From contig OY775910.1 in assembly GCA_963675245.1 (NCBI GenBank), forward strand, positions 128,001 to 192,000: 64,000 nucleotides of DNA. The letters run 5' to 3'. The notes under the pieces were generated by a model, which saw only the letters and a program-made list of their open reading frames with translations, had not been told where the DNA came from and did no database searches. Numbering within the stretch: position 1 is the stretch's first letter; every line of letters begins with the position of its first letter. Below, piece by piece: positions 1-64,000 of the stretch. Source of the DNA: Acholeplasmataceae bacterium (lineage in GTDB: Bacteria > Bacillota_I > Bacilli_A > Acholeplasmatales > Acholeplasmataceae). The translations under genes were made by a program, and so were the position numbers.

Positions 1-1
1 A

Positions 2-370
2 CCCTCTTGCATCCTTTTCAATATCTTGATCGAAATAACCATGAATATTTTTTTTCTGTGGATATATATAGTTATCAAATTCATGTTTCCATCTATCAAC
101 AAAAATATTATAATTTTTCACTTCAATTGTTTTTTGATATTGATAAATATGTCGTAATTCATGAAATATTGTTCTTAGTAATTGATCAATTTCAGCTGAT
201 TCATACCAAGATTCTTTAAATACGATTTTGTAACATTTTAATATAACCGCTGCTATTATCTTTTTATTACTAAAAATAGAGCCTTGGATAATCTCTATAT
301 CTGGTGGCTCTATGTTTAAATCTCTACACCCATAAAGCAAAGCTTCGTAAACAAATTCATCTCTTGTCAT
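2..370 (-). CDS. HEXXH zinc metallopeptidase, ImmA/IrrE-like (truncated by window edge)
   Basis: Not in ORF track; my translation MTRDEFVYEALL...TIFHELRHIYQ...DIEKDARG is open to the edge; AAAGGGG RBS; directly downstream of integrase. Confidence 0.7.
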   Translation of the reverse strand, partial: MTRDEFVYEALLYGCRDLNIEPPDIEIIQGSIFSNKKIIAAVILKCYKIVFKESWYESAEIDQLLRTIFHELRHIYQYQKTIEVKNYNIFVDRWKHEFDNYIYPQKKNIHGYFDQDIEKDARG

Positions 371-406
371 AATTTTATTCCCCTTTATATTATTTTTTGA
401 GATTTT

Positions 407-1279
407 TTATGCGGGTAGATTTATATACTTGTCGTAATCTCTTTTTACCTTTCTAAAACTAACATCAATATAGTTCCTAGTCATCTCGATTGACTCATGA
501 CCAAGTAATACTTGAATACTTGCTAAGCTTGCACCATTTTCATGAAGTTTAGTTGCGAATGTTCTTCTAAACATATGCACATGTAGCTTATCAAATCCAA
601 GCTTTTCATTCATTCTTCTGAGAAATAGCTTGATATCGTTGTAATTCATTGGTCTATCCTTCAACTGATTATAGAAGAGATATTCCGATTTTTCTTTATT
701 GATTTCAATTAATTTTTGAACTTTAGTTGCTGAAAGCTTTGTAAATAAGACAAATCGTTCCTTTTTGTTCTTTGTGACTTCCAACAGAATATTTCTTACA
801 TCCATATCAACGTTCTTGATCTTAATGTTCAATAACTCGTTGATTCTGCATCCAGTATCTAGAAGCATATAAATGACAGTCTTATATGTAAACGAGTTTG
901 TAGAAAAATTCATTTTGCTGATATACGTACCAATTTCCATCAATTCTGTTTCTGTTAAAATCGGATAATGTCTTTTAACTACTCTAAGTTTCTGCATGTC
1001 TTCCAAATATTGATTGCGAATCCTAAAATGTCTCATAATGCGTTTAAATAGTCCTATATTGTGGTTTATAGAGATATTCTTACAACTTGTTTCATCCTTA
1101 TAATAAATGACCATTTCATCTAGTTTATCTTCTGTTAACTGATTTGTATCAGTTACTTCAAGATATTTAAAACATCGTTCGAGACTTGCGACACACCTAA
1201 TTTCATACAAATGCGTTGCTGGAATCTTGTAAACATTTGAATACTTCATATAATCCTTAAACATTTTTTCTAGTTTCAT
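407..1279 (-). CDS. Tyrosine recombinase/integrase
   Basis: TGCRINE, HMFRRTFAT, LLGH and TRNY give the R-H-R-H-Y catalytic set. Confidence 0.95.
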   Translation of the reverse strand: MKLEKMFKDYMKYSNVYKIPATHLYEIRCVASLERCFKYLEVTDTNQLTEDKLDEMVIYYKDETSCKNISINHNIGLFKRIMRHFRIRNQYLEDMQKLRVVKRHYPILTETELMEIGTYISKMNFSTNSFTYKTVIYMLLDTGCRINELLNIKIKNVDMDVRNILLEVTKNKKERFVLFTKLSATKVQKLIEINKEKSEYLFYNQLKDRPMNYNDIKLFLRRMNEKLGFDKLHVHMFRRTFATKLHENGASLASIQVLLGHESIEMTRNYIDVSFRKVKRDYDKYINLPA

Positions 1280-1300
1280 CTTAATGCCCTCCCTGTATAG

Positions 1301-1516
1301 TTATAAATTGATAACGAATGATCTAACCAAAATGAATAAGATGATCATCATTAAAAGCACTATGAATCCAAGCGGTGTTAGAGACTCTCTAACGCCTTCT
1401 TTTGCATTTCTGATAGCACCAGTTAACCTCGGTACCATCCCAAACAAGAAAATCAATAAACCAACATTTAGAATTGTTTCCCAATTTTCAACGATAAAGC
1501 CAAAGAAGTCAAACAT
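1301..1516 (-). CDS. Small two-TM membrane protein
   Basis: 71 aa, two hydrophobic segments, coupled to upstream gene. Confidence 0.7.
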   Translation of the reverse strand: MFDFFGFIVENWETILNVGLLIFLFGMVPRLTGAIRNAKEGVRESLTPLGFIVLLMMIILFILVRSFVINL

Positions 1517-3762
1517 TATAATAATAGAATAACTACAACTACTATCACAACAACGAATATCAATGCTAATAATTTCTTTGGATCAGAAATTACTCTAAAT
1601 GTGCTGTTCAATAACTTATCAAAGTTAGGTAATAATCTAATAACTATGACAGCTATAATAACGATTGCGAAAATCATGATGTATGTATTCATAGGACTTC
1701 CTTCTGGTGCTCCCAAATCATCTGATGCATCAAACTGATCTAGAATGTATTCTTCATCAATTGTAATTCGTTGGCCAGAGATTTCATAAACAATATTTGT
1801 GATGTTTGCTGAATTTTCAAATATCTCAACTTCATTATGTGCATCAAATTGGCCAATATGAAGTTTATAAAGTGAATTATTAGTAGTATCAATTTCAATG
1901 GTTTCACCAGCCATTCTGCTATAACTTGCCTCAACTTCATTTGCTAAAGTTGTGCTTGGTATAATTGACTCAATTTCATCAATTTCCTTTTGATTTAAAT
2001 CAAATTCAATAGATGCAGCATTAGCAGCTAATATATAACTACCGACAATTAATGCTGGCCATCTAACACCAGGTATCATCGCACCTATCGTCATTGCGAT
2101 TGGTGTAACAACATACAAGTCTTTTTTCCACTGAGGAGTAGTTAAAGTCGTTTCACCATAATCAAGCGAAATAGCAACCATTTGTGTATCCATGGGATAT
2201 GTGTTCCAAAAGTCTGGAATCCCAATTCTGTAGTATCTGTAATCAAATGTCATATCTACATGAATCAGCTTATCTGAGATAACATCTGGCATATAGAAGT
2301 ACGCATAGATATTTTGAGCATCTTCTAGTTTGAAATAGGTTAATACACTTACTTTCTCAGTTGAAATAATCTCATCTGTGGTTAGATTCCAGTGTACATA
2401 TGGTGCCCAGGCTTTTGTTGCTATAACACCTTCATCCGTTTGTATATAGTCAGGTGTTTCTGCATCATATATGAGTTGTAAAATGCGATTCCCATCATCT
2501 GTAAAATAGATTGCTTTTTTTATACCAATCAAAAAGTCTGTATTGAAGTTTTGATATAGTAGTTCATAACTTTGTCCTTGATAATCAATTGTAATAAGTG
2601 CATCCGTACCATCAACATCGATGTAGGCTAATCCAATTTCTGAAATGTCATTGTATCCAGAACTCGAACCAATGGTTGTAGGTAGATCAGATGGTGTAGT
2701 TGCTACTGTTGCAGAACCACTTTGTTGAAAGTAGATCCTAACATCAGTTACATCTTTATCATCATTAAAATTTAATGAATAGGTTGAACTAAATACTACA
2801 TCATCAAGTATTAAATGACCATTCTCAAACTTTGTTGTTTCAATTTCCCATTGATGAAGGACTGAACTGTAATTTGAGAAAAGTGTCATACCATGATCAA
2901 CAAGTCCGTTATAAATGAGTTCTTCTGTATCATCACGATACCTAACTTCAATAACGAGTTTATTCCAGTCATCACCTGGTTTATAAATTCCCCAAGCAGT
3001 TGGCCACCTGTAATCAAGAAATGAAAATGCACCGTTCAACCATAATTGATTAAAGTGATTTTCATCAACCATCTCTGAAGTATTTATTTCTGAATCATCG
3101 ACATTGTTGTAATAAGTCGGTGCAAAATGTACATAAGCTTTATCACCATCAACAACATGCCACCATGAATCATCAACTGAGATGGGTTCACTTTTTAGTG
3201 AATACGTGTATTCAGTTAAATCGAAGAGAGGAAACAAGCTGATGGCATTGATATCTTTATCGTTTACATAGTCTAAGATCATCGCTTGTTCTGAGGAGGT
3301 AATGGAGGGGTTTAAAACAATCGATATTTCCATGTAATAATTTTGATAAGAAGTCAAGTCAACATACTCGCTTCCATCATCTTCAGTTAATAATAGGTCA
3401 TCATAGTGAATATTACTTTCAACAAAATTAAAAATATTTTCTGGTGTTTCCGAATGAAGTGAAGAATATATTTTTAGAGAGGTTGTTTCTGATTCATAAG
3501 AAAGCTGTGCATACTGATCAAGAATCATAGTGATTGCCCCATATTCATCTGCTTCTTCGATGTCTGTCCAAAGTTCTACACCAAAAGATGAAAAGTTGAT
3601 AGGCAAACGATTAGAAACTAATACATCCACTCCATTTCTAGTTGTCATCTCATAATCCACGTTATATTCGAAAAACGATGGACGATCATATGCATAAGCT
3701 GCATTGAGTCCAATAACAAATGTAAATATGAGTAACAGCATTGTTATCGTAATTTTTTTCAT
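1516..3762 (-). CDS. Large membrane-anchored protein, candidate virion adsorption/entry protein
   Basis: Signal peptide (AYA), acidic ectodomain, internal hydrophobic hairpin, two C-terminal TM segments. Confidence 0.6.
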   Translation of the reverse strand: MKKITITMLLLIFTFVIGLNAAYAYDRPSFFEYNVDYEMTTRNGVDVLVSNRLPINFSSFGVELWTDIEEADEYGAITMILDQYAQLSYESETTSLKIYSSLHSETPENIFNFVESNIHYDDLLLTEDDGSEYVDLTSYQNYYMEISIVLNPSITSSEQAMILDYVNDKDINAISLFPLFDLTEYTYSLKSEPISVDDSWWHVVDGDKAYVHFAPTYYNNVDDSEINTSEMVDENHFNQLWLNGAFSFLDYRWPTAWGIYKPGDDWNKLVIEVRYRDDTEELIYNGLVDHGMTLFSNYSSVLHQWEIETTKFENGHLILDDVVFSSTYSLNFNDDKDVTDVRIYFQQSGSATVATTPSDLPTTIGSSSGYNDISEIGLAYIDVDGTDALITIDYQGQSYELLYQNFNTDFLIGIKKAIYFTDDGNRILQLIYDAETPDYIQTDEGVIATKAWAPYVHWNLTTDEIISTEKVSVLTYFKLEDAQNIYAYFYMPDVISDKLIHVDMTFDYRYYRIGIPDFWNTYPMDTQMVAISLDYGETTLTTPQWKKDLYVVTPIAMTIGAMIPGVRWPALIVGSYILAANAASIEFDLNQKEIDEIESIIPSTTLANEVEASYSRMAGETIEIDTTNNSLYKLHIGQFDAHNEVEIFENSANITNIVYEISGQRITIDEEYILDQFDASDDLGAPEGSPMNTYIMIFAIVIIAVIVIRLLPNFDKLLNSTFRVISDPKKLLALIFVVVIVVVVILLL

Positions 3763-3763
3763 C

Positions 3764-4459
3764 TTAGTGTTTACCTCTTTTTTTTCGTATCTTTGAAATA
3801 ATAAATATTACAACAATCAAACAAACCAGGAAGACAATAACGATGTTATCTGTTACTACTTCCCAAAACGAACTTGTTACAGGACCTTCAATTTCCATGT
3901 CTGGAACGATTTGATTTTCTGGAGAAACTTTGATGTAGGTTGAATATGTCTCTTCTGATCCATTAGTAGATAAAATCCTAAATTCAAATAGATAAATACC
4001 TGGTGTATTTGGATTATCATCATATTGATTTGTAATGACTACAACACTTGATTGAGAGTCGATTAAAAGTTGTTTAGCATTAATAAATGTATTGATAATC
4101 TCGTTGTTTGTGAGGGTTGTATCTTTGTATACATAGATCACATCATCATCCGTAACAGCTATGACGTCTCCAAGGGTTTGCATGACCCGAATAGATACTT
4201 CTTTTGTGTATGTAGCTACACCGATAGTAATTGTGTATAAACCAGGTATGTCACCATATCCAACATAGTTTTCTGATATGACCTCAGGATCCCCAAACTC
4301 TGATGTATATAGTGTGAGGATATTACTGAGGGTTAGAATCTTATCATATTGTTTTTGAATAACTGATGGACCTTCTATGGGTTCTTCAGCTGCAAAAGCA
4401 TGTACAGTGGTGAAGAGGAAAGCCATAGCTATTAAAATTGTAAGTATGACTTTTTTCAT
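3764..4459 (-). CDS. C-terminally anchored exported protein, putative virion protein
   Basis: Signal peptide (AFA), two PG(L/I)Y Ig-like motifs, C-terminal TM plus basic tail. Confidence 0.6.
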   Translation of the reverse strand: MKKVILTILIAMAFLFTTVHAFAAEEPIEGPSVIQKQYDKILTLSNILTLYTSEFGDPEVISENYVGYGDIPGLYTITIGVATYTKEVSIRVMQTLGDVIAVTDDDVIYVYKDTTLTNNEIINTFINAKQLLIDSQSSVVVITNQYDDNPNTPGIYLFEFRILSTNGSEETYSTYIKVSPENQIVPDMEIEGPVTSSFWEVVTDNIVIVFLVCLIVVIFIISKIRKKRGKH

Positions 4460-4470
4460 AGAATCACCCC

Positions 4471-5979
4471 TTAACGTTTTTTACTTGCAAGTAGTGCTAC
4501 CGCAATAACTAAGATAAGGATACCAATCCAGTAATCCTGAATAAATTGAAAAAATTCACTTAATTCTGCATCGGATATATCATCTGGTGTGTCATCAGGA
4601 GTGTCATCGGGTGTATCGTCTGGTGTATCATCAATACCATCTGGTAAATCATTATTGTCAAGCGCTTCACCTGTGGTGGAATCAACAGTTTTGCCATATA
4701 AGACAATATCACCATTTATCACATAAGGTGTTGATCCTTCAAATAAAACGGTATACGTTGAATCTAAATACCAATCTTCTACTTCATAACCATTTTCATG
4801 AGATACACTTGGAATACTCACAGATGATCCAGGTCTATAATATTCAACTTCAGTTTGACCAAAATAATTTAGTGTGAAGGTTACATGTTCATTATCAAAA
4901 ACATCATAATTTGTTAAATATAAGAGAATTTGTTCTGAATCCGAAAATTGAAGTCCAAGTCCAGAACCACTAATCGATACAGTAGAACTTCCTGGAAATC
5001 TAAAGATTTCTACCACTAATGTTGAAGGTAAATCGGGAATATTAACAACTTGTTTAACTTCTCCCCCAATTGTTAGTACTAGAAAATCAAAGTATGTTTT
5101 TCCTGAAGATATAGTGATTTGAGATGGTTCTGCACTGTTTTGTGAGATAATTTGAGGATCAATAAAGTAATAACTATCAGTGTTGGTAATGTATGAACTA
5201 TCTTCAAGTTCGGATAATACAAAATCATGAGTTGCAGCACCTAAAGAAGTGCTGATAGATAATTCATCCGGTAAAACAAATATCCATTTTGCATATAAAT
5301 CTAGATCAGTTTCCAAAATTACATTGAATTCGAATTCATTCTCATATGTGGTTGAAGTATACCAACCACCAAAGGTATAACCTTCTTTTGTGGGTGTTGT
5401 TACAGGACTTGTTACTAATTTATTAGTGGTTGACTCTTGAAAAAGTAACGTTTCATCATCATAGTAATTAATGTTTGATTCGACAATATCACCACTGATT
5501 TCATAAACTTGTAATTGGACAGTGTAATTGATAAATTCACCAAAACCTGTATTTTCTGGAAAACGAATTTTAAGATAGATACCACTACTACCACCGGCAG
5601 TAACATATCGTGTAAATGTTTGATTGTTTATTAAAAATGGTGAGGTGTATGATTGTTCAGAAAGACCCATCACAAAAACTGGAAATTCAGAAGCTCCAGT
5701 TAGTGTCCCTGAAGTATGTGTCAATACAATTTTGTATAAATTATCAGTGATAAAACTAGAATTATATTGATTTATATAAATTTGTGAATATTCAATGGTT
5801 TCAGTATATGAGCCATTTAGTGTAATATATTCACCATCAAAACTATAAGATACTGATTCATCAATGGTATCAGATTCAGCATTTAATGTTATTAGTGTCT
5901 CAGTTTCAGCAGCAAAAGTTGTGGTTGTAGAAATCGTGACAGCTATTAAGAGTAAAAATGTGATTAGGAATTTTTTCAT
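4471..5979 (-). CDS. Surface protein with InlB B-repeat (Listeria-Bacteroides repeat) domains
   Basis: PTKEGYTFGGWY...DLDLYAKW plus a second degenerate copy; DDTP linker; C-terminal TM. Confidence 0.75.
   Translation of the reverse strand: MKKFLITFLLLIAVTISTTTTFAAETETLITLNAESDTIDESVSYSFDGEYITLNGSYTETIEYSQIYINQYNSSFITDNLYKIVLTHTSGTLTGASEFPVFVMGLSEQSYTSPFLINNQTFTRYVTAGGSSGIYLKIRFPENTGFGEFINYTVQLQVYEISGDIVESNINYYDDETLLFQESTTNKLVTSPVTTPTKEGYTFGGWYTSTTYENEFEFNVILETDLDLYAKWIFVLPDELSISTSLGAATHDFVLSELEDSSYITNTDSYYFIDPQIISQNSAEPSQITISSGKTYFDFLVLTIGGEVKQVVNIPDLPSTLVVEIFRFPGSSTVSISGSGLGLQFSDSEQILLYLTNYDVFDNEHVTFTLNYFGQTEVEYYRPGSSVSIPSVSHENGYEVEDWYLDSTYTVLFEGSTPYVINGDIVLYGKTVDSTTGEALDNNDLPDGIDDTPDDTPDDTPDDTPDDISDAELSEFFQFIQDYWIGILILVIAVALLASKKR
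4579..4632. repeat. Imperfect 12-bp tandem repeat encoding (DDTP)x4
   Basis: DDTPDDTPDDTPDDTPDD in translation. Confidence 0.85.
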
Positions 5980-5999
5980 AAGATGCTCCTTTTTGTTTT

Positions 6000-6490
6000 G
6001 TAGTTCCCCTACGGGTCGGGCTATACGGCTTACTTAATCGCAGATTAAGAACGCTCTTCTATCCCTAACTTAAGTGTTTAAACGTTGCAAGCAACCATTA
6101 AACACTAAATTGGTAGTCTAATTCAATGAATATTACATATTCATAGAATTAAATGACTGGGAAAATTAATTATATCGATAAAAATTTATATCAATAAACT
6201 TCTAATATTTTGTTTTTTGATTAAAAAATACAGAAAACTGCATTCGGTTAACCATTGCAAGCAATCGATAACCTGTATCTTGATGACTTAATTAAGAGAA
6301 TATAAATATTCTCCTAATTAATAAAGAAATTTTTTTATCAAAGTTATATACCTTTCAGGACTTATTCCATGGTACATTGACATTTGGTTCCGATTTATCG
6401 ATTTTTGAAAGGCTACCGGCAAAAGGTATGTGATCCTTTTGCCTTTCTTTTGGGAATAATCGATATCACCAAATGTCAATGTCTTTCACG
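6000..6490. other. Structured non-coding intergenic region (candidate ssDNA origin/packaging signal/terminator)
   Basis: Several hairpins including perfect 15-bp IR ACATTGACATTTGGT 6374-6388 / 6468-6482 enclosing GGCAAAAGG/CCTTTTGCC. Confidence 0.6.
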
Positions 6491-6506
6491 GCATAATATA
6501 TAACTT

Positions 6507-6764
6507 TTAGTGTCGGTTTCTAAGATAGCGTCTAGCAAATAATAGAAACGTGAATACAGCTACGACGAGTAAATAGAAAGCTGCATTATCAACGAATGTC
6601 GTGTTAAGCTGTGTAAACCAATCGACAAATTTAAACCAGACAGTTTCATTTGCGATAGCATCTGCACTCACTGTTATCATCGGCACAAATACGATACCTA
6701 AGACCATAACTACCACTAAAGCGATAACGACATTAATAAGTTGATTTCTTGTTTTTTTTGACAT
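6507..6764 (-). CDS. Procoat-like small membrane protein (candidate major virion protein)
   Basis: Leader ending ADA, ~49-aa mature part with amphipathic helix, TM and basic tail RRYLRNRH; strong AAGGAG RBS; followed by large hairpin. Confidence 0.55.
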   Translation of the reverse strand: MSKKTRNQLINVVIALVVVMVLGIVFVPMITVSADAIANETVWFKFVDWFTQLNTTFVDNAAFYLLVVAVFTFLLFARRYLRNRH

Positions 6765-6777
6765 GTTGTAATTCTCC

Positions 6778-7287
6778 TTAAGTTAAATTGTTAGAAATGT
6801 AGTAAACCTTTAATATGCCAATTTTGGCATCTTTTGTAATTTCATATAAACCATCTAGTTCATATAAATATCCTTCTTGAATTGCATCATATAAGAATTC
6901 GACATTTATGTTCATGAACCATGATTTAGGCACTTCTGTGAGAATGAAATTTAGTACTTCATCTTCACAATCAAAGTATTTTTGATTGAATACAGTCAAG
7001 TCTGAAACATCAAATTGTTGATACATTTTATCAATGAGGATTGTTTCAAGTTTGATTTCTTCAATCATTTTTTGTTTGGCAAGCATCGTGTATTGGAAAT
7101 ATATAATTGCAATGACGCCAAATAAGATTAACGTTGCTAGTCTAATTAACGCGATTGCATCAATTTGAGAAACACGATTGAGCAAATCTACTAGATCGAC
7201 TAATAATGTTATTTCATACAACACTAAGATTGCTATTAAGATATATTCATATCTTGATGATTTTACATATTTTGCTGTTTTATTCAT
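6778..7287 (-). CDS. Hypothetical membrane protein
   Basis: Two N-terminal TM segments; start placed at MNKTA after GGAG. Confidence 0.65.
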   Translation of the reverse strand: MNKTAKYVKSSRYEYILIAILVLYEITLLVDLVDLLNRVSQIDAIALIRLATLILFGVIAIIYFQYTMLAKQKMIEEIKLETILIDKMYQQFDVSDLTVFNQKYFDCEDEVLNFILTEVPKSWFMNINVEFLYDAIQEGYLYELDGLYEITKDAKIGILKVYYISNNLT

Positions 7288-8443
7288 TTTCTTCTCCAAG
7301 GTATTCTTTTAAGTTTTTTATTGTATCTGATATGTCTTCTAAATTAATTTTTTTATTTCCATTATTTTCTCTGTAGTTGTTAATCATTGCTACATCTTGG
7401 GGTTTCAGTTCTTCTAAACCAGATAGCACATTTCTCATCATGTAATCCATAAAACTTTCATTACCATCAAATCCCGCATAGAATGCAGCATTCACTTTTT
7501 TTAATGATCGTTTATACCATGACTTTCTTTTTTCGATAGTTGTTTCTACACGATGTTTTACGTTTAAATCAATTTTCTCAACACTTTCCAGAAAAGCTAA
7601 CCAGCGATCGTCGGTTTTCCATCTACTAACTTGATGGTTATTTTTATTTGGCTGTTTCAGATCTAAACAGTTAATCAAGAGTTCTCTAGCATAAGTCATA
7701 AATTGAGCTGAGTTGTTCTCCTGAATTGAAACTGCATATATTTGCGTAACTGCATCAGCTTTTTCATTAACGAATCTCATTTCATATCGGTACCAAATAT
7801 CAGTATCTAGATCTGGTTCATTTCTTGCATTTCGTTCAAGTCTTTTATCATAAATCTGAAGTTGATTTGAACCCGCGCTACCAAGGGTAATCGTAAAACC
7901 TTCTGATATAACTAGATTGCTGCTATATCTTTCAGTGAATTGATAATTAATTTTTCTAAATGGACTCACAAAATGTTTGTTCCTCAAAATAGGTTCAATG
8001 TCGTAAATATCAATTTGTTCTCCATCAAAATCATCAATCGCAATATCAATTCTTTTAAAGCTAGCATCTTGTTCAATGAGAAAGGATAATAATTTAGTCC
8101 AATTGCCATCAAGAAAATTTTCAAATTCTCTACAAGCTTGGCCACTCATGAGTAGATTTATAGAATATCTACCATTTGCATTTTTAGTGTGTTCACCTCC
8201 GAAAAGTATTTTAATGTGTTCGCCTATTACATAGGCATTGGTATATCCTCTGACAGATTGTCCTATAGGTAAATTAAGATAACTGTCATGAAATCCTAGT
8301 AACTGAATAAAGTTGGTAAATAGATTCATATCACCAGATAATTGATACAAATTTTTGCTTGCTATGTGTACATCGACAAAATCCATTGAAACGGATAAAA
8401 AGTCAATCAGAACGCGTTTTTTAAGTTTCCGTTTTTCTATCAT
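7280..8443 (-). CDS. Rep_trans-family rolling-circle replication initiator
   Basis: RIDIAIDD, TITLGS...QIYDK (catalytic Tyr), WYRYEMRF motifs. Confidence 0.9.
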   Translation of the reverse strand: MIEKRKLKKRVLIDFLSVSMDFVDVHIASKNLYQLSGDMNLFTNFIQLLGFHDSYLNLPIGQSVRGYTNAYVIGEHIKILFGGEHTKNANGRYSINLLMSGQACREFENFLDGNWTKLLSFLIEQDASFKRIDIAIDDFDGEQIDIYDIEPILRNKHFVSPFRKINYQFTERYSSNLVISEGFTITLGSAGSNQLQIYDKRLERNARNEPDLDTDIWYRYEMRFVNEKADAVTQIYAVSIQENNSAQFMTYARELLINCLDLKQPNKNNHQVSRWKTDDRWLAFLESVEKIDLNVKHRVETTIEKRKSWYKRSLKKVNAAFYAGFDGNESFMDYMMRNVLSGLEELKPQDVAMINNYRENNGNKKINLEDISDTIKNLKEYLGEENE

Positions 8444-8454
8444 TGCACTTAGTC

Positions 8455-8476
8455 AGGGGGTGTTACTACACCCCCT
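8455..8476 (-). promoter_or_regulatory. Putative double-strand origin/nick hairpin
   Basis: Perfect AGGGGGTGT-tact-ACACCCCCT hairpin just upstream of rep; minus strand reads GTAACA at the loop, like Rep_trans/MOBT nic hairpins. Confidence 0.6.
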
Positions 8477-8482
8477 CGCTAA

Positions 8483-8668
8483 TCATCGTTGCTCTTTCTC
8501 AGATATTTCATTGAATTGTTCAACTATTTTTTTCACATAGTTATCATTCAATTTCTGCTGCTTTTTGATGAAAGCATTAAATCGAGCAATGATGAATAAG
8601 TAATCGAGGACTAAGACGATTAAAATTGCAATAAGTATGATTCGTATTTCGTCAGAAGTTAATGTCAT
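8483..8668 (-). CDS. Small single-TM protein
   Basis: 61 aa, N-terminal TM, overlaps ATPase end, GGTGGTG RBS. Confidence 0.6.
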   Translation of the reverse strand: MTLTSDEIRIILIAILIVLVLDYLFIIARFNAFIKKQQKLNDNYVKKIVEQFNEISEKEQR

Positions 8669-9971
8669 CTACACCACCACCCATCATGTCTTCATCTTTG
8701 AAGTAGCCGGGATTAAAATACCAATTGATTTCTGATGACTTTGTCTGTGTAGCTGCAAGCAATTCATTTTGGATAATTCTGTAGAAATGAGTATCATATG
8801 TTCCAAAACAATACATAGTAGGTATGTGAAAGATTAGTTTGTCATAATAGATTGAGTCTCTTTTTTTGACATCCTCTTCTGATGCGTAGTTCCAAATTTC
8901 ATATTTGTTAAATCCAATAGATATAAGGAACCATTTGATGTGCAATAATTTATTAAGGATTTTTCTTTCAACATTTACAGTTTCAAAATAATGTTTCGTG
9001 TAATCTTCATAGGTTGTTTCTTTTGAAATCGTGTTTAATATTTTTTTGAGGAGGTAAGGAATGAAAAGTCTAAATAATTTGTATACACTAAATGAGAATG
9101 CAATAAATAAATTGATTAATTCAAATGTGAAATTGTAATTGCCTACTACTTTTATTGGTTTTGGTAACCATAAATTTGATTGTGTTAAAGATCTAAATTT
9201 CTTGATTTCATCTCTAACATCTTGCTTGGTTGTAATCATCCGGTTTCGTTCCTGGTGTATTTGACCAAACTTTCTACGATAATCTTTATCTCCAGCCTCT
9301 TCTTTTACATCTTCATAACGTTTATTTGCACCTATTTCATCAGACGCTTCATCAATGAGTTCGATCATGTAGTCATATATCGAATAATCTTTCAGAGCGT
9401 ATGCATCATGAATTTTTTGTTGCTCGATTTTATAATTGAAATTAAATGAAAATGTTACATGTGAATAAAAGTTTGTTTTGGAGTGAACATAGTTTTTTCT
9501 GAAGTTTAAAACCCAATATGCAAAGATATAATCTTGAAATTGTTCTTTAGATTTTTTTGATGTAATAAAATTTAATATGAGTGATTGGTTTATTTTTTGG
9601 TTTTTGATTTCTTTTAATGTTTTTTCATAGATGTATTGAAATTCTATAGTTTCATTTTTTTTGAAGTATTCATCAAGAAGTTTATTGATAATTGAAAAAT
9701 CTAATTTGTTATAAATTATCATAATTTCTGAAAGTAATAATTTTAATTTTTCTTCTATTTCAATTTGGTAGATATGACTTAACCCAGATTGAAAGCTTGT
9801 TTTGCCTGTTCTAATCGCTCCATTAATGGAGATTAGAAAACCAAGTAAAGAAGCTTTAATTTTGGATGCTTCATATTTATGATTAAGATATCCCCGATGT
9901 ATTGTAATTGAAACGAGAGGTACTATTATTATTGAGTCAATGATTAGTAAAAGGATAATTATGCTACTCAC
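8652..9971 (-). CDS. Membrane-anchored P-loop ATPase, Zot/pI-like morphogenesis protein
   Basis: N-terminal TM, Walker A GAIRTGKT, Walker B IELIDEA; GGAGG RBS. Confidence 0.7.
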   Translation of the reverse strand: MSSIIILLLIIDSIIIVPLVSITIHRGYLNHKYEASKIKASLLGFLISINGAIRTGKTSFQSGLSHIYQIEIEEKLKLLLSEIMIIYNKLDFSIINKLLDEYFKKNETIEFQYIYEKTLKEIKNQKINQSLILNFITSKKSKEQFQDYIFAYWVLNFRKNYVHSKTNFYSHVTFSFNFNYKIEQQKIHDAYALKDYSIYDYMIELIDEASDEIGANKRYEDVKEEAGDKDYRRKFGQIHQERNRMITTKQDVRDEIKKFRSLTQSNLWLPKPIKVVGNYNFTFELINLFIAFSFSVYKLFRLFIPYLLKKILNTISKETTYEDYTKHYFETVNVERKILNKLLHIKWFLISIGFNKYEIWNYASEEDVKKRDSIYYDKLIFHIPTMYCFGTYDTHFYRIIQNELLAATQTKSSEINWYFNPGYFKDEDMMGGGVDDINF

Positions 9972-10026
9972 TTAGTACCTCCGCTTCATTCATTCATACT
10001 ATGGGGGGGACACATGAATGATTTTT

Positions 10027-10554
10027 TTAAAATTCGATATCTTCTGAATCTACTTCCTTAGAAATTGTATCTGGTCTATGTTCCCACTTGATTTTAAGCA
10101 ATTTCTTTTCTTCTAGATTCTCTAATAAACGTTGTTGATCGTAACTTAAGAAGTGTGTAATATATAACCCTTTTTTGAAAATTATTTCTATAGATTTATA
10201 TTCACCTTCCATGTTCGAGTAGGACCCAGTTACAAACCGAACTGGAACATTTCTATTCCATTCAGTAAGATCCCTACCTTTTTTGTCTTCAAGCTCAAGT
10301 CCTACTTCCAAAATAATTAGATTGAATAATTCGTTTGAAATAAAATCTTTCGGACCACCAGCTCTAAGATTTAATTGTCTTAAGAACTTGTTATGGAGGT
10401 TAAGATAGATAGATGCCATCTCTCTGCCATTACGATAAACCTTTGTAAATTTGACCGGATACTTTTCAAGTTTTGATACAATTGGTGCTGTTAAATCACT
10501 GAGTTTTACAAATTCTGGTACTTTTTTGGTTTCTTTTGTCTCTGTTGTTGCCAT
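10027..10554 (-). CDS. Hypothetical protein, first gene of provirus operon (possibly ssDNA-binding)
   Basis: AAAGGAG RBS, basic body with acidic tail DSEDIEF; function inferred from position only. Confidence 0.6.
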   Translation of the reverse strand: MATTETKETKKVPEFVKLSDLTAPIVSKLEKYPVKFTKVYRNGREMASIYLNLHNKFLRQLNLRAGGPKDFISNELFNLIILEVGLELEDKKGRDLTEWNRNVPVRFVTGSYSNMEGEYKSIEIIFKKGLYITHFLSYDQQRLLENLEEKKLLKIKWEHRPDTISKEVDSEDIEF

Positions 10555-10714
10555 TTTTATTTCTCCTTTTTGTTTTTTGTTGTATACTTAATTCGGAAGC
10601 ATCCTTCTCGGCTTTTGAGCCAATAAGAGTTTTGTACTCATAGGATTGCTTCTTTTTTTGACTTGTCACTACTAAAGATATATAATCAAACTGTATTGAT
10701 GAAAGGATGATTTT

Positions 10715-10897
10715 ATGCCAAAAGATAAACCTATTTATATTGATCCTATACATGTGATTGATGGATGCCCTGAATTAAAACCAACAAACTACACTCATGT
10801 TTCCATATCAGATTCTATGCATATCAGAGATGGTGAAGGTAGTGTAGTAGAACTATCCGAATTTGAAGTAGTCAGTGGTGAATTAGAAGATAAATAG
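10715..10897 (+). CDS. Small acidic hypothetical protein
   Basis: GAAAGGA RBS before ATG; divergent from the main operon. Confidence 0.4.
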   Translation: MPKDKPIYIDPIHVIDGCPELKPTNYTHVSISDSMHIRDGEGSVVELSEFEVVSGELEDK

Positions 10898-10937
10898 AAC
10901 TATTGACATTTAGTTTTATCTGAAGTAATATTGAGTC

Positions 10938-11006
10938 ATAGCAATTGATTTTATCGGTCGTAGGGAATCGTAACCTACCAGCTAATAGAATTGATTGCTT
11001 TTTTTT
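10938..11006 (+). ncRNA. Candidate ~70-nt countertranscript RNA
   Basis: TTGACA(10903)-17-TAATAT(10926), then stem GCAATTGATT/AATTGATTGC with inner GTAGG/CCTAC, then T8. Confidence 0.5.
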
Positions 11007-11186
11007 ATGGAGAGATTCGCCACTGGATGGATCTATCCAGAGACGAATCATTTCCTATTCAGTTGTCAAAGATCGTGACGGTTCCTTTTTGAAAACAAAA
11101 AACGAACCTACTAATAGATCCGTTGCTTACTTTAATTTTATGACCTTTTTTTACTCGAAATCCGTTAATTATAACTGGGACCCAAA

Positions 11187-11233
11187 GACTCTTAATCAGT
11201 GGGTCTACGGTTCGATCCCGTAAGGGGGTACCA
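11187..11233 (+). repeat. att repeat 1: 3' half of tRNA-Lys(CTT)
   Basis: GACTCTTAATCAGTGGGTCTACGGTTCGATCCCGTAAGGGGGTACCA: anticodon loop CTT, T-arm TACGG-TTCGATC-CCGTA, CCA; no 5' half upstream. Confidence 0.92.
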
Positions 11234-11305
11234 TATTACAATAAGACGAATCTTGAGCAAAGCATAACACCCAAGATATGCTCCGTGACATTTCATCACA
11301 CATCT

Positions 11306-11334
11306 ATGATAAAACAATAAATTTGCTTTGTCAA
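11306..11334 (-). promoter_or_regulatory. Leftward sigma-70 promoter facing att1
   Basis: Minus strand TTGACA-17-TATCAT; same hexamers and spacing in cassettes 2 and 3. Confidence 0.75.
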
Positions 11335-11354
11335 TAAGAAAGGAGCATTTTAAA

Positions 11355-11567
11355 ATGCACAAGTTAAAAAAGATTCGTACTGATAAGGGTTTATCACAAA
11401 CCCAGGTTGCTAAGATTCTAGGTGTTGATAGAAGCTCAATATCTAACTATGAGAGAGGGACAAGGAAACTTGATCAAGATCAAATAGTTGCATTAGTCAA
11501 GGCTTTGAATACAACAGCTGATTACTTCCTAGGACTGTCTGAGACCGAAAAGAAAGAGCAACATTAA
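11355..11567 (+). CDS. XRE-family HTH repressor, copy 1
   Basis: LKKIR..KGLSQTQVAKILGVDRSSISNYERG; AAAGGAG RBS before ATG 11355. Confidence 0.92.
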   Translation: MHKLKKIRTDKGLSQTQVAKILGVDRSSISNYERGTRKLDQDQIVALVKALNTTADYFLGLSETEKKEQH

Positions 11568-11618
11568 ATTGCTCTTTTTTTATTAAATTGATTTATATAA
11601 TCTAAAATTTTGTTTGTC

Positions 11619-12170
11619 TTATACGATTTCTTCAAAATATTCTTCATTTGTTTTAGTATCCGAGACAGCATTGAAAATAAAAGTAAATACTGAATCCTCA
11701 TCAAATTCATTTTCAATACCCTCTAGTGAAGCTGATAAAATATAATCAAAAAATAATTCTATGGATTCTTCTTTTAATTTATATCCAAATTGTTTCATTG
11801 TTAATATTGCACTAATATAATTAATAATAACCTCATTATTAAAGCAGTTATATTTGCGTACTTTTTCAAATACAGTTAGTTTATTATTTTGAAATACATC
11901 AATAATTTGTTCTGGTGATAAACATTTATTCATGTAAAATTCTAAAATGTCTACTAACTCTTTATCAGCTAAAACTTTAGATTTAATAGTTTTTATACCA
12001 GTTATTATTTCATCAGTTGTTTCATTATATTTTTCATTATGATGCCAATAATAATTTAGTATAAATTCCATATATGCAAAACATCCTTCTGAATTTTCCG
12101 ATATAAATTTATTATAATCTAAAGATAATTTAAATCTACGTGCTCTAAATTGGTTAAGTTCGTATAACAT
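11619..12170 (-). CDS. Hypothetical protein (cassette 1 cargo)
   Basis: 183-aa ORF with AGGGG RBS; no motif recognised. Confidence 0.6.
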   Translation of the reverse strand: MLYELNQFRARRFKLSLDYNKFISENSEGCFAYMEFILNYYWHHNEKYNETTDEIITGIKTIKSKVLADKELVDILEFYMNKCLSPEQIIDVFQNNKLTVFEKVRKYNCFNNEVIINYISAILTMKQFGYKLKEESIELFFDYILSASLEGIENEFDEDSVFTFIFNAVSDTKTNEEYFEEIV

Positions 12171-12199
12171 ATTCTTTGTTCCCCTATTATTATTCTTTT

Positions 12200-12496
12200 T
12201 TATTTTCTTATAATGTTTTTTATTTTATCTTTGTAAACCATAAGATCTGGATACTTCTCATTTGTATATTTATATAAACCATTTATTATCAAATCAATAC
12301 TAATTGATCTTAAGCTACTCTTTAAATAATCTAAATCATGATGATCTTCAGAAAGATATTCCAGCATCATTTTAAATAAATTTATAAAAGTCTCTGCAAT
12401 TGGATCAGCTATTCCCTTGCCTTGTTTTAAAAAATAATAATGTGCTGTATTACTATTAAAAGAATTCAGTAATTCTAATGCATTAGTTCTAGACAT
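12200..12496 (-). CDS. Hypothetical protein (cassette 1 cargo)
   Basis: 98-aa ORF, AAAGGA upstream. Confidence 0.5.
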   Translation of the reverse strand: MSRTNALELLNSFNSNTAHYYFLKQGKGIADPIAETFINLFKMMLEYLSEDHHDLDYLKSSLRSISIDLIINGLYKYTNEKYPDLMVYKDKIKNIIRK

Positions 12497-12630
12497 TTAA
12501 TATTTTTATTCCTTTCGTTATTTTATCAAAGATAGATTCTTACAATTTGTGTTCACTTTATTGATTTATATAAATGGTTATACGCTTAATCATCAAGATT
12601 CATCATCAAATTCATTAATTTCATAAGCTA

Positions 12631-13452
12631 TTAATATTTATCTCTTTTCCCTTTGTTGCATCTCTCACACAAAGTTTGAAGATTGTCATCTGTTGACTTT
12701 CCACCTTTTGATACAGGCTTAATATGGTCAACTTCCAAACGAACTCCAGCGGCAGCTGTCGCCCCACAAATGCAACACCTGAAACCATCTCTTTTCATTA
12801 TCTCGTAACGTTTATCATCTGAAAGAATAGCGCGTTGTTGTTGTATAAATGTCATTTTTCCTTCTTTTTCCAACGCCACTCGATAACATTCTAAAATATC
12901 ACTAAACTCGTATCTTTCATTTCTATCATAGTCACCATACTGCGATGTTGCCATTAAATGCAATATAACACTTGGAAATCGTGGGTCATAAGTTTTTTTG
13001 CTAAGCAACTCTTCTTCATACTTTTTAAGTTCTTTAAATCTATTTTCGGTTGTCGATCCAAAATTTTTGGCAAACCAATTTCTATTATCATGAGGTGCAG
13101 TTGAGATATCCTTATAAAGTCTCTTTACCTCAAAAACCTTTAAAACTTTCTTTTTATATTCATTAAATATCATAAAAATATCAATGTATTTATTAACTAA
13201 TGATTTGTAAATTATCATCTCTCCAAATATTTTCCCAGATAAATATGCTTTAAAGTCAAACGAACTACCAAAAATGAATGAACCACCGAAATATGATTTC
13301 CCATATTTTGCTTTACTTGTGCGTTTTTCGTATTTTATCGGTTCTACTTTTATAGCATCAAAATTATAGTTGTTGTATTTTTTGTTAATCGTCTCAATTT
13401 CCAGCCACATTATATTATTTCTTATGCTTGTTTTTGCATCTTTAAATTGCAT
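12631..13452 (-). CDS. HNH endonuclease domain protein
   Basis: C-terminal CCICG...LEVDHIKPVSKGG...NLQTLCERCN. Confidence 0.88.
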   Translation of the reverse strand: MQFKDAKTSIRNNIMWLEIETINKKYNNYNFDAIKVEPIKYEKRTSKAKYGKSYFGGSFIFGSSFDFKAYLSGKIFGEMIIYKSLVNKYIDIFMIFNEYKKKVLKVFEVKRLYKDISTAPHDNRNWFAKNFGSTTENRFKELKKYEEELLSKKTYDPRFPSVILHLMATSQYGDYDRNERYEFSDILECYRVALEKEGKMTFIQQQRAILSDDKRYEIMKRDGFRCCICGATAAAGVRLEVDHIKPVSKGGKSTDDNLQTLCERCNKGKRDKY

Positions 13453-13725
13453 ATTGTCTCCATTTGAACATATAAATTTTCATATGTATTTCTTCAATAA
13501 GATTTTGAAAATGGTACATTACTTATTAATAGTATACTATTTTTATGGATTAATTTATAATGTTAATTTGTCTATCAAAATATTTTAACACTCACTAATT
13601 ATACATCTTACTAATAACCTTTTGCTTTATCAAAGGACTAAAATATGAAATATAAAGTAAAGACTAATAATTAGTTTTTTGTATAACTATTCTATCAATG
13701 TTGTAAAAATGAAATATGGAAAAGT

Positions 13726-14682
13726 TTATTCTTTTACATCAGTAAATGGTGGGTTAAACAATCTCATTTCTGATGTTGGACCATCATTTGAAATCTCTAA
13801 TTTTTCATTTAAATGACCATGTAATATTTCAGAAGCAATTTCTCTTATCTTTTCGAAGGGTTCCCCAAGAACATCATAATAGTTATCAAAAATTTTAATT
13901 AAGTCATCAATTATGTTCGTTTCAAAGTAAATATGTTGAAGATATTGAATATCAGAAGAAAAATAATCGTTATCCATCCATGAATAACCATGTAATAATA
14001 ACTCTCTTATTTTTTTATGCATTTCAATATCTATGTTCCACGAAAAACCTCGGCCATAAATAGTTTTACTAATCATTGTTTTTTCAGCATATGTTATATG
14101 AAATGAATATCCTGAATCAATAATTATTTTTGGAAACATGTGAAATACATTACCACTATATGTCTTTAAATCATAATAAATTGAAATATTAGGTCCTCTT
14201 TGTCGTGGATCAAATAAATATCCAATGGTTTTTTTAGTGTAATCAAATTCGGAATTGAGTTCTTTATAATCTAGATACAGTTTGTAAGGTTTATTTAGAG
14301 CGACTATTTCTGTAGACAAGCAACTAAACAATTCTTTTAAATAACTCGTATAAGTGTCATTACTAATGTAATATTTTCCTATAGATTTTGAATAATCATT
14401 AAATCTTTGTATTTTATTTTCCCACAAGATCATTTCTGTCTTTTTTAAGTTTTCTAATTTTTCAAAATCATATTCATTTGGAATGAAAATCTCCAATTCA
14501 TCATCTGGCTTATTTTGATTTTGCTCCCAACAATCATCACATAGCCAATATCTATGTCTTTTAAATTCTCTCATGATAGACTGATGCCTTTGAGAAAAAG
14601 TGTTTGATGAAACCAAAACATCTGCATTGTATCGTCTACTACAAATCTTACAAATTCTTGTATCGGGTAAATACATTGGCAT
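13726..14682 (-). CDS. Hypothetical protein with N-terminal CxxC...CxxC
   Basis: CKIC and CDDC; starts 1 nt after the sigma factor stop. Confidence 0.65.
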   Translation of the reverse strand: MPMYLPDTRICKICSRRYNADVLVSSNTFSQRHQSIMREFKRHRYWLCDDCWEQNQNKPDDELEIFIPNEYDFEKLENLKKTEMILWENKIQRFNDYSKSIGKYYISNDTYTSYLKELFSCLSTEIVALNKPYKLYLDYKELNSEFDYTKKTIGYLFDPRQRGPNISIYYDLKTYSGNVFHMFPKIIIDSGYSFHITYAEKTMISKTIYGRGFSWNIDIEMHKKIRELLLHGYSWMDNDYFSSDIQYLQHIYFETNIIDDLIKIFDNYYDVLGEPFEKIREIASEILHGHLNEKLEISNDGPTSEMRLFNPPFTDVKE

Positions 14683-14683
14683 C

Positions 14684-15586
14684 TCATATCACCTTTTTTA
14701 ATTTTTTGATTGCTCTACTTTGAATCTGTCTAACTCGTTCTCTAGATATTCCAAATAAGTCTCCAACTTCTCCTAGAGTTTTTTCATCATAATCTATGCC
14801 AAATCTCATTTTAATAATTGCTTGTTCTCGTCTATCTAAAACTTGTAAGATATCATCCACAAATTCATCAAGCTCTTTTTCATTATTGTATTCTTCTGGA
14901 TTCTTATTTTTCTTGTCTTCTGTGAAATCTAGAAGTCTGGAATTATCTTCTCCTACACTTTGATCTAAAGATATCGCATCATCACTACACAAATAAACTA
15001 TCTTTAATGACGGTATTGATATATTTGTTAATTTTGAAACTGTTTCAATATCGGGTTCTACACCATTTTCTTTTATATATTTAATAGTCGCTTTTTTAAT
15101 AATAGCTAATGAATCATATATATGTACTGGAATCCTAATTGTTCTAGCTGTATTAGAAATTGACCTTGAAATGAATTGTCTAATCCACCAAGTTGCATAT
15201 GTTGAAAGTCTGTATCCTTTTTCAACTTGAAATCTGTCTATAGCTTTCATCAAACCCATATTTCCTTCTTGAATAAGATCCATCATGGGAACATTCGTAT
15301 ATCTATATTTCTTAGCTATATTCACTACCAATCTTAAATTTGAAACAACCAATTTATCTCTGGCTTCTTTTCCAAGTTCTATAATTTTTTCATCTTTAGA
15401 TTTACGAGCTGCCAATACTTTACCAGCAAGTTCAATTTCTTCTTCCTTAGTCAGTAATCGAATTTTACCAATATCCTTTAAATATACACTTAAAGAATCA
15501 TTTAAATTAACTAGATCTTTTGAATTTATTAATTCTGTATCCGATCCTTCTAATTCATGATTGTTCAATACATTTTTCGATTTCAA
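14684..15586 (-). CDS. RpoD-like sigma-70 factor lacking region 1.1
   Basis: YLKDIGKIRLLTKEEE (1.2), DLIQEGNMGLMKA and STYATWWIRQ (2), ISRERVRQI (4.2); TTG start after GGGAG. Confidence 0.92.
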   Translation of the reverse strand: MKSKNVLNNHELEGSDTELINSKDLVNLNDSLSVYLKDIGKIRLLTKEEEIELAGKVLAARKSKDEKIIELGKEARDKLVVSNLRLVVNIAKKYRYTNVPMMDLIQEGNMGLMKAIDRFQVEKGYRLSTYATWWIRQFISRSISNTARTIRIPVHIYDSLAIIKKATIKYIKENGVEPDIETVSKLTNISIPSLKIVYLCSDDAISLDQSVGEDNSRLLDFTEDKKNKNPEEYNNEKELDEFVDDILQVLDRREQAIIKMRFGIDYDEKTLGEVGDLFGISRERVRQIQSRAIKKLKKVI

Positions 15587-15815
15587 ATAGTTTCTCCCAA
15601 TCTATTTTTATTTTTGTATCTCTTAACATACGAATTATACATAGCTAAAAAACTTTGTCAAGGGGTGTATTTTAAAAAATTTTTTGATAATACATAAATT
15701 AATTCTCCCCCAGAAATGCATTGATGTCTATATATTTATTATACACTGCACAAGTATATAAAAAAAGCACTTAAATAAGTGCAATAATTAACTAATTAAT
15801 TTGTAAAACTTCCTA

Positions 15816-15861
15816 ACTCTTAATCAGTGGGTCTACGGTTCGATCCCGTAAGGGGGTACCA
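15816..15861 (+). repeat. att repeat 2 (tRNA-Lys 3' half)
   Basis: 46 bp identical to repeat 1 from ACTCTT to CCA. Confidence 0.92.
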
Positions 15862-15933
15862 AAATACAATAACGAGACTTAAGCAAAGCATTACTCCGCG
15901 AAGAGTTGCTCCGTGACATTTCATCACACATCT

Positions 15934-15962
15934 ATGATAAAACAAAACATTTGCTTTGTCAA
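15934..15962 (-). promoter_or_regulatory. Leftward promoter facing att2
   Basis: Minus strand TTGACA-17-TATCAT. Confidence 0.75.
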
Positions 15963-15982
15963 TAAGAAAGGAGCATTTTAAA

Positions 15983-16195
15983 ATGCACAAGCTAAAAAAG
16001 ATTCGTACTGATAAGGGGTTATCACAAACCCAGGTTGCTAAAATTCTAGGTGTTGATAGAAGCTCAATATCTAACTATGAGAGAGGGACAAGGAAACTTG
16101 ACCAAGATCAAATAGTTGCATTAGTCAAAGCTTTAAATACAACAGCAGATTACTTCCTAGGATTGTCAGAAACCAATGAAAAAGGACAGAAATAA
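15983..16195 (+). CDS. XRE-family HTH repressor, copy 2
   Basis: First 64 aa identical to copy 1. Confidence 0.92.
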   Translation: MHKLKKIRTDKGLSQTQVAKILGVDRSSISNYERGTRKLDQDQIVALVKALNTTADYFLGLSETNEKGQK

Positions 16196-16271
16196 AAATT
16201 TTGTCCTTTTTTAACTGAACGTTTTAACAAAACAATTTCTAAGCTGCTCTTTTTTAGGTAATATTGAAAAA

Positions 16272-16433
16272 TTATTTATTTTCTAACTTTAAATAACCAG
16301 CTAAAAACATTATAACAAATATAACTAACAATACCCTTGCACCAACTTCAGTTCTATAAATTGCTACAGTCATTACAATTATTCCTATGATACCAATTAT
16401 TGTAAGAGCGATATTTATTTTTTTTGAATTCAT
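16272..16433 (-). CDS. 53-aa two-TM protein
   Basis: Below ORF-track cutoff; my translation MNSKKINIALTIIGIIGIIVMTVAIYRTEVGARVLLVIFVIMFLAGYLKLENK; AGAGGTG RBS. Confidence 0.65.
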   Translation of the reverse strand: MNSKKINIALTIIGIIGIIVMTVAIYRTEVGARVLLVIFVIMFLAGYLKLENK

Positions 16434-16442
16434 AATCACCTC

Positions 16443-17477
16443 TTAATAATCTGATAAATCATTGAAACCAATTGTATAACCTATTGAATTGAATTCTGGT
16501 ACTGGTTCTAAACTAATTCCGCTATAAGTTACATATGGATAAATCGGTGTCAATGTAATTCTTCCTGGATCTATTTTCCATCCGGAAAACTGGTGAACAT
16601 AAGTTCCTAAAATATCAATTGAATTAATTTCACTAGTTGATGGAATAAGTACTGTTTCAAACTCAAACTGCAATTCTGATACAATTTGTCCTTGTGTAAA
16701 CATTAAACCGAAATCAGAATATGTTATAAAAAATGATTCAGGAACTTCGTAAGGTACCATAATTGTTCGTTCGTTTGGAGTGTACTCATAAATATCATCA
16801 TCAGAACCAACAACAACTTCTTCTCTATCTTCATCAATTGATACAAACATTTCTCCATTTACTACAGTGTAATTAAACAGATGATATTGCATTTTCGAAT
16901 ATATTTTAGCGTGTTCTTCAGAACCAGCAGGGTAGTTTCCATTAATATCCGGTAAAACTTCTTCATTATTATTATAGTAGACAAACTTTGGCTTAAATAA
17001 TTCAGTATATGCTATATTTAGCAGGTCAATTAAACCATCGTCTTGCACTGAATCCCATTCAACTTTCATCCAATAATATAGTTCACCATATTGACCATAT
17101 GTTGGGAAATAAGTTGCTTGAATACTAATTGAAAAAAAACTGTTATTATTATATCCATCCTTTGATATCATCGGTGGAACATCTCCACCACCACCTGAAT
17201 CTCCACCATCATCAAATTCAAATCCAGCCCCTAAAACACTATAAGAAATAATATCATTTAATTCTTTCTCTTTATCGTCCTTATATTTCTTTAATTTCTT
17301 TTGATATTCTTCCTTTGAAAGATTGTGAATTGTGCTTACAGTCTTTCCATCGACTTCATTATTAATTTTTTGATAGTATTCTTTAACTTCATAGGTATAA
17401 CTTTCAATCGCACCAAATGAATTAATAGATAATCCCATAAAAATAAACACTAATAGAAATAATATAATCTTTTTCAT
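16443..17477 (-). CDS. Secreted hypothetical protein
   Basis: MKKIILFLL signal peptide after GGGAGGGG; Gly-rich linker DDGGDSGGGGD. Confidence 0.7.
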   Translation of the reverse strand: MKKIILFLLVFIFMGLSINSFGAIESYTYEVKEYYQKINNEVDGKTVSTIHNLSKEEYQKKLKKYKDDKEKELNDIISYSVLGAGFEFDDGGDSGGGGDVPPMISKDGYNNNSFFSISIQATYFPTYGQYGELYYWMKVEWDSVQDDGLIDLLNIAYTELFKPKFVYYNNNEEVLPDINGNYPAGSEEHAKIYSKMQYHLFNYTVVNGEMFVSIDEDREEVVVGSDDDIYEYTPNERTIMVPYEVPESFFITYSDFGLMFTQGQIVSELQFEFETVLIPSTSEINSIDILGTYVHQFSGWKIDPGRITLTPIYPYVTYSGISLEPVPEFNSIGYTIGFNDLSDY

Positions 17478-17543
17478 TGCCCCTCCCAAGTTTTTTTTCA
17501 TTTTATCATATATTAACAGATATATCAATTGAAGTCTTTTTTT

Positions 17544-18761
17544 CTATATCTTACTAATAGGATATGCAATAACATCTTTTGTTAGATACATTGGATTTTC
17601 TATCATCGATAATAGATATTGTCCACCAATCACTATATCACCTTTATTCTTGATTGTATCAAAATTCTTTATCATATGTAATGATGGATGTGAAGTTTTC
17701 TTCACTTCAACTAAATATAACTTGCCATTTTGCTCTAGTACTATATCCACTTCATTTTGATCCCTATCTCTATAGAACATGAGATTTGGTTCAATACCTT
17801 TATTACGGTATGATTTTATAATTTCAGAAATCGCATATGTTTGGAGCATGAATCCTGACATTGCGCCACTTTCTAATACTTCTGAAGTTTGCCACTTCAA
17901 CAAGAATGAAGCAAGTCCAGTGTCCATAAAATATAATGTCGGTGTTTTTACTGCTCTAGATAATAAATTGTTTGAATAAGGTTTAGCAATATATACAATT
18001 GAAGATGCTTCTAATACGCTTAACCAGCTCATTGCTGTTTTTAAATCGATGCCGACTTCACTTGCAATTGAAGCATAATTTAGTAATTGTCCAGTTCTAG
18101 CTGCAACTGCAACCATAAATACAGAAAAACGATTCAAGTCTCTAATATTGATGATTTCTCTTACGTCTCTTTCAATATATGTAGACACATATGAACGATA
18201 AAACAGTTGCCAATCCATCATTTTATTTTCATATAATTCTGGATATGATCCTCGATGAATGATTGACCATATATTACTATTAAACGACTTTCTTTGATTG
18301 CTGATATATGCTATATCTGGTACAAAAACATCTTGAAAAGATTCTGTATTTATTTCTCTAAGTGATAAACCGGAAAGTGATAAAATACCGACTCGACCAG
18401 CGAGTGATTCAGATACATGATGCATCAAAGAAAATGTTTGCGAACCAGTTAATATGATTTGTCCTTTTTTCTCACTTTGATCAGCTAATAATTTAAGATA
18501 AGGAAATATCTCTTTAACTTTTTGTACTTCATCTATGATGATAGGCAATGTATGTGTTTGAAAAAATAATGCTGGATCACGTTTTATTTGCTCTTGAATT
18601 AGCACATCATCTAGAGATACATATTGATGAGTGTTACCAAATATTTTTTTAATGATTGTTGTTTTACCAACTTGTCTTTGTCCAGTCACCAATATGATTT
18701 TGAACATTTCTGACATTTTAAGCAAAATATCTTCAGCATGTCGTTTTATATAGTTCATCAT
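17544..18761 (-). CDS. AAA_14/DUF4143-type ATPase
   Basis: GQRQVGKT, IIIDEVQ, LTGSQ, LYFMDTG, EVD...VEVK nuclease-like tail. Confidence 0.88.
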   Translation of the reverse strand: MMNYIKRHAEDILLKMSEMFKIILVTGQRQVGKTTIIKKIFGNTHQYVSLDDVLIQEQIKRDPALFFQTHTLPIIIDEVQKVKEIFPYLKLLADQSEKKGQIILTGSQTFSLMHHVSESLAGRVGILSLSGLSLREINTESFQDVFVPDIAYISNQRKSFNSNIWSIIHRGSYPELYENKMMDWQLFYRSYVSTYIERDVREIINIRDLNRFSVFMVAVAARTGQLLNYASIASEVGIDLKTAMSWLSVLEASSIVYIAKPYSNNLLSRAVKTPTLYFMDTGLASFLLKWQTSEVLESGAMSGFMLQTYAISEIIKSYRNKGIEPNLMFYRDRDQNEVDIVLEQNGKLYLVEVKKTSHPSLHMIKNFDTIKNKGDIVIGGQYLLSMIENPMYLTKDVIAYPISKI

Positions 18762-18904
18762 TAACCTCCGTCTAATATGGAATTCAATTCCATTTTAGCC
18801 GTTACATTATGTTTTGTCAATTGTTTTCATTATTAATACCTATACAAACGGAGTTTTTCGTTATGTTTTACTGGAGTGATTTGGTATTATTATCAAACCT
18901 TGTA

Positions 18905-18950
18905 ACTCTTAATCAGTGGGTCTACGGTTCGATCCCGTAAGGGGGTACCA
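18905..18950 (+). repeat. att repeat 3 (tRNA-Lys 3' half)
   Basis: 46 bp identical to repeats 1 and 2. Confidence 0.92.
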
Positions 18951-19022
18951 AATTACAATTAAATGGACTTAAGCAAAGCATACTCCGCAAGAACTGCTCC
19001 GCGACGATATGTCACTACATCT

Positions 19023-19051
19023 ATGATAAAACAATAAAATTGCTTTGTCAA
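19023..19051 (-). promoter_or_regulatory. Leftward promoter facing att3
   Basis: Minus strand TTGACA-17-TATCAT. Confidence 0.75.
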
Positions 19052-19070
19052 TAAGAAAGGAGCATTTAAT

Positions 19071-19283
19071 ATGCACAAACTTAAGAAAATCCGTACTGAT
19101 AAGGGTTTATCACAAACCCAGGTTGCTAAGATTCTAGGTGTTGATAGAAGCTCAATATCTAACTATGAGAGAGGGACAAGGAAACTTGATCAAGATCAAA
19201 TAGTTGCATTAGTTAAAGCTTTAAATACAACAGCAGATTACTTCCTAGGACTATCAGAAACTAATGAAAAAGGACAAAAATGA
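19071..19283 (+). CDS. XRE-family HTH repressor, copy 3
   Basis: Protein identical to copy 2. Confidence 0.92.
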   Translation: MHKLKKIRTDKGLSQTQVAKILGVDRSSISNYERGTRKLDQDQIVALVKALNTTADYFLGLSETNEKGQK

Positions 19284-19383
19284 AAATTTGTCCTTTTTTC
19301 TTGATTGTCATTTATAATCAAATAATACCAATTTAAATTAAAATGTTAAAAGTTGAATCACATTAAAAACTAAACACTAATAT

Positions 19384-20175
19384 TTAACTTATTGAATAAT
19401 CTTGATCAAGTGGATCAATCGTATAAAAAACCAATTGATTTCTCAAAATTTCAAAACGAGGATTCAGTATACGATTAGTCGAATCCCAAGAAACTTGAAC
19501 AGACACTGAGCCATATGGATTGTTCTCAAATGAAGTCGAAATTTCTACTAATTGGCTTTGTGTATACAGCTCCGAAATATGTATTCTGAATGATGATATA
19601 TTCGTTAAAAATTGACCGCTATCAAAACTTCGAGAAATTAAAAAATCTGAATCTCCAAACAACTCAATTTCATTTGTTTGAACATCTCTAAACGTCTGGC
19701 TTATAATTGTAAATAGAGAATCAAACATCAATATATCCCCTGTCTGATTAAGATCATTTTTTACATAGTTTACAATATCAATTAGATTATCTTCATTCAA
19801 TGTAGAACTGTTTGTAGTTATATTATCTTCATATTTATTAAGTTGCAAAGTTTGTCTATCAAATATGTATTGATATTTTTGATTGTTGTAATAGTCATAT
19901 AATGTCATATCATCAGTCATCAAATATGCAAAAGATCTTTCTTCTTTAACTAAGATATAGTGTTCATTATTCGTTGTCATCGTATAATATACCCAAGAAG
20001 AATTCGACGATAAATAAACACTATAGATGTCTCCATCAATTTCCACAATATTCGAAATATTTTCGACCGTTAAATTTTGAAAAAAATCTATAAATTCCTT
20101 TTTATCAGATTGGTTGCATCCAAACGATGTTAAAAGTAAAAAGATTAATATCATCGATAATAAGATTTTTTTCAT
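19384..20175 (-). CDS. Lipoprotein
   Basis: Signal peptide II LTSFGC; AGGAGG RBS. Confidence 0.8.
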   Translation of the reverse strand: MKKILLSMILIFLLLTSFGCNQSDKKEFIDFFQNLTVENISNIVEIDGDIYSVYLSSNSSWVYYTMTTNNEHYILVKEERSFAYLMTDDMTLYDYYNNQKYQYIFDRQTLQLNKYEDNITTNSSTLNEDNLIDIVNYVKNDLNQTGDILMFDSLFTIISQTFRDVQTNEIELFGDSDFLISRSFDSGQFLTNISSFRIHISELYTQSQLVEISTSFENNPYGSVSVQVSWDSTNRILNPRFEILRNQLVFYTIDPLDQDYSIS

Positions 20176-20201
20176 TTAATAACCTCCTTTTTGAATTGTG
20201 T

Positions 20202-21338
20202 TTATACTACTAGATTTTCAAATGGCGGTTTCCAAATTTCCCACCACTTAGCTCCTGTTGTTTTTTGGATGTTATATATACCATGTCTATATTGTGATTG
20301 TACAAAATAAAAAGATGGTGTCCCGGATTTTTTACTACCTATAACCCCTAAATTGTGATAATAATTTTCTGTCCAATGAGAAATAATATCATAATTTGTT
20401 TTGAATATCCACCAAGCATCTGATTGAGCGCTACCAATAATCATTGCATAATGTGCGGTTTCGACGACATCTAAACTATAATATAATCCAATTGCAGGAC
20501 CATTGTAATTTGGGCCAAAATAACCTTCAGAATTGACAAAATAGTCATCCGATAAATATCCATGAATTCCAGACACTATTTCACCTGGCCATATACCATA
20601 AAAAGTACTTACTAAATAGTCACGTCCAGCTGTAGTCCAATTCATTAATGAACGCATCGTATCCCGTTCAGTATTACTATTCATACTTTTTGTTAATCCA
20701 CTTTCGCCGGAAAACTGAAAAGTATACAAGATGTTCACTGCTGCTTGTGCACCACAATCCATGTATGCACCTTGAGTTCTAGTATAAATTTGATAACTAC
20801 CATAACTACCATTATCCATTCTTAAATCATCTGCAATTGAATATGTTACTTTAAAATTAGTTAGTGCATTCGTATTTGTGCTAGTAAGCTGAATATAAAT
20901 ATTATCATAAAACCAACTTTGTCCATCTATTTGATCTAAATAAGGTGCACCGAATGAATTAGGAATAAATCTTTCATTGTCTTTAATATAATAATGATTC
21001 CCTATCAAGTAATTTGTATCTCTAGCTACATAAAAAGGTAAATTCCCCTCTGTTTTTATTTCATAAATATTTAAGTCTAGTCCTACAGTTAAGTATCCCT
21101 GGTCAAACTGAATCAGAAACGCCTTCAATTCATCATGTTCATCGTATAAGTCATAATAATCAACATATGTATTTACATCCCATACTTGACCAAACTCTTT
21201 ATAATACTCCTCCCTTAAAATTGGAATATTCTCATTAATAAAATTTACAAGTTCAGCTTCGTTATCAATATTCACTATACCACTAAAACCGATTGTTGTG
21301 AATAGAGATAAAATAACAATTAAAAATTTGTTCAACAT
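20202..21338 (-). CDS. Secreted papain-fold (C39/C10-like) cysteine peptidase
   Basis: Signal peptide MLNKFLIV after AGGAG; Q..DCGAQA and AHYAMIIG motifs. Confidence 0.6.
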   Translation of the reverse strand: MLNKFLIVILSLFTTIGFSGIVNIDNEAELVNFINENIPILREEYYKEFGQVWDVNTYVDYYDLYDEHDELKAFLIQFDQGYLTVGLDLNIYEIKTEGNLPFYVARDTNYLIGNHYYIKDNERFIPNSFGAPYLDQIDGQSWFYDNIYIQLTSTNTNALTNFKVTYSIADDLRMDNGSYGSYQIYTRTQGAYMDCGAQAAVNILYTFQFSGESGLTKSMNSNTERDTMRSLMNWTTAGRDYLVSTFYGIWPGEIVSGIHGYLSDDYFVNSEGYFGPNYNGPAIGLYYSLDVVETAHYAMIIGSAQSDAWWIFKTNYDIISHWTENYYHNLGVIGSKKSGTPSFYFVQSQYRHGIYNIQKTTGAKWWEIWKPPFENLVV

Positions 21339-21498
21339 TTTTCTTCTCCTTTTTCTATTATTCAAATACAAAAAAGCTTACAACGTAAGCACCCCCAAGA
21401 TGTCATGTATCTCTATAATGTAATTATAACATCAGTATGTAGTTATAAAACACAACATATATGTCAATAATTTAATGCAATTTAAACAAATGAAATAC

Positions 21499-21547
21499 CT
21501 GACTCTTAATCAGTGGGTCTACGGTTCGATCCCGTAAGGGGGTACCA
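21499..21547 (+). repeat. att repeat 4 (tRNA-Lys 3' half)
   Basis: CTGACTCTTAATCAG...GGTACCA, followed by hairpin AAGACTTCA/TGAAGTTTT and a T run. Confidence 0.92.
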
Positions 21548-21657
21548 TTTGATAATTAAAAGACTTCATTTTGAAGTTTTTTTTGTTTCACAAATCTCTT
21601 AGTATACCTATTTAGATCAATTCACTTGCTTTGCTAATAAGAAAGGAGCATTTTAAA

Positions 21658-21865
21658 ATGCACAGGCTAAAGAAAATTCGTAGTGATAAGGGTTTATCAC
21701 AAACCCAGGTAGCTAAGATTCTAGGTGTAGATCGCTTTCATTTCCAACTATGAACGATGAAATAGAAAGCTTAATTAAGATCAAATCGTTGAATTCGTGA
21801 AAGCTTTGAACACATCTACTGATTACTTCTTGGGATTGTTGTAAACCGAAGAAAAAGGACAATAT
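21658..21865 (+). pseudogene. Degenerate XRE repressor, copy 4
   Basis: Same RBS, MHRLKKIRSDKGLSQTQVAKILGVDR, then frameshift and stop codons. Confidence 0.85.
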
Positions 21866-21954
21866 TTCTCATTTTTGTCCTTTTTCTTAATCATGCATTT
21901 CTCTAATGTGTCCTTTTTTCTTGATTTTTTATAACATGAATAATATTAATTTAT

Positions 21955-22380
21955 TTACTCGTTATCATAGAACTTAACATTCCAGATTCTGAAGTTAATC
22001 GTATTAGAAGAACTGTCTTCTTTTATTGCATCAAATGATTCATTAAAGACAATTCTAATGGTTGAGTTTTCACTTAGATTTGTCGTAAGAATTGTTTCAA
22101 TTTCATTAATATAAACTTGATATGAAGCATCATCTTTAATATTATTTAAACAAACAAAATCTATTGTTGAATATGTGCTTTGTATGTAATCCATGTCATG
22201 AATGTTCAAAGTGAACAAATAAACGACAGAATCCGTATTATGCATAGCATTTTCAAATGTTAAATCGTAATTGCCTTGTTCATATGTAGATCCTAATCCA
22301 TAGACTTCCATCGGTGTTTCGCATGCTGTAAATAACAGCGACACTACTAGTATAATTGATATTATAGCTAATTTTCTCAT
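21955..22380 (-). CDS. Lipoprotein
   Basis: Lipobox LFTAC; AAAGGTG RBS. Confidence 0.8.
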   Translation of the reverse strand: MRKLAIISIILVVSLLFTACETPMEVYGLGSTYEQGNYDLTFENAMHNTDSVVYLFTLNIHDMDYIQSTYSTIDFVCLNNIKDDASYQVYINEIETILTTNLSENSTIRIVFNESFDAIKEDSSSNTINFRIWNVKFYDNE

Positions 22381-22394
22381 ATTCTATCACCTTT

Positions 22395-23621
22395 CTAATA
22401 ATACATGAAAGCAGCAAAACCAATATATACATTCAAATCCATATATCTCATATAAGTAACCCATCCATCAGACAGTCTTATTAAATAAACATAATCGTAT
22501 TCAGTCCACCATAATACTTGTCTAGCTTTTCTGTAAGTTTTGTATCCAAATACTGCCATTGTATGAGCACCCTATGTATTTGTTGAAGTACTCCACATAA
22601 GTGGCTTATCATCATCGAGATATTGTTTATAGTTAAATGCTCCCCATAAAACATCCTCTCTGAAATTTATATCATAACCATACTCATCCATCGTCATTTC
22701 AATAATTCCAGAAGATTGACCAATTGTGAAAGATTCTACTCTGCCATATTGATCGTAAGTATTTGTTCTTGCACTGATATATAATTCAGGAAAATCAGTT
22801 AAATCCGAATTAAGTTGATACTCTGAACTTTCTATCATTTTCTCATAGTGTACATCCCATTCATGATAAATAGGATTATATGTTACACGGTCTGCATAAT
22901 CTGGTAGATTTGAATATGCTGATTTAGTTGAAAAATAGTTCATTACGTTAAAAGGTGCAACTAAACCACAATTACCTTCTGAATATCGTAGATTATCTTC
23001 ATAACGCCAGTATACACTTAAATCAAACATATCATGACTAGTTGAATAGCTTAGATAATGATATTGATATAATGAGTAACCAGATCCATATCTATCAGCA
23101 ACGTATGTAGCTGTAGATACAATTCCACCTGCGCCATCAAGTTCTTGTCCCTCATAAGGATCACTTAAAAGTGTGTTATCAAAATCATTTTCATTGCTGT
23201 TTATTGGTACTAGTTGACCTTCAATCAGAAAGTGATAACCAGACAAAGGTAGATAGTAAATTTGTACATCAAATTCAGTTAGATTCTCTAATGGTGAAGG
23301 TCCTGTGATTTCATAATCATAAATCGCTGCCTCATCCCCAATTAGTAAGTAGCCATTGTCATCATTAAAATCCAACAAAACACCTTCATTTTTTTCATTC
23401 ATATCATCAATAACAATTTGATAGCTTTTATCTACTGAAGTAAGCGAATCATTGAAGCCTAATTCAACAAACAACTCTTTAACAGTATCTATATGAGATT
23501 CAATATATTCTGCTGTCTCATACGATGAATCAACATTGCATGGAATTTTTGAATCTTGAGAAGCAATTCCACCCCAAAGCGAAAAACTAGCTAAAATCGC
23601 AATTAGAATTTTGCTATAAAT
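22395..23621 (-). pseudogene. Secreted cysteine peptidase interrupted by an in-frame TAG
   Basis: GNCGLVA motif; TAG at 22572-22574, frame continues GAHTMAVFGY...SDGW...YY to stop at 22395; ATT where ATG is expected after AAAGGGGG. Confidence 0.7.
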
Positions 23622-23761
23622 AAACGCCCCCTTTATTATTTTTTTATTATGATTACCCCATCGTGTTTTCGATTTAATATTACTTCTTTTAATTTCAAAT
23701 GTCAAATACACTTTATAATTCCTAAATTGTTAATATAACGTAAATAAAATTGAGAAACTAT

Positions 23762-23809
23762 TGACTCTTAATCAGTGGGTCTATGGTTCGATCCCGTAAG
23801 GGAGTACCA
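23762..23809 (+). repeat. att repeat 5 (degenerate tRNA-Lys 3' half)
   Basis: Two substitutions (CTATGG, GGAGT) versus the other copies; no XRE follows. Confidence 0.88.
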
Positions 23810-24139
23810 TTTATAATAATTAACGACTTCAATTGAAATCTTTTATTTTAAGTTTATTGATGTTCCGTCATGATGTGTTAGTAAAGATTTCTGAACGTAT
23901 CACAAATTGATCATGTCTAAAGGATAACTCATATTTTCTATTCCAATACCTATATGAATTTCTATTATGATATCTTCATCCAACTGATATGGTTCTGTTT
24001 AAAAGATCGGAGGTACTTGTTTATTTATGCAGGATATTAAGAATGACGATACCCCTCCAATTAGTAATCAATTATCGAATACTTCATATTTATTGCCTCC
24101 ACATTTATTCCGTTTCAAAGTCATCGTAATAAAAAGTGA

Positions 24140-24706
24140 CTATTTATTGACTAATCTGATGGATGTGTCTTGAATTGCATAGTTAATAATCTGATAAGTT
24201 GAAAATCCAAGTCGAATATCATCATCTATATTTGTATATACACCAAAACCTAAATCAATCATATCCGAGTTTTGATTAAAAAGGATTTCTGGCAAAATAA
24301 TTTCAATCATATACTCATAAAAAACGATATATGAATCATCCTTATTATATACACGTTCATATTCAAATGTATCTCTCTCATAATCATCAACATTAAATGT
24401 GTACAATTCAATATCTTCTGTATTGTTGCCATTATTTGCAAAAATAACTATTGATGATCGCTCATCAATTGAACTTCTAATGGCTTGATTTGGAATTCCT
24501 ATATAAAATGAAACAGTAATATCACCTATACCAAATTCTGAATCTTGAAATCGATAAGCGCAATATACTTCTTGCATTGGTTCATCTTCACCTGTATCAA
24601 TATATAAAAAGCCTTTTGCTCTTACATCTGTTTGCTCATTGTTACTACATGCCGTTAGAAATAAAACAAATATAGAAACAAAGATAATTCGTTTAATCTT
24701 TAACAT
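24140..24706 (-). CDS. Lipoprotein
   Basis: Lipobox FLTAC; AAAGGAG RBS. Confidence 0.8.
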   Translation of the reverse strand: MLKIKRIIFVSIFVLFLTACSNNEQTDVRAKGFLYIDTGEDEPMQEVYCAYRFQDSEFGIGDITVSFYIGIPNQAIRSSIDERSSIVIFANNGNNTEDIELYTFNVDDYERDTFEYERVYNKDDSYIVFYEYMIEIILPEILFNQNSDMIDLGFGVYTNIDDDIRLGFSTYQIINYAIQDTSIRLVNK

Positions 24707-24756
24707 ATGACTCCTTTGTTTGCATAAAATGCATGTTAATTTTTATTTACATTTCA

Positions 24757-25113
24757 TCAACGATATTTCTGTGCGTTGATACCGATTTCAATGAGGTCAT
24801 CAGCAGTATATAGATGTAATAGATTTCCGGCTTGCAGGTCATAATATTTATCTTTGTAGTAAACAAGGTAGTTATTAATATGATAAGCACCTATTGCATA
24901 CATTTCATTATTATCATCAAAAATAATAACTGCAATTGATGGATAGATGATATCTTCGTTGATATCTGTTCTTTTTAAAATCGTAAAGTTAGATCCTTCA
25001 TAAAACAAACTAAATAGTTCCGGTTCAGGATTTTCTAGTGGTTTCACACTTTGGCAAGCATACAACGTAACAGATACTAAAGTAATCATTAATACATATA
25101 ATATTGACTTCAT
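24757..25113 (-). CDS. Lipoprotein
   Basis: MKSIL start after AAGGAG; lipobox LYAC. Confidence 0.75.
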   Translation of the reverse strand: MKSILYVLMITLVSVTLYACQSVKPLENPEPELFSLFYEGSNFTILKRTDINEDIIYPSIAVIIFDDNNEMYAIGAYHINNYLVYYKDKYYDLQAGNLLHLYTADDLIEIGINAQKYR

Positions 25114-25506
25114 GATATCTCTCCTTATATAAATCACTACATTGTAGATTCATCAATTATTTCTACTGTTCCTACTAATTGATTTTCTAACAAAAACAAT
25201 AGTTTATCATCATGTCTCTTGGCTGACTGAATCATCAATTGATTGGATGTCTTTATATCTCAAGATAGATAGAAAATTTTCATAACAATTGGAATCTGTA
25301 CGCTCTTTAGTATCATCACTACTGGGACATCCACACAAAATAACTACCAAAAAAAGCTGAAATAATGATCAATAAGACTAATTTTATTTGATGATGACTC
25401 ATATGATCAACCCCCAATCATAATGTGAATCATATGCTGCTTTATTTACACTTATTATATCACTAAAGTATGCAAAAAATAAAAGACCTTTAAAAGTCTT
25501 TCATTG

Positions 25507-26001
25507 TTATATGTATCTTTGACATACAATAAGTGTCTTTGTTTCCATAAAATATACCATGTAAAGATTTCTTAACGAATGAAAATCTTTATCTTCACCT
25601 TTATATGTCAGATAGTCGCCATCACTGATTATATACAAGTTAATCCATTGATACTCATTTTCCCAATTTGGCATATAAGGAGCAGGGATATCAAAATCAT
25701 TTGTATCTTCAATCGTGTCATTTAAAATCGTTTGAAACGTTTCGTTTGGTGCTACTTCAAACCCAATATCTAAAAGAAATTCTGTTGGTTCCTCATCGAA
25801 GACTAATACAGCATATCTCGTACCATCTCTTCCAAATTCTGTTTCCTCAAATGAAAGATGATAATCTTTTGGTAATGTGATATCCCAAATCGTATTTAGT
25901 GCATATGAATAGGTCATCTCTGCTGGTAATAACCGTATGACACCGACGCCGATTAATAGTAAAACAGGGATGACGAATATGAGTGCTAATTTAAGTTTCA
26001 T
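25507..26001 (-). CDS. N-terminally anchored hypothetical protein
   Basis: MKLKL start after GGAGGGG; N-terminal TM. Confidence 0.7.
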   Translation of the reverse strand: MKLKLALIFVIPVLLLIGVGVIRLLPAEMTYSYALNTIWDITLPKDYHLSFEETEFGRDGTRYAVLVFDEEPTEFLLDIGFEVAPNETFQTILNDTIEDTNDFDIPAPYMPNWENEYQWINLYIISDGDYLTYKGEDKDFHSLRNLYMVYFMETKTLIVCQRYI

Positions 26002-26133
26002 GTTGTGCTTTCCCCTCCAATAATGATTATATTCATTATACATTGTGATACATGTCTTTTCAATACATACTGAACATGATATTTTTTAAAGCTGTCATTA
26101 TTGATATATACTTATATTAAGGGAGTGATAACG

Positions 26134-26997
26134 ATGACGATAAAACACTATCCAGCTGATAGAAGTTATTCAGCATTGTTTGAAGAAGTCAGACAGTTTA
26201 TTTTACGGTTAAACGAAAACCATACGTATGATATTTATCATTGGTCAAGATGGGAATGGTATTTTGCCAGACATAGTTTTAGAACTGAAGATCTTCAAAA
26301 GATGTTGTTATTTTATGAAGATCAAAAACTTCAAGGTGTACTCATGCTTGAAGATGAACCTAACATCTACTATTATTTAGCAACCAGTAAAGCAGTGAAA
26401 GCACAAATTGTGAGAGAATTAAATCATATGCCAGATGCGACGCTTATGATTGAAGAATCAGATTTAGATATGCGTGCATTAATCGCTTTATCTAATTGGG
26501 AAGAAACCGACTATATCGAACATATGGCAAAACTCACCAAAGACCATATACCTTATCAATTACCTGAAGGGTACGAACTCTTATGTATCAGAGATGACTA
26601 TGATGTCAAAAAACATCATGCATGTCTTTGGAAAGGTTTTGATCATGGTGGTGACATACCAATGAGTGATGAGCATCTTATGTATCGTGAAAGACAAGTT
26701 TCTTCTCCTCACTTTAAAAAAAGATATGCGTATGCTGCTACTTATCAAGATGAGTATGTCGCATGGACAAGTATTTGGTATCAAGAAGGTACGGATATCG
26801 CGATGATTGAACCAGTTTGTACAGTACCTGAACATCGTCGAAAAGGATTAGCTTCTGCGACAATTTCTAAATGTGTGGATGCTGCTATAAGAGATGGAGC
26901 AAAACAGATCATTGTTGGTTCAAATAAGAAACTATATTTATCTTTAGGCTTTGAAGTCTATAAGTATGCCAGAGTATACAAACAAGCCGGTAAATAA
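26134..26997 (+). CDS. GNAT-family acetyltransferase
   Basis: EPVCTVPEHRRKGLA acetyl-CoA motif, LYLSLGF. Confidence 0.85.
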   Translation: MTIKHYPADRSYSALFEEVRQFILRLNENHTYDIYHWSRWEWYFARHSFRTEDLQKMLLFYEDQKLQGVLMLEDEPNIYYYLATSKAVKAQIVRELNHMPDATLMIEESDLDMRALIALSNWEETDYIEHMAKLTKDHIPYQLPEGYELLCIRDDYDVKKHHACLWKGFDHGGDIPMSDEHLMYRERQVSSPHFKKRYAYAATYQDEYVAWTSIWYQEGTDIAMIEPVCTVPEHRRKGLASATISKCVDAAIRDGAKQIIVGSNKKLYLSLGFEVYKYARVYKQAGK

Positions 26998-27156
26998 CTA
27001 TTTGTGTGTTATCATATGAGACAGAGGTGACTAACTATTAAAAGTCAAGTACTTTTAGTAGATAAACTGTAAAAACCTCCAATAGCCATAATTTTTAGAG
27101 GTTAGCCATATAACTGGATGATTTTATGACTTAACCGCCACAGTTTAAGGAATCAA

Positions 27157-28317
27157 TTATTGTAGTTTAGAGGAATCAAAATCTTCCTGATGTGTTTCGA
27201 GATGATGAATGACTCTAATGAGTTTTTTTGAAAGATGAACCAGTGCGACACGATGATGTTTACCCTCTTGTTTCTTCTTGGTGTAGTAGTCGTAGAAGAC
27301 GGGGTTATAGATCATAACCATCATTGAGATATTGATGAGTGTTGCTCTTAGGTACTTGCTGCCACGTTTAACCAGTTTACCTGTTGAAGACATGGTGCCA
27401 GACTGTCTGATGGTTGAATCCAGACCTGCATAGGATAACATTTCAGCGGGATTGGAGAAAAGTGAAATATCACCATATTCTGAAACGATGACAGCTGCTG
27501 AAATGATTCCGATACCTTTAATGGTTTGAATCTTAGTTGGATATCGATGCATTAAAGAAATGATCTGTTTCTCAGTTTCTTCGATATCTTGATTGAGTTT
27601 CTCAACATAAGAAATTGAAGTCTTAAGTTTGAATAGTTGATGATCTTGTGTCACACCAATGGTTGATTTTGCGAGTTCCTTCAGTTTAACAAACTTCGGA
27701 TAATTGAATTTACCCATCGATCGTTTACGAAGCTTATCGAAGTGGTCATCAGTCATCCTTGCTATTTTATCCGGTGATGAAAAGCGCTTCAAGATGTATA
27801 AAGATGTATCACTATAGCCTTGTTCTTGCATAAAAGGTTTGAATTCAGGAAAGATGACATCTAAGACCTTGGTCATCATATTGTAGTGTTTCGTCCGAAT
27901 TGAGATGAGTTTAAAACGTAACCTGGTCAGTGATTTTAAAGCACTTATATGATAAGATTGATGATGATAGGCTTTGTAGTCTACAGATCTCATATAAGTT
28001 GAAATCATTTGTGCATCTTTCTTATCCGTCTTTGTTTTTCTCAGTGAATGGGCTTCTCCAAACTTCTTCACGAGAAAAGGATTAATCTCCATGAATGAAT
28101 ATCCATGGAGGATAAGAAATGACTTAAGGTTTTCTCCATAATGACCTGTGGCCTCTAAGCCTATTATCATTTCTTGCTTGACTAAAGAGTTAAAGTATCC
28201 TAATAGTTCTTTAAACCCAGACTGACTGTTCTCAAATGAGAACTGATGGCTAACTGTTTCGGTGGCGATGAAACAGTCATGCTTGTACTTTGAAATATCG
28301 ATGCCGATATAGATCAT
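27157..28317 (-). CDS. IS110-family recombinase/transposase
   Basis: IGIDISK, EATG, KTDKKDA, IKGIG, YAGL..QSG. Confidence 0.95.
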   Translation of the reverse strand: MIYIGIDISKYKHDCFIATETVSHQFSFENSQSGFKELLGYFNSLVKQEMIIGLEATGHYGENLKSFLILHGYSFMEINPFLVKKFGEAHSLRKTKTDKKDAQMISTYMRSVDYKAYHHQSYHISALKSLTRLRFKLISIRTKHYNMMTKVLDVIFPEFKPFMQEQGYSDTSLYILKRFSSPDKIARMTDDHFDKLRKRSMGKFNYPKFVKLKELAKSTIGVTQDHQLFKLKTSISYVEKLNQDIEETEKQIISLMHRYPTKIQTIKGIGIISAAVIVSEYGDISLFSNPAEMLSYAGLDSTIRQSGTMSSTGKLVKRGSKYLRATLINISMMVMIYNPVFYDYYTKKKQEGKHHRVALVHLSKKLIRVIHHLETHQEDFDSSKLQ

Positions 28318-28339
28318 AAGTACACCTCCAAGAATTAAA

Positions 28340-28562
28340 TTTGTACGTGTGGTAAGTCCAGCAGCGTCTTTATCTCATAATCATGTAAAAAGCGTCTTCC
28401 GCTAACTAACTATTGCTGATTAAAATAAAGACCGTGGTAAGCGTCACCTCAAAATAGTCTAGGTTATAAAAATATGACACAGATCCACAGTACATTATTA
28501 GTATATTAAATTAGAACGAAAGGAGTAAAGATTTAAAGACTTAAGTAACTAACTTAATACAC
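28340..28562 (-). ncRNA. Putative IS110 bridge RNA
   Basis: Segments matching the circle junction (28405-28414, 28381-28388) and the empty target (28472-28477, 28443-28450) within closing stems. Confidence 0.7.
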
Positions 28563-28582
28563 TTTAAATCTTACATGACTAT

Positions 28583-29227
28583 ATGAAAGTATTTATTGCT
28601 GGTGATTCAACGGCAGCACCAAAGCTAGAAAGTAAACGTCCAGAAACTGGATGGGGAGAATGTATTCATGAATTCTTACCACCCATGTATGACATCTATA
28701 ATATTGCAGAGGATGGACGATCTACTAAATCCTTTATTGATGAAGGTAGATTAGACATTATTGAATCGAAAATAAAAAAAGGTGATCTGTTGATCATCCA
28801 ATTTGGACATAATGATGAGAATAATGATGACCCATCAAGATATACGACTCTATCTCAATATACAGCTAATCTTGACAGATTCGCAAAAGTCGCTATATCT
28901 CATGAAGCTATTCCTGTGTTTATTTCTTCTATTACGAGAAGAAAATTTGTCAATGGAAAATTAGATCCAGATGCTATCAAAGATTATCCAAACGCCATGA
29001 AAGTGTTCGCACATAACTACGGTTATCCCTTCATCGATATGTATAAAATTAGTCAAGATATTTTGAATAAACTCGGTGAAGAAGATTCATTAAAATATTA
29101 CCTTCATTTAAAACCAAGTGAGTATTCCAATTACCCTGAAGGTTTAGATGATGATACACACTTTAGTCCTTATGGTGCAAGGCAGTTTTCAGCGATCATC
29201 GCATCCCAGCTACTTAAGCTTTTATAA
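28583..29227 (+). CDS. SGNH/GDSL esterase, rhamnogalacturonan acetylesterase-like
   Basis: AGDST, GRST, QFGHND, DDTHF. Confidence 0.9.
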   Translation: MKVFIAGDSTAAPKLESKRPETGWGECIHEFLPPMYDIYNIAEDGRSTKSFIDEGRLDIIESKIKKGDLLIIQFGHNDENNDDPSRYTTLSQYTANLDRFAKVAISHEAIPVFISSITRRKFVNGKLDPDAIKDYPNAMKVFAHNYGYPFIDMYKISQDILNKLGEEDSLKYYLHLKPSEYSNYPEGLDDDTHFSPYGARQFSAIIASQLLKLL

Positions 29228-29346
29228 AAAAAATCAACCCTAGTAACTGGGGGGGAATCGCTACTAGGGTCTAGCCAGCGATCTAACGAATCATGGCAAA
29301 GCATCAAAGGGCTAAGCCAATCCACTTCGAAAGAATCATCTGACAC
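29226..29346 (-). ncRNA. Candidate ~120-nt sRNA
   Basis: TTGAAC-17-TATAAT promoter (29379-29351); terminal stem ACCCTAGTA/TACTAGGGT with C7 loop and U run. Confidence 0.5.
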
Positions 29347-29403
29347 CTTTATTATAACCCGAAAATGAAAGAAGTTCAAAGAATTATGTAAATAAAATTT
29401 ACA

Positions 29404-29430
29404 AAAGGCACTAGTATCACTAGTGCCTTT
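29404..29430 (-). terminator. Intrinsic terminator of the glucan operon, displaced by ISL3
   Basis: AAAGGCACTAGT-atc-ACTAGTGCCTTT. Confidence 0.75.
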
Positions 29431-29438
29431 ATTGTTTA

Positions 29439-30902
29439 GGCTCTATAATTATGTTAGGGGTGGATGATTTTATAAAGGGATATAAAAAAGCATAAGTAAA
29501 TCTTATAATAAAGGTAACCACACACTTTAGATAAGGAGTTTACTTATGCAAGACAATTATATCAAGAAAGTACTAAGAATTGAAGACGAGCACTTAAAGA
29601 TTAAGCAAATAGAGACCATTGAGAATGATATGCATGTCCATTTGAGATTCACACAAGGCTATCAATTATGTCCACATTGTGGGAGTTACACTTCTAAAGT
29701 TCACGACTATAGAGATAGAGTCATTAAGCATGGTGTCATCAATGGCTACCATGTGTATTTAAAATACAGACGAAGACGGTATGTCTGTAAACACTGCCAC
29801 AAGCGGTTCCCAGAACCTAATCAGTTCGTTGAGCGTTTCAATAAGATATCCAATGTCACGAAGCATCACATCTTAAGGGAAGCTGAATATGTCCAAAGCT
29901 ATACAGCCATCGCGAAACGTTTGAATGTCTCTGTGCCAACAGCGATGAGACATATCGATAAACACATCCAACCGAGCAGGTTAAAACTATCTGAAACGAT
30001 CAGTATTGATGAATTTAAAAAGCGCAACCTCGGCTATGGCAAATACGCCTTTGTCATCTGTGATCCCATCAACAAGAAAGTGATAGACGTGATGAGAAAC
30101 AGACGGACAGACTGGTTAAAGAATTACTTCAGTCAAATACCTTATGAAGAGCGCAGCAACGTTAAAAACGTCATTATGGACCTATGGGCACCGTACCGGA
30201 ATATCGTGAAAGCTTATTTACCTCATGCGCGCATTATCGCAGACACATTCCACTTCTTAAGATATATCTATTGGTCATTCAACGCCGTAAGAATACGCAT
30301 TATGAAAACATTTGATGAGGATTCTATCAACTATAAGATATTAAAGAAGCATTGGAAGCTCTTGATGAAGTCACCGAGCGACTTGAATGACACTTATTAC
30401 TACCATCATCTCTTAGAACAAAACGTCAATGATTATGTCATACATGATATCGCAGCGAATCTTCACCCGGATTTAAAAGAAGCTTTTCATCTTAAAGATC
30501 TCTTTCAAACCAGCATAGAAACATTATCTTATGAAGAGGCACCGGCTTTTATCAATCAATTCATTGATCTACTCAGACACGCAACCACCAAAGAATTTAG
30601 AGATATTAAGAAAACATTTATCAATTGGCGTCAAGAAATCGTTCAATCATTTGACCTTCATCCTGAAACACGTAAAAAGATGACGAATGGCATTGTCGAA
30701 GGTATTAATAACTTTATTAAAGTCATTAAAAGAACAGCTTATGGATTTACTGATTTCAACAGGTTCAGATCTAGAATTCTCTTTCTTTACAACAAAGATT
30801 ACACATTAAGTGCATAATGAAAAAACGCATTTAGATGAATCACCTAAAAATACGCTTTTCATTGATTTACTTATTCGGTACCCCTATCCTTGACAGAGAA
30901 CC
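29439..30902 (+). mobile_element. ISL3-family IS with 8-bp target duplication
   Basis: Ends GGCTCT.../...AGAACC with inner TAGGGG/CCCCTA; ATTGTTTA at 29431-29438 and 30903-30910. Confidence 0.92.
29546..30817 (+). CDS. ISL3 transposase
   Basis: CPHCG/CKHC zinc finger, ISIDEF, MDLW, ADTFH, TNGIVEGINN. Confidence 0.95.
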   Translation: MQDNYIKKVLRIEDEHLKIKQIETIENDMHVHLRFTQGYQLCPHCGSYTSKVHDYRDRVIKHGVINGYHVYLKYRRRRYVCKHCHKRFPEPNQFVERFNKISNVTKHHILREAEYVQSYTAIAKRLNVSVPTAMRHIDKHIQPSRLKLSETISIDEFKKRNLGYGKYAFVICDPINKKVIDVMRNRRTDWLKNYFSQIPYEERSNVKNVIMDLWAPYRNIVKAYLPHARIIADTFHFLRYIYWSFNAVRIRIMKTFDEDSINYKILKKHWKLLMKSPSDLNDTYYYHHLLEQNVNDYVIHDIAANLHPDLKEAFHLKDLFQTSIETLSYEEAPAFINQFIDLLRHATTKEFRDIKKTFINWRQEIVQSFDLHPETRKKMTNGIVEGINNFIKVIKRTAYGFTDFNRFRSRILFLYNKDYTLSA

Positions 30903-30907
30903 ATTGT

Positions 30908-32080
30908 TTATACGATTGTCATGCTATAAGATGCGCCTATATCACCAACACGTCCGCAGAAATCTACTGCTTTTATTGTGATAATATATGAGCCAGGATC
31001 TAAATCTGTAAATGTATATTGATTCATCGTTGCTGTATCATGAAGGATACCATCGACATAAATCTCATATTGTTCAACACCATAATCATCTGTTGCTGGT
31101 TCCCAGAAGATGCCATTTTCAAGTAAATACATCGAGCTAATATCATCAACAGTACCCGGTACTTCCGTGTCTAAACTTGCATAATCCATTTGATATACAC
31201 GCACATAATCAATTTCAAAAGTCGTTGGGAAGATTGAATCATCAACACCTTGGACACCACCCCAATTACCTCCTATAGCTAAATTAAGGATTAAATAAAA
31301 CTGTTGGTCAAATGGGAATGTATCATCATACGGTTTATCTTGATTAAATTCGGGTACATAAACAAATGGATTTGAATACGGCACACCATCTACATAGGTT
31401 TGAATATAACCTGGTTTCCATATGATTTCATATGTGTAAAATTGAGATTCTGGATTGCTTAGTTCCATGTCATATCCAATTTGTCTGCCATTTGTCCCAT
31501 TGCCATATGTTGTATGAATCGTCGTATGAACCATACCTGGATCATATCCAACATACTCCATGATATCAATCTCGCCTGAGTTAGGCCATCCGCCATAAAC
31601 ACTCATCGTTGGCATCATCCAAATTGCTGGCCATGTACCACGTCCTGGTGCTAATTTAGCACGCACTTGAATACGACCATATCTGAAGTCACCTTTATAT
31701 TTAGAGGTGAGTTTTGCAGATGTATATTCAGCACCACCATATGATTCATCTTTGGCAGTAATGACTAATTTACCATCAACAAGTTCTGCATTATCAGGTC
31801 TGTAATATTGTAATTCATTATTACCAAATCCACCACCGGCATTTTCGATATTCCATCTGTTTAAATCGATACCTAAACCATCAAATTCATCAGCCCAGAT
31901 AGCTACCCAGCCACCATCTAATGTTTTATAATCAGGGTCAACATTGTCGGTTGCAACCAGTGGCTCGAGTCCATTTGGTATATCCACTGGATCTGGATCA
32001 GGATCTGGTTCGTTCCTATCACAAGCGACTAAACTTATTGAAGTAAATGCCAGTATACATAGTAAAATAAATTTCTTCAT
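30908..32080 (-). CDS. GH16 beta-1,3-glucanase lipoprotein with FN3-like tail
   Basis: LVAC lipobox, WADEF, WPAIW, GEIDIME. Confidence 0.92.
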   Translation of the reverse strand: MKKFILLCILAFTSISLVACDRNEPDPDPDPVDIPNGLEPLVATDNVDPDYKTLDGGWVAIWADEFDGLGIDLNRWNIENAGGGFGNNELQYYRPDNAELVDGKLVITAKDESYGGAEYTSAKLTSKYKGDFRYGRIQVRAKLAPGRGTWPAIWMMPTMSVYGGWPNSGEIDIMEYVGYDPGMVHTTIHTTYGNGTNGRQIGYDMELSNPESQFYTYEIIWKPGYIQTYVDGVPYSNPFVYVPEFNQDKPYDDTFPFDQQFYLILNLAIGGNWGGVQGVDDSIFPTTFEIDYVRVYQMDYASLDTEVPGTVDDISSMYLLENGIFWEPATDDYGVEQYEIYVDGILHDTATMNQYTFTDLDPGSYIITIKAVDFCGRVGDIGASYSMTIV

Positions 32081-32093
32081 AAATTCTCCTTTA

Positions 32094-33026
32094 TTATTCG
32101 CCTGTAATACCACTTCTATCAATACTTTCAACAAAGTAGCGTTGAGCGATAAAATATAATATCAATAGCGGTAATATCGTAACCATACTACCTGCTAATC
32201 TAATAGCTTCGTTCAATTCATTACCAGGACTATCTGGTGGGAATAACGTATTATAACTATTTTGGAACGCAATGAGTTTCGTTGGCAATGTCACGTTACC
32301 ACCTGCATATAGAGGTGTAATATACGTTTCATTCCAGTACCATACAAAACTGAATAAAAAGACGATTAAGAATGCTGGTAATACTAGCGGAATCGCGATT
32401 CTAAAAAATACGCGTAATGGTCCTGCACCATCTACTTCAGCAGACTCAAATAATACTTCAGGAATCGTTTTATAAAATGAGTAGAAAATGAGAATATAAA
32501 TGGCTGCATTAAGCCCTTGTCCGCTCATTGCAGGAAAGAGTAATGCCCATCTTGTGCTCATAATACCTAAGTTTCTAAAGATTAATACATTGCTGATTAA
32601 CGTGACTGCTTGAGGTAATATAAATGTGGCAAGCATTAACCCAAACAAAATCTTCTTTAATGGAAAATCAAATCTTGCAAAACCATAACCAATCAACATT
32701 GAAGATAAAGTTACAGCAAGCGAGTTCCATAATATAAATGACGTTGAATCCCAGATTGCTTTTGGAATTTCTAAAACCTCAAATGCTCTACCATAATTGG
32801 ACCATTGAAGTGATGTAGGAATCCAGTTGACACCTGGATTAATTAAATCTTCGACAGACATTAAACTATTCATTGTCATGAAAAGGATTGGGTATAAATA
32901 AATATAACCAAAACTAATCAATAAAACATAGATGACTAATTTATACAAAAATCCTTCAGTGATATTCATACCAAGTAAGAAACGTTTGGCTTTTGTTCTA
33001 AAGAGTTTCCAATCAAAGTTTTTCAT
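32094..33026 (-). CDS. Carbohydrate ABC permease (MalG type)
   Basis: ESAEVDGA loop, WYWN. Confidence 0.92.
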   Translation of the reverse strand: MKNFDWKLFRTKAKRFLLGMNITEGFLYKLVIYVLLISFGYIYLYPILFMTMNSLMSVEDLINPGVNWIPTSLQWSNYGRAFEVLEIPKAIWDSTSFILWNSLAVTLSSMLIGYGFARFDFPLKKILFGLMLATFILPQAVTLISNVLIFRNLGIMSTRWALLFPAMSGQGLNAAIYILIFYSFYKTIPEVLFESAEVDGAGPLRVFFRIAIPLVLPAFLIVFLFSFVWYWNETYITPLYAGGNVTLPTKLIAFQNSYNTLFPPDSPGNELNEAIRLAGSMVTILPLLILYFIAQRYFVESIDRSGITGE

Positions 33027-34120
33027 TAGTTCTTCTCCTTTCTTGGTTTCAAGATCAGGATGAAGATACCCATAATGATGACCATGAGGGCAAAGTATAT
33101 CCAGGCGGCTGCAGATGCGAATCCATAACCAAACCAGAAGTTAGATGTCGTATCCCCTAACTGCATATGAAGTTTAATGGTTGATAAGATACCATCTGTG
33201 TCTTCAAACATAGACATGGACACGACGATATAGACAATAACGATCGTGATGAAAGGCCTAATGGAAGGTAATGTAATCTTCCAAAACCGATCCCATGGCG
33301 ATGCTCCATCAATGGATGCTGCTTCATATACCGAAGGATCAATCTTTTGTAACGCAGCAAGGAAAATCAGAATAGGCACACCTGCATACCATAAGATTTG
33401 TAACATACTCATGAGTACTGTTTCTAATGGTCCTGCAAGCCAAGCACCTAGATTTTCTTGTATATAGAATAACACATTTGAGTTTTGCAAACTAGGAAGA
33501 GACGTTGCTTCTTGTTCATTCAAATAATTGATAACAGGTCCACTTGATATAACAACAGGTAAGAAGAAAATCGTACGCCAGAATCCTTTCATTTTAATAG
33601 GATTGTTAATTAATACTGAAATTAAAATAGCGAAAACAATAATGAGTGGCACTGCAAGTACCATCTTACCAACATAATTAATAAAGAGTGGTAATAGTGT
33701 TGAATTTCTTATGACCATAGGATAGTTCTGGAAACCTACCCAAGTGATTCTAATACCTTCAATATTATAATAGGATTCTGTCAAACTTAAATAGAAAGAA
33801 TAAAACATTGGATAAAGTGTAAATATAGCAAAACCTACAATCCATATGGCGATAAAAGAGAATCCATAAATAGCTGCTCTTCTTTTTCTTGTGACTTTAA
33901 TTGTGATGAAACTAAATAACTTAATTTTCAGACCATCTACACGTAAAATCGGATTATGTGTTAATGCATATTTAATTTTATTTGTGACTGGATAAATATG
34001 TCTCCGATTTATTTCATAGATAAAATCACGGCTCTTCGTCAACCCCGTTTTAATCAATTCACTCAATTTTATAAATGGTTTTTTTATCGCTTCCACGATA
34101 TATGCTAGACGTTTTTTCAT
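33026..34120 (-). CDS. Carbohydrate ABC permease (MalF type)
   Basis: YEAASIDGA. Confidence 0.92.
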   Translation of the reverse strand: MKKRLAYIVEAIKKPFIKLSELIKTGLTKSRDFIYEINRRHIYPVTNKIKYALTHNPILRVDGLKIKLFSFITIKVTRKRRAAIYGFSFIAIWIVGFAIFTLYPMFYSFYLSLTESYYNIEGIRITWVGFQNYPMVIRNSTLLPLFINYVGKMVLAVPLIIVFAILISVLINNPIKMKGFWRTIFFLPVVISSGPVINYLNEQEATSLPSLQNSNVLFYIQENLGAWLAGPLETVLMSMLQILWYAGVPILIFLAALQKIDPSVYEAASIDGASPWDRFWKITLPSIRPFITIVIVYIVVSMSMFEDTDGILSTIKLHMQLGDTTSNFWFGYGFASAAAWIYFALMVIIMGIFILILKPRKEKN

Positions 34121-36513
34121 TATACAACAACCTCGTAATTCCTAGGTTGGACGGTGATGTCGCCATCCGTCATTGTACTATATGTGTAGTTCACATAAAT
34201 GATCACATCATTATCGTAAGTCACTTTAACAAACCCAGTTGCTAATACTTCTCTGTCTTCTACTTTAGCATGAACAACTTGATTTAATGCTGCATTGACA
34301 TATTGATAAGAAGACACAATTTCATCTTCATAATTTAAAAGCTGTGTGGTGTAATATAATGCTGCATTGGTATAACGCATTTCATACGTTTCTTTTTCTG
34401 TCAGTACATAACTTGGATTTAAACCAAAGTCAACCATCATCAATAAACGATCTTCTTCTAACGCATTAAAGTTTAAATATGGCGTAAATGCTGATACACT
34501 ACCCTTTAAAACGATTGGTATAAATGGTATTAAATCGGTATAAAAATCATATTGTGTGTTTGTAATTGGCATATCTAAGTATCCGGAAATACTTCCATAA
34601 AAATATTCATTTGGTTGTGATAACACTACTTTGTCATATTGATCTACCAATTGCTTATAATAAGATAGCGATTCATCTCTTTCAAAGTTTTCATCATCAT
34701 AATAACTAAATAATATATTTCCAATCGTATATAGATGCAATCCAGTTACACCAAGATCTTCAAAAAATTGTAGATCATCTTCACTTAACGCTAAACTTTG
34801 CTTAGGATAAAGCATATAGTAATTAGTTATTTGTCCATTCAAATTTCTACTAGAAAAAGCCATTTTTAACTTAGATAAAGTCATAGCGACATCTCTATTA
34901 TAGTTGATTCTTGTTGCGTATTCACTACTATATATATAATCATTGGTTAAATAAACTGTATTGCCATCTTCTGTGATTGTCGTGAAAAGATCTTCATACG
35001 CATTCCTATTTGCAAGTCTTGTTCGATATGGTGCTTGAGATATTAAATCATCTCTTTTACTCCATCCAAGTAACGTCACAAGTTGATTAGATAACCCTTG
35101 ATTTTGAAAATAGTTATAAGCATCTAATGCCTCTTCTGGTGATGTCATTTCAATTCTTGTTGTACCTATAAACGCCTGTTCTTGTGCATTCATAATATAA
35201 CTGAGTTGAATTGGAATTTGGTTATTATTGACTTGTTCTCTTTGCGATAAAATGCCGTCATCTATCAATTGATCACGATAGTCTTTTGCCATACCGACAT
35301 AAGAAGCATCTTCCTCTGATAAGAATGTAAACTCAATATTATAATTGATTTTTGTATGATCTTCACTAACCGCGTCATTACCTTCTCCAGCCCGGTTAAT
35401 AATATATCTAAATATTTGTCTAATATTGTATTTCGCATTCACTCTTTGGTACCTTGTGGAATCTCCCCACAAGTTTAATATAAGTGATGCCGTTTCTGCA
35501 CCTTCTGTAATATGTGCATAAAAACCATTTTGATTCACTTCATGAATCATCCCATAAACAGGTAATGTTAGATTTGATGTTGTTGCTGATTGATACCCAA
35601 AATCTGTCCCATAAAATCTCGCTTGTAATCTTGTATTATAACGTTGATTCATTCTAATCATCGCACCAACACCATCAGGTATCACAATATAACCAGGAAT
35701 TTTGTCTTCACGTGCAGCCCCTAAATAAGGGAATACTTGAATAGACATTAATCTAAATTTTTCACCCGTTTCATTAATGGATGTCGGATCGATATGAGCA
35801 TTCACACGTTCACCATCAATAGACATACTGACGTCAAAACTAATATCTAAGACATATAACTCGATATGAACATTAAATGTATCACTTGAATGATTAGTAA
35901 TCGTTGTTTCTACTGCTTCATAGTCATAACTATCTTCAACGATATAGAACGGTCTTAATAGATCGTTATTTTCTTCAGTGATTGAGCCATTGTTTTGATA
36001 TTCAACATCTGCTAGTGAATAAAGAGATTCTAACTTGATTTGTGATGATGCTACCGCATTTGTAATATTAATATATTCAACAATCAATCCAGAATTCATT
36101 AAGTTTCTAGTAGCCGTGTTGTCTTCTCTTTGTTCAGAAATGCCTTGTAGTTCAGGTCTTGAACTCCAATAATATCCTGTAATTTTGTTATAGACAACCA
36201 TACTAAATGAATCTTTTTCAAAGTAAACACGTATATCAGAAGATTCTAACATGAGTTCGTATCCTAGTGTATCTAACTTTTCAGTCGGATACGTCACTTG
36301 ATATTCATTGTGATAAGCATCCAATACATCTTGGTCTACAAGATCAGTTTGTGTGTATCTTGAACTTTCAAATAAGAGTTGATTAATGTATGAATAATTT
36401 TCAATGGTACCGTCACTTGTCACCATATAACGTGGTTTAGCTGCATAAACAAATCCTACTGTTAAAACCGTTATGAGTGCAAGTATTGTGACAATTTTAA
36501 ATGTTTTAACCAC
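34120..36513 (-). CDS. DUF5696-like exported protein
   Basis: Signal peptide, PYLGA...GYIVIPDGVG, LPVYGM; typical position in this ABC module. Confidence 0.7.
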   Translation of the reverse strand: MVKTFKIVTILALITVLTVGFVYAAKPRYMVTSDGTIENYSYINQLLFESSRYTQTDLVDQDVLDAYHNEYQVTYPTEKLDTLGYELMLESSDIRVYFEKDSFSMVVYNKITGYYWSSRPELQGISEQREDNTATRNLMNSGLIVEYINITNAVASSQIKLESLYSLADVEYQNNGSITEENNDLLRPFYIVEDSYDYEAVETTITNHSSDTFNVHIELYVLDISFDVSMSIDGERVNAHIDPTSINETGEKFRLMSIQVFPYLGAAREDKIPGYIVIPDGVGAMIRMNQRYNTRLQARFYGTDFGYQSATTSNLTLPVYGMIHEVNQNGFYAHITEGAETASLILNLWGDSTRYQRVNAKYNIRQIFRYIINRAGEGNDAVSEDHTKINYNIEFTFLSEEDASYVGMAKDYRDQLIDDGILSQREQVNNNQIPIQLSYIMNAQEQAFIGTTRIEMTSPEEALDAYNYFQNQGLSNQLVTLLGWSKRDDLISQAPYRTRLANRNAYEDLFTTITEDGNTVYLTNDYIYSSEYATRINYNRDVAMTLSKLKMAFSSRNLNGQITNYYMLYPKQSLALSEDDLQFFEDLGVTGLHLYTIGNILFSYYDDENFERDESLSYYKQLVDQYDKVVLSQPNEYFYGSISGYLDMPITNTQYDFYTDLIPFIPIVLKGSVSAFTPYLNFNALEEDRLLMMVDFGLNPSYVLTEKETYEMRYTNAALYYTTQLLNYEDEIVSSYQYVNAALNQVVHAKVEDREVLATGFVKVTYDNDVIIYVNYTYSTMTDGDITVQPRNYEVVV

Positions 36514-38539
36514 GATTCATCAACTCCCTTACAATATCATAGAATAGACCATATACCTCAGTTAATAACAAATAGACAATCGCTGAAATAGCGACGATCA
36601 TAATCGCAGTAAATATTGTGATAAGTATATTAGCAATCGTTGGACGCATGTCATAGAAATGAATTTCTTTGATCATGATGATGAAGTAAATCACTGTAAT
36701 CGCTATACCAAGATATAAAATCGTATTATAAATAAATGTTTCATTATACGTTAAACCATTAGAAACAAGTGTTAATATCGGTAACGTAATGATCATTGGT
36801 AGTAACGTATAAGCTGATGCTTGGAAAACATCAGAAAGTTTACCTTCGCCATCTCTAATCGTACTGACAAGATAATTTGCACCAACCCATAAGAAGAAAG
36901 GTCCAAATATCGTAACGACTTGTTGGAATAAATTAATTTCTGATGGCACTGTATTATTAAATAAGAAACTCGTTCTATAAATCCATAAAATATAAGCTAA
37001 GAAGAACAGTATCACATAGATTAAAGCTGTTAAATTTGATCCTTGACCTTCTCTTTTAATGCCATAATAGCCATCACTCGGATGTTTAATTAGTGTAAAT
37101 GAATACACCATATCGCGATAAAATTTATATTCTCTTAACTTCTTTTTAGTTGCTTGTACAGGTATTGCCACATAATCCATGAAATGAACAAATTGATTAA
37201 TCGCGTACAAAACAACAAGTGCAATTAATATGATAATAATAAACTCACCACTACCTAATAAGAATTCATTTCTTACTTCCCAAAACGCATTTGAATAGCC
37301 ATCTTGATCCCTTGCTACCGCGTAATAGGTCATGGCTTGTTCATAATCCATTTGTGCAAAATATGCATCACCAATACCTTTATTAGCTAAATCAAATAAG
37401 GCATTCATTTTTAAGACTTCTTGCCATGGACCTAATGATTCGCTATATTGTCCATCTTGATATAACGATATTGCATGATGAACAAGATTTGAAAATTCAG
37501 TTGGAATGAATACTTGTAAGGATGATGTTGTTTTATCAATTGCGAATATATTCGACTTCGAATCAACAGCAATACCAGTTGGTGCTTGGAATAAACCTTT
37601 TTGACCATAAAGATCAGTACCACCAAAGACAAATAAAACCTGCCCGTCTGGTGAATATTCTAAAATGTAACCGTCAGAAGTAATGGTATAAATCGTTTCA
37701 TATGGTCCAACAAATAAGTCTTCATTTGTATCCAAACCCCAAACAGATGCATTATAGACAAAGTTAGCAATGTTTAATTTGAGGTAGCCATCAACACCTT
37801 TGGTTGTTGTTAAAATTAAGCCATCATGGTCAACAGCAATATTATAAACAGGATCAGGAATGATTTGGAACCAATCACGTCTTTGTTGCTCATCAAATAA
37901 CATATATCGAATGACATTATCAAATGTTGCAGGAATCGTATTACCACCAAAATAACCAAAGAATTCCCCAGTGTTTTCATATTCTGCTAAACCATTAATA
38001 TTTCCACTTAATTGGAGATAAACATTCCCACCTCGATCGGTGACAATCTTTGTAGGATCAAACGCATCTTCATCCGTGAAATACGGTGTATTAACTGGTT
38101 TTTCATAAACAACTTCAACGTCATATGTACCAAGATCATCACTAAATTTGAATGCTTGTTTTAAACCAAAATCTGCGACATATAAATGACCATCAATACC
38201 GACATGAACACCGGTTGGTTCTTGCAAAATCGTATCACCTATAATGGTAACCTCATCAGATTGTAAACTATATTTAATCACTCTACCATTGCCTGTATCA
38301 GCAATATAAACATTATCATTTTCATCAATGGTAATGTCAGATGGTTCAGATAACTCAACACCACCAAGATTATAACTAATTGATAAAGGTAGGTAAGCAT
38401 CTTGTGTCCAGACCATACGATGTGTGGCACTGGAATATGTATAGGTGTTGTAAGGTACGCCATTTGCTTGTGTATCAACCGCTGGGATTATAAGGATGAT
38501 GGCTAAGACAAGCAAGAAAGCTACAATTTTCTTAATCAT
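36506..38539 (-). CDS. NHL-repeat/TPR/YIP1-type membrane protein
   Basis: VYIADTGNGRV NHL repeats, TPR-like segment, C-terminal multi-TM. Confidence 0.8.
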   Translation of the reverse strand: MIKKIVAFLLVLAIILIIPAVDTQANGVPYNTYTYSSATHRMVWTQDAYLPLSISYNLGGVELSEPSDITIDENDNVYIADTGNGRVIKYSLQSDEVTIIGDTILQEPTGVHVGIDGHLYVADFGLKQAFKFSDDLGTYDVEVVYEKPVNTPYFTDEDAFDPTKIVTDRGGNVYLQLSGNINGLAEYENTGEFFGYFGGNTIPATFDNVIRYMLFDEQQRRDWFQIIPDPVYNIAVDHDGLILTTTKGVDGYLKLNIANFVYNASVWGLDTNEDLFVGPYETIYTITSDGYILEYSPDGQVLFVFGGTDLYGQKGLFQAPTGIAVDSKSNIFAIDKTTSSLQVFIPTEFSNLVHHAISLYQDGQYSESLGPWQEVLKMNALFDLANKGIGDAYFAQMDYEQAMTYYAVARDQDGYSNAFWEVRNEFLLGSGEFIIIILIALVVLYAINQFVHFMDYVAIPVQATKKKLREYKFYRDMVYSFTLIKHPSDGYYGIKREGQGSNLTALIYVILFFLAYILWIYRTSFLFNNTVPSEINLFQQVVTIFGPFFLWVGANYLVSTIRDGEGKLSDVFQASAYTLLPMIITLPILTLVSNGLTYNETFIYNTILYLGIAITVIYFIIMIKEIHFYDMRPTIANILITIFTAIMIVAISAIVYLLLTEVYGLFYDIVRELMNRG

Positions 38540-39417
38540 TATTTAATCCCCGAATGTGCCATCGTATTCATCACTTTACTCTGTAAAATGATAAATAGGA
38601 GGAAGTTTGGTGCGAACATGATGAGTGAAGCTGCTGCGGCTAATCCCTGCCCAGCAACGATATTACCTCTTGTCGAAACAAGGGTTTGCATGTAGAACGC
38701 TAATGTTCGCTTACTCTCTGAATCAATATATAAAACCGACGTCGTCGCATCATTCCAAATCGCTTGAAATGCAAGAATACCTACTGTGGCGATTGCTGGT
38801 GTGATAATAGGCAAGATAATGTGTAGGAAAATCTGCATTTCAGATGCACCATCAATCTTCGCTGATTCAATTAACTCATTTGGTGTTTGATCAATAAACT
38901 GCTTAATCAAAAACATTGCCACCGGCATAATGATTACAGGCAATATATGTGCCCAATACGTATCTAAAAGACCAAGTCTTGCAATCACTAAGAATCGTGG
39001 TATTTGGACAGCAATTGGTACGAACATCAATGCGAGTGTATTTAATTCAAATAAGAATTTTTTACCTTTGAATTTTAATTTAGAAAGACCATAAGCAGAT
39101 AATGCTGTAAACAATATCGCTAAAAATACACCTATAATAGTTACGAGTAAACTGTTAACTAGATATCTTGATACCGGTATACCTGAATTACCAGCCACCG
39201 TAAATAACTCTGAGAAATTATCCAAGGTCGGTTGTCTTACAAAAAACCGTGGTGGATACGCGAAGAGTTCACTTCTTGGTTTAAACGCATGGTTAATAAT
39301 AAACATGATTGGTAATAACATCAGCATCGAAAAGGGGATAAGTACCGCGAAGAAAGGTAGCTGACTTGGATGGAAGTTTCTTGGGTTTATCTTCGTACCC
39401 TGAAATTTAGAGGCCAC
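38539..39417 (-). CDS. Carbohydrate ABC permease (MalG type)
   Basis: ESAKIDGA. Confidence 0.92.
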
Positions 39418-39423
39418 TTTTCA

Positions 39424-40308
39424 TCACTCCTTTTCTCCAAGGATTTTCCATGTTATTTTAGAAATGAAGTAAACCATCAGTAATAATATCACACTAATGG
39501 TTGCTGCATAACCCATAAGATAACGGATAAATCCAAAGTCTTCAATGTGGTTTACGATCAACTGCCCTGCATATTGCGGTGTTGGGTTAGAACCTGATAA
39601 AGAGACACCAATTGCGCCTGCCTGAAACGTGCCAACAACAGCCATAACAGCACCAAAGAGCATCTGTGGTTTCATAGAAGGAATCGTAATATAAAAGATT
39701 TCTTGTGTACGATTTCTAATTCCATCCACATATGCTGCTTCATATAAGGTTTGATCGATATTTAACACACCTGCTAACATCGCTAAAAAGCCTACACCCA
39801 TACTGCTCCATAAGCTAACAATAATCATAATTGTCATTAAGTAGTCAGGTGATTGTAAGTATTGAATGGGTTCTAATATGACACCCCAATTCATTAATAA
39901 ACTATTTAAATAACCTTGGGCATCACCAGAAAAGATGATACGCCACATAGATGCCATCGCTACCCCCATCGTTAGCGATGGTGAATATAAAATGATAGCG
40001 AGTATGGTTCTAGGTACCTTTGTTATTTGAGCTAGCATCCATGCTAATATAAATGATAAGAAATAGCCAATTGGACCAACGATCAATGCAAACTTAATCG
40101 TATTCGATAAAACGTATTGCATGAATACTGTATCCATAGTAATGAGTTCAATATAATTTGTAATCCCAATGAATGTTGGTGCTTGAATGGCATTAAAATA
40201 AGTGAATGATAAGGCGATTGCTGCTAAAACAGGAATCACAACGAATACGGCAAATAATGTCCAGTAAGGCACGATAAACCAAGCGGGATGGTTCATTTTT
40301 TTAATCAT
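39424..40308 (-). CDS. Carbohydrate ABC permease (MalF type)
   Basis: YEAAYVDG. Confidence 0.92.
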
Positions 40309-43300
40309 GAATCCACCTCCGTTAGCCATTCATCAATCGTATATATCGTCGGTACACGATATGGTTTGATAATCTCACCATTTTCAGTGTAACCAAATTC
40401 AGCCATTTTATATAGTATTTCTCTGTTTGCAATACGAACGGCTTCATCAAGCGCTTGTCTCGCATTAGTACCATCAAATACGATTGTTGTCCATGCATTT
40501 GAAATTTCACGTTCAACCATATATGATCCTGGAATTCGAGATGCTTCTATCGCATAATCCCATTGATTTAAAATAATGTTCTTATATTCATCTGCCATAG
40601 ATAATTGAGCAAATGCATCCACGTTTGCACTATTCCAAAAATATGCATTACCATAGGTTGATTGAAGTAAGAAGGCAAATTCTGCTTGAACGGCTGTCGA
40701 CATCCACCAAGATAAGAAATCCCATGATTCTTCAGGATAGTTAGTAGCACTCATAATCATCGATGATTGAGAACCAACTGCAGAATAACGAATGATTTCA
40801 TCTGATGCTTCATCATAGACACCAGGGTGTAAGTCCATCCCCCATAAACCATCTAATTCAACAGCTGCTGTTTCTAATAAAATATATGTTGATAAATCAG
40901 ATATGCCAATAGGAAGTAATCCATATCTAAAATGATTATAGAAACTACCAACATATTCAGGTAAGTTATAAAGTGTGTACAAATCCGACATGAGTTTAAT
41001 ACCTTCTAAAGTCGCTTCATTATTAATGGTTGTTGACATACCATTTTCAGTATATAAATCACCACCAAATTGATAAATGAATGGTAGTGTCGCAACAAAC
41101 GGTTTTAACCCTGTATATTGTGCTAGTGGAACGAAATAATTCATACCATAACTTTGCAAGAGTGGTAATATTTCAATGATTTCATCCCATGTTTGAGGAA
41201 TATGATCAACACCGATAGATGCTAAAATATCTTTTCTATAATAAGTTACCCAGAAGTTTTGTGTTTCCGGAATACCAAAAACACCATCTTCAAACACATA
41301 TGGTATCATCGCACCTTTTGAAAAATGACCGACGAGTTCTTCATAACCATCAAATTGTCTTAAATCTAGCGATGCAGAACGGACAGCGAAATCATAAGGT
41401 ATCCAGTGGTCTACACCAATCGCGATATCAGGTGATCTACCACTCGCATTCGCTAAAATAAGTTTATTTTGATCAGGCATTTGAGAAAGGGTTATTTTCT
41501 TATTACCTGTATAATTCTGATCGATAAGTTGTTGCATAATTTCAATGAACTGTCTTGGATGGTTAACCCAAACAACAAGCTCATCTTCTTCTCTTGCACT
41601 GACTTCATATGGGTTATTCACAAATGATAAAACAAGTCGCTTTACCCCTTCCCACATACGCACAAATATATTCGCATAGGGTTTAGTAAGTGCTTCATCA
41701 CCATGTAAAACCATACGTTCAAATTCCATATTAGATAACATTAAGTTTTGCATCAATTGTCCAAGTACTTGCGCCACCGATGAATCACCATCAGAAAATT
41801 GTACCATATTAGAAGGTAATTCATTGATGTTATTTGCGATTCGATTTAACCTGCTAGATGCGACACGTAAATTAGCAATTTCAGATGGTTCTTCACTATT
41901 TGTTAAACTTAAAAGTTTATCATGTGTTTCATCTAATAAAGCAGCCCAACTTAAAATATCTTCTTTAGCGTTTGGAAAATACGCTTCAATATCCCAATCT
42001 CTATAACGATCTGATCCACCGCTCGTATATCTTTTAACAGATAATGCGAGTGATTGAATTTCATTCATTACATATTGAATGCGTTCAATCGTTTCACGAT
42101 ATGCATAACTAACTGCTTCTAATGTGATGGTATGTGTTCCTTCACTTAAATATATTTTAAGGTTATTGCCATCTTCATCTGTTAATGTACGATTTAAAAA
42201 GTTATTTGTATATGGAAAAGCATACGCTTCTAAGTAATCAAAAGGTACACTACCATCAATCTCAATTTTTCTAAATACCGGCATATCTTTAATCATATAT
42301 TCACGATATTTAAAAGATAAATAATAAAAACCACTAGTTGGAACGTCGATAGTATAATCAATCGTTTGCCCAGCATTTTGCCATGAATCACCATAAATGA
42401 CATTAAGAACTAAGTGTTGTGTATCATAATATAGATTTGAGGGATCTTGTTCTGAACGTAGTCTTACAGAAGGGTCACTTCTCTTATCCATATCTCTTGC
42501 GGCAATCATGATTTCATCATTAACCACTGATCCACTGTGTGTATTTAAATATTCTTCATATGTCGGTATGTCATCTTCTAACACATAATACATTTGTCCA
42601 ATTAACAAATCTTGATTGACAAATGAAATATCAACAACATCTCCATTACTTAAATGGAACGTATAAAGACCTGTATGCATCCCACGATTATCATTAATAT
42701 CGTGTGTACGCCAATCAAACAATTTTTTTGATGTGGGTTGTATTTCATTTAGATATCTGTCCACCGTAAATTCATTTGTTTCAAAAGCCCATGATGATGG
42801 TAAAACTAATGTTTGACTTTCATAAAATGGGATTTCTCCATTAATACGAATACTAATTTGGGCAGGACTAATATTGTCTGATAATTCATAATAATCTATA
42901 GCAAATTGATATAATGCATTTGCCCCATCATGTGTAAAGCTTATGTGATGTGTGTCATCAAGTAACATCGCATTTGATGAATGACCTAAATATTCCTCAT
43001 ATGAATCGATATAAGGACCATATAAAGGATCATCACGATCAACGCTTTGACCCGTCATATCTTCGACACTAATCACTTTTTCAGCACTGTTTTTAATTAA
43101 CCCCATATCTTCATAAGATTGTAGAGCTGCTGTATATAGTGAAGATCCAAATGTATTTGTTAAATAAGTATTGGAGACATCACTCGCAAGTTCTTGTGCA
43201 TTAAAGAAATCATTTAACGTTGATTTCTTAAAAAAAGAAAGCCCGATTACTAGCACAAATAAAAGAATAAAAAACGCTAATAAATATTTCTTAACGCTAA

Positions 43301-43364
43301 TCATTTTTAAGATGCTAAATAAATTTGACATCGCTTTTTTTATATCACGAAATACTTTTTTCAT
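40305..43364 (-). CDS. Large extracellular solute-binding protein with N-terminal beta-sandwich domains
   Basis: N-terminal TM; C-terminal SBP motifs [26 protein letters not shown]. Confidence 0.85.
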
Positions 43365-43378
43365 AATGCCTCCCAAAT

Positions 43379-43416
43379 GCGGATTGAAGAGGGGAATCTC
43401 TTCCCCTCTTAACCGC
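43379..43416 (-). terminator. Intergenic stem-loop after SBP gene (mRNA stabiliser/partial terminator)
   Basis: GCGG..AAGAGGGGAA/TTCCCCTCTT..CCGC. Confidence 0.65.
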
Positions 43417-43430
43417 TAAATCATTTAAAG

Positions 43431-44933
43431 TTATTCTTCGTCTTGTCCAAGTGTTGCAATTTGACCTTGAACAATTTCATTTGCTTTTGCTTGCCATTCA
43501 ACAGCGAAAGTAGCCACTGAGTTTGGTCCTGCTGCTAGAAGATCTTCCCAGCTATATGAATTGTTTTCAGGATCATTAACCCATGCCCAAAAATCTTTGT
43601 ATCCAGGTAACCACTTATCAAGGTCAGGTTTTGAATATGAAATACGATCAAATATATAATCAATACCTTCAATACCTTCAACTAGTGCGTCTACACGATC
43701 CCAAACGCCTGGATAATTAGCTACTGGGAAACGATCTAAGAATGGTGGAACGTCACCATCAGCAATCGCTTCTGCACGATCAGCTTCTAATAATGTGAGT
43801 CTAGCATCCCATCCTTCTGAACCGAAAGACATCCATTTAGCTAGTTCATAAGCCATTTCAGGATAATCTGTTTGACTAGATACACAGATATAATCAAGAA
43901 TCGTTGGTGGGAATAAACCTGCATCACCACTTGGATATGGCCAGAATCCAATATTTATATCGTTTTCTGCTGCATCATTAATAACCCAGAATTGCCAAGA
44001 TCCTTCAATATCCATTGCACCATAACCAGTTTGAATAAGATAATCGTATAAATAATCATAACGACCATCATAATTTTCTTCAGCTCTTGCTGCTTCAATC
44101 GCAGCAGGATACCTACCTGATAAGGTACCATCTGTTAATTGTTGTAACTTAACTTTTTCTTGCATGGCATAGATCCAGTCAGTTGAATTGTAATTAAATT
44201 GTGTGCCATCCCAAGTATCATACATGACTTCAGCATCATTCATCATTGGCCAAATTTGTTGGAAATCAGGTGTGCCATACCATGTATCTAGACCAATAAC
44301 TGTTTCAGCAGGCACATCTGGATTGAAATTTGTGATTGCTTTTGCAATATTGACAAATTCATCAAATGTCCAGTCTTTCACAGGATAACCATCATTGTCA
44401 ATTCTATATTCGCCTTCGACTGATGTTAAGTTAGCTGCTTCAAAGATATCTAAGTTAATCATAATACCTTTTAAGAATTGGAATGAAGGTAATGCAAGTC
44501 TTTTGCCATTGTATACAGCTGTTGCTGCAATATTATCATAGACTAAATCAGTATCTTCGTCTGCATCCCAATATTGAGCAGTATCTAGTGATAAACCACT
44601 ATTAACGACTGTTGGAACATTATCAGTCACATAAACGTCAGGTAAGATACCTGCTTGCGCAGCAAGTACTAGATTACCTGTAAATGCGTCACCTGAACCT
44701 TCAATATCTGTACGTAATGTCACTTCAACATTTGGATGTGCTTCTTCAAATAAATCGATCATACGTTGATTGAAAGAAGGATCACCCCAATCAGCATAAG
44801 ATAAGCTGATTGTACCTTGAGGATTTGGATCTGGATCTGGATCCGGATCTGGATCAGGTTCTTCTGTTCCTCCACAGGCAACTAGGCCTAATGTAAGGAG
44901 CAATACGAACATTGATAATAATATTTTTTTCAT
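43431..44933 (-). CDS. Sugar ABC substrate-binding lipoprotein
   Basis: LVAC lipobox, PD repeat linker, FEEAHPNVEV, WTFDEF. Confidence 0.9.
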   Translation of the reverse strand: MKKILLSMFVLLLTLGLVACGGTEEPDPDPDPDPDPNPQGTISLSYADWGDPSFNQRMIDLFEEAHPNVEVTLRTDIEGSGDAFTGNLVLAAQAGILPDVYVTDNVPTVVNSGLSLDTAQYWDADEDTDLVYDNIAATAVYNGKRLALPSFQFLKGIMINLDIFEAANLTSVEGEYRIDNDGYPVKDWTFDEFVNIAKAITNFNPDVPAETVIGLDTWYGTPDFQQIWPMMNDAEVMYDTWDGTQFNYNSTDWIYAMQEKVKLQQLTDGTLSGRYPAAIEAARAEENYDGRYDYLYDYLIQTGYGAMDIEGSWQFWVINDAAENDINIGFWPYPSGDAGLFPPTILDYICVSSQTDYPEMAYELAKWMSFGSEGWDARLTLLEADRAEAIADGDVPPFLDRFPVANYPGVWDRVDALVEGIEGIDYIFDRISYSKPDLDKWLPGYKDFWAWVNDPENNSYSWEDLLAAGPNSVATFAVEWQAKANEIVQGQIATLGQDEE

Positions 44934-44944
44934 CTATATCTCCT

Positions 44945-47893
44945 TTACTCTACAACTGCAGGGTTCATTAATCCATTAACGATGAAATCTGTATCAATAT
45001 ATGTTTCACCATCTGTATCAAGTTTTTGGAATGTAACATTATCAAGAACGAAGTAATCACCAGCTACTGCTGTGTTGAATAAACCACCTAATTCTAGTTT
45101 GAATTGTGATGCTTGTGTGTAATCACCTTCTGCATCTAATGTGACATCTACTGTGAATGTTTGCATTGCAGTTGTTGCTGCTAATGCTTCTGAATAGTAT
45201 TCTACCCAGTTACCAGTTGATCCACTTTCACCTAATAAGAATGTGAAATCACCTGCTATACTTGCTTTTGCATCAAATGTGATTCTATAAGTTGCACCTG
45301 CTTCAAGTTGGAAACTACCAATGTTATCAGCACCAGTGCCTAATGAGAATGCATCTTGAATTAATTGTAATGTCCATGGTTGATAGAAGTTAGCACTTTC
45401 GATCATGAGTACGAGTTCACCATTGACACCACTTAATGATGCTGCTGAACCTTCCCAATTATTGACAAATGTACGCCATTCTTCTACATTATATTCTATT
45501 CTATCAATATTTCCATTAACAATGAAATCTGTATCAATATATGTTTCACCATCTGTATCAAGTTTTTGGAATGTTACATTATCAAGAACGAAGTAATCAC
45601 CAGCTACTGCTGTGTTGAATAAACCACCTAATTCTAGTTTGAATTGTGATGCTTGTGTGTAATCACCTTCTGCATCTAATGTGACATCTACTGTGAATGT
45701 TTGCATTGCAGTTGTTGCTGCTAATGATTCTGAATAGTATTCTACCCAGTTACCAGTTGATCCACTTTCACCTAATAAGAATGTGAAATCACCTGCTATA
45801 CTTGCTTTTGCATCAAATGTGATTCTATAAGTTGCACCTGCTTCAAGTTGGAAACTACCAATGTTATCAGCACCAGTGCCTAATGAGAATGCATCTTGAA
45901 TTAATTGTAATGTCCATGGTTGATAGAAGTTAGCACTTTCGATCATGAGTACGAGTTCACCATTGACACCACTTAATGATGCTGCTGAACCTTCCCAATT
46001 ATTGACGAATGTACGCCATTCTTCTACATTATATTCGATTTTTGAAAAATCACCATCTACGATGAAATCTGTATCAATATATGTTTCACCATCTGTATCA
46101 AGTTTTTGGAATGTAACATTATCAAGTAAGAAGTAATCACCAGCTACTGCTGTGTTGAATAAACCACCTAATTCTAGTTTGAATTGTGATGCTTGTGTGT
46201 AATCACCTTCTGCATCTAATGTGACATCAACTGTGAATGTTTGCATTGCAGTTGTTGCTGCTAATGATTCTGAATAGTATTCTACCCAGTTACCAGTTGA
46301 TCCACTTTCACCTAATAAGAATGTGAAATCACCTGCTATACTTGCTTTTGCATCAAATGTGATTCTATAAGTTGCACCTGCTTCAAGTTGGAAACTACCA
46401 ATGTTATCAGCACCAGTGCCTAATGAGAATGCATCTTGAATTAATTGTAATGTCCATGGTTGATAGAAGTTAGCATTTTCGATCATAAGTACAAGTTGAC
46501 CATTTTGACCATATAATGTACCTGCAGAACCTTCCCAATTATTGATAAACATTCTCCAATTTGGAAGTGCATATGTATCTTGAGGTGCTTCAACAACAGA
46601 CAATGTTGTTGTTGTCATAGCGATATTACCCGCTTCATCTTCAACTGTATAAGTAATTGTATATGTACCTTCAACACTGGTATCAACAGCTGTAACAACT
46701 TGATCACTAGCATCTTTAATTTCAACAACAATACTATCTGTTAAATCACCGTCAACAGCATCTAATGCAGTTACGCCATCCAATGGATTATAAACAGTAT
46801 CAATATATACACGAGCAGTTTCATTTGCACCTGAGAAAATTGGTGCTGTTTCATCAGGGTCTGCAGTTGATACTTCAATAGTTATATCATCAAACCACAT
46901 AGTTGCATCTACACCATCTTCATTAGGGAAAGTACCTAATTCAAATAAAATACCACCACGGAAGTTTTCATCACCTTGATTCATCGTGAATTTATAAGAG
47001 TAAGTAGCCCATTCAGTAGTAATATCTTTTGTAATACTTAATCCTGGTTTGAAATCAGTAAACCAAGGAGCTACAGTTAAAATTTCACCGACTTGAAGGT
47101 TAATTGTCTTAGCAACACTAGATTTAGCTCTAAATGTGATTTCATACGTTGTGTCTTCAACGAATTCTACATTCATTTGCGTAAATCTTGGTGTCCAAAG
47201 GTTGGCACCTGCAACTACTTCAACTTTTAATGCTGGATTACCATCGAATTCTTCTGTCGATAGAACAATTGAAGAACCATCAGCACTAAATGTGTCCCAA
47301 CCAGCAATACCAGCTGAGAAATCAGCATTAACTAACATATCACCTTCTTGTTTTTCAAGAGATGCTACTGTAATTGTACGGAATTTTTGACCAAGAATTA
47401 ATGTGTCTATTTTAACTTCATATTGAATTGTCTTATTACCTGGTAAAGTTGTATCCAAATTATCATCTTCATCAACTGCTGAAATCGTTGAATATGTAAT
47501 GTAATCTGTATAGTCAATACCTGTTGAACCCGTAGCAGTTACGCCATCAAGGACGTTAAATGCGCCTTGAAAATCAACATCTTCATTATCCGCACCACTA
47601 AATGTTACGGCATCTTGCACCCATTTTGCATAAAGTGTAAGTTCAGCATCAACAGCATCAGATGTGAAGTTAAATTCATCACTTAACGCTTCATCTGCAT
47701 ACCATCCACTAAATACGTAACCTAATTTGGTAGGTTCTGTTGGTTCTGTAATCATTTCGCCACCTGTTACAGTCATTGAATCAACAGCACTACCACCATT
47801 CACATCAAATGTTATCGTAACTGTTCCTGTAGTACAAGCAGCAAGAGCTAAGATAAGACCTAATGTAACAATTAATCCTAATACTTTTTTCAT
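44945..47893 (-). CDS. Non-catalytic lipoprotein with InlB-B repeat, Ig-like and four CBM4-like modules
   Basis: LAAC lipobox; NADFSAG...YEITFRAKS; three 180-aa repeats with YRITFDAKAS and LDNVTF. Confidence 0.8.
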   Translation of the reverse strand: MKKVLGLIVTLGLILALAACTTGTVTITFDVNGGSAVDSMTVTGGEMITEPTEPTKLGYVFSGWYADEALSDEFNFTSDAVDAELTLYAKWVQDAVTFSGADNEDVDFQGAFNVLDGVTATGSTGIDYTDYITYSTISAVDEDDNLDTTLPGNKTIQYEVKIDTLILGQKFRTITVASLEKQEGDMLVNADFSAGIAGWDTFSADGSSIVLSTEEFDGNPALKVEVVAGANLWTPRFTQMNVEFVEDTTYEITFRAKSSVAKTINLQVGEILTVAPWFTDFKPGLSITKDITTEWATYSYKFTMNQGDENFRGGILFELGTFPNEDGVDATMWFDDITIEVSTADPDETAPIFSGANETARVYIDTVYNPLDGVTALDAVDGDLTDSIVVEIKDASDQVVTAVDTSVEGTYTITYTVEDEAGNIAMTTTTLSVVEAPQDTYALPNWRMFINNWEGSAGTLYGQNGQLVLMIENANFYQPWTLQLIQDAFSLGTGADNIGSFQLEAGATYRITFDAKASIAGDFTFLLGESGSTGNWVEYYSESLAATTAMQTFTVDVTLDAEGDYTQASQFKLELGGLFNTAVAGDYFLLDNVTFQKLDTDGETYIDTDFIVDGDFSKIEYNVEEWRTFVNNWEGSAASLSGVNGELVLMIESANFYQPWTLQLIQDAFSLGTGADNIGSFQLEAGATYRITFDAKASIAGDFTFLLGESGSTGNWVEYYSESLAATTAMQTFTVDVTLDAEGDYTQASQFKLELGGLFNTAVAGDYFVLDNVTFQKLDTDGETYIDTDFIVNGNIDRIEYNVEEWRTFVNNWEGSAASLSGVNGELVLMIESANFYQPWTLQLIQDAFSLGTGADNIGSFQLEAGATYRITFDAKASIAGDFTFLLGESGSTGNWVEYYSEALAATTAMQTFTVDVTLDAEGDYTQASQFKLELGGLFNTAVAGDYFVLDNVTFQKLDTDGETYIDTDFIVNGLMNPAVVE
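44981..46560. repeat. Three near-identical 540-bp tandem repeats
   Basis: Units start at about 44981, 45521 and 46061; few substitutions except at junctions. Confidence 0.95.
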
Positions 47894-50800
47894 CTAATAT
47901 TTTCCTCCTTATATAAATAAGCATTTATTTGTTTAACATTCCCTTTTCGAATGTCTGATGCCAAACTCCCTTGAATTTTTAAATCTCTTAATTCTTTTGT
48001 TTCATCTTGATAATGAAGTATATATTTATTCACTTTTACATCTGGATGATATGTATCCAATCCAGTGTCATTATGATAGATGACTTTAATATGACCAAAG
48101 AGTGTTGTCATAAACTCACCTTGATCAAAGAAATCATTTGCAAGACTTGGTTTTAATCTAAATGTAAGCTTGCCTTCCTCTAAACTAAATAGCTGATTAC
48201 CAAAGCTCATGAGTTGCCACATCGATAAGATTTCTGATGTTGATCCAGATAATCTAGATACAAAACCTTGACCATGTTTTTTTGGATCCGGATTGCCTGA
48301 TGTCGCAATAAACGACACATTTTCAGTCGGTGGTCTGCCATAGACATTCGCATCCATGAAACATACATAATTCGTTTTTATCTCTTCATAAAAGGCATCA
48401 TATTGTTTTGCTTTTAGTAATCCATATAAATATTTGTAGGTCATATGTAAGAAGTTAGATTCTCGTTCTAACCATCCCTTTGTAAATGCCTTAAGTCTGC
48501 CAATTTCAAATGGTTCATCATCTAATGACACACTGGTTTGATACATCATAAGTGATTGATCATATAACCCACTTTGTTTTACTTTCTTATAAAGTGACTG
48601 TGCTTTGTTTTGATCACTAATCTTTAATAATCTTGCAGGTCCTTCTAAGAAAGTCGGTAATGCACGGCGTTTAAATGATTTAATTCGTACAGTTGGTAAA
48701 CCATATTCACCTATCTGATTAGTTTCTTCAAATTGTTCTGCTTCATATGTGAGATAGGTTGGTACGATATCATCAATACTTTCTGCTTTTTTGATTGCTT
48801 CTTCTAATGTTGATTGCATGTGGTGCAGAATTCTTTGGTAATTCGAGATATCTTTAGTGACTAGTTTTAAATCATGTTGATAAATCTTGGATCGATACGT
48901 TTCTAAAACTGTCATTCTTTGTTGCCATAAGTCAAATGATTGACTACCAGTGACATTTAACAGGTCATTGACGAAATCATCGAATACCTTCATGACTTGA
49001 CACGGTTGGTCTTTTTGCTGTTCAAGTAAGAATGTGATGATTCTATATAGTTCGAACATTTCAGATACGCCAGATCCAAATAAACCTGGTAAACCGTTTG
49101 CTGCATCATTCCATCCTGGTTTGTTACCTTCATAAGATAATCCAATACCATCTGGATCAAGATGAGCAAATTTATTTGCTGCAAGTACTAATAATTTCAC
49201 ATAAACAGATGTCTGTATGACTTCTTTGCCATCAGATAACCAATTCGTTTGTGGTTTATCTGTGTGTTTGATGGCACCGTATTGTCTTACTTTGCCATCT
49301 TTTGTTAATACATATTTTTGATCTCTTGGGACTACTTCTACCGGAGAATCAAAATATTTAACTGGTGTATTGAATAGTAAATCATCCATCTTATCTGGGT
49401 AGATCCCATTATATTGTTCAAATAAATCTAAAAGATATGTGAAATGATCTTCCCAATAACCTTCACCAAATACGGCTTGATAATTTGGTTTACTTGCTTT
49501 GATAATGTCATCTAAATAGGTTTCAATGATGAGTCCTTCATCTTCAAGCACTCTAGCTAATTTGCCTGGAGTAAAAGGTTGTTTCAAGACATTTTCGATT
49601 GTTTTTGGTAATACAAGGTCACCTTCATAGCTGAATGTTAATCCTTCAATACCTAGTGGATTGTATCCGTCCGCTTGTATAAACGATGTAAACATTAAGA
49701 CGTTGAATGACCCAAGTTTAGGATTAAAGATTAAATCATTTCTCCTATTTTGTAAGACATCCCTGAAGTTCCCATTCCCTTGTGCATAATAATTAGGTTC
49801 AAGGGTGAAGAAATTGTAATCTCTTTCTAAGTCACCATGTTTTCTGGAATAGATATGATAACCCACCGTTCCTTCTTTTGAATTGAAAATCAGCGGTATA
49901 CCACCTCTTAAAACATTATCTAAATAACATTGTTTTAAGTATTGATCAAACATGGTTTTTGAACTCTTAGTTTCGATCACAGATGTAAGATGCTCATGTA
50001 AATCTTGATTATCTTTCTGTTTATCAAGCAATTTATCTTTTGAATATGTCTTTAAAATCTGTTTAAGTTTTTCTTCATCACCTGTATATCCGAATAATGA
50101 ACTAATGATTTCATAATCTTTAAGTACGAATTGATAGCCAGACATGGCACAAGGTACTTGATTGACAGGTACTTGATACATCTTAGAAAGGTCATCAAAT
50201 GTGTGATTGATAAAGCCATAAGGTGTTTCAAGTGTCGTGTCTTCTTCAAACAATAACTTATAATCATAAATGTAAACAGGTTGATGAGGACCAAATGATG
50301 TATAGAAATTACCATCAGTCACTTCTTTTACTTCAGCTTCATCATGCGTGGAAGCTCTTAAGCGATAAAATGTATATGCTTCATTGACGTTAACCTGCAT
50401 CCAAGATTGTAATAAATTTGAAATGGCTTTATAGCCGCCATAATCAATACCATATGGAAGAATTTGTGCTAATCCATCTACAAGTTCTATTTGCTTTTCA
50501 GTATGAGATAAGTTTTTAAGTTCAACTGTTCTAACTAGTGCTGCGAGTGCCTCATTTGGTAATGTATGATATGTCACTTTCAGCGAGATGTCTAGTTCTT
50601 TATTCACTTCTTCAATCGAGATACGATCAGGATAAACCGTTAACGATTGTTGTGCATTGTTCTCTCTAAAGAACTCATGCACATGACCATTAACCTTAAC
50701 TAATGTTCTAAATCCAAAGTTTGCTGTATATTGATAGGCTTTATTAGCAGGAAAGAATTCCATGATTGCACCATTTTTATCTCGTATACCAAATCCTGCA

Positions 50801-50922
50801 ATCAATTGACCTCTATTGACATAAAATGCCCATAGAGGAATTCCTTTCTTTCCTGCTATGCCGGAGAGAAAACTCGCAAAAGGTTTTTGTTTTTGATAAT
50901 CTTTTATATGAAAACCAGTCAT
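47890..50922 (-). CDS. beta-1,3-glucan phosphorylase, GH161-like
   Basis: FYVNRGQ, YSRKHGDLERDYN, QGNGNFRD, KPGWNDA, GWLERES. Confidence 0.8.
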   Translation of the reverse strand: MTGFHIKDYQKQKPFASFLSGIAGKKGIPLWAFYVNRGQLIAGFGIRDKNGAIMEFFPANKAYQYTANFGFRTLVKVNGHVHEFFRENNAQQSLTVYPDRISIEEVNKELDISLKVTYHTLPNEALAALVRTVELKNLSHTEKQIELVDGLAQILPYGIDYGGYKAISNLLQSWMQVNVNEAYTFYRLRASTHDEAEVKEVTDGNFYTSFGPHQPVYIYDYKLLFEEDTTLETPYGFINHTFDDLSKMYQVPVNQVPCAMSGYQFVLKDYEIISSLFGYTGDEEKLKQILKTYSKDKLLDKQKDNQDLHEHLTSVIETKSSKTMFDQYLKQCYLDNVLRGGIPLIFNSKEGTVGYHIYSRKHGDLERDYNFFTLEPNYYAQGNGNFRDVLQNRRNDLIFNPKLGSFNVLMFTSFIQADGYNPLGIEGLTFSYEGDLVLPKTIENVLKQPFTPGKLARVLEDEGLIIETYLDDIIKASKPNYQAVFGEGYWEDHFTYLLDLFEQYNGIYPDKMDDLLFNTPVKYFDSPVEVVPRDQKYVLTKDGKVRQYGAIKHTDKPQTNWLSDGKEVIQTSVYVKLLVLAANKFAHLDPDGIGLSYEGNKPGWNDAANGLPGLFGSGVSEMFELYRIITFLLEQQKDQPCQVMKVFDDFVNDLLNVTGSQSFDLWQQRMTVLETYRSKIYQHDLKLVTKDISNYQRILHHMQSTLEEAIKKAESIDDIVPTYLTYEAEQFEETNQIGEYGLPTVRIKSFKRRALPTFLEGPARLLKISDQNKAQSLYKKVKQSGLYDQSLMMYQTSVSLDDEPFEIGRLKAFTKGWLERESNFLHMTYKYLYGLLKAKQYDAFYEEIKTNYVCFMDANVYGRPPTENVSFIATSGNPDPKKHGQGFVSRLSGSTSEILSMWQLMSFGNQLFSLEEGKLTFRLKPSLANDFFDQGEFMTTLFGHIKVIYHNDTGLDTYHPDVKVNKYILHYQDETKELRDLKIQGSLASDIRKGNVKQINAYLYKEENIR

Positions 50923-50945
50923 ATCTTAACTCCTATAAATAATTT

Positions 50946-50961
50946 AGGAAATCGGTTTCTT
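50946..50961. promoter_or_regulatory. LacI-type operator
   Basis: AGGAAATCGGTTTCTT near-palindrome; twin at 55636. Confidence 0.7.
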
Positions 50962-50990
50962 CGATTTCGTATATATATCATAACATATTA

Positions 50991-51004
50991 TGTAACCGTT
51001 TACA
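50991..51004. promoter_or_regulatory. cre-like site
   Basis: TGTAACCGTTTACA fits TGWAANCGNTNWCA. Confidence 0.55.
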
Positions 51005-51011
51005 ACTTTTT

Positions 51012-52055
51012 TTATTTGATTTCTTTCGTCGATTCGCGACGAACGAGATTAACAGGCAATTTTGTGATTTCAGCAAACGATCTTTCAGGATGTTCAATTA
51101 AACTAATCATTAATTTCGCTGCGGTTTCACCTAACAATGCACGATCTTGTGCAATCGTCGTAAGTGGTGGCGTGAAATGTTTTGAGAATGCAATGTCATC
51201 AAAGCCTATAATTTGGATATCTTCAGGAATTCTATACCCAAGTTCTAGCGTCTTTTTGATCACACCGAGTGCTAGGTCATCAGAAGATACAACAATAACT
51301 TCCGGCAAACTCGAGACATTTTCCAATAATTCATGTGTCGCGTTATAACCACTTGTGAATCCAAATGATTCTGCGTATACTACCTCATGCATAAGTTCAA
51401 TATCATAATCTTTCGCATAATGTTTCACGTGATTAACACGTTCAATAAACGCTTTGGATGTTTTTGGTCCTGAAATATAAGCTATTTTTTTCTTTTTTAA
51501 TTCCTCTTTAATGTAAGCTAATGTTAATTTTATACCTTGTTCGTTATCAGAGATTACCGTATGTAAACCAGGCACGATCATATCGTTTGATATACATGGT
51601 ATATCTGCATTTATAAGCTCTGTTAAGCCTTTATCATCATAATTACCAACAACAATATAGACACCATCAACACGCTTATTCATACACCATTGATAATAAG
51701 AAAGTTGATGCTGACCAATTTGTTTCACAATAAAAGATAGTTCGTAACCTTCTTTTTCAACATATGTCTTAAAGTGTTGTAAAATGCTTGAGAAAAAAGA
51801 GTGTTCTAATCCAACATCAGATTCCTCAGTGAAAACGACTCCTATTGAATATGTTCTCTTGCTTTTAAGCATTCTAGCGCTTGTAGCGGGTACATAGCCA
51901 ACTTTTTTAATATATTGCATTACACGCTCTCTCGTCGATTCTGAAACATTACCTGTATCATTAATGACTTTAGATATAGTGCCTGGAGCAAGATTAAGTT
52001 CTTTTGCAATCGTATAGATTGTCATTTTCTTTTTCAATTCATTCAACTCTTTCAT
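51012..52055 (-). CDS. LacI-family regulator
   Basis: TIYTIAKELNLAPGTISKVIN, IIGFDD, PPLTTI. Confidence 0.92.
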   Translation of the reverse strand: MKELNELKKKMTIYTIAKELNLAPGTISKVINDTGNVSESTRERVMQYIKKVGYVPATSARMLKSKRTYSIGVVFTEESDVGLEHSFFSSILQHFKTYVEKEGYELSFIVKQIGQHQLSYYQWCMNKRVDGVYIVVGNYDDKGLTELINADIPCISNDMIVPGLHTVISDNEQGIKLTLAYIKEELKKKKIAYISGPKTSKAFIERVNHVKHYAKDYDIELMHEVVYAESFGFTSGYNATHELLENVSSLPEVIVVSSDDLALGVIKKTLELGYRIPEDIQIIGFDDIAFSKHFTPPLTTIAQDRALLGETAAKLMISLIEHPERSFAEITKLPVNLVRRESTKEIK

Positions 52056-52758
52056 ATACTTTAACTGATGATATTTGAAAATCTAGTGGGAAGATTGAGT
52101 TATCAATTTCGCCACCCCAGTTACCACCAATCGCTAGATTTAATATCAAATAAAACGGTTGATTGAATGGCCACTCATGCTCGGTGCCACCCACTTCTTT
52201 ATGAAATGTAACAACATGCTTTTGATCAAATATAAACGAGATTTGATCTTCTTCCCATTCTATGCCATAGGTATGAAATGCGTCAGAGACAGTCTCATCT
52301 TTAATGATAAATGTTGGATGATTAAAATATTTATGATTATAACGTTCAGAATGGAGTGAAAAATGGATATGTCCGTGATTTTTGCCAACATGTTCCATCA
52401 GATCAATCTCACCACATAATGGCCATCCCACTTTTTTGATGTTTTCTCCTAGTAACCAGATAGCTGGCCAAGTGCCTTTTCCCTTTGGTAATTTGGCTGT
52501 TACTTCCAATTTGCCATATTGGATATGTTTCTTTTGATAAGTAACGAGTTTACCAGATGTGTAATGACGATGTTCATACTCTTCTTTTAAACCAATGATA
52601 TGAAGTATTCCATTTTTAACATACACATTCTCTAGTCTTTTTGTATAGTATTGATCTTCGTTATTTCCAAATCCTTGACCACCTGATTGGATTTCCCATA
52701 TATCAGGATTAGGTTTTCCATCTTGATCAAATTGATCTTCCCATAATAAGTTGTACAT
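52039..52758 (-). CDS. Cytoplasmic GH16 glucanase
   Basis: WPAIW, GEIDLME, no signal peptide. Confidence 0.92.
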   Translation of the reverse strand: MYNLLWEDQFDQDGKPNPDIWEIQSGGQGFGNNEDQYYTKRLENVYVKNGILHIIGLKEEYEHRHYTSGKLVTYQKKHIQYGKLEVTAKLPKGKGTWPAIWLLGENIKKVGWPLCGEIDLMEHVGKNHGHIHFSLHSERYNHKYFNHPTFIIKDETVSDAFHTYGIEWEEDQISFIFDQKHVVTFHKEVGGTEHEWPFNQPFYLILNLAIGGNWGGEIDNSIFPLDFQISSVKVYERVE

Positions 52759-52768
52759 GAATATCCTC

Positions 52769-53164
52769 TTATTTTATTGCTTTAATTTGTTTATCCGTCA
52801 AGTAAACGCGATGAGAATTTTTATCACATGTACTATCTTCTTCAATCAAAACGATTTTCGCATCTTTAGAAATACGATGTGCATGATAAACACCTTTTAA
52901 AACTTTATAAATTTGTTGCGGTTGTAAATCAATCGATTCAAATATCTCAGCATCTGGATGATTATCCTTGAAAAAGACCATTCTACATTGTCCATCGATT
53001 AAAATAAACACTTCATCTGTTTCATGATGACATTCAAGATAATTGATATCACTATTGTCAATTTCTTCAACATACTCTAATGTTGCGACACGCCACGTAT
53101 TGAAATGGAATAATTTACTATATCCGTTATGACTAAATTCAAATTGATCGTAATATTTCATCAA
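52769..53164 (-). CDS. Cupin-fold protein
   Basis: ECHHETDEVF...GVYH. Confidence 0.7.
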   Translation of the reverse strand: MMKYYDQFEFSHNGYSKLFHFNTWRVATLEYVEEIDNSDINYLECHHETDEVFILIDGQCRMVFFKDNHPDAEIFESIDLQPQQIYKVLKGVYHAHRISKDAKIVLIEEDSTCDKNSHRVYLTDKQIKAIK

Positions 53165-55619
53165 GATACACCTCTACGTGTTTTCCTATGTTTCTAAAGT
53201 GATTGTCTGTTGTCATACCATCTACAACAATTTTTGCTATTTCATATTGACCAAAATCTAATGCTTTTGGATTATGGTAAGTTATTTTTACAGTGTGGTT
53301 AAATAATACTGTTTGAATATTTGCTTTATAATCAATAAAGTCACATGCCTTTAATTTTGGTTTAAGTGTTAACACACCTAAATCAAATGATAAACCAAAC
53401 ACTTGTTCTCTAAGTAGTTTCAAAAACCAACTTGCACTACCTGTCAAATAACTGTATTTACCTATACCTAGGTCATTGAAGTATTCAGGAATACCTACAA
53501 GAACACCACTGTGTTCTTTTTCAGCTTGTTTTAGTAGTGTAAATGCTGCATCATGTCCATATGAGACAAGATTATATTGATATAGACCGTATGCATACAT
53601 CACACTCATGTGAGAGAAGATTGCACCATTTTCTTTATGGTGATATGCAAATCCATATGCTCTTCCCATATGTGCATCAGGATATCTAGAATTTAAGTGG
53701 TAACCACCTATTTGTTCATTAAACAATAATTTTTTAATACGTTTTGCTAATAATAGTGCTTGTTCGTCAGTTGCTGTATGTGATAATAAAGCCATTGCTT
53801 GTCCAGTTAAATTAGCTGTATCTTTTGTATCTAACAGTATGCCCTGTTCATTATAATAGCTTTGGAAACGTTGATCCTCAAATGCCTTTTCAAGCTTTTC
53901 TTTCATTGAATTAGCTAAGTTTTTTAGCTTATCTATGACATCATCACGTTTCATATGAATCAATGTATCTTCAAATGAAGCAGCTTGATTGAAATACTGG
54001 TTTAAATCAATATCACCTTTAAGTAATAATCCAAGTGCTTGATATAAAACAATTTCTTCTTGGTGGAGAGACGCTATTAAATCTGCTAAAATACGTAAGT
54101 TGTTCGTATAGAAGTGAGTGAATGCAATCGTTTCACCAAGTGCTTTAGCCATGTCAAGACCATCATTCCAATCTGCATCTTCTAACTTTGTATAGCCATG
54201 TTCGCCTTGATGTAGAAAACCCACCAAATTTTGTAATAATAAATGTTCTAATATGGTTCCTTGATAAGTAATTTTCGGTATGTCACGTCTTGTTTGATGT
54301 GTGTAATGTGTATATTGATCATGGAAATACGTTACTTTTTCAAGTAGGAATGCGAGATCTCCAGTCTCATCTAAATATTGTTTTACTGTGAGTAATGGCC
54401 AAGCCCCATGGTCTGACCAGACTCTGACTATTTTATTCCGATCTGCAAGAAACTCGCCTGGTTTTTCACCGATGATGGTAGCATTTGACCCATCTAATCT
54501 CACACCTTTGAAATTTGAAACCAATGTCTCTTTGACATGATCATCTCCCATCATGATCAACGATAACAAGTCTTGCCATAAATCACGCCAACCTTTTCCA
54601 CCTTTGCCATAATCATGGTGAGGTAAAAATGAATTACCATAATATCGTCTTAACATCGGTTGAATAACCATCCAGTTCATCCGATCGCTTAGTGGTTGAT
54701 CTCCCAGTTGGAACTGTAGTTTATTACTATATTCTTTAAATGATTGATTAACCTGATTTAAGCCTTCCTCAAACCCAACTTTATTCAAGTATTTCTTTTG
54801 AATACTTTCAATGCTTTCAGATGCTTCAGTAATCGAAATACCATAATAGCATGTAAATGACTCATTTGGCTTTAATTCTACTTTTTCAAATTGAATACCA
54901 CCCATTGCTTCATAACCGTCAATGTGATAAGGATTTTGAATAATGTTGTTCAATCCTTTTGGAAAGGCTAGACTACCTCCATTAATAAACTGATCGATAG
55001 TTGGTATATAGCCATTAATTTTCACATCACTACTTGCAATCACGTGATATGATGTGTGATTGATTTGATGTCCTCTTTCATCAAATTGCATGGTTGGTTT
55101 AACTGTAACTCTTCCTTCTTCAACCATGATTCGATTTAATAATGACGTAACGTGTCTATGATCTCTCATATTATCAGCACTTCTAGCATATAGAGGAATC
55201 GCAGTAGTCACTATAAGTGCTTGATTAACATTTGAATGATTTTTATAAACTACTTGATGAAGTTCAACTGGAGCATCTATAGCCACATAACTTGTTGTTT
55301 CTATGGTATATATCTGACTCTTTCTAGTGACTTTTTGATAAAGTAAGTCGATTTCTAGTGTCATCTCATCATGCTGTTGTTTTTCTGTAGAACCATTTAG
55401 AAAATATAGCTCATTATTAATATTAAAAATTACATTACGACCTAATCCATGCACATAAAGTCCTAATTCAGATATTGGTTCTAATGCAAATCTATGTTGA
55501 TCACGTTTAGCATCACCAGCCATAAACGGTGAAATGGATGATCTAAATCCATGTTTGTTAAATAGTGGGAAATAATATCCTAGATTACCATTCAGTTGCA
55601 TGATTTTTTTGTATGCCAT
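53139..55619 (-). CDS. GH94 phosphorylase, laminaribiose phosphorylase-like
   Basis: SFLPHHDYGKGGKGWRDLWQD, ADWNDGLD, KENGAIFSH, YLTGSASW. Confidence 0.85.
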   Translation of the reverse strand: MAYKKIMQLNGNLGYYFPLFNKHGFRSSISPFMAGDAKRDQHRFALEPISELGLYVHGLGRNVIFNINNELYFLNGSTEKQQHDEMTLEIDLLYQKVTRKSQIYTIETTSYVAIDAPVELHQVVYKNHSNVNQALIVTTAIPLYARSADNMRDHRHVTSLLNRIMVEEGRVTVKPTMQFDERGHQINHTSYHVIASSDVKINGYIPTIDQFINGGSLAFPKGLNNIIQNPYHIDGYEAMGGIQFEKVELKPNESFTCYYGISITEASESIESIQKKYLNKVGFEEGLNQVNQSFKEYSNKLQFQLGDQPLSDRMNWMVIQPMLRRYYGNSFLPHHDYGKGGKGWRDLWQDLLSLIMMGDDHVKETLVSNFKGVRLDGSNATIIGEKPGEFLADRNKIVRVWSDHGAWPLLTVKQYLDETGDLAFLLEKVTYFHDQYTHYTHQTRRDIPKITYQGTILEHLLLQNLVGFLHQGEHGYTKLEDADWNDGLDMAKALGETIAFTHFYTNNLRILADLIASLHQEEIVLYQALGLLLKGDIDLNQYFNQAASFEDTLIHMKRDDVIDKLKNLANSMKEKLEKAFEDQRFQSYYNEQGILLDTKDTANLTGQAMALLSHTATDEQALLLAKRIKKLLFNEQIGGYHLNSRYPDAHMGRAYGFAYHHKENGAIFSHMSVMYAYGLYQYNLVSYGHDAAFTLLKQAEKEHSGVLVGIPEYFNDLGIGKYSYLTGSASWFLKLLREQVFGLSFDLGVLTLKPKLKACDFIDYKANIQTVLFNHTVKITYHNPKALDFGQYEIAKIVVDGMTTDNHFRNIGKHVEVYLDEILRSI

Positions 55620-55635
55620 AGTGTCTCCCAAAATA

Positions 55636-55651
55636 AAGAAATCGGTTTCCT
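55636..55651. promoter_or_regulatory. LacI-type operator
   Basis: AAGAAATCGGTTTCCT upstream of GH94 gene. Confidence 0.7.
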
Positions 55652-55718
55652 ACTACTTATTATATCGTAACTTTTCAATTTGTAAAGAGTTTTGTGAAAG
55701 AAAATTAAAACGCTTACA

Positions 55719-55755
55719 AATAAAGCGATCCATTTTAGGTTCGCTTTATTTTTAA
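55719..55755 (-). terminator. Intrinsic terminator after GH30 gene
   Basis: AATAAAGCGA/TCGCTTTATT. Confidence 0.65.
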
Positions 55756-55766
55756 TTTATTAAAAA

Positions 55767-57071
55767 TTATATGACAATTGTTACAATACTATGCTTGTAA
55801 CTTGTCAATGTGACGATATCCTTTAATCCCTTTAAATTCACATTAAAGTCTTGATTCGTTTCATTCATCACGACCACAACTTCAGAACCATCAGTATTTT
55901 TAAATGCCACATAATATAATTTATCTGTCCCTTCACTTAACAATTGAATTGCACCTGGTTTGATATATTTCGAGAAATGACCAATGTAATAATATGATGG
56001 ATTTTTAATGAGTTCTTCATGAAATATTTTGATCATAACAGGCGAAGAACATAAATTATTGACATGATTTGGTCCACCTGTATCATCTAAAAACAAATTC
56101 CAATCAATAAACCCTTCATTAAAATTCTTTAGGTCATGAATGATATTTCTGCCATATCTTTCGCCAACTGCATATTCATGAAAATGTGGACCACCTTCTT
56201 GACAACCTTCCGTAAATAATAAATGCTTATCAGGAAATAGATCATGATGTTTTTTAACTTCTTCAAACTGCTCATTTTCATACCAGTGAAATGCAGTACC
56301 ATATATATATTTGTTCGCTTCTTGGTCTTCATATACTTCTTTTGCTCTATCAACCATCAGATCTCTATTATGATCCCAAATATAAATCTTGATATCTGAT
56401 AAACCCTCCTGCTCAAAAGTTTTACCTAACACTTTGGATAATCTCGCTTCATCTTTACCTTCATATAAACAAGAATCCCATCTTTGTGCAGCAGCAGGTT
56501 CATTTTGAATCGTAATCATTAAAATATTTGCATTTGCCTCTTGATATGCTTTAATGAATTTTACGATATAATTTGTCCATATTTGATCATATTTCTCTAG
56601 TAATTTTCCACCTCTAATTGGTGAATGATTATCTTTCATCCAATAAGGTGGTGTCCAAGGAGATGCCAAGAGTTCTATAGGCTTACCTGCAAATTTGGAT
56701 GCATCATTGATGAGTTCTAAAACAGGTTTATCCCTGGCGATTGAAAATGATTCAAGTGAATCATCATAATCATCTATATACAAATACGAAGATAAACTGA
56801 AATCACAACCATGAATTGATACACGACCAATCGTATACCCTAATCCATCTACTGGATCAAAATACGCTTTGATTGCTTTTTCTCTTTCTGCTTTATTAAT
56901 TCGATTTAGATTATAGGCTGAACTTTCTGTAAAAGCACCTCCAAAACCTAAAATAGTTTGACCATATTCCTGTTTGATATTAATATCAAGCGATACTAGA
57001 GATGGTTCAATGACATGGTCAACTGTTTTCAACCATTCGTTTGCACCATCACGTGTTCTAATTAATGTCAT
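55767..57071 (-). CDS. GH30 glycoside hydrolase
   Basis: GFGGAFTE, ASPWTPP, TIQNEP, LFTEG, DWNL. Confidence 0.92.
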   Translation of the reverse strand: MTLIRTRDGANEWLKTVDHVIEPSLVSLDINIKQEYGQTILGFGGAFTESSAYNLNRINKAEREKAIKAYFDPVDGLGYTIGRVSIHGCDFSLSSYLYIDDYDDSLESFSIARDKPVLELINDASKFAGKPIELLASPWTPPYWMKDNHSPIRGGKLLEKYDQIWTNYIVKFIKAYQEANANILMITIQNEPAAAQRWDSCLYEGKDEARLSKVLGKTFEQEGLSDIKIYIWDHNRDLMVDRAKEVYEDQEANKYIYGTAFHWYENEQFEEVKKHHDLFPDKHLLFTEGCQEGGPHFHEYAVGERYGRNIIHDLKNFNEGFIDWNLFLDDTGGPNHVNNLCSSPVMIKIFHEELIKNPSYYYIGHFSKYIKPGAIQLLSEGTDKLYYVAFKNTDGSEVVVVMNETNQDFNVNLKGLKDIVTLTSYKHSIVTIVI

Positions 57072-57154
57072 AATATTTCCCTCTTTTCATGTCTTATTAT
57101 ACTGTCTTTAACATTAAATTCAATCCCGAAAACTTGGGTAAAAAGAAAAAGAAT

Positions 57155-57877
57155 CTATTGATTCTTTCGCTTAATGAAAAATGCAATCACCGCACCTAAT
57201 ATAATATCAATGACCAAATAATATGTTATATCTGTGATCACAGCAGGGGTGATATATGTATCCCTATCTGTAATCATATCAAAGTCTTCTTCTGTAAATC
57301 CTTGATTTAAATTATCTGATGTTTCATCAATCAGATTAATTTGAAGTATCTCCGAGTGAAATAAATTCCCATTATAATCGTCAATATTGATGGCGACTTC
57401 ACGATCCTCTTCTATGACAAATGCCCCATAGAAAAACCCATAAATTTCCATCCCATAAGTGATGGCTTCTCCATTATAATTATCACTGGTTCTAATTGAT
57501 TCAGCTGTCCATGTGTCTGGGTTGATAAAACGAATGTTGGATTTATCACTATTATCATCAATTTCAGTAGCGTGTTGGAATGTGCCATTATCATTGACAA
57601 TGACGACGACTTGGTTTAATCGTTGTTCATTTTGTTCACCTATCACTTGATAAATTGAAATGTTTGCATCAGTCAATTCAATATACGCTTCTCGTTTATA
57701 CCCGAGCGATTGATAAGCAACAAATGTATCAAAGTCGCCTGTTTCATGGGCATTATCAGCAATCTCACCAAAGACTTCGAGCACTCTTGCCTGTGTATGG
57801 AGTTGAAGTGATAAGAATACGACAAATGAAAGTAATACAACACTTACAACACTGTAGATAATGATAAACTTTTTCAT
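57155..57877 (-). CDS. Hypothetical membrane protein
   Basis: N- and C-terminal TM segments. Confidence 0.7.
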   Translation of the reverse strand: MKKFIIIYSVVSVVLLSFVVFLSLQLHTQARVLEVFGEIADNAHETGDFDTFVAYQSLGYKREAYIELTDANISIYQVIGEQNEQRLNQVVVIVNDNGTFQHATEIDDNSDKSNIRFINPDTWTAESIRTSDNYNGEAITYGMEIYGFFYGAFVIEEDREVAINIDDYNGNLFHSEILQINLIDETSDNLNQGFTEEDFDMITDRDTYITPAVITDITYYLVIDIILGAVIAFFIKRKNQ

Positions 57878-58554
57878 CTAACAACACCTCTATTTTTGTA
57901 ATACAATTTCGCTTTATTGACAGGTTTAATTTTCCCTTGATCAATGATAATACATCCATCATCTGGAATGATATAAATGGGTAATTTGTATGCTCTAAAC
58001 ACTTTTCTCATACCACTTTTTTGTTTTTTGCGTCTTCGATAATGCACTTCTACAAAGAAACCAGAAAGTAGTTCTAGACCTTTTTCATATGAAAAAGATG
58101 GATAATCTGCATCAGGTGAAATATGATAATTTTCAAATTGAATCATGGTTCCAGCTGATACACCAATATATGTTTTCTGATGCTTTATAATGGCTTCATA
58201 TATACCCTTTTCATGGATACGATCCATAAATCTTTCCGGTGCACCACCTGGAAAAAATAAGATATCTGCAGACTCTATTTTTTTGATTGCTGCTATTCTT
58301 GTATCATCGTAATAATTAACCCATTGGATATCTTTTTCTTTGATGCCAAAAGGCAATAATTGCTCAACGACTTTCATATAATATTGACCTTCTGGGGCAT
58401 AGTCAAAACGATAATGATCTGCTGTTGGATATTGAATATCAAAAAAAGAGTAGCAGACAACTGTCACATTCATGCCTTCTTTGATATATTGTTCTAATGC
58501 TGGTTTTATTTTTGGGTGAATTAAATCGCTTCTGCTCATTAAAATATTTATCAT
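57874..58554 (-). CDS. Peptidase S51 (peptidase E-like)
   Basis: FFPGG, IGVSAG, EVHY. Confidence 0.82.
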   Translation of the reverse strand: MINILMSRSDLIHPKIKPALEQYIKEGMNVTVVCYSFFDIQYPTADHYRFDYAPEGQYYMKVVEQLLPFGIKEKDIQWVNYYDDTRIAAIKKIESADILFFPGGAPERFMDRIHEKGIYEAIIKHQKTYIGVSAGTMIQFENYHISPDADYPSFSYEKGLELLSGFFVEVHYRRRKKQKSGMRKVFRAYKLPIYIIPDDGCIIIDQGKIKPVNKAKLYYKNRGVVR

Positions 58555-58767
58555 ATCATATTCCTTATATTCATTTGTAAATAAATTTGAAAAACGATTA
58601 GTTATTTTTCTACTCCTATTATAACGTATGATGATAAGCTTTTAAAACAAAATTGATATTCACAGTTCATGTGGTTTTAAATACAAGCCTCAATGTTATA
58701 TAATGAAATTAGAGAAAAACATAAAAGTGAAAGGAGCGTATACATTGATTTGTATACACAATAAATA

Positions 58768-58956
58768 ATGGATACTGCTGAAAAAAAATTAGCTGCTTTA
58801 AGAAAAGCAATTGATCAACGATTACAATCACTTTATAGACTGGAAGAAACAGAAAAAAGCAATGAAGCAAAGACACTTGAATATCTTATGTGTATGATTG
58901 AAATCGACAACGATGATGAATACGCAACAAAGTGTTTACGTAAAATTTATTGGTAA
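58768..58956 (+). CDS. Small hypothetical protein
   Basis: ORF followed by terminator; AAAGGAG upstream suggests the start may be TTG at 58745 region. Confidence 0.5.
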   Translation: MDTAEKKLAALRKAIDQRLQSLYRLEETEKSNEAKTLEYLMCMIEIDNDDEYATKCLRKIYW

Positions 58957-58971
58957 GATTATAAAAAAGTA

Positions 58972-58994
58972 ATGGCGACCATCTCGGTCGCCAT
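58972..58994. terminator. Bidirectional terminator
   Basis: ATGGCGACC-atctc-GGTCGCCAT flanked by A and T runs. Confidence 0.8.
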
Positions 58995-59000
58995 ATTTTT

Positions 59001-59996
59001 TTAAGCTTCTTTATTTCTATTAAGTGATCGTTGAACAAGCACTGCACCTAGGATTAAGACACCTTTGATGAGATCTGTTAAGAGCGCTGATACGCCAAAT
59101 GCGTTTAGGATTGCATTAATTGAATAAAGGATAATCGCTCCAAAGAATGAACCTTGAATAAATCCTTTACCACCCGCCATTGATGCGCCACCAATAGCGA
59201 CGGCTGCAATCACATCAAGTTCAAATCCACGACCTGCGGTTGCTGTATCAACAGAACCAAATCTTGCCATATATAGGAATGCGGCTAATCCAGTTAATAT
59301 ACCTGTAACTGTGAAAATCATCACTTTAACCCAATCCACTTTAATCCCTGCAAGCTTCGCTGCTTTTTCGTTTGAACCAATTGCGTAAACATAACGACCA
59401 AATTTAGTCTTCGTCATGAGCACCCATACAAGCACACTGACAAGGATAAAGATCCAAACAACCCATGGGATACCAATAAAATTACCATACCCAATTTTTC
59501 GAAGTCCAGCATAATAAAAATCATTATTAATTAATAAAGGTCCACCACTACCAATTTGAACGGTGAGTGATCGATAAGCTGCAAGTGTCGCCAAAGTAAC
59601 AATAAATGCAGCAACATGTGTTTTACCAATAAAGAAGCCATTAATTAAACCTAATATACCACCAAATGCGAGTGCAAATAATAAGGTTAAAATAACACTG
59701 CCAGTTGCGTTATACACCATAACGCTAATCGTTGCAGTTAAACCAAGAATGGACCCAACAGATAAATCAATATTACCAGATATAATGACCAAAGACATCC
59801 CTAAGGCGATAATACCAATAATGGAAGATGCTCTAACAAGTTGGATAAGATTTGCAGCACTTAAGAAATTAGGACTGGCTATCGCACCAATAATTAATAA
59901 AACGATGAGCGAAAACAAATAATTATGGTTGACAACAACATCCTTTAATACATCTTTTGATTTACCAAGCACAAGTGCTTTATCTATCTTTTTCAT
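59001..59996 (-). CDS. Monosaccharide ABC permease (RbsC-like)
   Basis: IDLSVG, FGRYVYAIGSN, ELDVIAAVAIGG. Confidence 0.93.
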   Translation of the reverse strand: MKKIDKALVLGKSKDVLKDVVVNHNYLFSLIVLLIIGAIASPNFLSAANLIQLVRASSIIGIIALGMSLVIISGNIDLSVGSILGLTATISVMVYNATGSVILTLLFALAFGGILGLINGFFIGKTHVAAFIVTLATLAAYRSLTVQIGSGGPLLINNDFYYAGLRKIGYGNFIGIPWVVWIFILVSVLVWVLMTKTKFGRYVYAIGSNEKAAKLAGIKVDWVKVMIFTVTGILTGLAAFLYMARFGSVDTATAGRGFELDVIAAVAIGGASMAGGKGFIQGSFFGAIILYSINAILNAFGVSALLTDLIKGVLILGAVLVQRSLNRNKEA

Positions 59997-61491
59997 CTTT
60001 GTTCTCCTTTAAATTAGATCCGGTTGAATAATACATTACATTCATTTCGTCAAGTTCTTCATGACCTAGCTCTTTATTAATTTCACCACGATACATCACA
60101 ATAACACGATTCGCTATTTTGTGCAATTCTGTATATTCTGATGTGAATACGATGACTGATTTACCTTGTAAACTTAAATTATGAATTAAATGATACACTT
60201 CATTTTTTGCACCAACATCAATACCCTGTGTTGGATTATCTAGAATATAAACATCACTGTCTAATTCAAACCATCTTGAAAATATAACTTTTTGTTGATT
60301 ACCACCTGATAATGATGTGATCTTATCAAGAGGTGAACCGACTTTTATACTTGTCACTTCTTGATTTTTATCAAATCGTTTTAATTCTTCTTTTTTACTG
60401 ACAAGTGGATTTTTATGTTTTGACGTAAAATAGGCCATTGACAAATTATCGGAAATGGTTAAATCTGGAATAATCGATCTTTCTTTACGATCTCTTGGAA
60501 TCATTGAGATACCAGATTTCATCACAGATCTAATAGATTTCATCGATAATGTTTTACCATTAAGTGTGATTGTACCAGTATCAGCTTTACGCACACCAAA
60601 CAATGTCTCAGACAACTCTCCTCGACCATCTCCGAATAATCCTGTTACCCCTAACACTTCACCTTTTCTTAAATTGAAACTGATGTTTCTAAAATAAGGT
60701 TCAAGGGTAAGGTTTTTTACTTCAAATATATTATTTCCAATATGTTTTTCATTATAGTCAATCGCTTCATGGGCCAGTTTTTTACCTACCAGCAATTCCG
60801 TTGCCACTTGTTCGTTAATATCTTCAAACTGGCCAGAATCGATAAATTTTCCATCTCGTAATACGACATAATCATCGCATATTTCAAATAGTTCTGGCAT
60901 TTTATGCGAGATATAAATACTGCTTATACAATTTTTTTTAAAATCACGCATAATGCCAAATAAAATATCAATTTCTTCATTTGTTAAAGCTGTTGTTGGT
61001 TCATCAAAAATAATCAGTTTTGATTCAAATAGAACAGCTTTTGCTATTTCAATAATTTGCTTTCTAGAGGTATCTAATGTGCTAACGATTGCTTCTGGAT
61101 TGATATCAACATCCATGCGTTTAAAAACATTTCTAGAACGTTCAATCATTTCCTTTTTATTCAAAATCCCGTAAGTTGTAATTTCGTTATTTAAAAATAA
61201 ATTCTCATAAACACGTAAATCATTTACTAAATTAAGTTCTTGATGAATAAAACTAATACCTAAATCGGTTGCTTCTCTCGTTGTAAGGTGCGTGTAATTC
61301 TTACCATCAACGATGATTTCACCTGAAGATGGTGGTAATACACCACCTAAAATATTCATTAATGTAGATTTCCCAGCTCCATTCTCACCTAACAGACCTA
61401 AAATTTTAGCTTCAGGGACATTAAACGAGACATTTTCTAGTGCTTGAACAGCACCAAAATTTTTATAGATGTTTCTAAATTCAACCTTCAT
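59980..61491 (-). CDS. Monosaccharide ABC ATPase (RbsA-like, double domain)
   Basis: GENGAGKST, DEPT, LSGGNQQK. Confidence 0.95.
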   Translation of the reverse strand: MKVEFRNIYKNFGAVQALENVSFNVPEAKILGLLGENGAGKSTLMNILGGVLPPSSGEIIVDGKNYTHLTTREATDLGISFIHQELNLVNDLRVYENLFLNNEITTYGILNKKEMIERSRNVFKRMDVDINPEAIVSTLDTSRKQIIEIAKAVLFESKLIIFDEPTTALTNEEIDILFGIMRDFKKNCISSIYISHKMPELFEICDDYVVLRDGKFIDSGQFEDINEQVATELLVGKKLAHEAIDYNEKHIGNNIFEVKNLTLEPYFRNISFNLRKGEVLGVTGLFGDGRGELSETLFGVRKADTGTITLNGKTLSMKSIRSVMKSGISMIPRDRKERSIIPDLTISDNLSMAYFTSKHKNPLVSKKEELKRFDKNQEVTSIKVGSPLDKITSLSGGNQQKVIFSRWFELDSDVYILDNPTQGIDVGAKNEVYHLIHNLSLQGKSVIVFTSEYTELHKIANRVIVMYRGEINKELGHEELDEMNVMYYSTGSNLKENKDEKDR

Positions 61492-61581
61492 AATTGGTCA
61501 CATCCGCTTTCTAAAAATTAGATGAAGCCGGCTAAGTCGCCTTAACCGGCTATCATCTTTAAATCATCACTAGTTTGATAA

Positions 61582-62577
61582 TTAGTCTTCTAATGAATAA
61601 CGGTAAGTATAAACATCACCTAACATGAATGTTTCGTAGTTGCTGTTATCTACCATTTCTGTTGGAATTAAATATTGACCTGTTACTGTTTCACCATTAA
61701 GGATATCAATTCCGTATTGAATAGCATCAACAACCATTGCTGGTGAGAAGCTGAATGTGACTGAATCAAATCCTAGTTCTTCGTAATGATCAAATTGAGT
61801 TAATAATTCTCTTGGAGCTGAAACGCCACTTACTAATTTTACATTAATAGTTGCATTACCACTATAACCTTCTAAAGCTGCTAAAACACCTAATTGAACT
61901 TCAGCATCATGTGTAAAGATTGCTTGAACTTGTGCAATTTCTGCATCAGATGATGTCGTTAAGAAAGTTTCCATTTGTTCTTGTGCAGTTGATCTGCTCC
62001 AGTTTGTCACAAATTCTTGGTCAACAACAAAGTTTTCATCTGCTGTAGACATGAAGCCATCATGTCTTTGTGTAGGAACTGAAGAGTTATCACCTTTGAA
62101 TTCAAGAATGTGAACTTCGCCTGCATCTAATTCAGTTGCGAAATAAGTGTTGAAGTATGTACCAGTTTCTTCACCGATAGTGATGTTATCACCTAATACT
62201 TCAGCAGTTTCATCGAAATCACTAATGAGTCTGTCATAAATGATTAGCGGGATACCTGCATCAACGATTGATTGTGCAGCTGATTTAAGTTCATCACCAT
62301 TATGTGGCCATAATACGATGACATCAGCACCTTCACTAATCACTTGGTCAATCTGATTTGATTGTTCAACAACAGTAGATGATGTTAAAACTTTGTACTC
62401 AAATCCATTTTCTTCAGCAAGTCTTTGTGTACCAGCAATGGCATGGTTAACACTTTCACCAGTAAATCCATGGTCTGCACCAGGGATGAGGACTGCGATC
62501 ATCGTTGAATCGCCTTGACAAGCTGCTAAACTTAGCCCTAAAGCTAATGCAAAGAATAAAGCTACGATCTTTTTCAT
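61582..62577 (-). CDS. Monosaccharide ABC substrate-binding lipoprotein
   Basis: LAAC lipobox, AGIPLIIYDR. Confidence 0.9.
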   Translation of the reverse strand: MKKIVALFFALALGLSLAACQGDSTMIAVLIPGADHGFTGESVNHAIAGTQRLAEENGFEYKVLTSSTVVEQSNQIDQVISEGADVIVLWPHNGDELKSAAQSIVDAGIPLIIYDRLISDFDETAEVLGDNITIGEETGTYFNTYFATELDAGEVHILEFKGDNSSVPTQRHDGFMSTADENFVVDQEFVTNWSRSTAQEQMETFLTTSSDAEIAQVQAIFTHDAEVQLGVLAALEGYSGNATINVKLVSGVSAPRELLTQFDHYEELGFDSVTFSFSPAMVVDAIQYGIDILNGETVTGQYLIPTEMVDNSNYETFMLGDVYTYRYSLED

Positions 62578-62612
62578 ATTTTCCTCCTATATTTTACTAT
62601 ATGATATAGTAA

Positions 62613-63602
62613 TTACCTTTTTGTAGATTCCCTATGAATAATCTCATAAGGAAGAATAACTTTTTTACTCTGACTATCTAAACTCGTAAGTTTTTCAAGC
62701 AAGAGATCAAAAGCATTAATACCTAAATCGAATCTTGGTTGTGCTATTGTGGATATTGTTGGAACAAAGTTTGATGTAATTGATGTATTATCAAATCCGA
62801 TAATCGCAACATCTTTCCCAGGTTTTAATCCTTGTGCAACAACCTCATTCACAGCACCGATTGCAAGTGAATCTGATACACAGATAACCGCAGTTGGTGG
62901 ATTTTTCATACTTAATAATGTTCTTAATGCATCTGATCCATCATGATATCTATAAAAAGTCTTAACAATCAGTGATTGATCATATGGCATATTGTGATCT
63001 TCTAATGCATCCTTATAACCTCTCTCGCGATTTAATTCGGAATACTTATAGTAATCACCAGAAATCATGGCTATTCGTTTATGGCCATTTTTAATAAATT
63101 CACTTGTTACATCATATATTGCTTGTCTGTTATCAACTGTAACACTTGATGTATGAGAACCAATCGTTGGTTCACACGCTTGTACGAAAGGATATTTACT
63201 TGCCAGTTGATTAATACCCTCAACCGGTAACAAACTAAACAAACTAATAGCACCATCTACTTGTTTTGTTCGTAACATATCCAAATATTTCTTCTCGCGT
63301 GCTTCTTCTAAATTAGAGATGGCAATTAAAACATCATAACCATTTTCTTCAGCACGTGCTTCAATGCCTTGAAGAATCTTCGAGTAGAATGAATTGACGA
63401 TAGTTGGAATCAAGACCAATATCTTCTGACTTTTTTTCGTACGCATTGTACGACTATTTACATTAAGCACATAATTATTTTCTTTCACTACTGCTAAAAC
63501 TTTTGCTCTAGTGCTCGGTGCTACCTTGGGATCATCATTTAAAACCCTTGAAACCGTGGCAACAGACGTCTCAGCAAGCCTTGCAATGTCCTTTATCGTC
63601 AT
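62613..63602 (-). CDS. LacI-family regulator
   Basis: MTIKDIARLAETSVATVSRVLN, IIGFDN. Confidence 0.95.
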   Translation of the reverse strand: MTIKDIARLAETSVATVSRVLNDDPKVAPSTRAKVLAVVKENNYVLNVNSRTMRTKKSQKILVLIPTIVNSFYSKILQGIEARAEENGYDVLIAISNLEEAREKKYLDMLRTKQVDGAISLFSLLPVEGINQLASKYPFVQACEPTIGSHTSSVTVDNRQAIYDVTSEFIKNGHKRIAMISGDYYKYSELNRERGYKDALEDHNMPYDQSLIVKTFYRYHDGSDALRTLLSMKNPPTAVICVSDSLAIGAVNEVVAQGLKPGKDVAIIGFDNTSITSNFVPTISTIAQPRFDLGINAFDLLLEKLTSLDSQSKKVILPYEIIHRESTKR

Positions 63603-63619
63603 ATTATTGCTCCAATTCA

Positions 63620-63633
63620 TGTAATCGATTACA
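63620..63633. promoter_or_regulatory. LacI operator 1
   Basis: Perfect palindrome TGTAATCGATTACA. Confidence 0.8.
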
Positions 63634-63738
63634 CATAAATTATAACACATGTAAGCGTTTTGTCAACAATTGAAATCGCTTTTTTTCGATTATATTAAAA
63701 GTTCTTGCTATTTTCAGACACTTGTATTAAAATAATGA

Positions 63739-63752
63739 TGTAATCGATTACA
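63739..63752. promoter_or_regulatory. LacI operator 2
   Basis: Second exact TGTAATCGATTACA before the divergent gene. Confidence 0.8.
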
Positions 63753-63770
63753 AGGAAAAGAGGCAAAGAT

Positions 63771-64000
63771 ATGAAAACATACAAAGCAGCTGTTATTGGC
63801 ATAGGATTTATCGGTGTTGCCCATATAGAAGCATTAAGAAGATTAGGGAATGTTGACGTCATCGCTATTTCAGATCAAATAGATTTAGAAAAAAAAGCGG
63901 AAAAATACAACATTTCAAGCTATTATAAAGATTACAAACAGATGATTGAAGAAATTAATTTAGATTTTATTCACATCTGTACGCCAAATAATACACATTA
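63771..64000 (+). CDS. Gfo/Idh/MocA-family oxidoreductase (truncated by window edge)
   Basis: My translation MKTYKAAVIGIGFIGVAHIEALRRL...IHICTPNNTH. Confidence 0.85.
   Translation, partial: MKTYKAAVIGIGFIGVAHIEALRRLGNVDVIAISDQIDLEKKAEKYNISSYYKDYKQMIEEINLDFIHICTPNNTH

Follow-up and report, generated by a model that had tools for sequence, protein, structure and literature searches.

Gene content and boundaries of the element

The stretch of DNA analysed here, hereafter the window, comprises 64,000 nucleotides of contig OY775910.1 (GCA_963675245.1), positions 128,001-192,000 of the forward strand, and window coordinates count from there. As shown in Table 1, a run of minus-strand genes at its start ends at attR, a repeat of 46 nt that reproduces tRNA-Lys(CTT) from the anticodon loop to the CCA, its 3′ half. 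This copy is identical (46/46 nt) to genome positions 121883-121928, the 3′ half of a complete tRNA-Lys(CTT) at genome 121853-121928, 6.1 kb to the left of the window. The two direct repeats bound an element of 17.26 kb. No complete tRNA was detected in the window by ARAGORN, the copy at attR being partial. An earlier note on this DNA had set the limits of the element at positions 1 and 11233. The right end is exact; the left end was wrong, and the element is larger. All genes listed in that note, among them the tyrosine integrase, the Rep_trans protein and the anchored P-loop ATPase, are present and point in one direction.

Leftwards from the window follow genes for a D12 adenine methyltransferase, a DUF6996/6997/7226 protein, GmrSD, two unknown proteins and an XRE protein, and then the tRNA. 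Beyond the content given in the earlier note, the element thus carries defence cargo and a gene for an XRE repressor. The cargo slot of ∼6 kb holds GmrSD, a restriction-like protein and the adenine methyltransferase. Its last gene, the putative metallopeptidase gene of Table 1, encodes 139 aa in the genome and extends 49 nt beyond the window start; its Pfam matches were DUF3920 at E 1.9e-5, under the cut-off, and SprT-like at E 0.01. All ORFs of the element are intact and the conserved genes are full length. Among 17 ORFs scanned against Pfam and PHROGs there was no gene for a terminase, a portal, a tail, a lysin or VirB4, as had been claimed from the sequence, and capsid and lysis genes were likewise absent. 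A promoter scan returned fewer sites than shuffled sequence.

Neither MraY (PF00953) nor a PBP transpeptidase (PF00905) was found in the host genome, which is 99.96% complete, and relatives bear the name Acholeplasma or Acholeplasmataceae. Both observations support the wall-less host proposed earlier. The host strain was apparently sequenced from culture. The left flank of the element is ∼70% identical in 9/9 genomes of the genus. For want of a conserved right flank, no empty site could be defined in them. No excision or circle junctions were present in the assembled contigs of four runs (two samples, one study), and the joints between run contigs (for example 1327 to 18387 in the coordinates of locus L047) fall in repeated att-XRE units. 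The element stands at the head of a tandem array of four att-XRE segments without integrase, which resemble decayed copies.

Table 1. Features of the element that lie within the window (window coordinates)
Feature	Position	Strand	Basis
Small SprT/DUF3920-like putative metallopeptidase, last gene of the cargo slot	2-370	-	Weak Pfam matches only
Tyrosine integrase, 290 aa	407-1279	-	PF00589 E 2.1e-38
71-aa protein, two hydrophobic segments, L2 ORF2 position	1301-1516	-	Homologues in 3 related loci
p748, exported large membrane protein, C-terminal anchor, L2 ORF1 homologue	1516-3762	-	E 1e-22
p231, exported, C-terminally anchored, L2 ORF14 homologue	3764-4459	-	26% identity, E 7.5e-20
p502, exported, anchored, Listeria-Bacteroides repeats, L2 ORF13 slot	4471-5979	-	Flg_new E 6.4e-20
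Non-coding stretch, 527 nt, four near-perfect palindromes (I1-I4), arms 12-19 nt	5980-6506	.	Sequence scan
p85, small membrane protein, counterpart of one L2 ORF12 unit	6507-6764	-	Weak BLASTP
p173, membrane protein	6778-7299	-	ORF call
Rep_trans (pT181/RepD) type rolling-circle initiator	7280-8443	-	PF02486 E 8.5e-33
p61, small hydrophobic protein between ATPase and Rep genes	8483-8668	-	ORF call
N-terminally membrane-anchored P-loop ATPase, unnamed family, 439 aa	8652-9971	-	Walker motifs
p175, conserved protein directly upstream of ATPase, acidic C-terminal tail ending in F	10027-10554	-	Homologues in 8 related loci
Leader region between p175 and attR, putative small ORFs	10555-11187	-	ORF call
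attR, 46-nt copy of tRNA-Lys(CTT) 3′ half	11188-11233	+	Identical to genome 121883-121928

Integrase and envelope-type genes

The integrase is 35% identical to ORF5 of Acholeplasma virus L2 over 287 aa (E 4e-46) and has homologues in seven related loci. The XRE repressor beside att matched an unannotated repressor ORF of L2 at E 8e-16. Homologues of the 71-aa protein were found in loci L029 (36%, E 1.6e-11), L027 and L028; BLAST detected no similarity to L2 ORF2, with which it has in common size, position and the two hydrophobic segments only.

A crude hydrophobicity scan gave signal-like N-termini and C-terminal hydrophobic anchors for p502, p231 and p748 (502, 231 and 748 aa), in agreement with the three exported membrane-anchored proteins described before. 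The similarity of p748 to L2 ORF1 covers residues 394-679 (26% identity), and the only matches of p748 among 50,697 phage records were the two L2 records. Among the genomes of the order, 35 of 301 encode a member of its family; among the related ATPase loci 13 of 14 do, and the one without is a contig of 6.5 kb. The "envelope protein" label that ORF13 and ORF14 bear in the L2 record is putative. No similarity was found between p502 and L2 ORF13; Flg_new proteins occupy the ORF13 slot in five of ten L2-type proviruses, and p502 is a candidate receptor-binding spike.

In the small protein p85, a basic N-terminus precedes a signal-like hydrophobic segment; an aromatic ectodomain separates this from a second hydrophobic segment, after which comes a basic tail. 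It matched the two halves of L2 ORF12 weakly (BLASTP E 0.001 and 0.002) and, also weakly, a PHROGs 'virion structural protein' family (E 0.0095). At the corresponding place, L2-type proviruses encode proteins built alike, with 16-28% identity and no invariant column. The procoat-like architecture noted before is real; by position, p85 is the counterpart of an L2 gene (ORF12). For p173, neither a family match (Pfam, PHROGs) nor a homologue in related loci at E 1e-4 was found.

Rolling-circle initiator and candidate origin

The Rep_trans assignment was confirmed by a second match, to Rol_Rep_N (31.2 bits against a cut-off of 23.7). The sole match among PDB sequences was the Geobacillus plasmid Rep 4CIJ (E 4.8e-13). 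MobT was the best NCBIfam match (E 3.5e-18), but its 65.6 bits fall well short of the cut-off of 600. Y198 and the blocks RIDIAIDD, IYDK and WYRYEMR are invariant in 8/8 homologues. The Rol_Rep_N and 4CIJ matches and the sub-threshold MobT score point to a predicted replication initiator rather than a MobT relaxase. The nearest Rep relatives in phage records include GenBank inoviruses (23-28% identity). The palindromic stretch between the genes of p502 and p85 is a candidate origin or regulatory region, to judge from its inverted repeats. A small membrane ORF stands in the place of p61 in loci L027-L030 (family F12) and in L032.

Membrane ATPase and p175

The ATPase has a hydrophobic N-terminus, a Walker A motif GAIRTGKTS and a Walker B motif IDEASDE, and G56, K57, D207 and E208 do not vary among 33 sequences. 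It matched no family in Pfam (including Zot), PHROGs or NCBIfam. We found 197 representative relatives at E<=0.001; 36 relatives have no Pfam domain at all. Two of 64 family members touched Pfam Zot weakly (best E 7.3e-4), and no T4CP family occurs among 25 listed of the 44 Pfam families matched by these 64 relatives. The ATPase had no tblastn match in 50,697 phage records, a set that should contain the plectroviruses, and no match in 72,556 plasmid records.

The AF2 model of the ATPase (pLDDT 75.8) had the N-terminal domain of Zot (2R2A) as its top fold match, with Z 9.5 and 10.1, rmsd 3.7-3.9 and 165/191 residues aligned. The next rows, at Z 8.4 and 8.7, lie 1.1-1.4 Z lower, and TcpA (Z 7.6), FtsK (6.9) and VirB4 (6.8-7.3) follow. 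No Foldseek match in the PDB was obtained at E<=0.001. In BFVD one unnamed protein matched at E 7.8e-4; rows bearing the name Zot did no better than E 0.17 and 1.1. The ESM Atlas gave no usable match. A 33-sequence profile found no PDB sequence at E<=10, and a 64-sequence profile found Walker-A stretches only.

Membership of the L2 ORF3 family was considered and rejected. The alignment with a 7-sequence ORF3 profile reached an hhalign probability of 17% over 20 Walker A columns only, and that with the single L2 ORF3 sequence 0.2-0.7%. ORF3 homologues are present in 26/301 genomes of the order and were not found in the host genome.

The AF2 model of p175 (pLDDT 84.8) gave no fold match; its best row had Z 3.2, and the Z values of the Pur-alpha and PC4 rows (2.5-2.7) are too low to be of use. 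Conserved directly upstream of the ATPase gene, p175 is a candidate DNA-binding or packaging partner. The putative leader ORFs (85 aa at 10496-10753 and 59 aa at 10872-11051) had no family matches in Pfam or PHROGs.

Related loci

In 15/15 ATPase loci examined, the ATPase is accompanied by a Rep for rolling-circle replication that belongs to Rep_trans or to the G2P type; none was found in ten L2-type proviruses. The layout of the present element is kept in seven other loci (group 1), and one further contig ends inside Rep. In the six loci of group 2 the same ATPase lies directly 3′ of the ORF1-like gene, which is the position of L2 ORF3, and the Rep matches PF23343 REP_ORF2-G2P. Five relatives bounded by a tRNA and its partial repeat measure 11.8-16.4 kb and use tRNAs Cys, Lys, Gly, Gln and Gly. 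The ATPase of one relative (G049) has an internal stop codon. A scan of IMG/VR gave no match. A metagenome scan gave six loci, all of them fragments of 1.8-7.5 kb; no circular contigs were found in the metagenomes, and three whole contigs tested had no terminal overlap.

Nature of the element

The five L2 homologues (integrase, XRE, p748, p231 and, weakly, p85) stand in L2 order, which identifies the element as an L2-related provirus. From the tRNA, the order is att, XRE, cargo slot, integrase, two-TM protein, ORF1-like protein, ORF14-like protein, spike slot and ORF12-like protein, as in L2. In place of the early region of L2 (ORF6-11) and of the ORF3 ATPase, the element has p175, the anchored ATPase, a small membrane protein and Rep_trans. 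We therefore consider it probable that this 17.3 kb element is a temperate, Plasmavirus L2-like provirus which its tyrosine integrase inserted into the 3′ half of tRNA-Lys(CTT) of a wall-less, Acholeplasma-like host. It could be defective.

The earlier note had read the element as a mixture of plasmavirus and inovirus layouts, possibly an undescribed lineage. The homology and common gene order bear out the plasmavirus half. The inovirus half is not shown; the ATPase has neither a Pfam Zot match nor a match in phage or plasmid records. As for the lineage, Rep_trans, the ATPase of an unnamed family and p175 do set the element apart from L2, although L2-related proviruses in Acholeplasma tRNA genes have already been described (PMC12662186). 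The literature covered held no report joining plasmaviruses, rolling-circle replication and Acholeplasma, or Acholeplasma and Rep_trans; the ICTV online chapter, which perhaps figures relatives, lies outside this scope.

L2 is an enveloped, temperate virus that leaves its cells by budding (PMC12662186). By analogy, the excised circle of the element would be nicked by Rep and then copied by the rolling-circle mode, while p748, p231, p502 and p85 would be inserted into the cell membrane. The membrane ATPase, perhaps together with p175, might deliver the genome to the budding site. Enveloped particles would then exit without lysis, like those of L2, and the cargo would protect the lysogen against other phages.

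Three other explanations were weighed. The first is an integrative mobilisable or plasmid-like element, in which Rep_trans would serve as plasmid initiator or relaxase of the MOB_T type, the ATPase would do the coupling and the anchored proteins would belong to the host surface; such an element would spread through cell contact or unspecific vesicles. The trio of integrase, Rep_trans and anchored ATPase may resemble IMEs of Firmicutes, MobT relaxases belong to Rep_trans, and TcpA, VirB4 and FtsK are among the fold matches of the ATPase (Z 6.8-7.6); that neither particle nor circle has been demonstrated also fits. We regard it as unlikely, however, for MobT scores far below its cut-off while Rep matches Rol_Rep_N and a plasmid Rep, the listed Pfam families of the ATPase relatives include no T4CP, the plasmid records hold no match to the ATPase, and the ATPase is linked to homologues of L2 structural genes in all but one of the 14 relatives, the short contig. 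Grouping of the ATPase with conjugative coupling proteins, which the earlier note had named, together with a lack of particles and circles, as pointing to an IME, was not observed, the Zot N-terminal domain ranking above TcpA.

The second explanation is a defective or domesticated remnant that lost excision and is retained for its defence cargo and surface proteins. The integrase-less, decayed-looking array behind the element, the large cargo insertion and the stop codon in the ATPase of G049 would agree with this. It too seems improbable, given that the conserved genes are full length here, the 46-nt att repeats are identical and the catalytic blocks of Rep are intact.

The weakest is a filamentous phage of the inovirus or plectrovirus kind that extrudes naked ssDNA filaments. 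The ATPase would then be pI/Zot and p85 the major coat protein; p175 would bind ssDNA in the manner of the gene V protein, and the large anchored proteins would serve in adsorption like pIII. The top Zot fold match, the weak Pfam Zot contacts of two family members, the architecture of p85, the PF23343 Rep of group 2 and the occurrence in GenBank inoviruses, one with a recombinase, of the Reps closest to the Rep_trans and G2P-type proteins speak for it, yet it is very improbable, because the ATPase itself lacks a Pfam Zot match, its profile finds no PDB sequence, tblastn in the phage records was empty, the next fold rows are so close to Zot, and the large proteins (and, weakly, p85) are homologous to genes of enveloped L2 and of no inovirus.

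Meaning of the L2-type provirus reading

Only one member of the Plasmaviridae has been sequenced, and according to the ICTV profile the family has no genes except integrase in common with other known viruses (PMC12662186). If the element is an L2-type provirus, the L2 envelope module accompanies at least three replication set-ups, namely that of L2 itself, Rep_trans and the G2P type, and in the loci examined both rolling-circle set-ups are always paired with a distinct, unnamed membrane ATPase.

It is possible, though we hold it only tentatively, that the elements with this ATPase and a rolling-circle Rep are genomes of phages like Mycoplasma virus L172, that is, enveloped, budding, plasmavirus-type particles with circular ssDNA. 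The ATPase would then be a motor or gate that passes the displaced strand to the bud, like inovirus pI, and p175 would coat or escort that strand. If so, plasmavirus-like viruses would, like pleolipoviruses, pair one envelope module with swappable replication modules and with ss or ds DNA. For the unsequenced enveloped ssDNA phages of wall-less bacteria, this element may provide a first clue at the sequence level. It would offer a concrete sequence candidate for L172, a bacterial parallel to the pleolipoviruses and a testable model for the loading of DNA into the bud by a capsid-less virus.

Comparison with known systems

Acholeplasma virus L2 (Plasmaviridae; L13696) shares with the element homologous integrase, XRE, ORF1-like, ORF14-like and ORF12-like proteins, the gene order, structural genes all on one strand and a wall-less host. 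L2 also has a tRNA-3′-end-like sequence of its own followed by an XRE gene, as in the att-XRE of the element. Unlike L2, the element has no ORF3-type ATPase and carries an unrelated P-loop ATPase instead, and it has Rep_trans and p175 in place of ORF10 and ORF11 homologues; for its replication L2 relies on two DnaA-box origins and the replisome of the host (PMC12662186). The spike slot holds a Flg_new-type protein in the element and the Ig-like ORF13 in L2, and the element measures 17.3 kb with 6 kb of cargo, compared with 12 kb for L2.

L172 was reportedly described in 1985 by Dybvig et al. A review describes it as an enveloped virus with a circular ssDNA genome of ∼14 kb, unsequenced, and reports no DNA hybridisation with L2 (PMC13375369). 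The element resembles L172 in its Acholeplasma host, in the enveloped, non-lytic lifestyle expected for it and in size, L172 falling within the group range of 11.8-17.3 kb. An ssDNA genome would need a rolling-circle Rep; the link is hypothetical, L172 offering no sequence to compare.

The inoviruses and plectroviruses (Tubulavirales, including the integrase-encoding metagenomic 'Dulem' and 'bajarodino' viruses) likewise have a Rep of the Rep_trans or G2P type, an ATPase of Zot-like fold, a procoat-like small protein and, as expected for the element, non-lytic release. In contrast to theirs, the genome of the element is larger and encodes three large anchored proteins with homology to L2 genes; its ATPase shows neither sequence-level membership of pI/Zot nor a match in phage records. 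The MOB_T IMEs of Firmicutes are similar in combining a tyrosine integrase, a protein of the Rep_trans superfamily and a membrane ATPase; in the element, however, Rep is plasmid-type, the ATPase cannot be recognised as a coupling protein and the linked genes are L2 structural homologues.

With the alphapleolipoviruses of haloarchaea the likeness is one of genome logic only, an envelope block joined to an exchangeable replication module. Pleolipoviruses have a conserved block of membrane structural genes with a putative NTPase, interchangeable replication modules that include a rolling-circle Rep, and ss or ds DNA genomes of 7-17 kb, and are stated to have no genes in common with plasmaviruses (PMC7547991).

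Bounds and gene content of the element

The right end that the earlier note had placed at 11233 was exact: a 46-nt stretch there (11188-11233) repeats the 3′ half of tRNA-Lys(CTT), spanning the anticodon loop to the CCA. The left end, which it had put at window position 1, lies elsewhere. No whole tRNA was found in the window by ARAGORN. The host genome is a single contig of 1,626,300 nt, in which the window is 128001-192000, and it holds six copies of the 46-mer, all in one orientation. Because the first copy sits within a complete tRNA-Lys left of the window (genome 121853-121928), the element extends from this tRNA to window 11233, with 17,259 nt between the repeats, 6.07 kb of it left of the window. 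The remaining copies are at window 11188, 15816, 18905, 21502 and 23764, the last with 2 mismatches.

Features of the element. Positions are in the window unless marked; L008 is the stretch left of the window.
Feature	Position	Strand	Remark
XRE repressor gene	left of window		adjoins tRNA-Lys
Two proteins of no known function	left part, outside window		
GmrSD restriction enzyme	genome 121929-128000 (L008 5929-12000)		cargo; type IV restriction
DUF6996/6997/7226 protein	genome 121929-128000		cargo; adjoins D12 methyltransferase gene
D12 adenine methyltransferase	genome 121929-128000		cargo
Lipoprotein	genome 121929-128000		cargo slot between XRE and integrase genes
SprT-like ORF	left part, crosses into window		
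Tyrosine integrase	407-1279	-	Pfam E 2.1e-38
p71	1301-1516	-	between p748 and integrase genes
p748	1516-3762	-	after p231 in transcription order
p231	3764-4459	-	after p502 in transcription order
p502	4471-5979	-	Pfam: Listeria-Bacteroides repeats
Palindrome-rich gap, 527 nt	5980-6506		between p85 and p502
p85	6507-6764	-	after p173 in transcription order
p173	6778-7299	-	after Rep_trans in transcription order
Rep_trans	7280-8443	-	Pfam E 8.5e-33; Rol_Rep_N domain
p61	8483-8668	-	between ATPase and Rep_trans genes
439-aa ATPase	8652-9971	-	second in transcription order
p175	10027-10554	-	first in transcription order

All element genes in the window are on the minus strand, in keeping with the single direction noted earlier, and the integrase and Rep_trans assignments were confirmed by Pfam. 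Pfam gave no match for the ATPase, p175, p748 or p231, and PHROGs added nothing decisive for the window ORFs. Membrane segments were called by eye and with a crude script. The DUF6996/6997/7226 protein and the D12 methyltransferase are likely a restriction-modification pair.

Neither MraY nor a PBP transpeptidase was found in the host genome (99.96% complete), in searches that matched 12/14 and 10/14 control genomes, respectively. This result, with the names of the ATPase relatives (Acholeplasma hippikon, Acholeplasma sp., Acholeplasmataceae), bears out the proposed wall-less host.

Repeat-bounded segments and landing site

Behind the provirus, window 11234-23809 contains four segments of 4.6, 3.0, 2.6 and 2.2 kb, each bounded by the 46-nt tRNA-Lys half. 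An intact XRE gene opens each of segments 1-3, with no difference between the XRE proteins encoded in segments 2 and 3; in the fourth segment, the copy of the unit has only 75% identity. The cargo includes an HNH nuclease, a sigma-70 factor, an AAA_14/DUF4143 ATPase and several exported proteins of no known family, and none of the four has an integrase. Decayed attL-side remains of older proviruses are one possible reading, att-flanked cassettes movable by the provirus integrase another.

Two other genomes of the genus have an extra tRNA-Lys 3′-half copy, at 13 kb from the tRNA in one (G115:C1:191496-204843) and at 4 kb in the other (G139:C1:443580-448529), so tRNA-Lys(CTT) has apparently served as a landing site repeatedly. 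G115 carries an L2 ORF3-type ATPase between the tRNA and the extra copy. In sequencing run X4, from a second sample with the same organism label, 38% of the element's sampled words were present (coordinates of L047). Its element contigs were short and without differences, at depth 2.5-6.1, and the tRNA bin was at depth 672; the signal may come from a minority subpopulation with the element or from cross-sample carry-over.

Relationship to Acholeplasma virus L2

The Acholeplasma virus L2 genome (Plasmaviridae; L13696, our locus L026) was fetched and compared locally with the element proteins. The integrase matched L2 ORF5 (35% identity over 287 aa, E 4e-46), residues 394-679 of p748 matched ORF1 (26%, E 1e-22), and p231 matched ORF14 (26%, E 7.5e-20), whose envelope label is marked putative in the record. 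The kinship with plasmaviruses suggested earlier thus stood. The left-end XRE matched an unannotated minus-strand ORF at L2 5063-5266 (47%, E 8e-16). p85 weakly matched the two halves of ORF12 (29% and 39%, E 0.001 and 0.002); L2-type proviruses, that is, those with an ORF3-type ATPase, encode proteins of ∼80-105 aa with p85-like architecture at its position. p502 has no similarity to ORF13 but fills its slot, where Flg_new proteins occur in 5/10 L2-type proviruses. The order p85, p502, p231, p748, 2-TM protein, integrase, XRE, att parallels L2 ORF12, 13, 14, 1, 2, (3, 4), 5, XRE. Among 50,697 phage records, p748 matched two L2 records only. The element is a provirus related to L2 and seated at a tRNA; its genes are intact and include a rolling-circle initiator. 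Proviruses related to L2 have already been reported in Acholeplasma tRNA genes, and the integrase is described as the sole L2 gene shared with other known viruses (PMC12662186).

On the L2 minus strand, a tRNA-3′-end-like sequence ending in CCA (∼5386-5430) lies directly upstream of the XRE gene, an att-XRE unit like that of the element, which suggests that the annotated putative attP (5029-5053) is misplaced. L2 ORF3 (L026 2278-3216), annotated as unknown, has a hydrophobic N-terminal part and a P-loop, with GGGKS (Walker A) and LDEF (Walker B) motifs. Homologues were found in 26/301 sampled genomes of the order and none in the host genome. L2 ORF4 (L026 3230-3715) combines a hydrophobic segment at its N-terminus with a Rho_N DNA-binding domain (E 1.2e-9), and from these features could be a membrane-to-DNA tether.

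The membrane ATPase

A search of 1.84 billion proteins gave 197 representatives of the ATPase family at E≤0.001; of 36 family clusters, 0 had a Pfam domain. The family occurs in 19/301 genomes of the order and had no match in phage, plasmid or IMG/VR collections. When its profile was compared with that of the L2 ORF3 family, only Walker A aligned.

The best match of the AF2 model (pLDDT 75.8) among 48,161 PDB representatives was the Neisseria Zot N-terminal domain (Z 9.5, rmsd 3.9, 165/191 residues; next row Z 8.4). A second structural comparison gave Z 10.1 for this domain and 8.7 for the next row. The lead over generic RecA-like folds is only 1.1-1.4 Z, and the model gives modest support to a Zot-like fold. 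The Zot/pI type named in the earlier note is seen in the best fold match; Pfam gave no Zot match for the ATPase. A coupling protein was not supported, as TcpA (Z 7.6), VirB4 (6.8-7.3) and FtsK (6.9) rank below Zot.

Association with rolling-circle initiators

Fourteen ATPase loci of relatives were fetched; ORFs were called with a program of our own and clustered by BLAST at E 1e-5. To group 1 belong the window, seven further loci and a 6.5 kb contig ending inside Rep, in the order p175, ATPase, small membrane protein, Rep_trans, ORF13-like, ORF1-like, 2-TM protein, integrase, XRE, tRNA; in five of these relatives a stretch of 11.8-16.4 kb is flanked by a tRNA and by a direct repeat that is partial. 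In group 2 (6 loci), the window-type ATPase directly follows the ORF1-like gene, which is the L2 ORF3 position, and the initiator is PF23343 REP_ORF2-G2P (E 1.7e-14), with GenBank inoviruses as nearest relatives in phage records. An ORF1-like gene was present within the fetched stretch in 13/14 relatives. A rolling-circle Rep was present in 15/15 ATPase loci, counts that are not independent since related genomes share features by descent. Despite this shared descent, the pairing spans two different, unrelated Rep families. The 10 L2-type proviruses had no BLAST match to either Rep, the window-type ATPase or p175, and Pfam found no Rep family in them (49 of 71 unassigned ORFs scanned); ORF10/ORF11 homologues occur in 5/10.

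The only PDB sequence match of Rep_trans was Geobacillus Rep 4CIJ (E 4.8e-13), and it scored 65.6 bits against NCBIfam MobT (cut-off 600). By sequence it is a plasmid-type Rep, and 8/8 homologues keep unchanged the IYDK block with the putative catalytic Tyr. p175 is kept beside the ATPase in 8 relatives; its model is confident (pLDDT 84.8), but no known fold corresponded to it (best Z 3.2). Its C-terminal tail is acidic and has Phe as the last residue, which we take, as a lead only, to recall SSB tails.

Many relatives (L028, L029, L030, L033, L034 and the L2-type L058 and L059) have, within the structural block, a trypsin-like serine protease of ∼250 aa (Trypsin_2, E 1.1e-13) whose N-terminus bears a hydrophobic segment; the window element has no such protease.

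Proposed life cycle and comparison with known viruses

In the proposed cycle, the integrase would cut the circle out at the 46-nt core, and Rep would nick an origin, perhaps within the palindrome-rich 5980-6506. p502, p231, p748 and p85 would be inserted in the membrane, and the anchored ATPase, possibly with p175, would carry the genome to the bud, and the particles would exit non-lytically, as L2 is reported to do. Between the XRE and integrase genes there would be a cargo site; it holds methyltransferases and other genes in relatives and defence genes in the window element. No excision or circle was seen in contigs of sequencing runs, metagenome fragments or ends of whole contigs.

In L2 the membrane-anchored P-loop protein is ORF3, whereas the element's ATPase belongs to another family. 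A literature search outside the ICTV online chapter found no paper linking such elements to an L172-like ssDNA branch. L172 is described, in the relevant passage of PMC13375369, as an enveloped Acholeplasma phage with 14 kb circular ssDNA, without sequence. Pleolipoviruses, in the corresponding part of PMC7547991, combine one envelope-plus-NTPase block with varied replication modules and have ss or ds DNA. The ATPase-plus-Rep elements are compatible with a putative branch of plasmavirus-like viruses that would, like L172, package ssDNA.

What the first reader, a model, noticed from the sequence alone, without database searches (positions are those of the whole stretch)
11187..23809. Integron-like cassette array built on tRNA-Lys att repeats beside a provirus
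Seen: five ~46-bp tRNA-Lys(CTT) 3' halves (11187, 15816, 18905, 21499, 23762) bound four units of about 4.6, 3.1, 2.6 and 2.3 kb. All follow one grammar: att, leader, XRE ->, shared terminator, <- variable cargo. No unit has its own integrase or Rep; the only integrase is in the adjacent provirus. Identity starts at the anticodon loop, a known tyrosine-integrase crossover point, and sequence left of each att is unrelated. Inference: either successive proviruses excise their core and leave repressor + cargo behind, or these are minimal satellites moved by the viral integrase. Either way it is a virus-fed gene-stockpiling array that I do not recognise as a described system.
Basis: partly seen in the sequence, partly recalled or inferred. 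Interest (0 to 1): 0.93.

Follow-up and report, generated by a model that had tools for sequence, protein, structure and literature searches.

The report
Plasmavirus remnant stack behind tRNA-Lys
Behind a tRNA-Lys gene, an Acholeplasma-like bacterium carries one complete provirus of a budding virus and then four stripped-down relatives that keep only the repressor switch and accessory genes, a tidy but not unprecedented example of how integrating elements build gene islands.

Summary
Five 45-47-bp tRNA-Lys(CTT) 3' halves lie in the window. A sixth copy is the intact tRNA, 6.1 kb upstream of the window, followed by the same leader and XRE gene.

The neighbour is a 17.3-kb provirus related to Acholeplasma plasmavirus L2. 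Its integrase, its ORF1-like protein and its XRE all match L2. L2 itself shows the same order: att, leader, XRE, small reverse ORF, integrase.

So each unit is a plasmavirus immunity switch plus the accessory-gene slot, without the roughly 11-kb core. The switch consists of an XRE gene and an outward promoter that reads across att.

Core-less units also sit at tRNA-Lys in four other species. One relative has a decaying provirus fused to such a unit, and one has a nearly empty site.

Best reading: the array grew by successive site-specific integration (accretion), and the core-less units resemble cis-mobilizable elements (CIMEs) or tycheposon-island remnants. It is not an integron. How the core disappears so cleanly is unresolved, and neither individual nor in-trans mobility of the units is shown. 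I rate it a new variant of a known kind, of moderate interest.

Earlier notes of this scan describe a tRNA-Phe cassette array in the same genome. I confirmed that its repeats exist.

The parts
1..370 (-). 3' part of a 139-aa HEXXH (ImmA-like) ORF of provirus u0. The ORF runs off the left end of the window (genome 127951-128370).
   Evidence: ORF with an HELRH motif; only a weak DUF3920 match. The ImmA-like label is my inference from the motif and its position next to int and XRE.
407..1279 (-). Tyrosine integrase of 290 aa, short and Xer-like, L2 ORF5 type
   Evidence: Pfam PF00589 2.1e-38; 35% identity to L2 ORF5 over 287 aa, E 9.5e-49; NCBIfam Xer-type models all below their cut-offs, integron-integrase model 53 of 265 bits
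1516..5979 (-). Proteins of 748, 231 and 502 aa. The 748-aa protein resembles L2 ORF1. The 502-aa protein has Listeria-Bacteroides repeats. Sizes and order resemble L2 ORF1, ORF14 and ORF13 (envelope region).
   Evidence: 748 aa vs L2 ORF1: 26% identity, E 2e-17 and 1.7e-22; Flg_new repeat; L2 map. Equating the 231- and 502-aa proteins with L2 envelope proteins rests on order and size only.
6507..10753 (-). Rest of the provirus core: 85, 173, Rep_trans 387 aa (7280-8443), 61, 439, 175 and 85 aa
   Evidence: Pfam Rep_trans 8.5e-33; the others have no family
11189..11233 (+). att copy 1: tRNA-Lys(CTT) 3' half, right end of provirus u0 and left end of unit u1
11234..11567 (+). u1 leader and XRE gene (ATG at 11355, 70 aa). 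An outward promoter-like site lies on the minus strand at 11334->11306.
11619..15586 (-). u1 cargo: 183, 98, HNH 273, 318 and sigma-70-family 300 aa
15817..15861 (+). att copy 2
15862..16195 (+). u2 leader and XRE; outward promoter-like site at 15962->15934
16272..18761 (-). u2 cargo: 55, 361 and DUF4143/AAA_14 ATPase 405 aa (PADLOC candidate PDC-S01)
18906..18950 (+). att copy 3
18951..19283 (+). u3 leader and XRE (19071-19283); outward promoter-like site at 19051->19023
19384..21371 (-). u3 cargo: 263 and 389 aa (C39-like peptidase lead)
   Evidence: A homologue of 83% nt identity is found on metagenome contig L108.
21503..21547 (+). att copy 4
21548..21862 (+). u4 leader, which begins with a host-type tRNA terminator, and a frameshifted XRE
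21955..23711 (-). u4 cargo: 141 aa (lipoprotein-like N-terminus by eye), 54 aa, 379 aa (C39-like lead)
23765..23809 (+). att copy 5, outermost, with 2 mismatches, followed by the host-type tRNA terminator
23810..28582 (.). Variable stretch without att (188, 126, 178 aa, GNAT, IS110 transposase) up to the conserved GDSL gene at 28583. It may be older decayed insertions.
   Evidence: The 'older insertions' reading is inference.

Best explanation
The locus is an integration hot spot at tRNA-Lys(CTT), used by viruses related to Acholeplasma plasmavirus L2.

A complete virus genome reads: att (a tRNA 3' half starting at the anticodon loop), leader, XRE repressor ->, bidirectional hairpin, <- accessory cargo, <- ImmA-like gene, <- integrase, <- core of about 10 kb. 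An outward promoter in the leader reads across att into the core. Integration therefore separates that promoter from the genes it drives.

One such provirus (u0, 17.3 kb) sits at the intact tRNA. Its cargo is a type II restriction-modification system plus GmrSD. Four related units follow. They keep att, the switch and a cargo block, but no integrase and no core.

I infer that the array grew by successive integrase-mediated insertions at the tRNA, each pushing older ones outward. I also infer that the core-less units are CIME-like derivatives of such viruses. They would be kept for their repressor (immunity) and cargo. Because they are flanked by perfect att sites, they could still be excised or carried along in cis by the resident integrase.

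Shown: the anatomy, the homology to L2, and variation between species. Inferred: the order of arrival, the function of the promoter and operator, how the core was lost, and any present-day mobility.
For: The intact tRNA is followed by the same leader and XRE.

The link of u0 to L2 rests on several results:
- A tblastn search of the 748-aa protein against 50,697 phage records hits only the two L2 records.
- The integrase is 35% identical to L2 ORF5, and the XREs are 47-54% identical to an unannotated L2 ORF.
- That L2 ORF lies between L2's integrase and a stretch resembling a tRNA-Val 3' half.

An outward promoter-like site (11 of 12 consensus positions) lies at the same place in u0-u3. L2 has a 12 of 12 site in the equivalent place.

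The XRE copies are diverged copies under purifying selection. Between u2 and u3 there are 13 synonymous and 0 non-synonymous differences. dS among u1-u3 is 0.35-0.43. Meanwhile att stays identical, so these are separate acquisitions rather than recent duplications.

There is an age gradient. The outermost att has 2 mismatches, and the outermost unit has a broken XRE.

Relatives (172 family genomes, G000 included) give 10 intervals bounded by two tRNA-Lys halves on one contig, in 6 genomes:
- 8 are 1.1-4.7 kb and show no integrase: u1-u4, G007, G120, G139 and G140.
- 1 is the complete u0.
- 1, in G003, is a provirus with a split integrase. Its core is fused by deletion to an older unit whose proteins are 91-93% identical to the G007 unit.

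G001 has a nearly empty site. The ICTV profile states that L2-related prophages sit in tRNA genes and that virions hold one to three genomes (PMC12662186, whole text read).
Against: None of the four units shows any trace of a core or an integrase. tblastx against the u0 core gives nothing at E<=0.01. The genome-wide PF00589 search finds no fragment inside the units. All units also have intact att on both sides. Four independent random deletions should have left scars like the one seen in G003.

I found no att-like site at the cargo/core junction of u0 that could explain a clean site-specific loss. There were 8 weak matches against 3.5 expected by shuffling, and none lies at the junction.

Only 3 of about 15 u0 proteins match L2, and PHROGs gives no structural hit.

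The order of arrival is inferred, not shown. The same genome has att-repeat arrays at tRNA-Phe and tRNA-Arg whose cassettes do not look viral. This hints that units may be able to arrive without a core.
Confidence: 0.65

Rival explanations
1. The core-less units are a class of mobile element in their own right. They would be integrase-less att-switch-cargo circles, either satellites or defective genomes of plasmaviruses. They would arrive without a core and be inserted one by one in trans by a viral integrase, so that the array works like an integron fed by a virus.
For: Clean boundaries and perfect att sites are seen in all four units here and in G007 and G120. No core or integrase fragments are present. 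The ends of u1 and u3 share about 95 bp in register with att, as a conserved element arm would. The short Xer-like integrase may not need elaborate arm sites; that is my inference from its length. The genome holds a reduced 4.8-kb element at tRNA-Gln with the same XRE-att grammar and an integrase but no envelope-type genes. It also holds cassette arrays at tRNA-Phe and tRNA-Arg. Plasmavirus virions can hold up to three genomes (PMC12662186). In low-depth run X5, one contig joins the end of u2 to the start of u2, the junction expected of a circle or a tandem copy (depth 4.4, 50 bases ambiguous).
Against: The X5 joint runs through a 49-bp repeat that is longer than typical short-read assembly words (my recollection of such assemblers), so it may be an assembly path. 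No unit was found in two different contexts with the same ends. G007 carries a unit but shows no L2-type integrase at E<=1e-25, so there at least the unit sits as a relic. The G003 and G007 units share the same end junction, which fits inheritance as well as transfer. G003 and contig L108 show plain decay. No replication function is seen in the units.
Confidence: 0.25
2. The 17.3-kb neighbour and its relatives are not viruses. They would be integrative mobilizable or plasmid-like elements with a rolling-circle or MobT-type Rep. The array would then be an ordinary IME/CIME accretion.
For: The Rep_trans protein gives its best NCBIfam hit to the MobT relaxase model (65.6 bits). There are no PHROG structural hits. 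Its nearest Rep matches in the phage collection include satellite and small circular records.
Against: The MobT score is far below the 600-bit cut-off. The only phage-collection match of the 748-aa protein is L2. The integrase, the XRE, gene order, gene strand and att position all mirror L2. Plasmaviruses have no capsid genes for PHROGs to recognise (PMC12662186).
Confidence: 0.1
3. The array is an assembly artefact, or a recent local tandem duplication of one unit.
For: Short-read contigs break at every att/XRE repeat, so the order of the units is not independently confirmed.
Against: The cargo blocks are unrelated in sequence. Similarity between units is confined to their first 400 bp or so. 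The XRE copies differ at many synonymous sites. Each unique block is recovered as its own contig in runs X2 and X4, which are probably the source sample. Pieces of the cargo of u1-u4 occur at 90-95% identity in another study's metagenome (X1), and u3 cargo occurs on contig L108.
Confidence: 0.02

Closest known systems
Tandem accretion with cis-mobilizable elements (CIMEs) at tRNA genes, described for streptococcal ICEs and IMEs, including at tRNA-Lys (PMC5704250, passages read)
   Same: The units are flanked by attL- and attR-type repeats of a tRNA 3' end. They have lost integration and transfer genes. They sit in tandem with a functional relative that supplies the integrase.
   Different: The functional partner here is a plasmavirus-like provirus, not a conjugative element. 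All units keep the same immunity switch. No excision or cis-mobilisation has been tested.
Tycheposon islands of Prochlorococcus (bioRxiv 10.1101/2020.12.28.424599, passages read)
   Same: These are tRNA-anchored islands in which newcomers push older elements outward. Elements are separated by partial tRNAs, and the islands hold cargo modules and degenerate remnants.
   Different: The recombinase lineage and the host differ. Tycheposons keep integrase and replication modules, and their remnants are described as fragmented. Here the remnants are uniform and free of integrase.
Integrons, including sedentary chromosomal integrons
   Same: An ordered row of gene units separated by a repeated recombination site next to one tyrosine recombinase, apparently with the newest unit nearest the anchor.
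   Different: There is no IntI-type integrase, no attC or attI, and no common Pc promoter. The units are 2.3-4.6 kb, hold several genes, and carry their own regulator and promoters. Their genes face the anchor.
Acholeplasma virus L2 (Plasmaviridae) and its proviruses in tRNA genes (PMC12662186, whole text read)
   Same: Shared features are the integrase, the ORF1-like protein, the XRE, a one-strand gene layout and tRNA integration. The order att, switch, small reverse slot, integrase is also the same.
   Different: u0 is 17.3 kb with a 6-kb defence cargo and a Rep_trans gene that L2 lacks. Most of its proteins have no detectable L2 counterpart.
Variable accessory-gene hot spots of temperate phages and satellites such as P2 and P4 (recalled, not looked up)
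   Same: A fixed slot near att and int holds interchangeable defence genes.
   Different: Here the slot together with the repressor outlives the virus, and these remnants accumulate in series.

Membership tests
Integron | IntI-type integrase | tested here: not met
   TIGR02249 scores 53.3 bits against a 265-bit cut-off. The best models are Xer-type, and all are below their cut-offs.
Integron | Cassettes bounded by attC sites (imperfect inverted repeats) and inserted at attI | tested here: not met
   The sites are identical 45-bp tRNA-Lys 3' halves. Sequence to the left of them is variable.
Integron | Mostly promoterless single-gene cassettes read from a common Pc promoter | tested here: not met
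   Units hold 3-6 ORFs on both strands, with an XRE gene and consensus promoter-like sites of their own.
CIME / tandem accretion | Element flanked by the att repeats of a site-specific integrase | tested here: met
CIME / tandem accretion | No integration or transfer genes of its own | tested here: met
   Pfam; genome-wide PF00589 search
CIME / tandem accretion | Derived from a complete element by decay | tested here: inconclusive
   The switch module is homologous to that of u0 and L2, and G003 shows a decay intermediate. However, u1-u4 hold no core remnant.
CIME / tandem accretion | Excision or transfer in cis with the neighbouring functional element | not testable with these tools
   Only assembled contigs of runs were available.
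Plasmaviridae-like provirus (u0) | Homologues of L2 proteins | tested here: met
   Matches are the integrase (35%), the ORF1-like protein (26%) and the XRE (47%). Only these 3 proteins match.
Plasmaviridae-like provirus (u0) | Integration in a tRNA gene, with att next to the repressor and integrase end | tested here: met
Plasmaviridae-like provirus (u0) | Enveloped budding virions | not testable with these tools
Phage satellites (PICI, P4-like and similar) | Own integrase, own replication functions and helper-exploitation genes | tested here: not met
   None are found in u1-u4.
Tycheposon | tRNA-associated tyrosine recombinase of the tycheposon clade plus a replication module in each element | not tested
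   No tycheposon sequences were compared. u1-u4 lack both modules.

The most novel reading that the evidence does not exclude
Plasmaviruses and their hosts share a modular cassette system. The att-switch-cargo block would be a self-contained unit that L2-type Xer-like integrases can cut out and paste at the anticodon loop of a tRNA, either alone or riding with a virus genome in capsid-less virions. The host would thereby accumulate a row of immunity repressors and accessory or defence operons. Each unit's outward, repressor-controlled promoter would read into its left neighbour. This would be a functional analogue of an integron built from viral parts. The same genome may have variants at tRNA-Phe, tRNA-Arg and tRNA-Gln.
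Probability: 0.25. Interest if true: 0.8.

Novelty: new variant of a known kind. Interest (0 to 1): 0.55.

Why it matters
Plasmaviruses are among the least studied bacterial viruses; one isolate has been sequenced. This locus suggests three things about them:
- They carry an interchangeable accessory/defence slot between repressor and integrase.
- Their early promoter may be separated from its genes by integration.
- Their immunity-plus-cargo ends outlast the virus and pile up behind a tRNA gene.

If the units prove mobile, small-genome wall-less bacteria would have a virus-supplied way of collecting genes. If not, the locus is a clean textbook case of island growth by accretion and decay.

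Tried and rejected
Searches that led nowhere:
- I looked for a second att-like site at the cargo/core junction of u0 that could explain clean core loss. Only chance-level matches appeared, none at the junction. L2 likewise has no second att copy.
- A 31-nt inverted match of the leader inside the 439-aa ORF of u0 lies in coding sequence. I dropped it as an operator candidate.
- The IMG/VR scan with the 748-aa protein found nothing.
- The leader pattern found nothing in metagenome contigs or viral contigs.
- The genome-contig scan with the XRE alignment returned 80 loci. 78 of these are generic XREs of other taxa at 46% identity or less, and only L028 (which is G120) and L029 are close.
- L065, which is G006, has a divergent XRE after the tRNA but no second att.
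- Rfam does not call the tRNA-like half in L2.

Read laying:
- All runs were served as contigs, so depth, starts and rare junctions cannot be judged.
- A contig with the tRNA 5' half appearing to abut 21499 is explained by the shared repeat. I do not count it as a deletion.
- Parts of u0 and of the right flank have no cover in X1. I make nothing of that.
- The single u2-end-to-u2-start joint in X5 is reported only as a hint under the rival explanation.

I did not run structure prediction, complex prediction or the large protein searches, because no claim here depends on them.


Full report
OBSERVATION

The window is G000:C1:128001-192000 of a single-contig 1.63-Mb genome. Five direct copies of a tRNA-Lys(CTT) 3' half lie at window 11189, 15817, 18906, 21503 and 23765. 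The first four are identical to each other. The last differs at 2 positions. ARAGORN finds no tRNA in the window.

The genome holds a sixth copy 6.1 kb upstream of the window. This is the intact tRNA-Lys(ctt) at 121853-121928. Alignment A1 shows that identity starts in the anticodon loop. It also shows that the tRNA and the first four copies are each followed by a homologous leader and XRE gene of about 350 bp, at 74-92% nt identity. The last copy is followed by a hairpin that resembles the native tRNA terminator of a relative.

Each XRE gene ends in a bidirectional hairpin. Facing it is a block of minus-strand genes that differs from unit to unit. The XRE of u4 is frameshifted. Units u1-u4 contain no integrase or Rep domain. 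A six-frame PF00589 search of the genome finds 6 recombinase genes, none of them in the units.

THE NEIGHBOUR

The 17.3 kb between the tRNA and the first copy (u0) read, in order:
- leader and XRE;
- 222- and 129-aa proteins, GmrSD, a type II restriction enzyme and a D12 methylase;
- a 139-aa HEXXH ORF;
- a 290-aa integrase;
- proteins of 748, 231 and 502 aa;
- Rep_trans and small ORFs, all on the minus strand.

Against 50,697 phage records, the 748-aa protein matches only Acholeplasma plasmavirus L2. The integrase is 35% identical to L2 ORF5. PHROGs gives no structural hit. That is expected, since plasmaviruses share only the integrase with other viruses (PMC12662186, whole text read).

Reading the L2 record I found four features downstream of its integrase:
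- a small reverse ORF;
- an unannotated reverse XRE ORF, 47-54% identical to the XREs here;
- a 12 of 12 consensus promoter pointing away from that XRE;
- a stretch that matches the anticodon-to-3' part of tRNA-Val(gac), with 17 of 17 nt identical to this genome's copy.

L2 therefore has the same order as the units: att, leader, XRE, reverse slot, integrase.

THE SWITCH

In u0-u3 the leader carries a minus-strand TTGACA-17-TATCAT site (11 of 12 consensus positions) at the same alignment position. It is flanked by a GTGAC-N5-GTCAC-type palindrome that I saw by eye in A1. This site points across att towards whatever lies to the left.

In a circular genome, what lies to the left is the core. After integration, it is the tRNA or the left neighbour. 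I infer, without a test, that XRE controls this promoter and that integration uncouples it from the core genes.

The XRE copies are under purifying selection and are not recent duplicates. Between u2 and u3 there are 13 synonymous and 0 non-synonymous differences. dS among u1-u3 is 0.35-0.43.

RELATIVES

Of 172 family genomes (G000 included), 51 show the tRNA-Lys half. Six of them have two or more copies on one contig. Two more, G132 and G141, have copies on separate contigs; I did not examine them.

The six genomes give 10 bounded intervals:
- u0 is complete.
- Eight have no integrase: u1-u4, G007, G120, G139 and G140.
  - G007 is 4.4 kb: XRE plus 179 aa, a radical-SAM protein of 450 aa, and 510 aa.
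  - G120 is 4.7 kb: XRE plus 55, 601 and 408 aa.
  - G139 is 1.1 kb.
  - G140 is 3.3 kb, with a PAS-GGDEF-HD protein.
- G003 is 12.8 kb. It holds an XRE, a defence-type cargo, an integrase split into 107- and 170-aa pieces, and three core genes. These run directly into a truncated copy of the G007 cargo at 91-93% aa identity, with the same end junction.

G003 is thus a decaying provirus fused by deletion to an older core-less unit. Its ancestor must have had the same architecture as seen here.

L2-type integrases occur in 25 of the 172 genomes at E<=1e-25, but not in G007.

Synteny gives the distance from the tRNA to the conserved GDSL gene:
- 0.9 kb in G001;
- 2.2 kb in G006, with a decayed XRE-like ORF;
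- 7.4 kb in G007;
- 34.7 kb here.

A metagenome contig (L108) carries u3's cargo at 83% nt identity. It is followed by a decayed att and an XRE pseudogene that is closer to the u1-u3 type than to u4. Content therefore varies between species. Strain-level variation could not be judged.

HOW IS THE CORE LOST?

This is the open point. The cargo blocks share nothing with the u0 core. The unit ends are unrelated to the u0 end and mostly to each other. The exception is that u1 and u3 share about 95 bp ending about 15 bp from att.

No att-like site lies at the cargo/core junction of u0. Clean units outnumber scarred ones by 8 to 1 in this small sample. Three readings fit that:
- a regular process that produces core-less units;
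- core-less units that spread with helpers, as in CIME-ICE accretion and cis-mobilisation (PMC5704250, passages read);
- strong selection that keeps only the tidy outcomes.

Run contigs add little. Each unique block is recovered. One low-depth contig joins the end of u2 to the start of u2 through the repeat, and this may be an assembly path.

The genome has further arrays of tRNA 3' halves at tRNA-Phe, tRNA-Arg(tct) and tRNA-Gln(ttg). The tRNA-Gln element is 4.8 kb. It has the same XRE-att end, an L2-type integrase and a replisome-organizer-like gene, but no envelope-type genes. Earlier notes of this scan (e1-2573843, e1-2573844) describe the tRNA-Phe array. I confirmed only that the repeats exist.

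COMPARISON AND VERDICT

The locus is not an integron (membership table). It matches two known concepts:
- tandem accretion with CIMEs;
- tRNA-anchored islands in which newcomers push older elements outward and leave remnants separated by partial tRNAs, as described for tycheposons.

Three things are new. The elements are plasmavirus-like. Every remnant keeps the same immunity switch plus the accessory slot. And L2 itself shares that layout.

They found no paper on such arrays in Acholeplasma. That is a statement about those searches only.

The cargo is mixed:
- clear defence genes in u0;
- a sigma-70-family protein plus HNH in u1;
- a candidate-defence ATPase in u2;
- secreted C39-like leads in u3 and u4 (leads only).

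I rate the finding a new variant of a known kind, with interest 0.55.

Noticed in passing
L015 (NC_001447.1) about 5015-5440: The L2 record has an unannotated reverse-strand XRE ORF, then a 12 of 12 consensus promoter, then a stretch resembling a tRNA-Val(gac) 3' half. The record places its 'putative attP' elsewhere, at 5029-5053. The true attP may be the tRNA-like stretch.
   Followed up: partly
genome 772658-783300 (L027), outside the window: An array of at least 7 further tRNA-Phe 3' halves starts at the anticodon loop and bounds mostly single-gene units of 0.5-1.4 kb, plus one of 4.8 kb. The genes run in the same direction as the tRNA, and there is no XRE. Earlier scan notes describe this array.
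   Followed up: partly
genome 990419-995299 (L112), outside the window: A 4.8-kb element at tRNA-Gln(ttg) has the same XRE-next-to-att layout, an L2-type integrase of 293 aa and a replisome-organizer-like protein of 290 aa. It has no envelope-type genes, so it is a reduced relative or a possible satellite.
   Followed up: partly
genome 311103-312724 (L113), outside the window: Two extra copies of the tRNA-Arg(tct) 3' half bound units of about 0.7-0.9 kb that hold 222- and 166-aa ORFs.
   Followed up: no
window 19384-23711 and L021:15398-16930: The att-proximal first genes of u3 (389 aa), u4 (379 aa) and the G007 unit (510 aa) are distantly related to one another: u3-u4 E 2e-4, u4-G007 E 6.5e-7. 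The first two give C39-like peptidase leads. This may be a recurrent plasmavirus accessory gene rather than random cargo.
   Followed up: partly
window 27157-28317 and 29546-30817: IS110-family and ISL3-family transposase genes flank the conserved GDSL gene. The syntenic locus of G001 shows neither.
   Followed up: no
window 15707-15802 and 21392-21483: A shared stretch of about 95 bp lies left of att copies 2 and 4. In u1 it includes a hairpin with a T-run on the minus strand (15782-15767). It could be a remnant of a viral right end or a functional arm.
   Followed up: partly
genome 1131872-1133382, outside the window: Two adjacent tyrosine recombinase genes on the same strand.
   Followed up: no
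window 32094-64000: A long run of minus-strand genes for large proteins (up to 1023 aa), syntenic in G001 and G007 as far as I looked (to about window 39600). Not examined further.
   Followed up: no

Follow-up and report, generated by a model that had tools for sequence, protein, structure and literature searches.

Several described elements come close to the locus reported here. IS900 and IS901 of Mycobacterium avium, both of the IS110 family, are reported to insert between the Shine-Dalgarno (SD) sequence and the start codon (Doran 1997 and Inglis 2003, cited in PMC2942039). Their target motif is CATGN6TCTCCTT, that is CATGNNNNNNTCTCCTT, and the hed ORF of IS900 has no RBS and start codon of its own (PMC8141618). 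IS621 of Escherichia coli (PMC11208160, PMC11208158) shares with our element a recombinase of RuvC-like DEDD and Tnp domains, a 2-bp core, and a left end that precedes the recombinase gene and encodes a guide RNA, predicted in our case, of 5' stem-loop, target loop and donor loop in this order. In both elements the left guides are identical and the right guides complementary to the top strand, and a 2-nt handshake guide matching donor positions 6-7 lies 3' of the right target guide (PMC11208158). IS621 has a promoter split across its circle junction, and in our element a putative one can be read in the corresponding place.

We analysed a stretch of 64,000 nucleotides from an Acholeplasmataceae bacterium (contig OY775910.1, positions 128,001 to 192,000), hereafter the window. 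As listed in Table 1, it contains an IS110-family element of 1546 bp on the minus strand, with a 2-bp core at both flanks (CA in IS orientation). Our analysis indicates, with a probability of roughly 87%, that this is an active-looking element whose bridge-RNA guides spell an initiation region, and which lands between the SD sequence and the start codon. The sequence-only reading had recognised an IS110 member, and this was borne out by the Pfam domains and by homologous PDB entries, the transposases of IS621 and ISCro4. DEDD_Tnp_IS110 (PF01548), the N-terminal RuvC-like DEDD domain, was matched over its full profile at residues 4-157, and Transposase_20 (PF02371) forms the C-terminal Tnp domain. 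Residues D7, E55, D98, D101 and S306 are invariant among 11 relatives with identity down to 45%. S306 sits in QSG, which aligns with ESG of ISCro4, and is probably the catalytic serine. Terminal inverted repeats are absent, the ends TGTAAGAT... and ...AATAGTTAGT being unrelated. A consensus scan called no terminator at the inverted repeat 3' of the transposase gene, whose loop is too long for the scan's rule. The hexamer TGACTA, at which the element had earlier been excised on paper, does stand at 27028-27033 and 28576-28581, but a general 6-bp repeat was not found, since it is peculiar to this copy. At the copy before glnS, CA alone is common to target and IS end; hence the core is 2 bp and the body spans 27030-28575.

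The genome holds four copies of the element, and all four lie between a GAGGTG SD and an ATG, with the transposase antisense to the gene. Each has CACCTC on its right and, on its left, the ATG of a real ORF 5 nt past the core. The region upstream of glnS in the sister genome G006 equals that of G000 minus the IS, SD included. As this uninterrupted site holds GAGGTG, the SD at the insertion is host DNA. Esterase homologues in four sister genomes carry an uninterrupted (GA)GGTGA 5-8 nt before the ATG. The parting of RBS and gene start that had been read from the window is correct as geometry, with ~1.55 kb now lying between SD and ATG. Elsewhere in the genome, some 20-30 gene starts score equal to the four occupied ones. 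Sequencing runs with small shares (X5-X24) were left out. In contigs of three runs from one sample (X1-X3), a piece of the IS is followed past its left end by four different continuations that match the four loci, and a contig from a second sample (X4) spans the right-end junction at the esterase site; X4 had no coverage on the esterase side, which is uninformative. The contigs of these four runs, which drop rare forms, contained no circle junction and no empty-site joint.

The 258-nt left end encodes a predicted IS621-type bridge RNA with a target loop and a donor loop. Its MFE fold shows two internal loops, and a consensus fold of 36 left ends revealed compensatory changes in the outer and inner stems of the target loop and in the inner stem of the donor loop; the donor-loop outer stem was recognised by eye only. 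This two-loop fold agrees with the IS621-like bridge RNA proposed earlier, as does the covariation, described below, between each of the four guides and its target or donor. The order and geometry of left target guide (LTG), stem-loop, right target guide (RTG) and handshake likewise follow the description in PMC11208158. On the minus strand, GAGGTGAC (28450-28443), AATAGTTAGT (28414-28405) and TTACATGA (28388-28381) were located where they had been claimed, and as many as 4 U (28454-28451) can be added to RTG on its 5' side. The left half of the target pair needed an amendment: TCATAT does occupy 28477-28472, but the LTG segment is 10 nt long (28477-28468). The four own targets match its first 6 nt alone, one register off. 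Scored as a whole, LTG fits them at 3/10 in the register of the best relatives and at 5-7/9 when shifted by one, so left-arm recognition is loose or partly half-matched. At two of the own targets, the target-loop handshake guide pairs with positions 6-7 ahead of exchange, a pairing that blocks recombination in IS621 (PMC11208158). A 5' stem-loop, also claimed before, is present in the fold, and is likely the inner hairpin of the predicted terminal hairpin. An Rfam 15 scan of 26500-29300 gave no match to a bridge-RNA family, if that release holds one, and returned a chance snoRNA alone (E 0.7). Conserved alignment columns contain a TATAAT-like box upstream of the target loop among relatives. 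A promoter scan found 9 sites, compared with 6.9 +/- 2.4 in shuffles, and none of them reads outward at the left end.

Table 1. Features of the element and its insertion site (window coordinates).
Feature	Position	Strand	Basis or remark
IS body	27030..28575	-	4 genome copies; ends aligned with orthologues
Core dinucleotide TG (CA in IS orientation), right-end junction	27028..27029	+	sole sequence common to IS end and target, 4/4 copies; empty site
Core TG, left-end junction	28576..28577	+	sequence reading; 4-copy comparison
Right-end terminal 10 nt AATAGTTAGT, left donor arm	27030..27039	-	identical to left donor guide (LDG)
TTGACT, putative -35 box of promoter present only across circle junction	27043..27048	-	followed by 13 nt, 2-nt core and 2 nt, then TAAGAT
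Inverted repeat AACCTC...GAGGTT then T5, terminator-like	27071..27103	-	3' of transposase gene
Transposase/recombinase gene, 386 aa	27157..28317	-	Pfam PF01548 3.2e-36, PF02371 4.7e-22
Transposase's own SD GGAGGTG	28323..28329	-	sequence and left-end alignment
Donor-binding loop	28366..28432	-	outer stem 28432-28425 / 28373-28366
Right donor guide (RDG) UUACA	28388-28384	-	then core-pairing UG 28383-28382, handshake AU 28381-28380; covaries with IS end
Inner stem-loop of donor loop	28403-28391	-	compensatory changes
LDG	28414-28405	-	donor loop; covaries with IS end
Target-binding loop	28432..28490	-	outer stem 28490-28485 / 28437-28432
RTG (UUUU)GAGG	28454-28447	-	target loop; then core-pairing UG 28446-28445, handshake AC 28444-28443
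Weak inner stem-loop of target loop	28467-28454	-	fold
LTG UCAUAUUUUU	28477-28468	-	target loop, 10 nt
Internal promoter-like site TTTACT-18-TATACT	28500..28529	-	scan, 9/12 matches; number of sites in region not above shuffles
Conserved CUCCUUUC, resembles 16S rRNA tail	28518..28525	-	nearly invariant, 36 aligned left ends
Terminal hairpin (predicted), outer stem 28572-28562 / 28538-28528	28528..28572	-	outer stem begins within -10 box; 28/28 left ends
TAAGAT, putative -10 box of junction promoter	28568..28573	-	TATAAT in most relatives
GAGG of host SD	27024..27027	+	right target arm CCTC in IS orientation; pairs with RTG
Spacer ACTAT and esterase ATG, left target arm	28578..28585	+	partly matched by LTG
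GDSL-family esterase/lipase gene	28583..29227	+	ATG at 28583; now split from its SD

Targeting was then compared across relatives, of which the best 80 of 464 found were kept for guide and target calls. The 100 loci included 79 with both ends, of which 71 were unique and 56 testable. Calling boundaries from the longest repeats that left end and flank share was too noisy in A/T-rich DNA, and a rule of TTGAC-13-core followed by YGTA was used instead, so that the promoter boxes are present in the set by construction. The testable insertions come from Acholeplasmataceae, other Mycoplasmatota, Bacilli and Clostridia. An SD-like sequence was found at 49 of these 56 and a start codon with an ORF at 48; the relatives are not independent, and 9 loci with adequate flank fall outside the boundary rule. 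The background rate of an SD-like sequence with start codon and ORF is 0.56% of 210,458 positions. The sequence-only reading had suggested collecting other copies and building a target logo. This comparison gave SD/start junctions in 4/4 own copies, in 17/17 targets of the close group and in 44/56 insertions overall, and the logo (n=58) has the consensus AAGGAGG-TG-A/T-rich-ATG. In orthologues of 73-90% identity the IS ends are identical, RTG is altered and the flank is altered to match: GGGGTG occurs with CACCCC, GAAGGTG with CACCTTC (3/3) and GGGAGTG with CACTCCC. Within a single genome, copies with the same RTG occupy flanks fitting that RTG. RTG variants follow SD variants, and together with the insertion sites this supports the claim that the guides are programmed for the junction of SD and start codon.

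We propose the following mechanism. The right target guide consists of the SD sequence (UUUU)GAGG itself, then UG for the core and the AC handshake, and the left target guide is antisense to an A/U-rich spacer with AUGA; taken jointly, LTG and RTG spell a translation-initiation region in idealised form. The donor loop matches the right and left ends as they would be joined in the excised circle. Across these joined ends a putative promoter, TTGACT-17-TAAGAT, can be read, which the circle junction would assemble; relatives have the same -35 box and spacing, partly by construction of the boundary rule. The recombinase-RNA complex would swap strands at the CA core, within GAGG|TG, and exchange at this position would place the element 3' of the SD and 5' of the start codon, in an orientation that is always antisense to the gene. 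By analogy with IS621 we expect expression of the RNA, the chemistry of strand exchange, formation of the circle and activity of the promoter. The downstream gene may in turn lose translation, but this is doubtful because the insertions precede housekeeping genes.

Such genes bring up a reading in which the bridge RNA does target SD and start codon, and a substitute translation signal in the left end keeps the gene expressed. We consider it unlikely that the insertions are harmless in this way. On the host-gene strand the complement of CUCCUUUC, GAAAGGAG, reads as an SD, and this conserved motif is followed by the conserved hairpin, which would bring it near the start codon. The interrupted glnS is the only one in the genome, and it is probably indispensable, since no GatB_N match was found in this 99.96% complete genome. 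Many of the 53 target genes come from housekeeping families, among them two class-I E/Q tRNA synthetases, ThrRS, GAPDH, D-Ala-D-Ala ligase, UppP, Fmt, RNR small chain, GatC, HPr and two Lpd. Insertion before such genes, the sole glnS included, suggests that it may not silence them. Essentiality is nevertheless inferred here from family names, and most relatives are metagenome bins. The near invariance of CUCCUUUC fits a replacement signal, as do the prediction of the terminal hairpin in 28/28 distinct left ends despite their differing sequences and a constant spacing, with 3 nt, hairpin, 2 nt and motif in 20/35 and a sum of 5 nt in 24/35. The hairpin could not form in RNA from the junction promoter, because it starts inside the -10 box. 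However, even with the hairpin closed, ~12-13 unpaired nt would remain between GGAG and ATG, and an SD-to-ATG spacing of 12-13 nt is longer than works well. Motif and hairpin could instead be a read-through terminator or a fold-back block active only on transcripts from outside, and the motif could also pair with the transposase SD, a pairing drawn by RNAalifold although without covariation. Visual inspection for a promoter reading outward, a leaderless start, an upstream start in frame or a coupling micro-ORF found nothing general. One candidate device, ATG-ACT-ATA-TGA overlapping the esterase ATG at the junction, was rejected because its frame fails at lpd and glnS. We hold at low probability the broader idea of a large clade of bridge-RNA elements that combine a translation-initiation landing pad with a hairpin-positioned replacement SD opposite the guide RNA. 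If it were true, translation of the interrupted and often housekeeping gene would continue, and the element would do almost no harm in whatever host it entered.

A second alternative holds that the link to gene starts arises from selection or from protein-DNA recognition and that the guide-like strings are coincidental. We regard this as very improbable. When the interior of the left end was shuffled 200,000 times by mononucleotide, the 6-mer LTG was contained in 32,932 shuffles (16%), which makes it weak when taken alone, and CACCTC is not enriched in the genome (313 sites vs 292 expected), with 35% of the sites at gene starts anyway; both results are in keeping with coincidence. In contrast, the 8-mer RTG was found in 157, the 10-mer LDG in 196 and the 8-mer RDG in 1,696 of the 200,000 shuffles, and two or more of the four guides in 340. 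As a set, the four guide strings are far beyond chance. Moreover, across elements each of the four guides covaries with its partner, as was seen when own guide-partner pairings were compared with all other pairings in 10,000 permutations. For RTG (24 types) the own mean was 4.13/6 vs 2.76 for cross pairings, and for LTG (46 types) 4.57/7 vs 3.55; neither mean was reached in any of the 10,000 permutations. Among the donor guides, the corresponding counts were 0 for RDG and 18 for LDG. The copies with the same RTG at fitting flanks within one genome also speak against coincidence.

The host SD could also have been captured to translate an antisense ORF of the element's own, of the hed type, as proposed for IS900. 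Target type and orientation do match IS900, but downstream of the host SD the frame offers nothing but an ATT and meets a stop after 11 codons, and no plus-strand ORF of at least 60 aa with an ATG, GTG or TTG start, and hence no hed-like ORF, was found inside 27030-28575; this explanation is scarcely credible. Finally, the notion that CACCTC belongs to the right end of the element, with insertion upstream of start codons requiring no SD, would account for the same TAGTCACCTC at the end of all four own copies, but it is refuted by the empty glnS site in G006, which already carries GAGGTG, and is at odds with the SD of esterase homologues free of any IS and with post-core bases that differ between copies of one element type, such as CTTCC vs CTCCC in orthologues.

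With an anti-SD in 16S rRNA that is almost universal, every new host would offer targets to guides that spell the SD sequence. This may explain the spread of the clade over Mycoplasmatota, Bacilli and Clostridia. With at least 24 RTG variants and matching flanks, the relatives amount to a naturally reprogrammed set of guides and could inform the design of bridge recombinases. The insertions at housekeeping genes raise the question of whether the element preserves translation of the gene that it interrupts.

Compared with IS621, our element differs in several respects. Its core is CA (CT in some relatives), whereas that of IS621 is CT. LTG and LDG are 10 nt here and end before the core, whereas the 9-nt LTG and 8-nt LDG of IS621 both reach into it, and RTG is 4-8 nt rather than 4. 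The target is an SD/start junction instead of a REP element. The terminal hairpin overlapping the -10 box, followed by the conserved CUCCUUUC, is extra to the IS621 plan. In protein sequence the similarity to IS621 (1.7e-15) covers the N-terminal domain only. The best match among solved structures is the ISCro4 transposase (PDB 9t56; 1e-16), which aligns over residues 3-157 and 222-383 and is distant in sequence. Literature searches found no paper that links bridge or seek RNAs to SD targeting and none that describes IS900 guides; the main text of Durrant 2024 mentions no Shine, RBS, start codon or IS900, and its supplements may list such targets. The target class itself is not new, for SD/start insertion in one orientation is already on record for IS900/IS901. 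Their motif CATGNNNNNNTCTCCTT has the same form as the targets found here, notably those of the CT-core relatives (…CAT-N6-7-CT-CCTT). IS900 differs in its actinobacterial host and in its antisense hed ORF, which is absent here, and the likeness noted is one of target and orientation. The guides described here offer a mechanistic reading, of which we found none in print, for a nearly 30-year-old observation on IS110 elements such as IS900.

From its sequence, the element is a genuine IS110 with a bridge RNA of the IS621 type, and its predicted target guides spell a translation-initiation region. Its transposase is homologous to the solved transposases of ISCro4 (1e-16) and IS621 (1.7e-15), and every string listed in the sequence-only reading was found at its position. 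The host genome (a single contig of 1,626,300 bp, G+C 33.9%) carries four copies, printed as 100% identical, with one copy differing by one protein residue. In the IS orientation, their left junctions read ...CATATAGT-CA, ...CATACAGT-CA, ...CATATAAT-CA and ...CATAATAA-CA, each followed by TGTAAGAT, and the right junctions read ...AATAGTTAGT-CA-CCTC in 4/4 copies and then run into unrelated sequence. Since CA alone is common to every junction, the core is 2 bp and the body 1546 bp. The 6-bp TGACTA proposed as a shared repeat is indeed present at the window copy, but it is peculiar to this copy and one other. At one relative (L037, JAVEQT010000076.1) the left junction has CT and the right CA; there, target and donor cores probably had different second bases. 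In the closest sister genome (GlnRS N-terminus 91% identical), the region upstream of glnS is uninterrupted and equals our site minus the element exactly, GAGGTG included, and esterase homologues in four sister genomes have (GA)GGTGA 5–8 nt before ATG. The Shine-Dalgarno sequence (SD) is host DNA and no part of the element.

Features of the element and its surroundings (window coordinates)
Feature	Position	Strand	Remarks
IS110 element body	27030-28575	minus	
Small conserved hairpin	about 27128-27152	minus	ACTTAA-ACTGTGGCGG-TTAAGT; directly after transposase stop codon
Transposase gene, 386 aa	27157-28317	minus	DEDD_Tnp_IS110 3.2e-36, Transposase_20 4.7e-22
Transposase's own initiation region	28306-28329	minus	GGAGGTG, 5 nt, ATGA
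TATAAT-like box	28500-28505	minus	alignment columns about 121-128
Conserved left-end motif	28518-28525	minus	CUCCUUUC
Terminal hairpin	28528-28572	minus	5' arm from nt 4 of left end, inside -10 box of putative junction promoter
ISL3-family transposase gene	29546-30817	plus	DDE_Tnp_ISL3 7e-59, Zn_ribbon_ISL3 4.4e-13

When folded, the left end (258 nt) forms a 5' hairpin followed by two internal loops. The target loop has an outer stem CUGUGG/CCACGG, the left target guide (LTG) UCAUAUUUUU, a weak inner hairpin and then UUUUGAGG-UG-AC, which includes the right target guide (RTG). The donor loop has an outer stem GUCUUUAU/AUAAAGAC, the left donor guide (LDG) AAUAGUUAGU, an inner hairpin AGCG-GAAGA-CGCU and then UUACA-UG-AU with the right donor guide (RDG). 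The LDG repeats the terminal 10 nt of the right end, and UUACA-UG-AU is the complement of the core together with the 5 nt that open the left end. When the left end was shuffled 200,000 times, the RTG string occurred in 157 shuffles, the LDG in 196, the RDG in 1,696 and a 6-mer of the LTG in 32,932, while at least two of the four were present in 340. In the scheme described for IS621 (PMC11208158), the two left guides base-pair with the bottom strand and the two right guides with the top strand, which is cleaved after the core; once strands have been exchanged, a handshake dinucleotide 3' of the RTG pairs with donor positions 6–7. The left end here follows this guide scheme, and its handshake AC matches the donor's GT; it differs from IS621 in its core, CA, in left guides of 10 nt that end before the core, and in a longer RTG. 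A TATAAT-like box is conserved 12–16 nt ahead of the target-loop stem and may serve integrated copies as an internal promoter for a bridge RNA that lacks the 5' hairpin. The loop of the small hairpin after the transposase gene repeats the CUGUGG of the target-loop stem.

The proposed bridge RNA is supported by covariation, as all four guides vary with their DNA partners and stems of the fold carry compensatory changes. Among 12 copies with 73–100% identical transposases, the ends, LDG and RDG are invariant, and the RTG varies together with the right flank: GGGGTGAC with CACCCC, AGAGGTGAC with CACCTCT, GAAGGTGAC with CACCTTC (3/3 copies), and GGGAGTGAC with CACTCCC and also CACTTCC (one G·T). 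Guide windows were set at fixed offsets from the conserved target-loop stems (69/71; the other two were without the stem motif). For the RTG we used the 60 insertions with at least 6 nt of right flank, taking one representative of each of 24 distinct 6-mers; guides matched their own flank at 4.13 of 6 positions versus 2.76 for others. LTG scores (46 types among 62, taking the best of three registers and the positions after CAU) were 4.57 of 7 for own targets versus 3.55 for others. The own mean was reached in 0/10,000 permutations in both cases, and for the donor guides by the RDG in 0/10,000 and the LDG in 18/10,000 (16 types); these permutations treat types as independent, though relatives share kinship. 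The donor test drew on an alignment of 36 left ends (window, L009 and 34/50 distinct left ends of L035–L113, the 16 excluded being mostly cut by contig ends or of doubtful boundaries). RNAalifold found compensatory changes in the outer (5 sequences) and inner (10) target-loop stems and the inner donor-loop stem (12, 3, 8).

The left guide is the weak point. Its 10 nt correspond to target positions -2 to 7 in the best relatives, with 9/10 matches in L022 and 8/10 plus a wobble in L008, whose start codon is GTG. The LTG matches the four own targets at 2–3 of 10 in this register and at 5–7 of 9 shifted by one. Given this poor fit, most specificity seems to come from the right arm and core, the left arm mainly demanding a nearby CAT. 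A 2026 preprint on IS621 reports 'half-match' insertion, which may be relevant to the loose left arm here. In two own targets the target-loop handshake guide already pairs with positions 6–7 ahead of strand exchange, a pairing that blocks recombination in IS621 (PMC11208158).

In 4/4 own loci an ATG lies 5 nt past the core and opens a real ORF, and the transposase is antisense to the target gene; these genes encode a GDSL esterase (214 aa), a small acidic secreted protein (109 aa), dihydrolipoyl dehydrogenase (456 aa) and glutaminyl-tRNA synthetase. After in-silico removal of the copies, the genome contained 313 CACCTC sites versus 292 expected from composition. A start codon heading an ORF of at least 50 codons follows 2–11 nt downstream at 110/313, a class that includes 4/4 occupied sites. 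By their fit to the guides, some 20–30 further gene starts equal the occupied ones. The transposase's own initiation region comes about as close to the target consensus as the glnS site does, which in principle would let copies insert into one another; no nested pair was seen in this genome. At L006/L032 (G008:C1:1130734-1133255), in a related genome, an intact copy is followed downstream, within about 200 bp and in the same orientation, by a second IS110 copy that is degenerate (74% identity, six stop codons).

A protein search of 41 related genomes, our own included, gave matches in 15. Scanning one genome per species turned up 464 stretches that code for relatives, and the best 80 of 464, taken as 79 loci, came from Acholeplasmataceae, other Mycoplasmatota, Izemoplasmatales, Erysipelotrichaceae, and Bacilli and Clostridia bins. 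Boundaries were called by TTGAC(T/A), 13 nt and a 2-nt core, with the same core before YGTA 235–320 nt upstream of the gene. Both ends were found in 79/100 loci (12 failures lay at contig ends and 9 did not fit the rule), and removal of 8 duplicates left 71 unique insertions, 56 with enough flank for testing. We counted as SD-like GGAG, GAGG, AGGA or AAGG within the 10 nt ending at the core, and as a start an ATG, GTG or TTG 2–11 nt past the core heading an ORF of at least 60 codons (at least 25 if open at the locus end). An SD-like sequence was present in 49/56, a start in 48/56 and both in 44/56, compared with 4.9%, 6.4% and 0.56%, respectively, at 210,458 positions of the same loci. The 12 misses include one GGGGTG site, outside our 4-mer list, and three probable boundary errors (L051, L053, L077). 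The logo of 58 targets, AAGGAGG-TG-A, an A/T-rich stretch and ATG-AAA, agrees with the predicted initiation consensus, which all 17 targets of the close group fit. Targeting of the SD/start junction, suspected from the single window copy, is common to a wide clade in low-G+C bacteria.

The predicted uncoupling of gene and ribosome-binding site holds as geometry: the SD now lies about 1.55 kb from the ATG. In the left end, nothing resembling an SD directly precedes the ATG. If the gene were simply uncoupled, its translation would be expected to cease; several findings speak against this. L004 (G000:C1:634982-636523) separates SD and ATG of the only glnS; no GatB_N match was found in this genome at 99.96% completeness (12/14 control genomes were positive), so Gln-tRNA probably comes solely by way of the interrupted glnS. 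Genes hit in relatives include those for two class-I E/Q tRNA synthetases, ThrRS, GAPDH, D-Ala-D-Ala ligase, UppP, Fmt, RNR small chain, GatC, HPr and a second Lpd. The orthologous E2-lpd site is occupied in two genera (L003, G000:C1:845511-847052, and L008, G019:C25; transposases 84% identical), and since the four copies of our genome are near-identical, these look like independent insertions at the same site. With the ISL3-family gene starting about 320 bp past its end, the esterase gene stands between insertion sequences of two kinds.

This raises the question of how an interrupted housekeeping gene could still be expressed. The motif CUCCUUUC is nearly invariant in the 36 left ends, down to about 45% transposase identity; it resembles the 3' tail of 16S rRNA, and, read on the gene strand, its complement is an SD. 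Between the motif and the element's tip a hairpin is predicted in 28/28 distinct left ends, their sequences differing, with a constant geometry (3 nt, hairpin, 2 nt) in 20/35. Because the 5' arm begins inside the -10 box, RNA from the putative junction promoter would be without this arm; formation of the hairpin would then require single-stranded DNA or a transcript, of either strand, that reads through. Motif and hairpin could be a terminator or fold-back block against transcripts entering from outside. Equally well, CUCCUUUC may pair with the transposase's own SD, as RNAalifold draws; both sides are invariant, so this pairing gives no covariation signal. Compensation, with the antisense of CUCCUUUC as a replacement SD and the hairpin separating it from the element's tip, would draw on the near-invariance, the SD complement and the recurrent hairpin; yet about 12–13 unpaired nt would still lie between GGAG and ATG, the two other readings fit as well, and we consider it unlikely.

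Our literature search found no paper tying SD/start targeting to bridge or seek RNAs, and in the main text of Durrant 2024 Shine, RBS, start codon and IS900 are all absent. In IS900, a genome study (PMC8141618) describes an antisense hed ORF without its own RBS and start codon, whereas our element has no hed-like ORF. The IS900 target motif given there, CATGNNNNNNTCTCCTT, has the same form as the targets here. Targeting of the SD/start junction matches the long-known behaviour of IS900, and what the present element adds is the readable guide logic together with a natural series of guides and targets.
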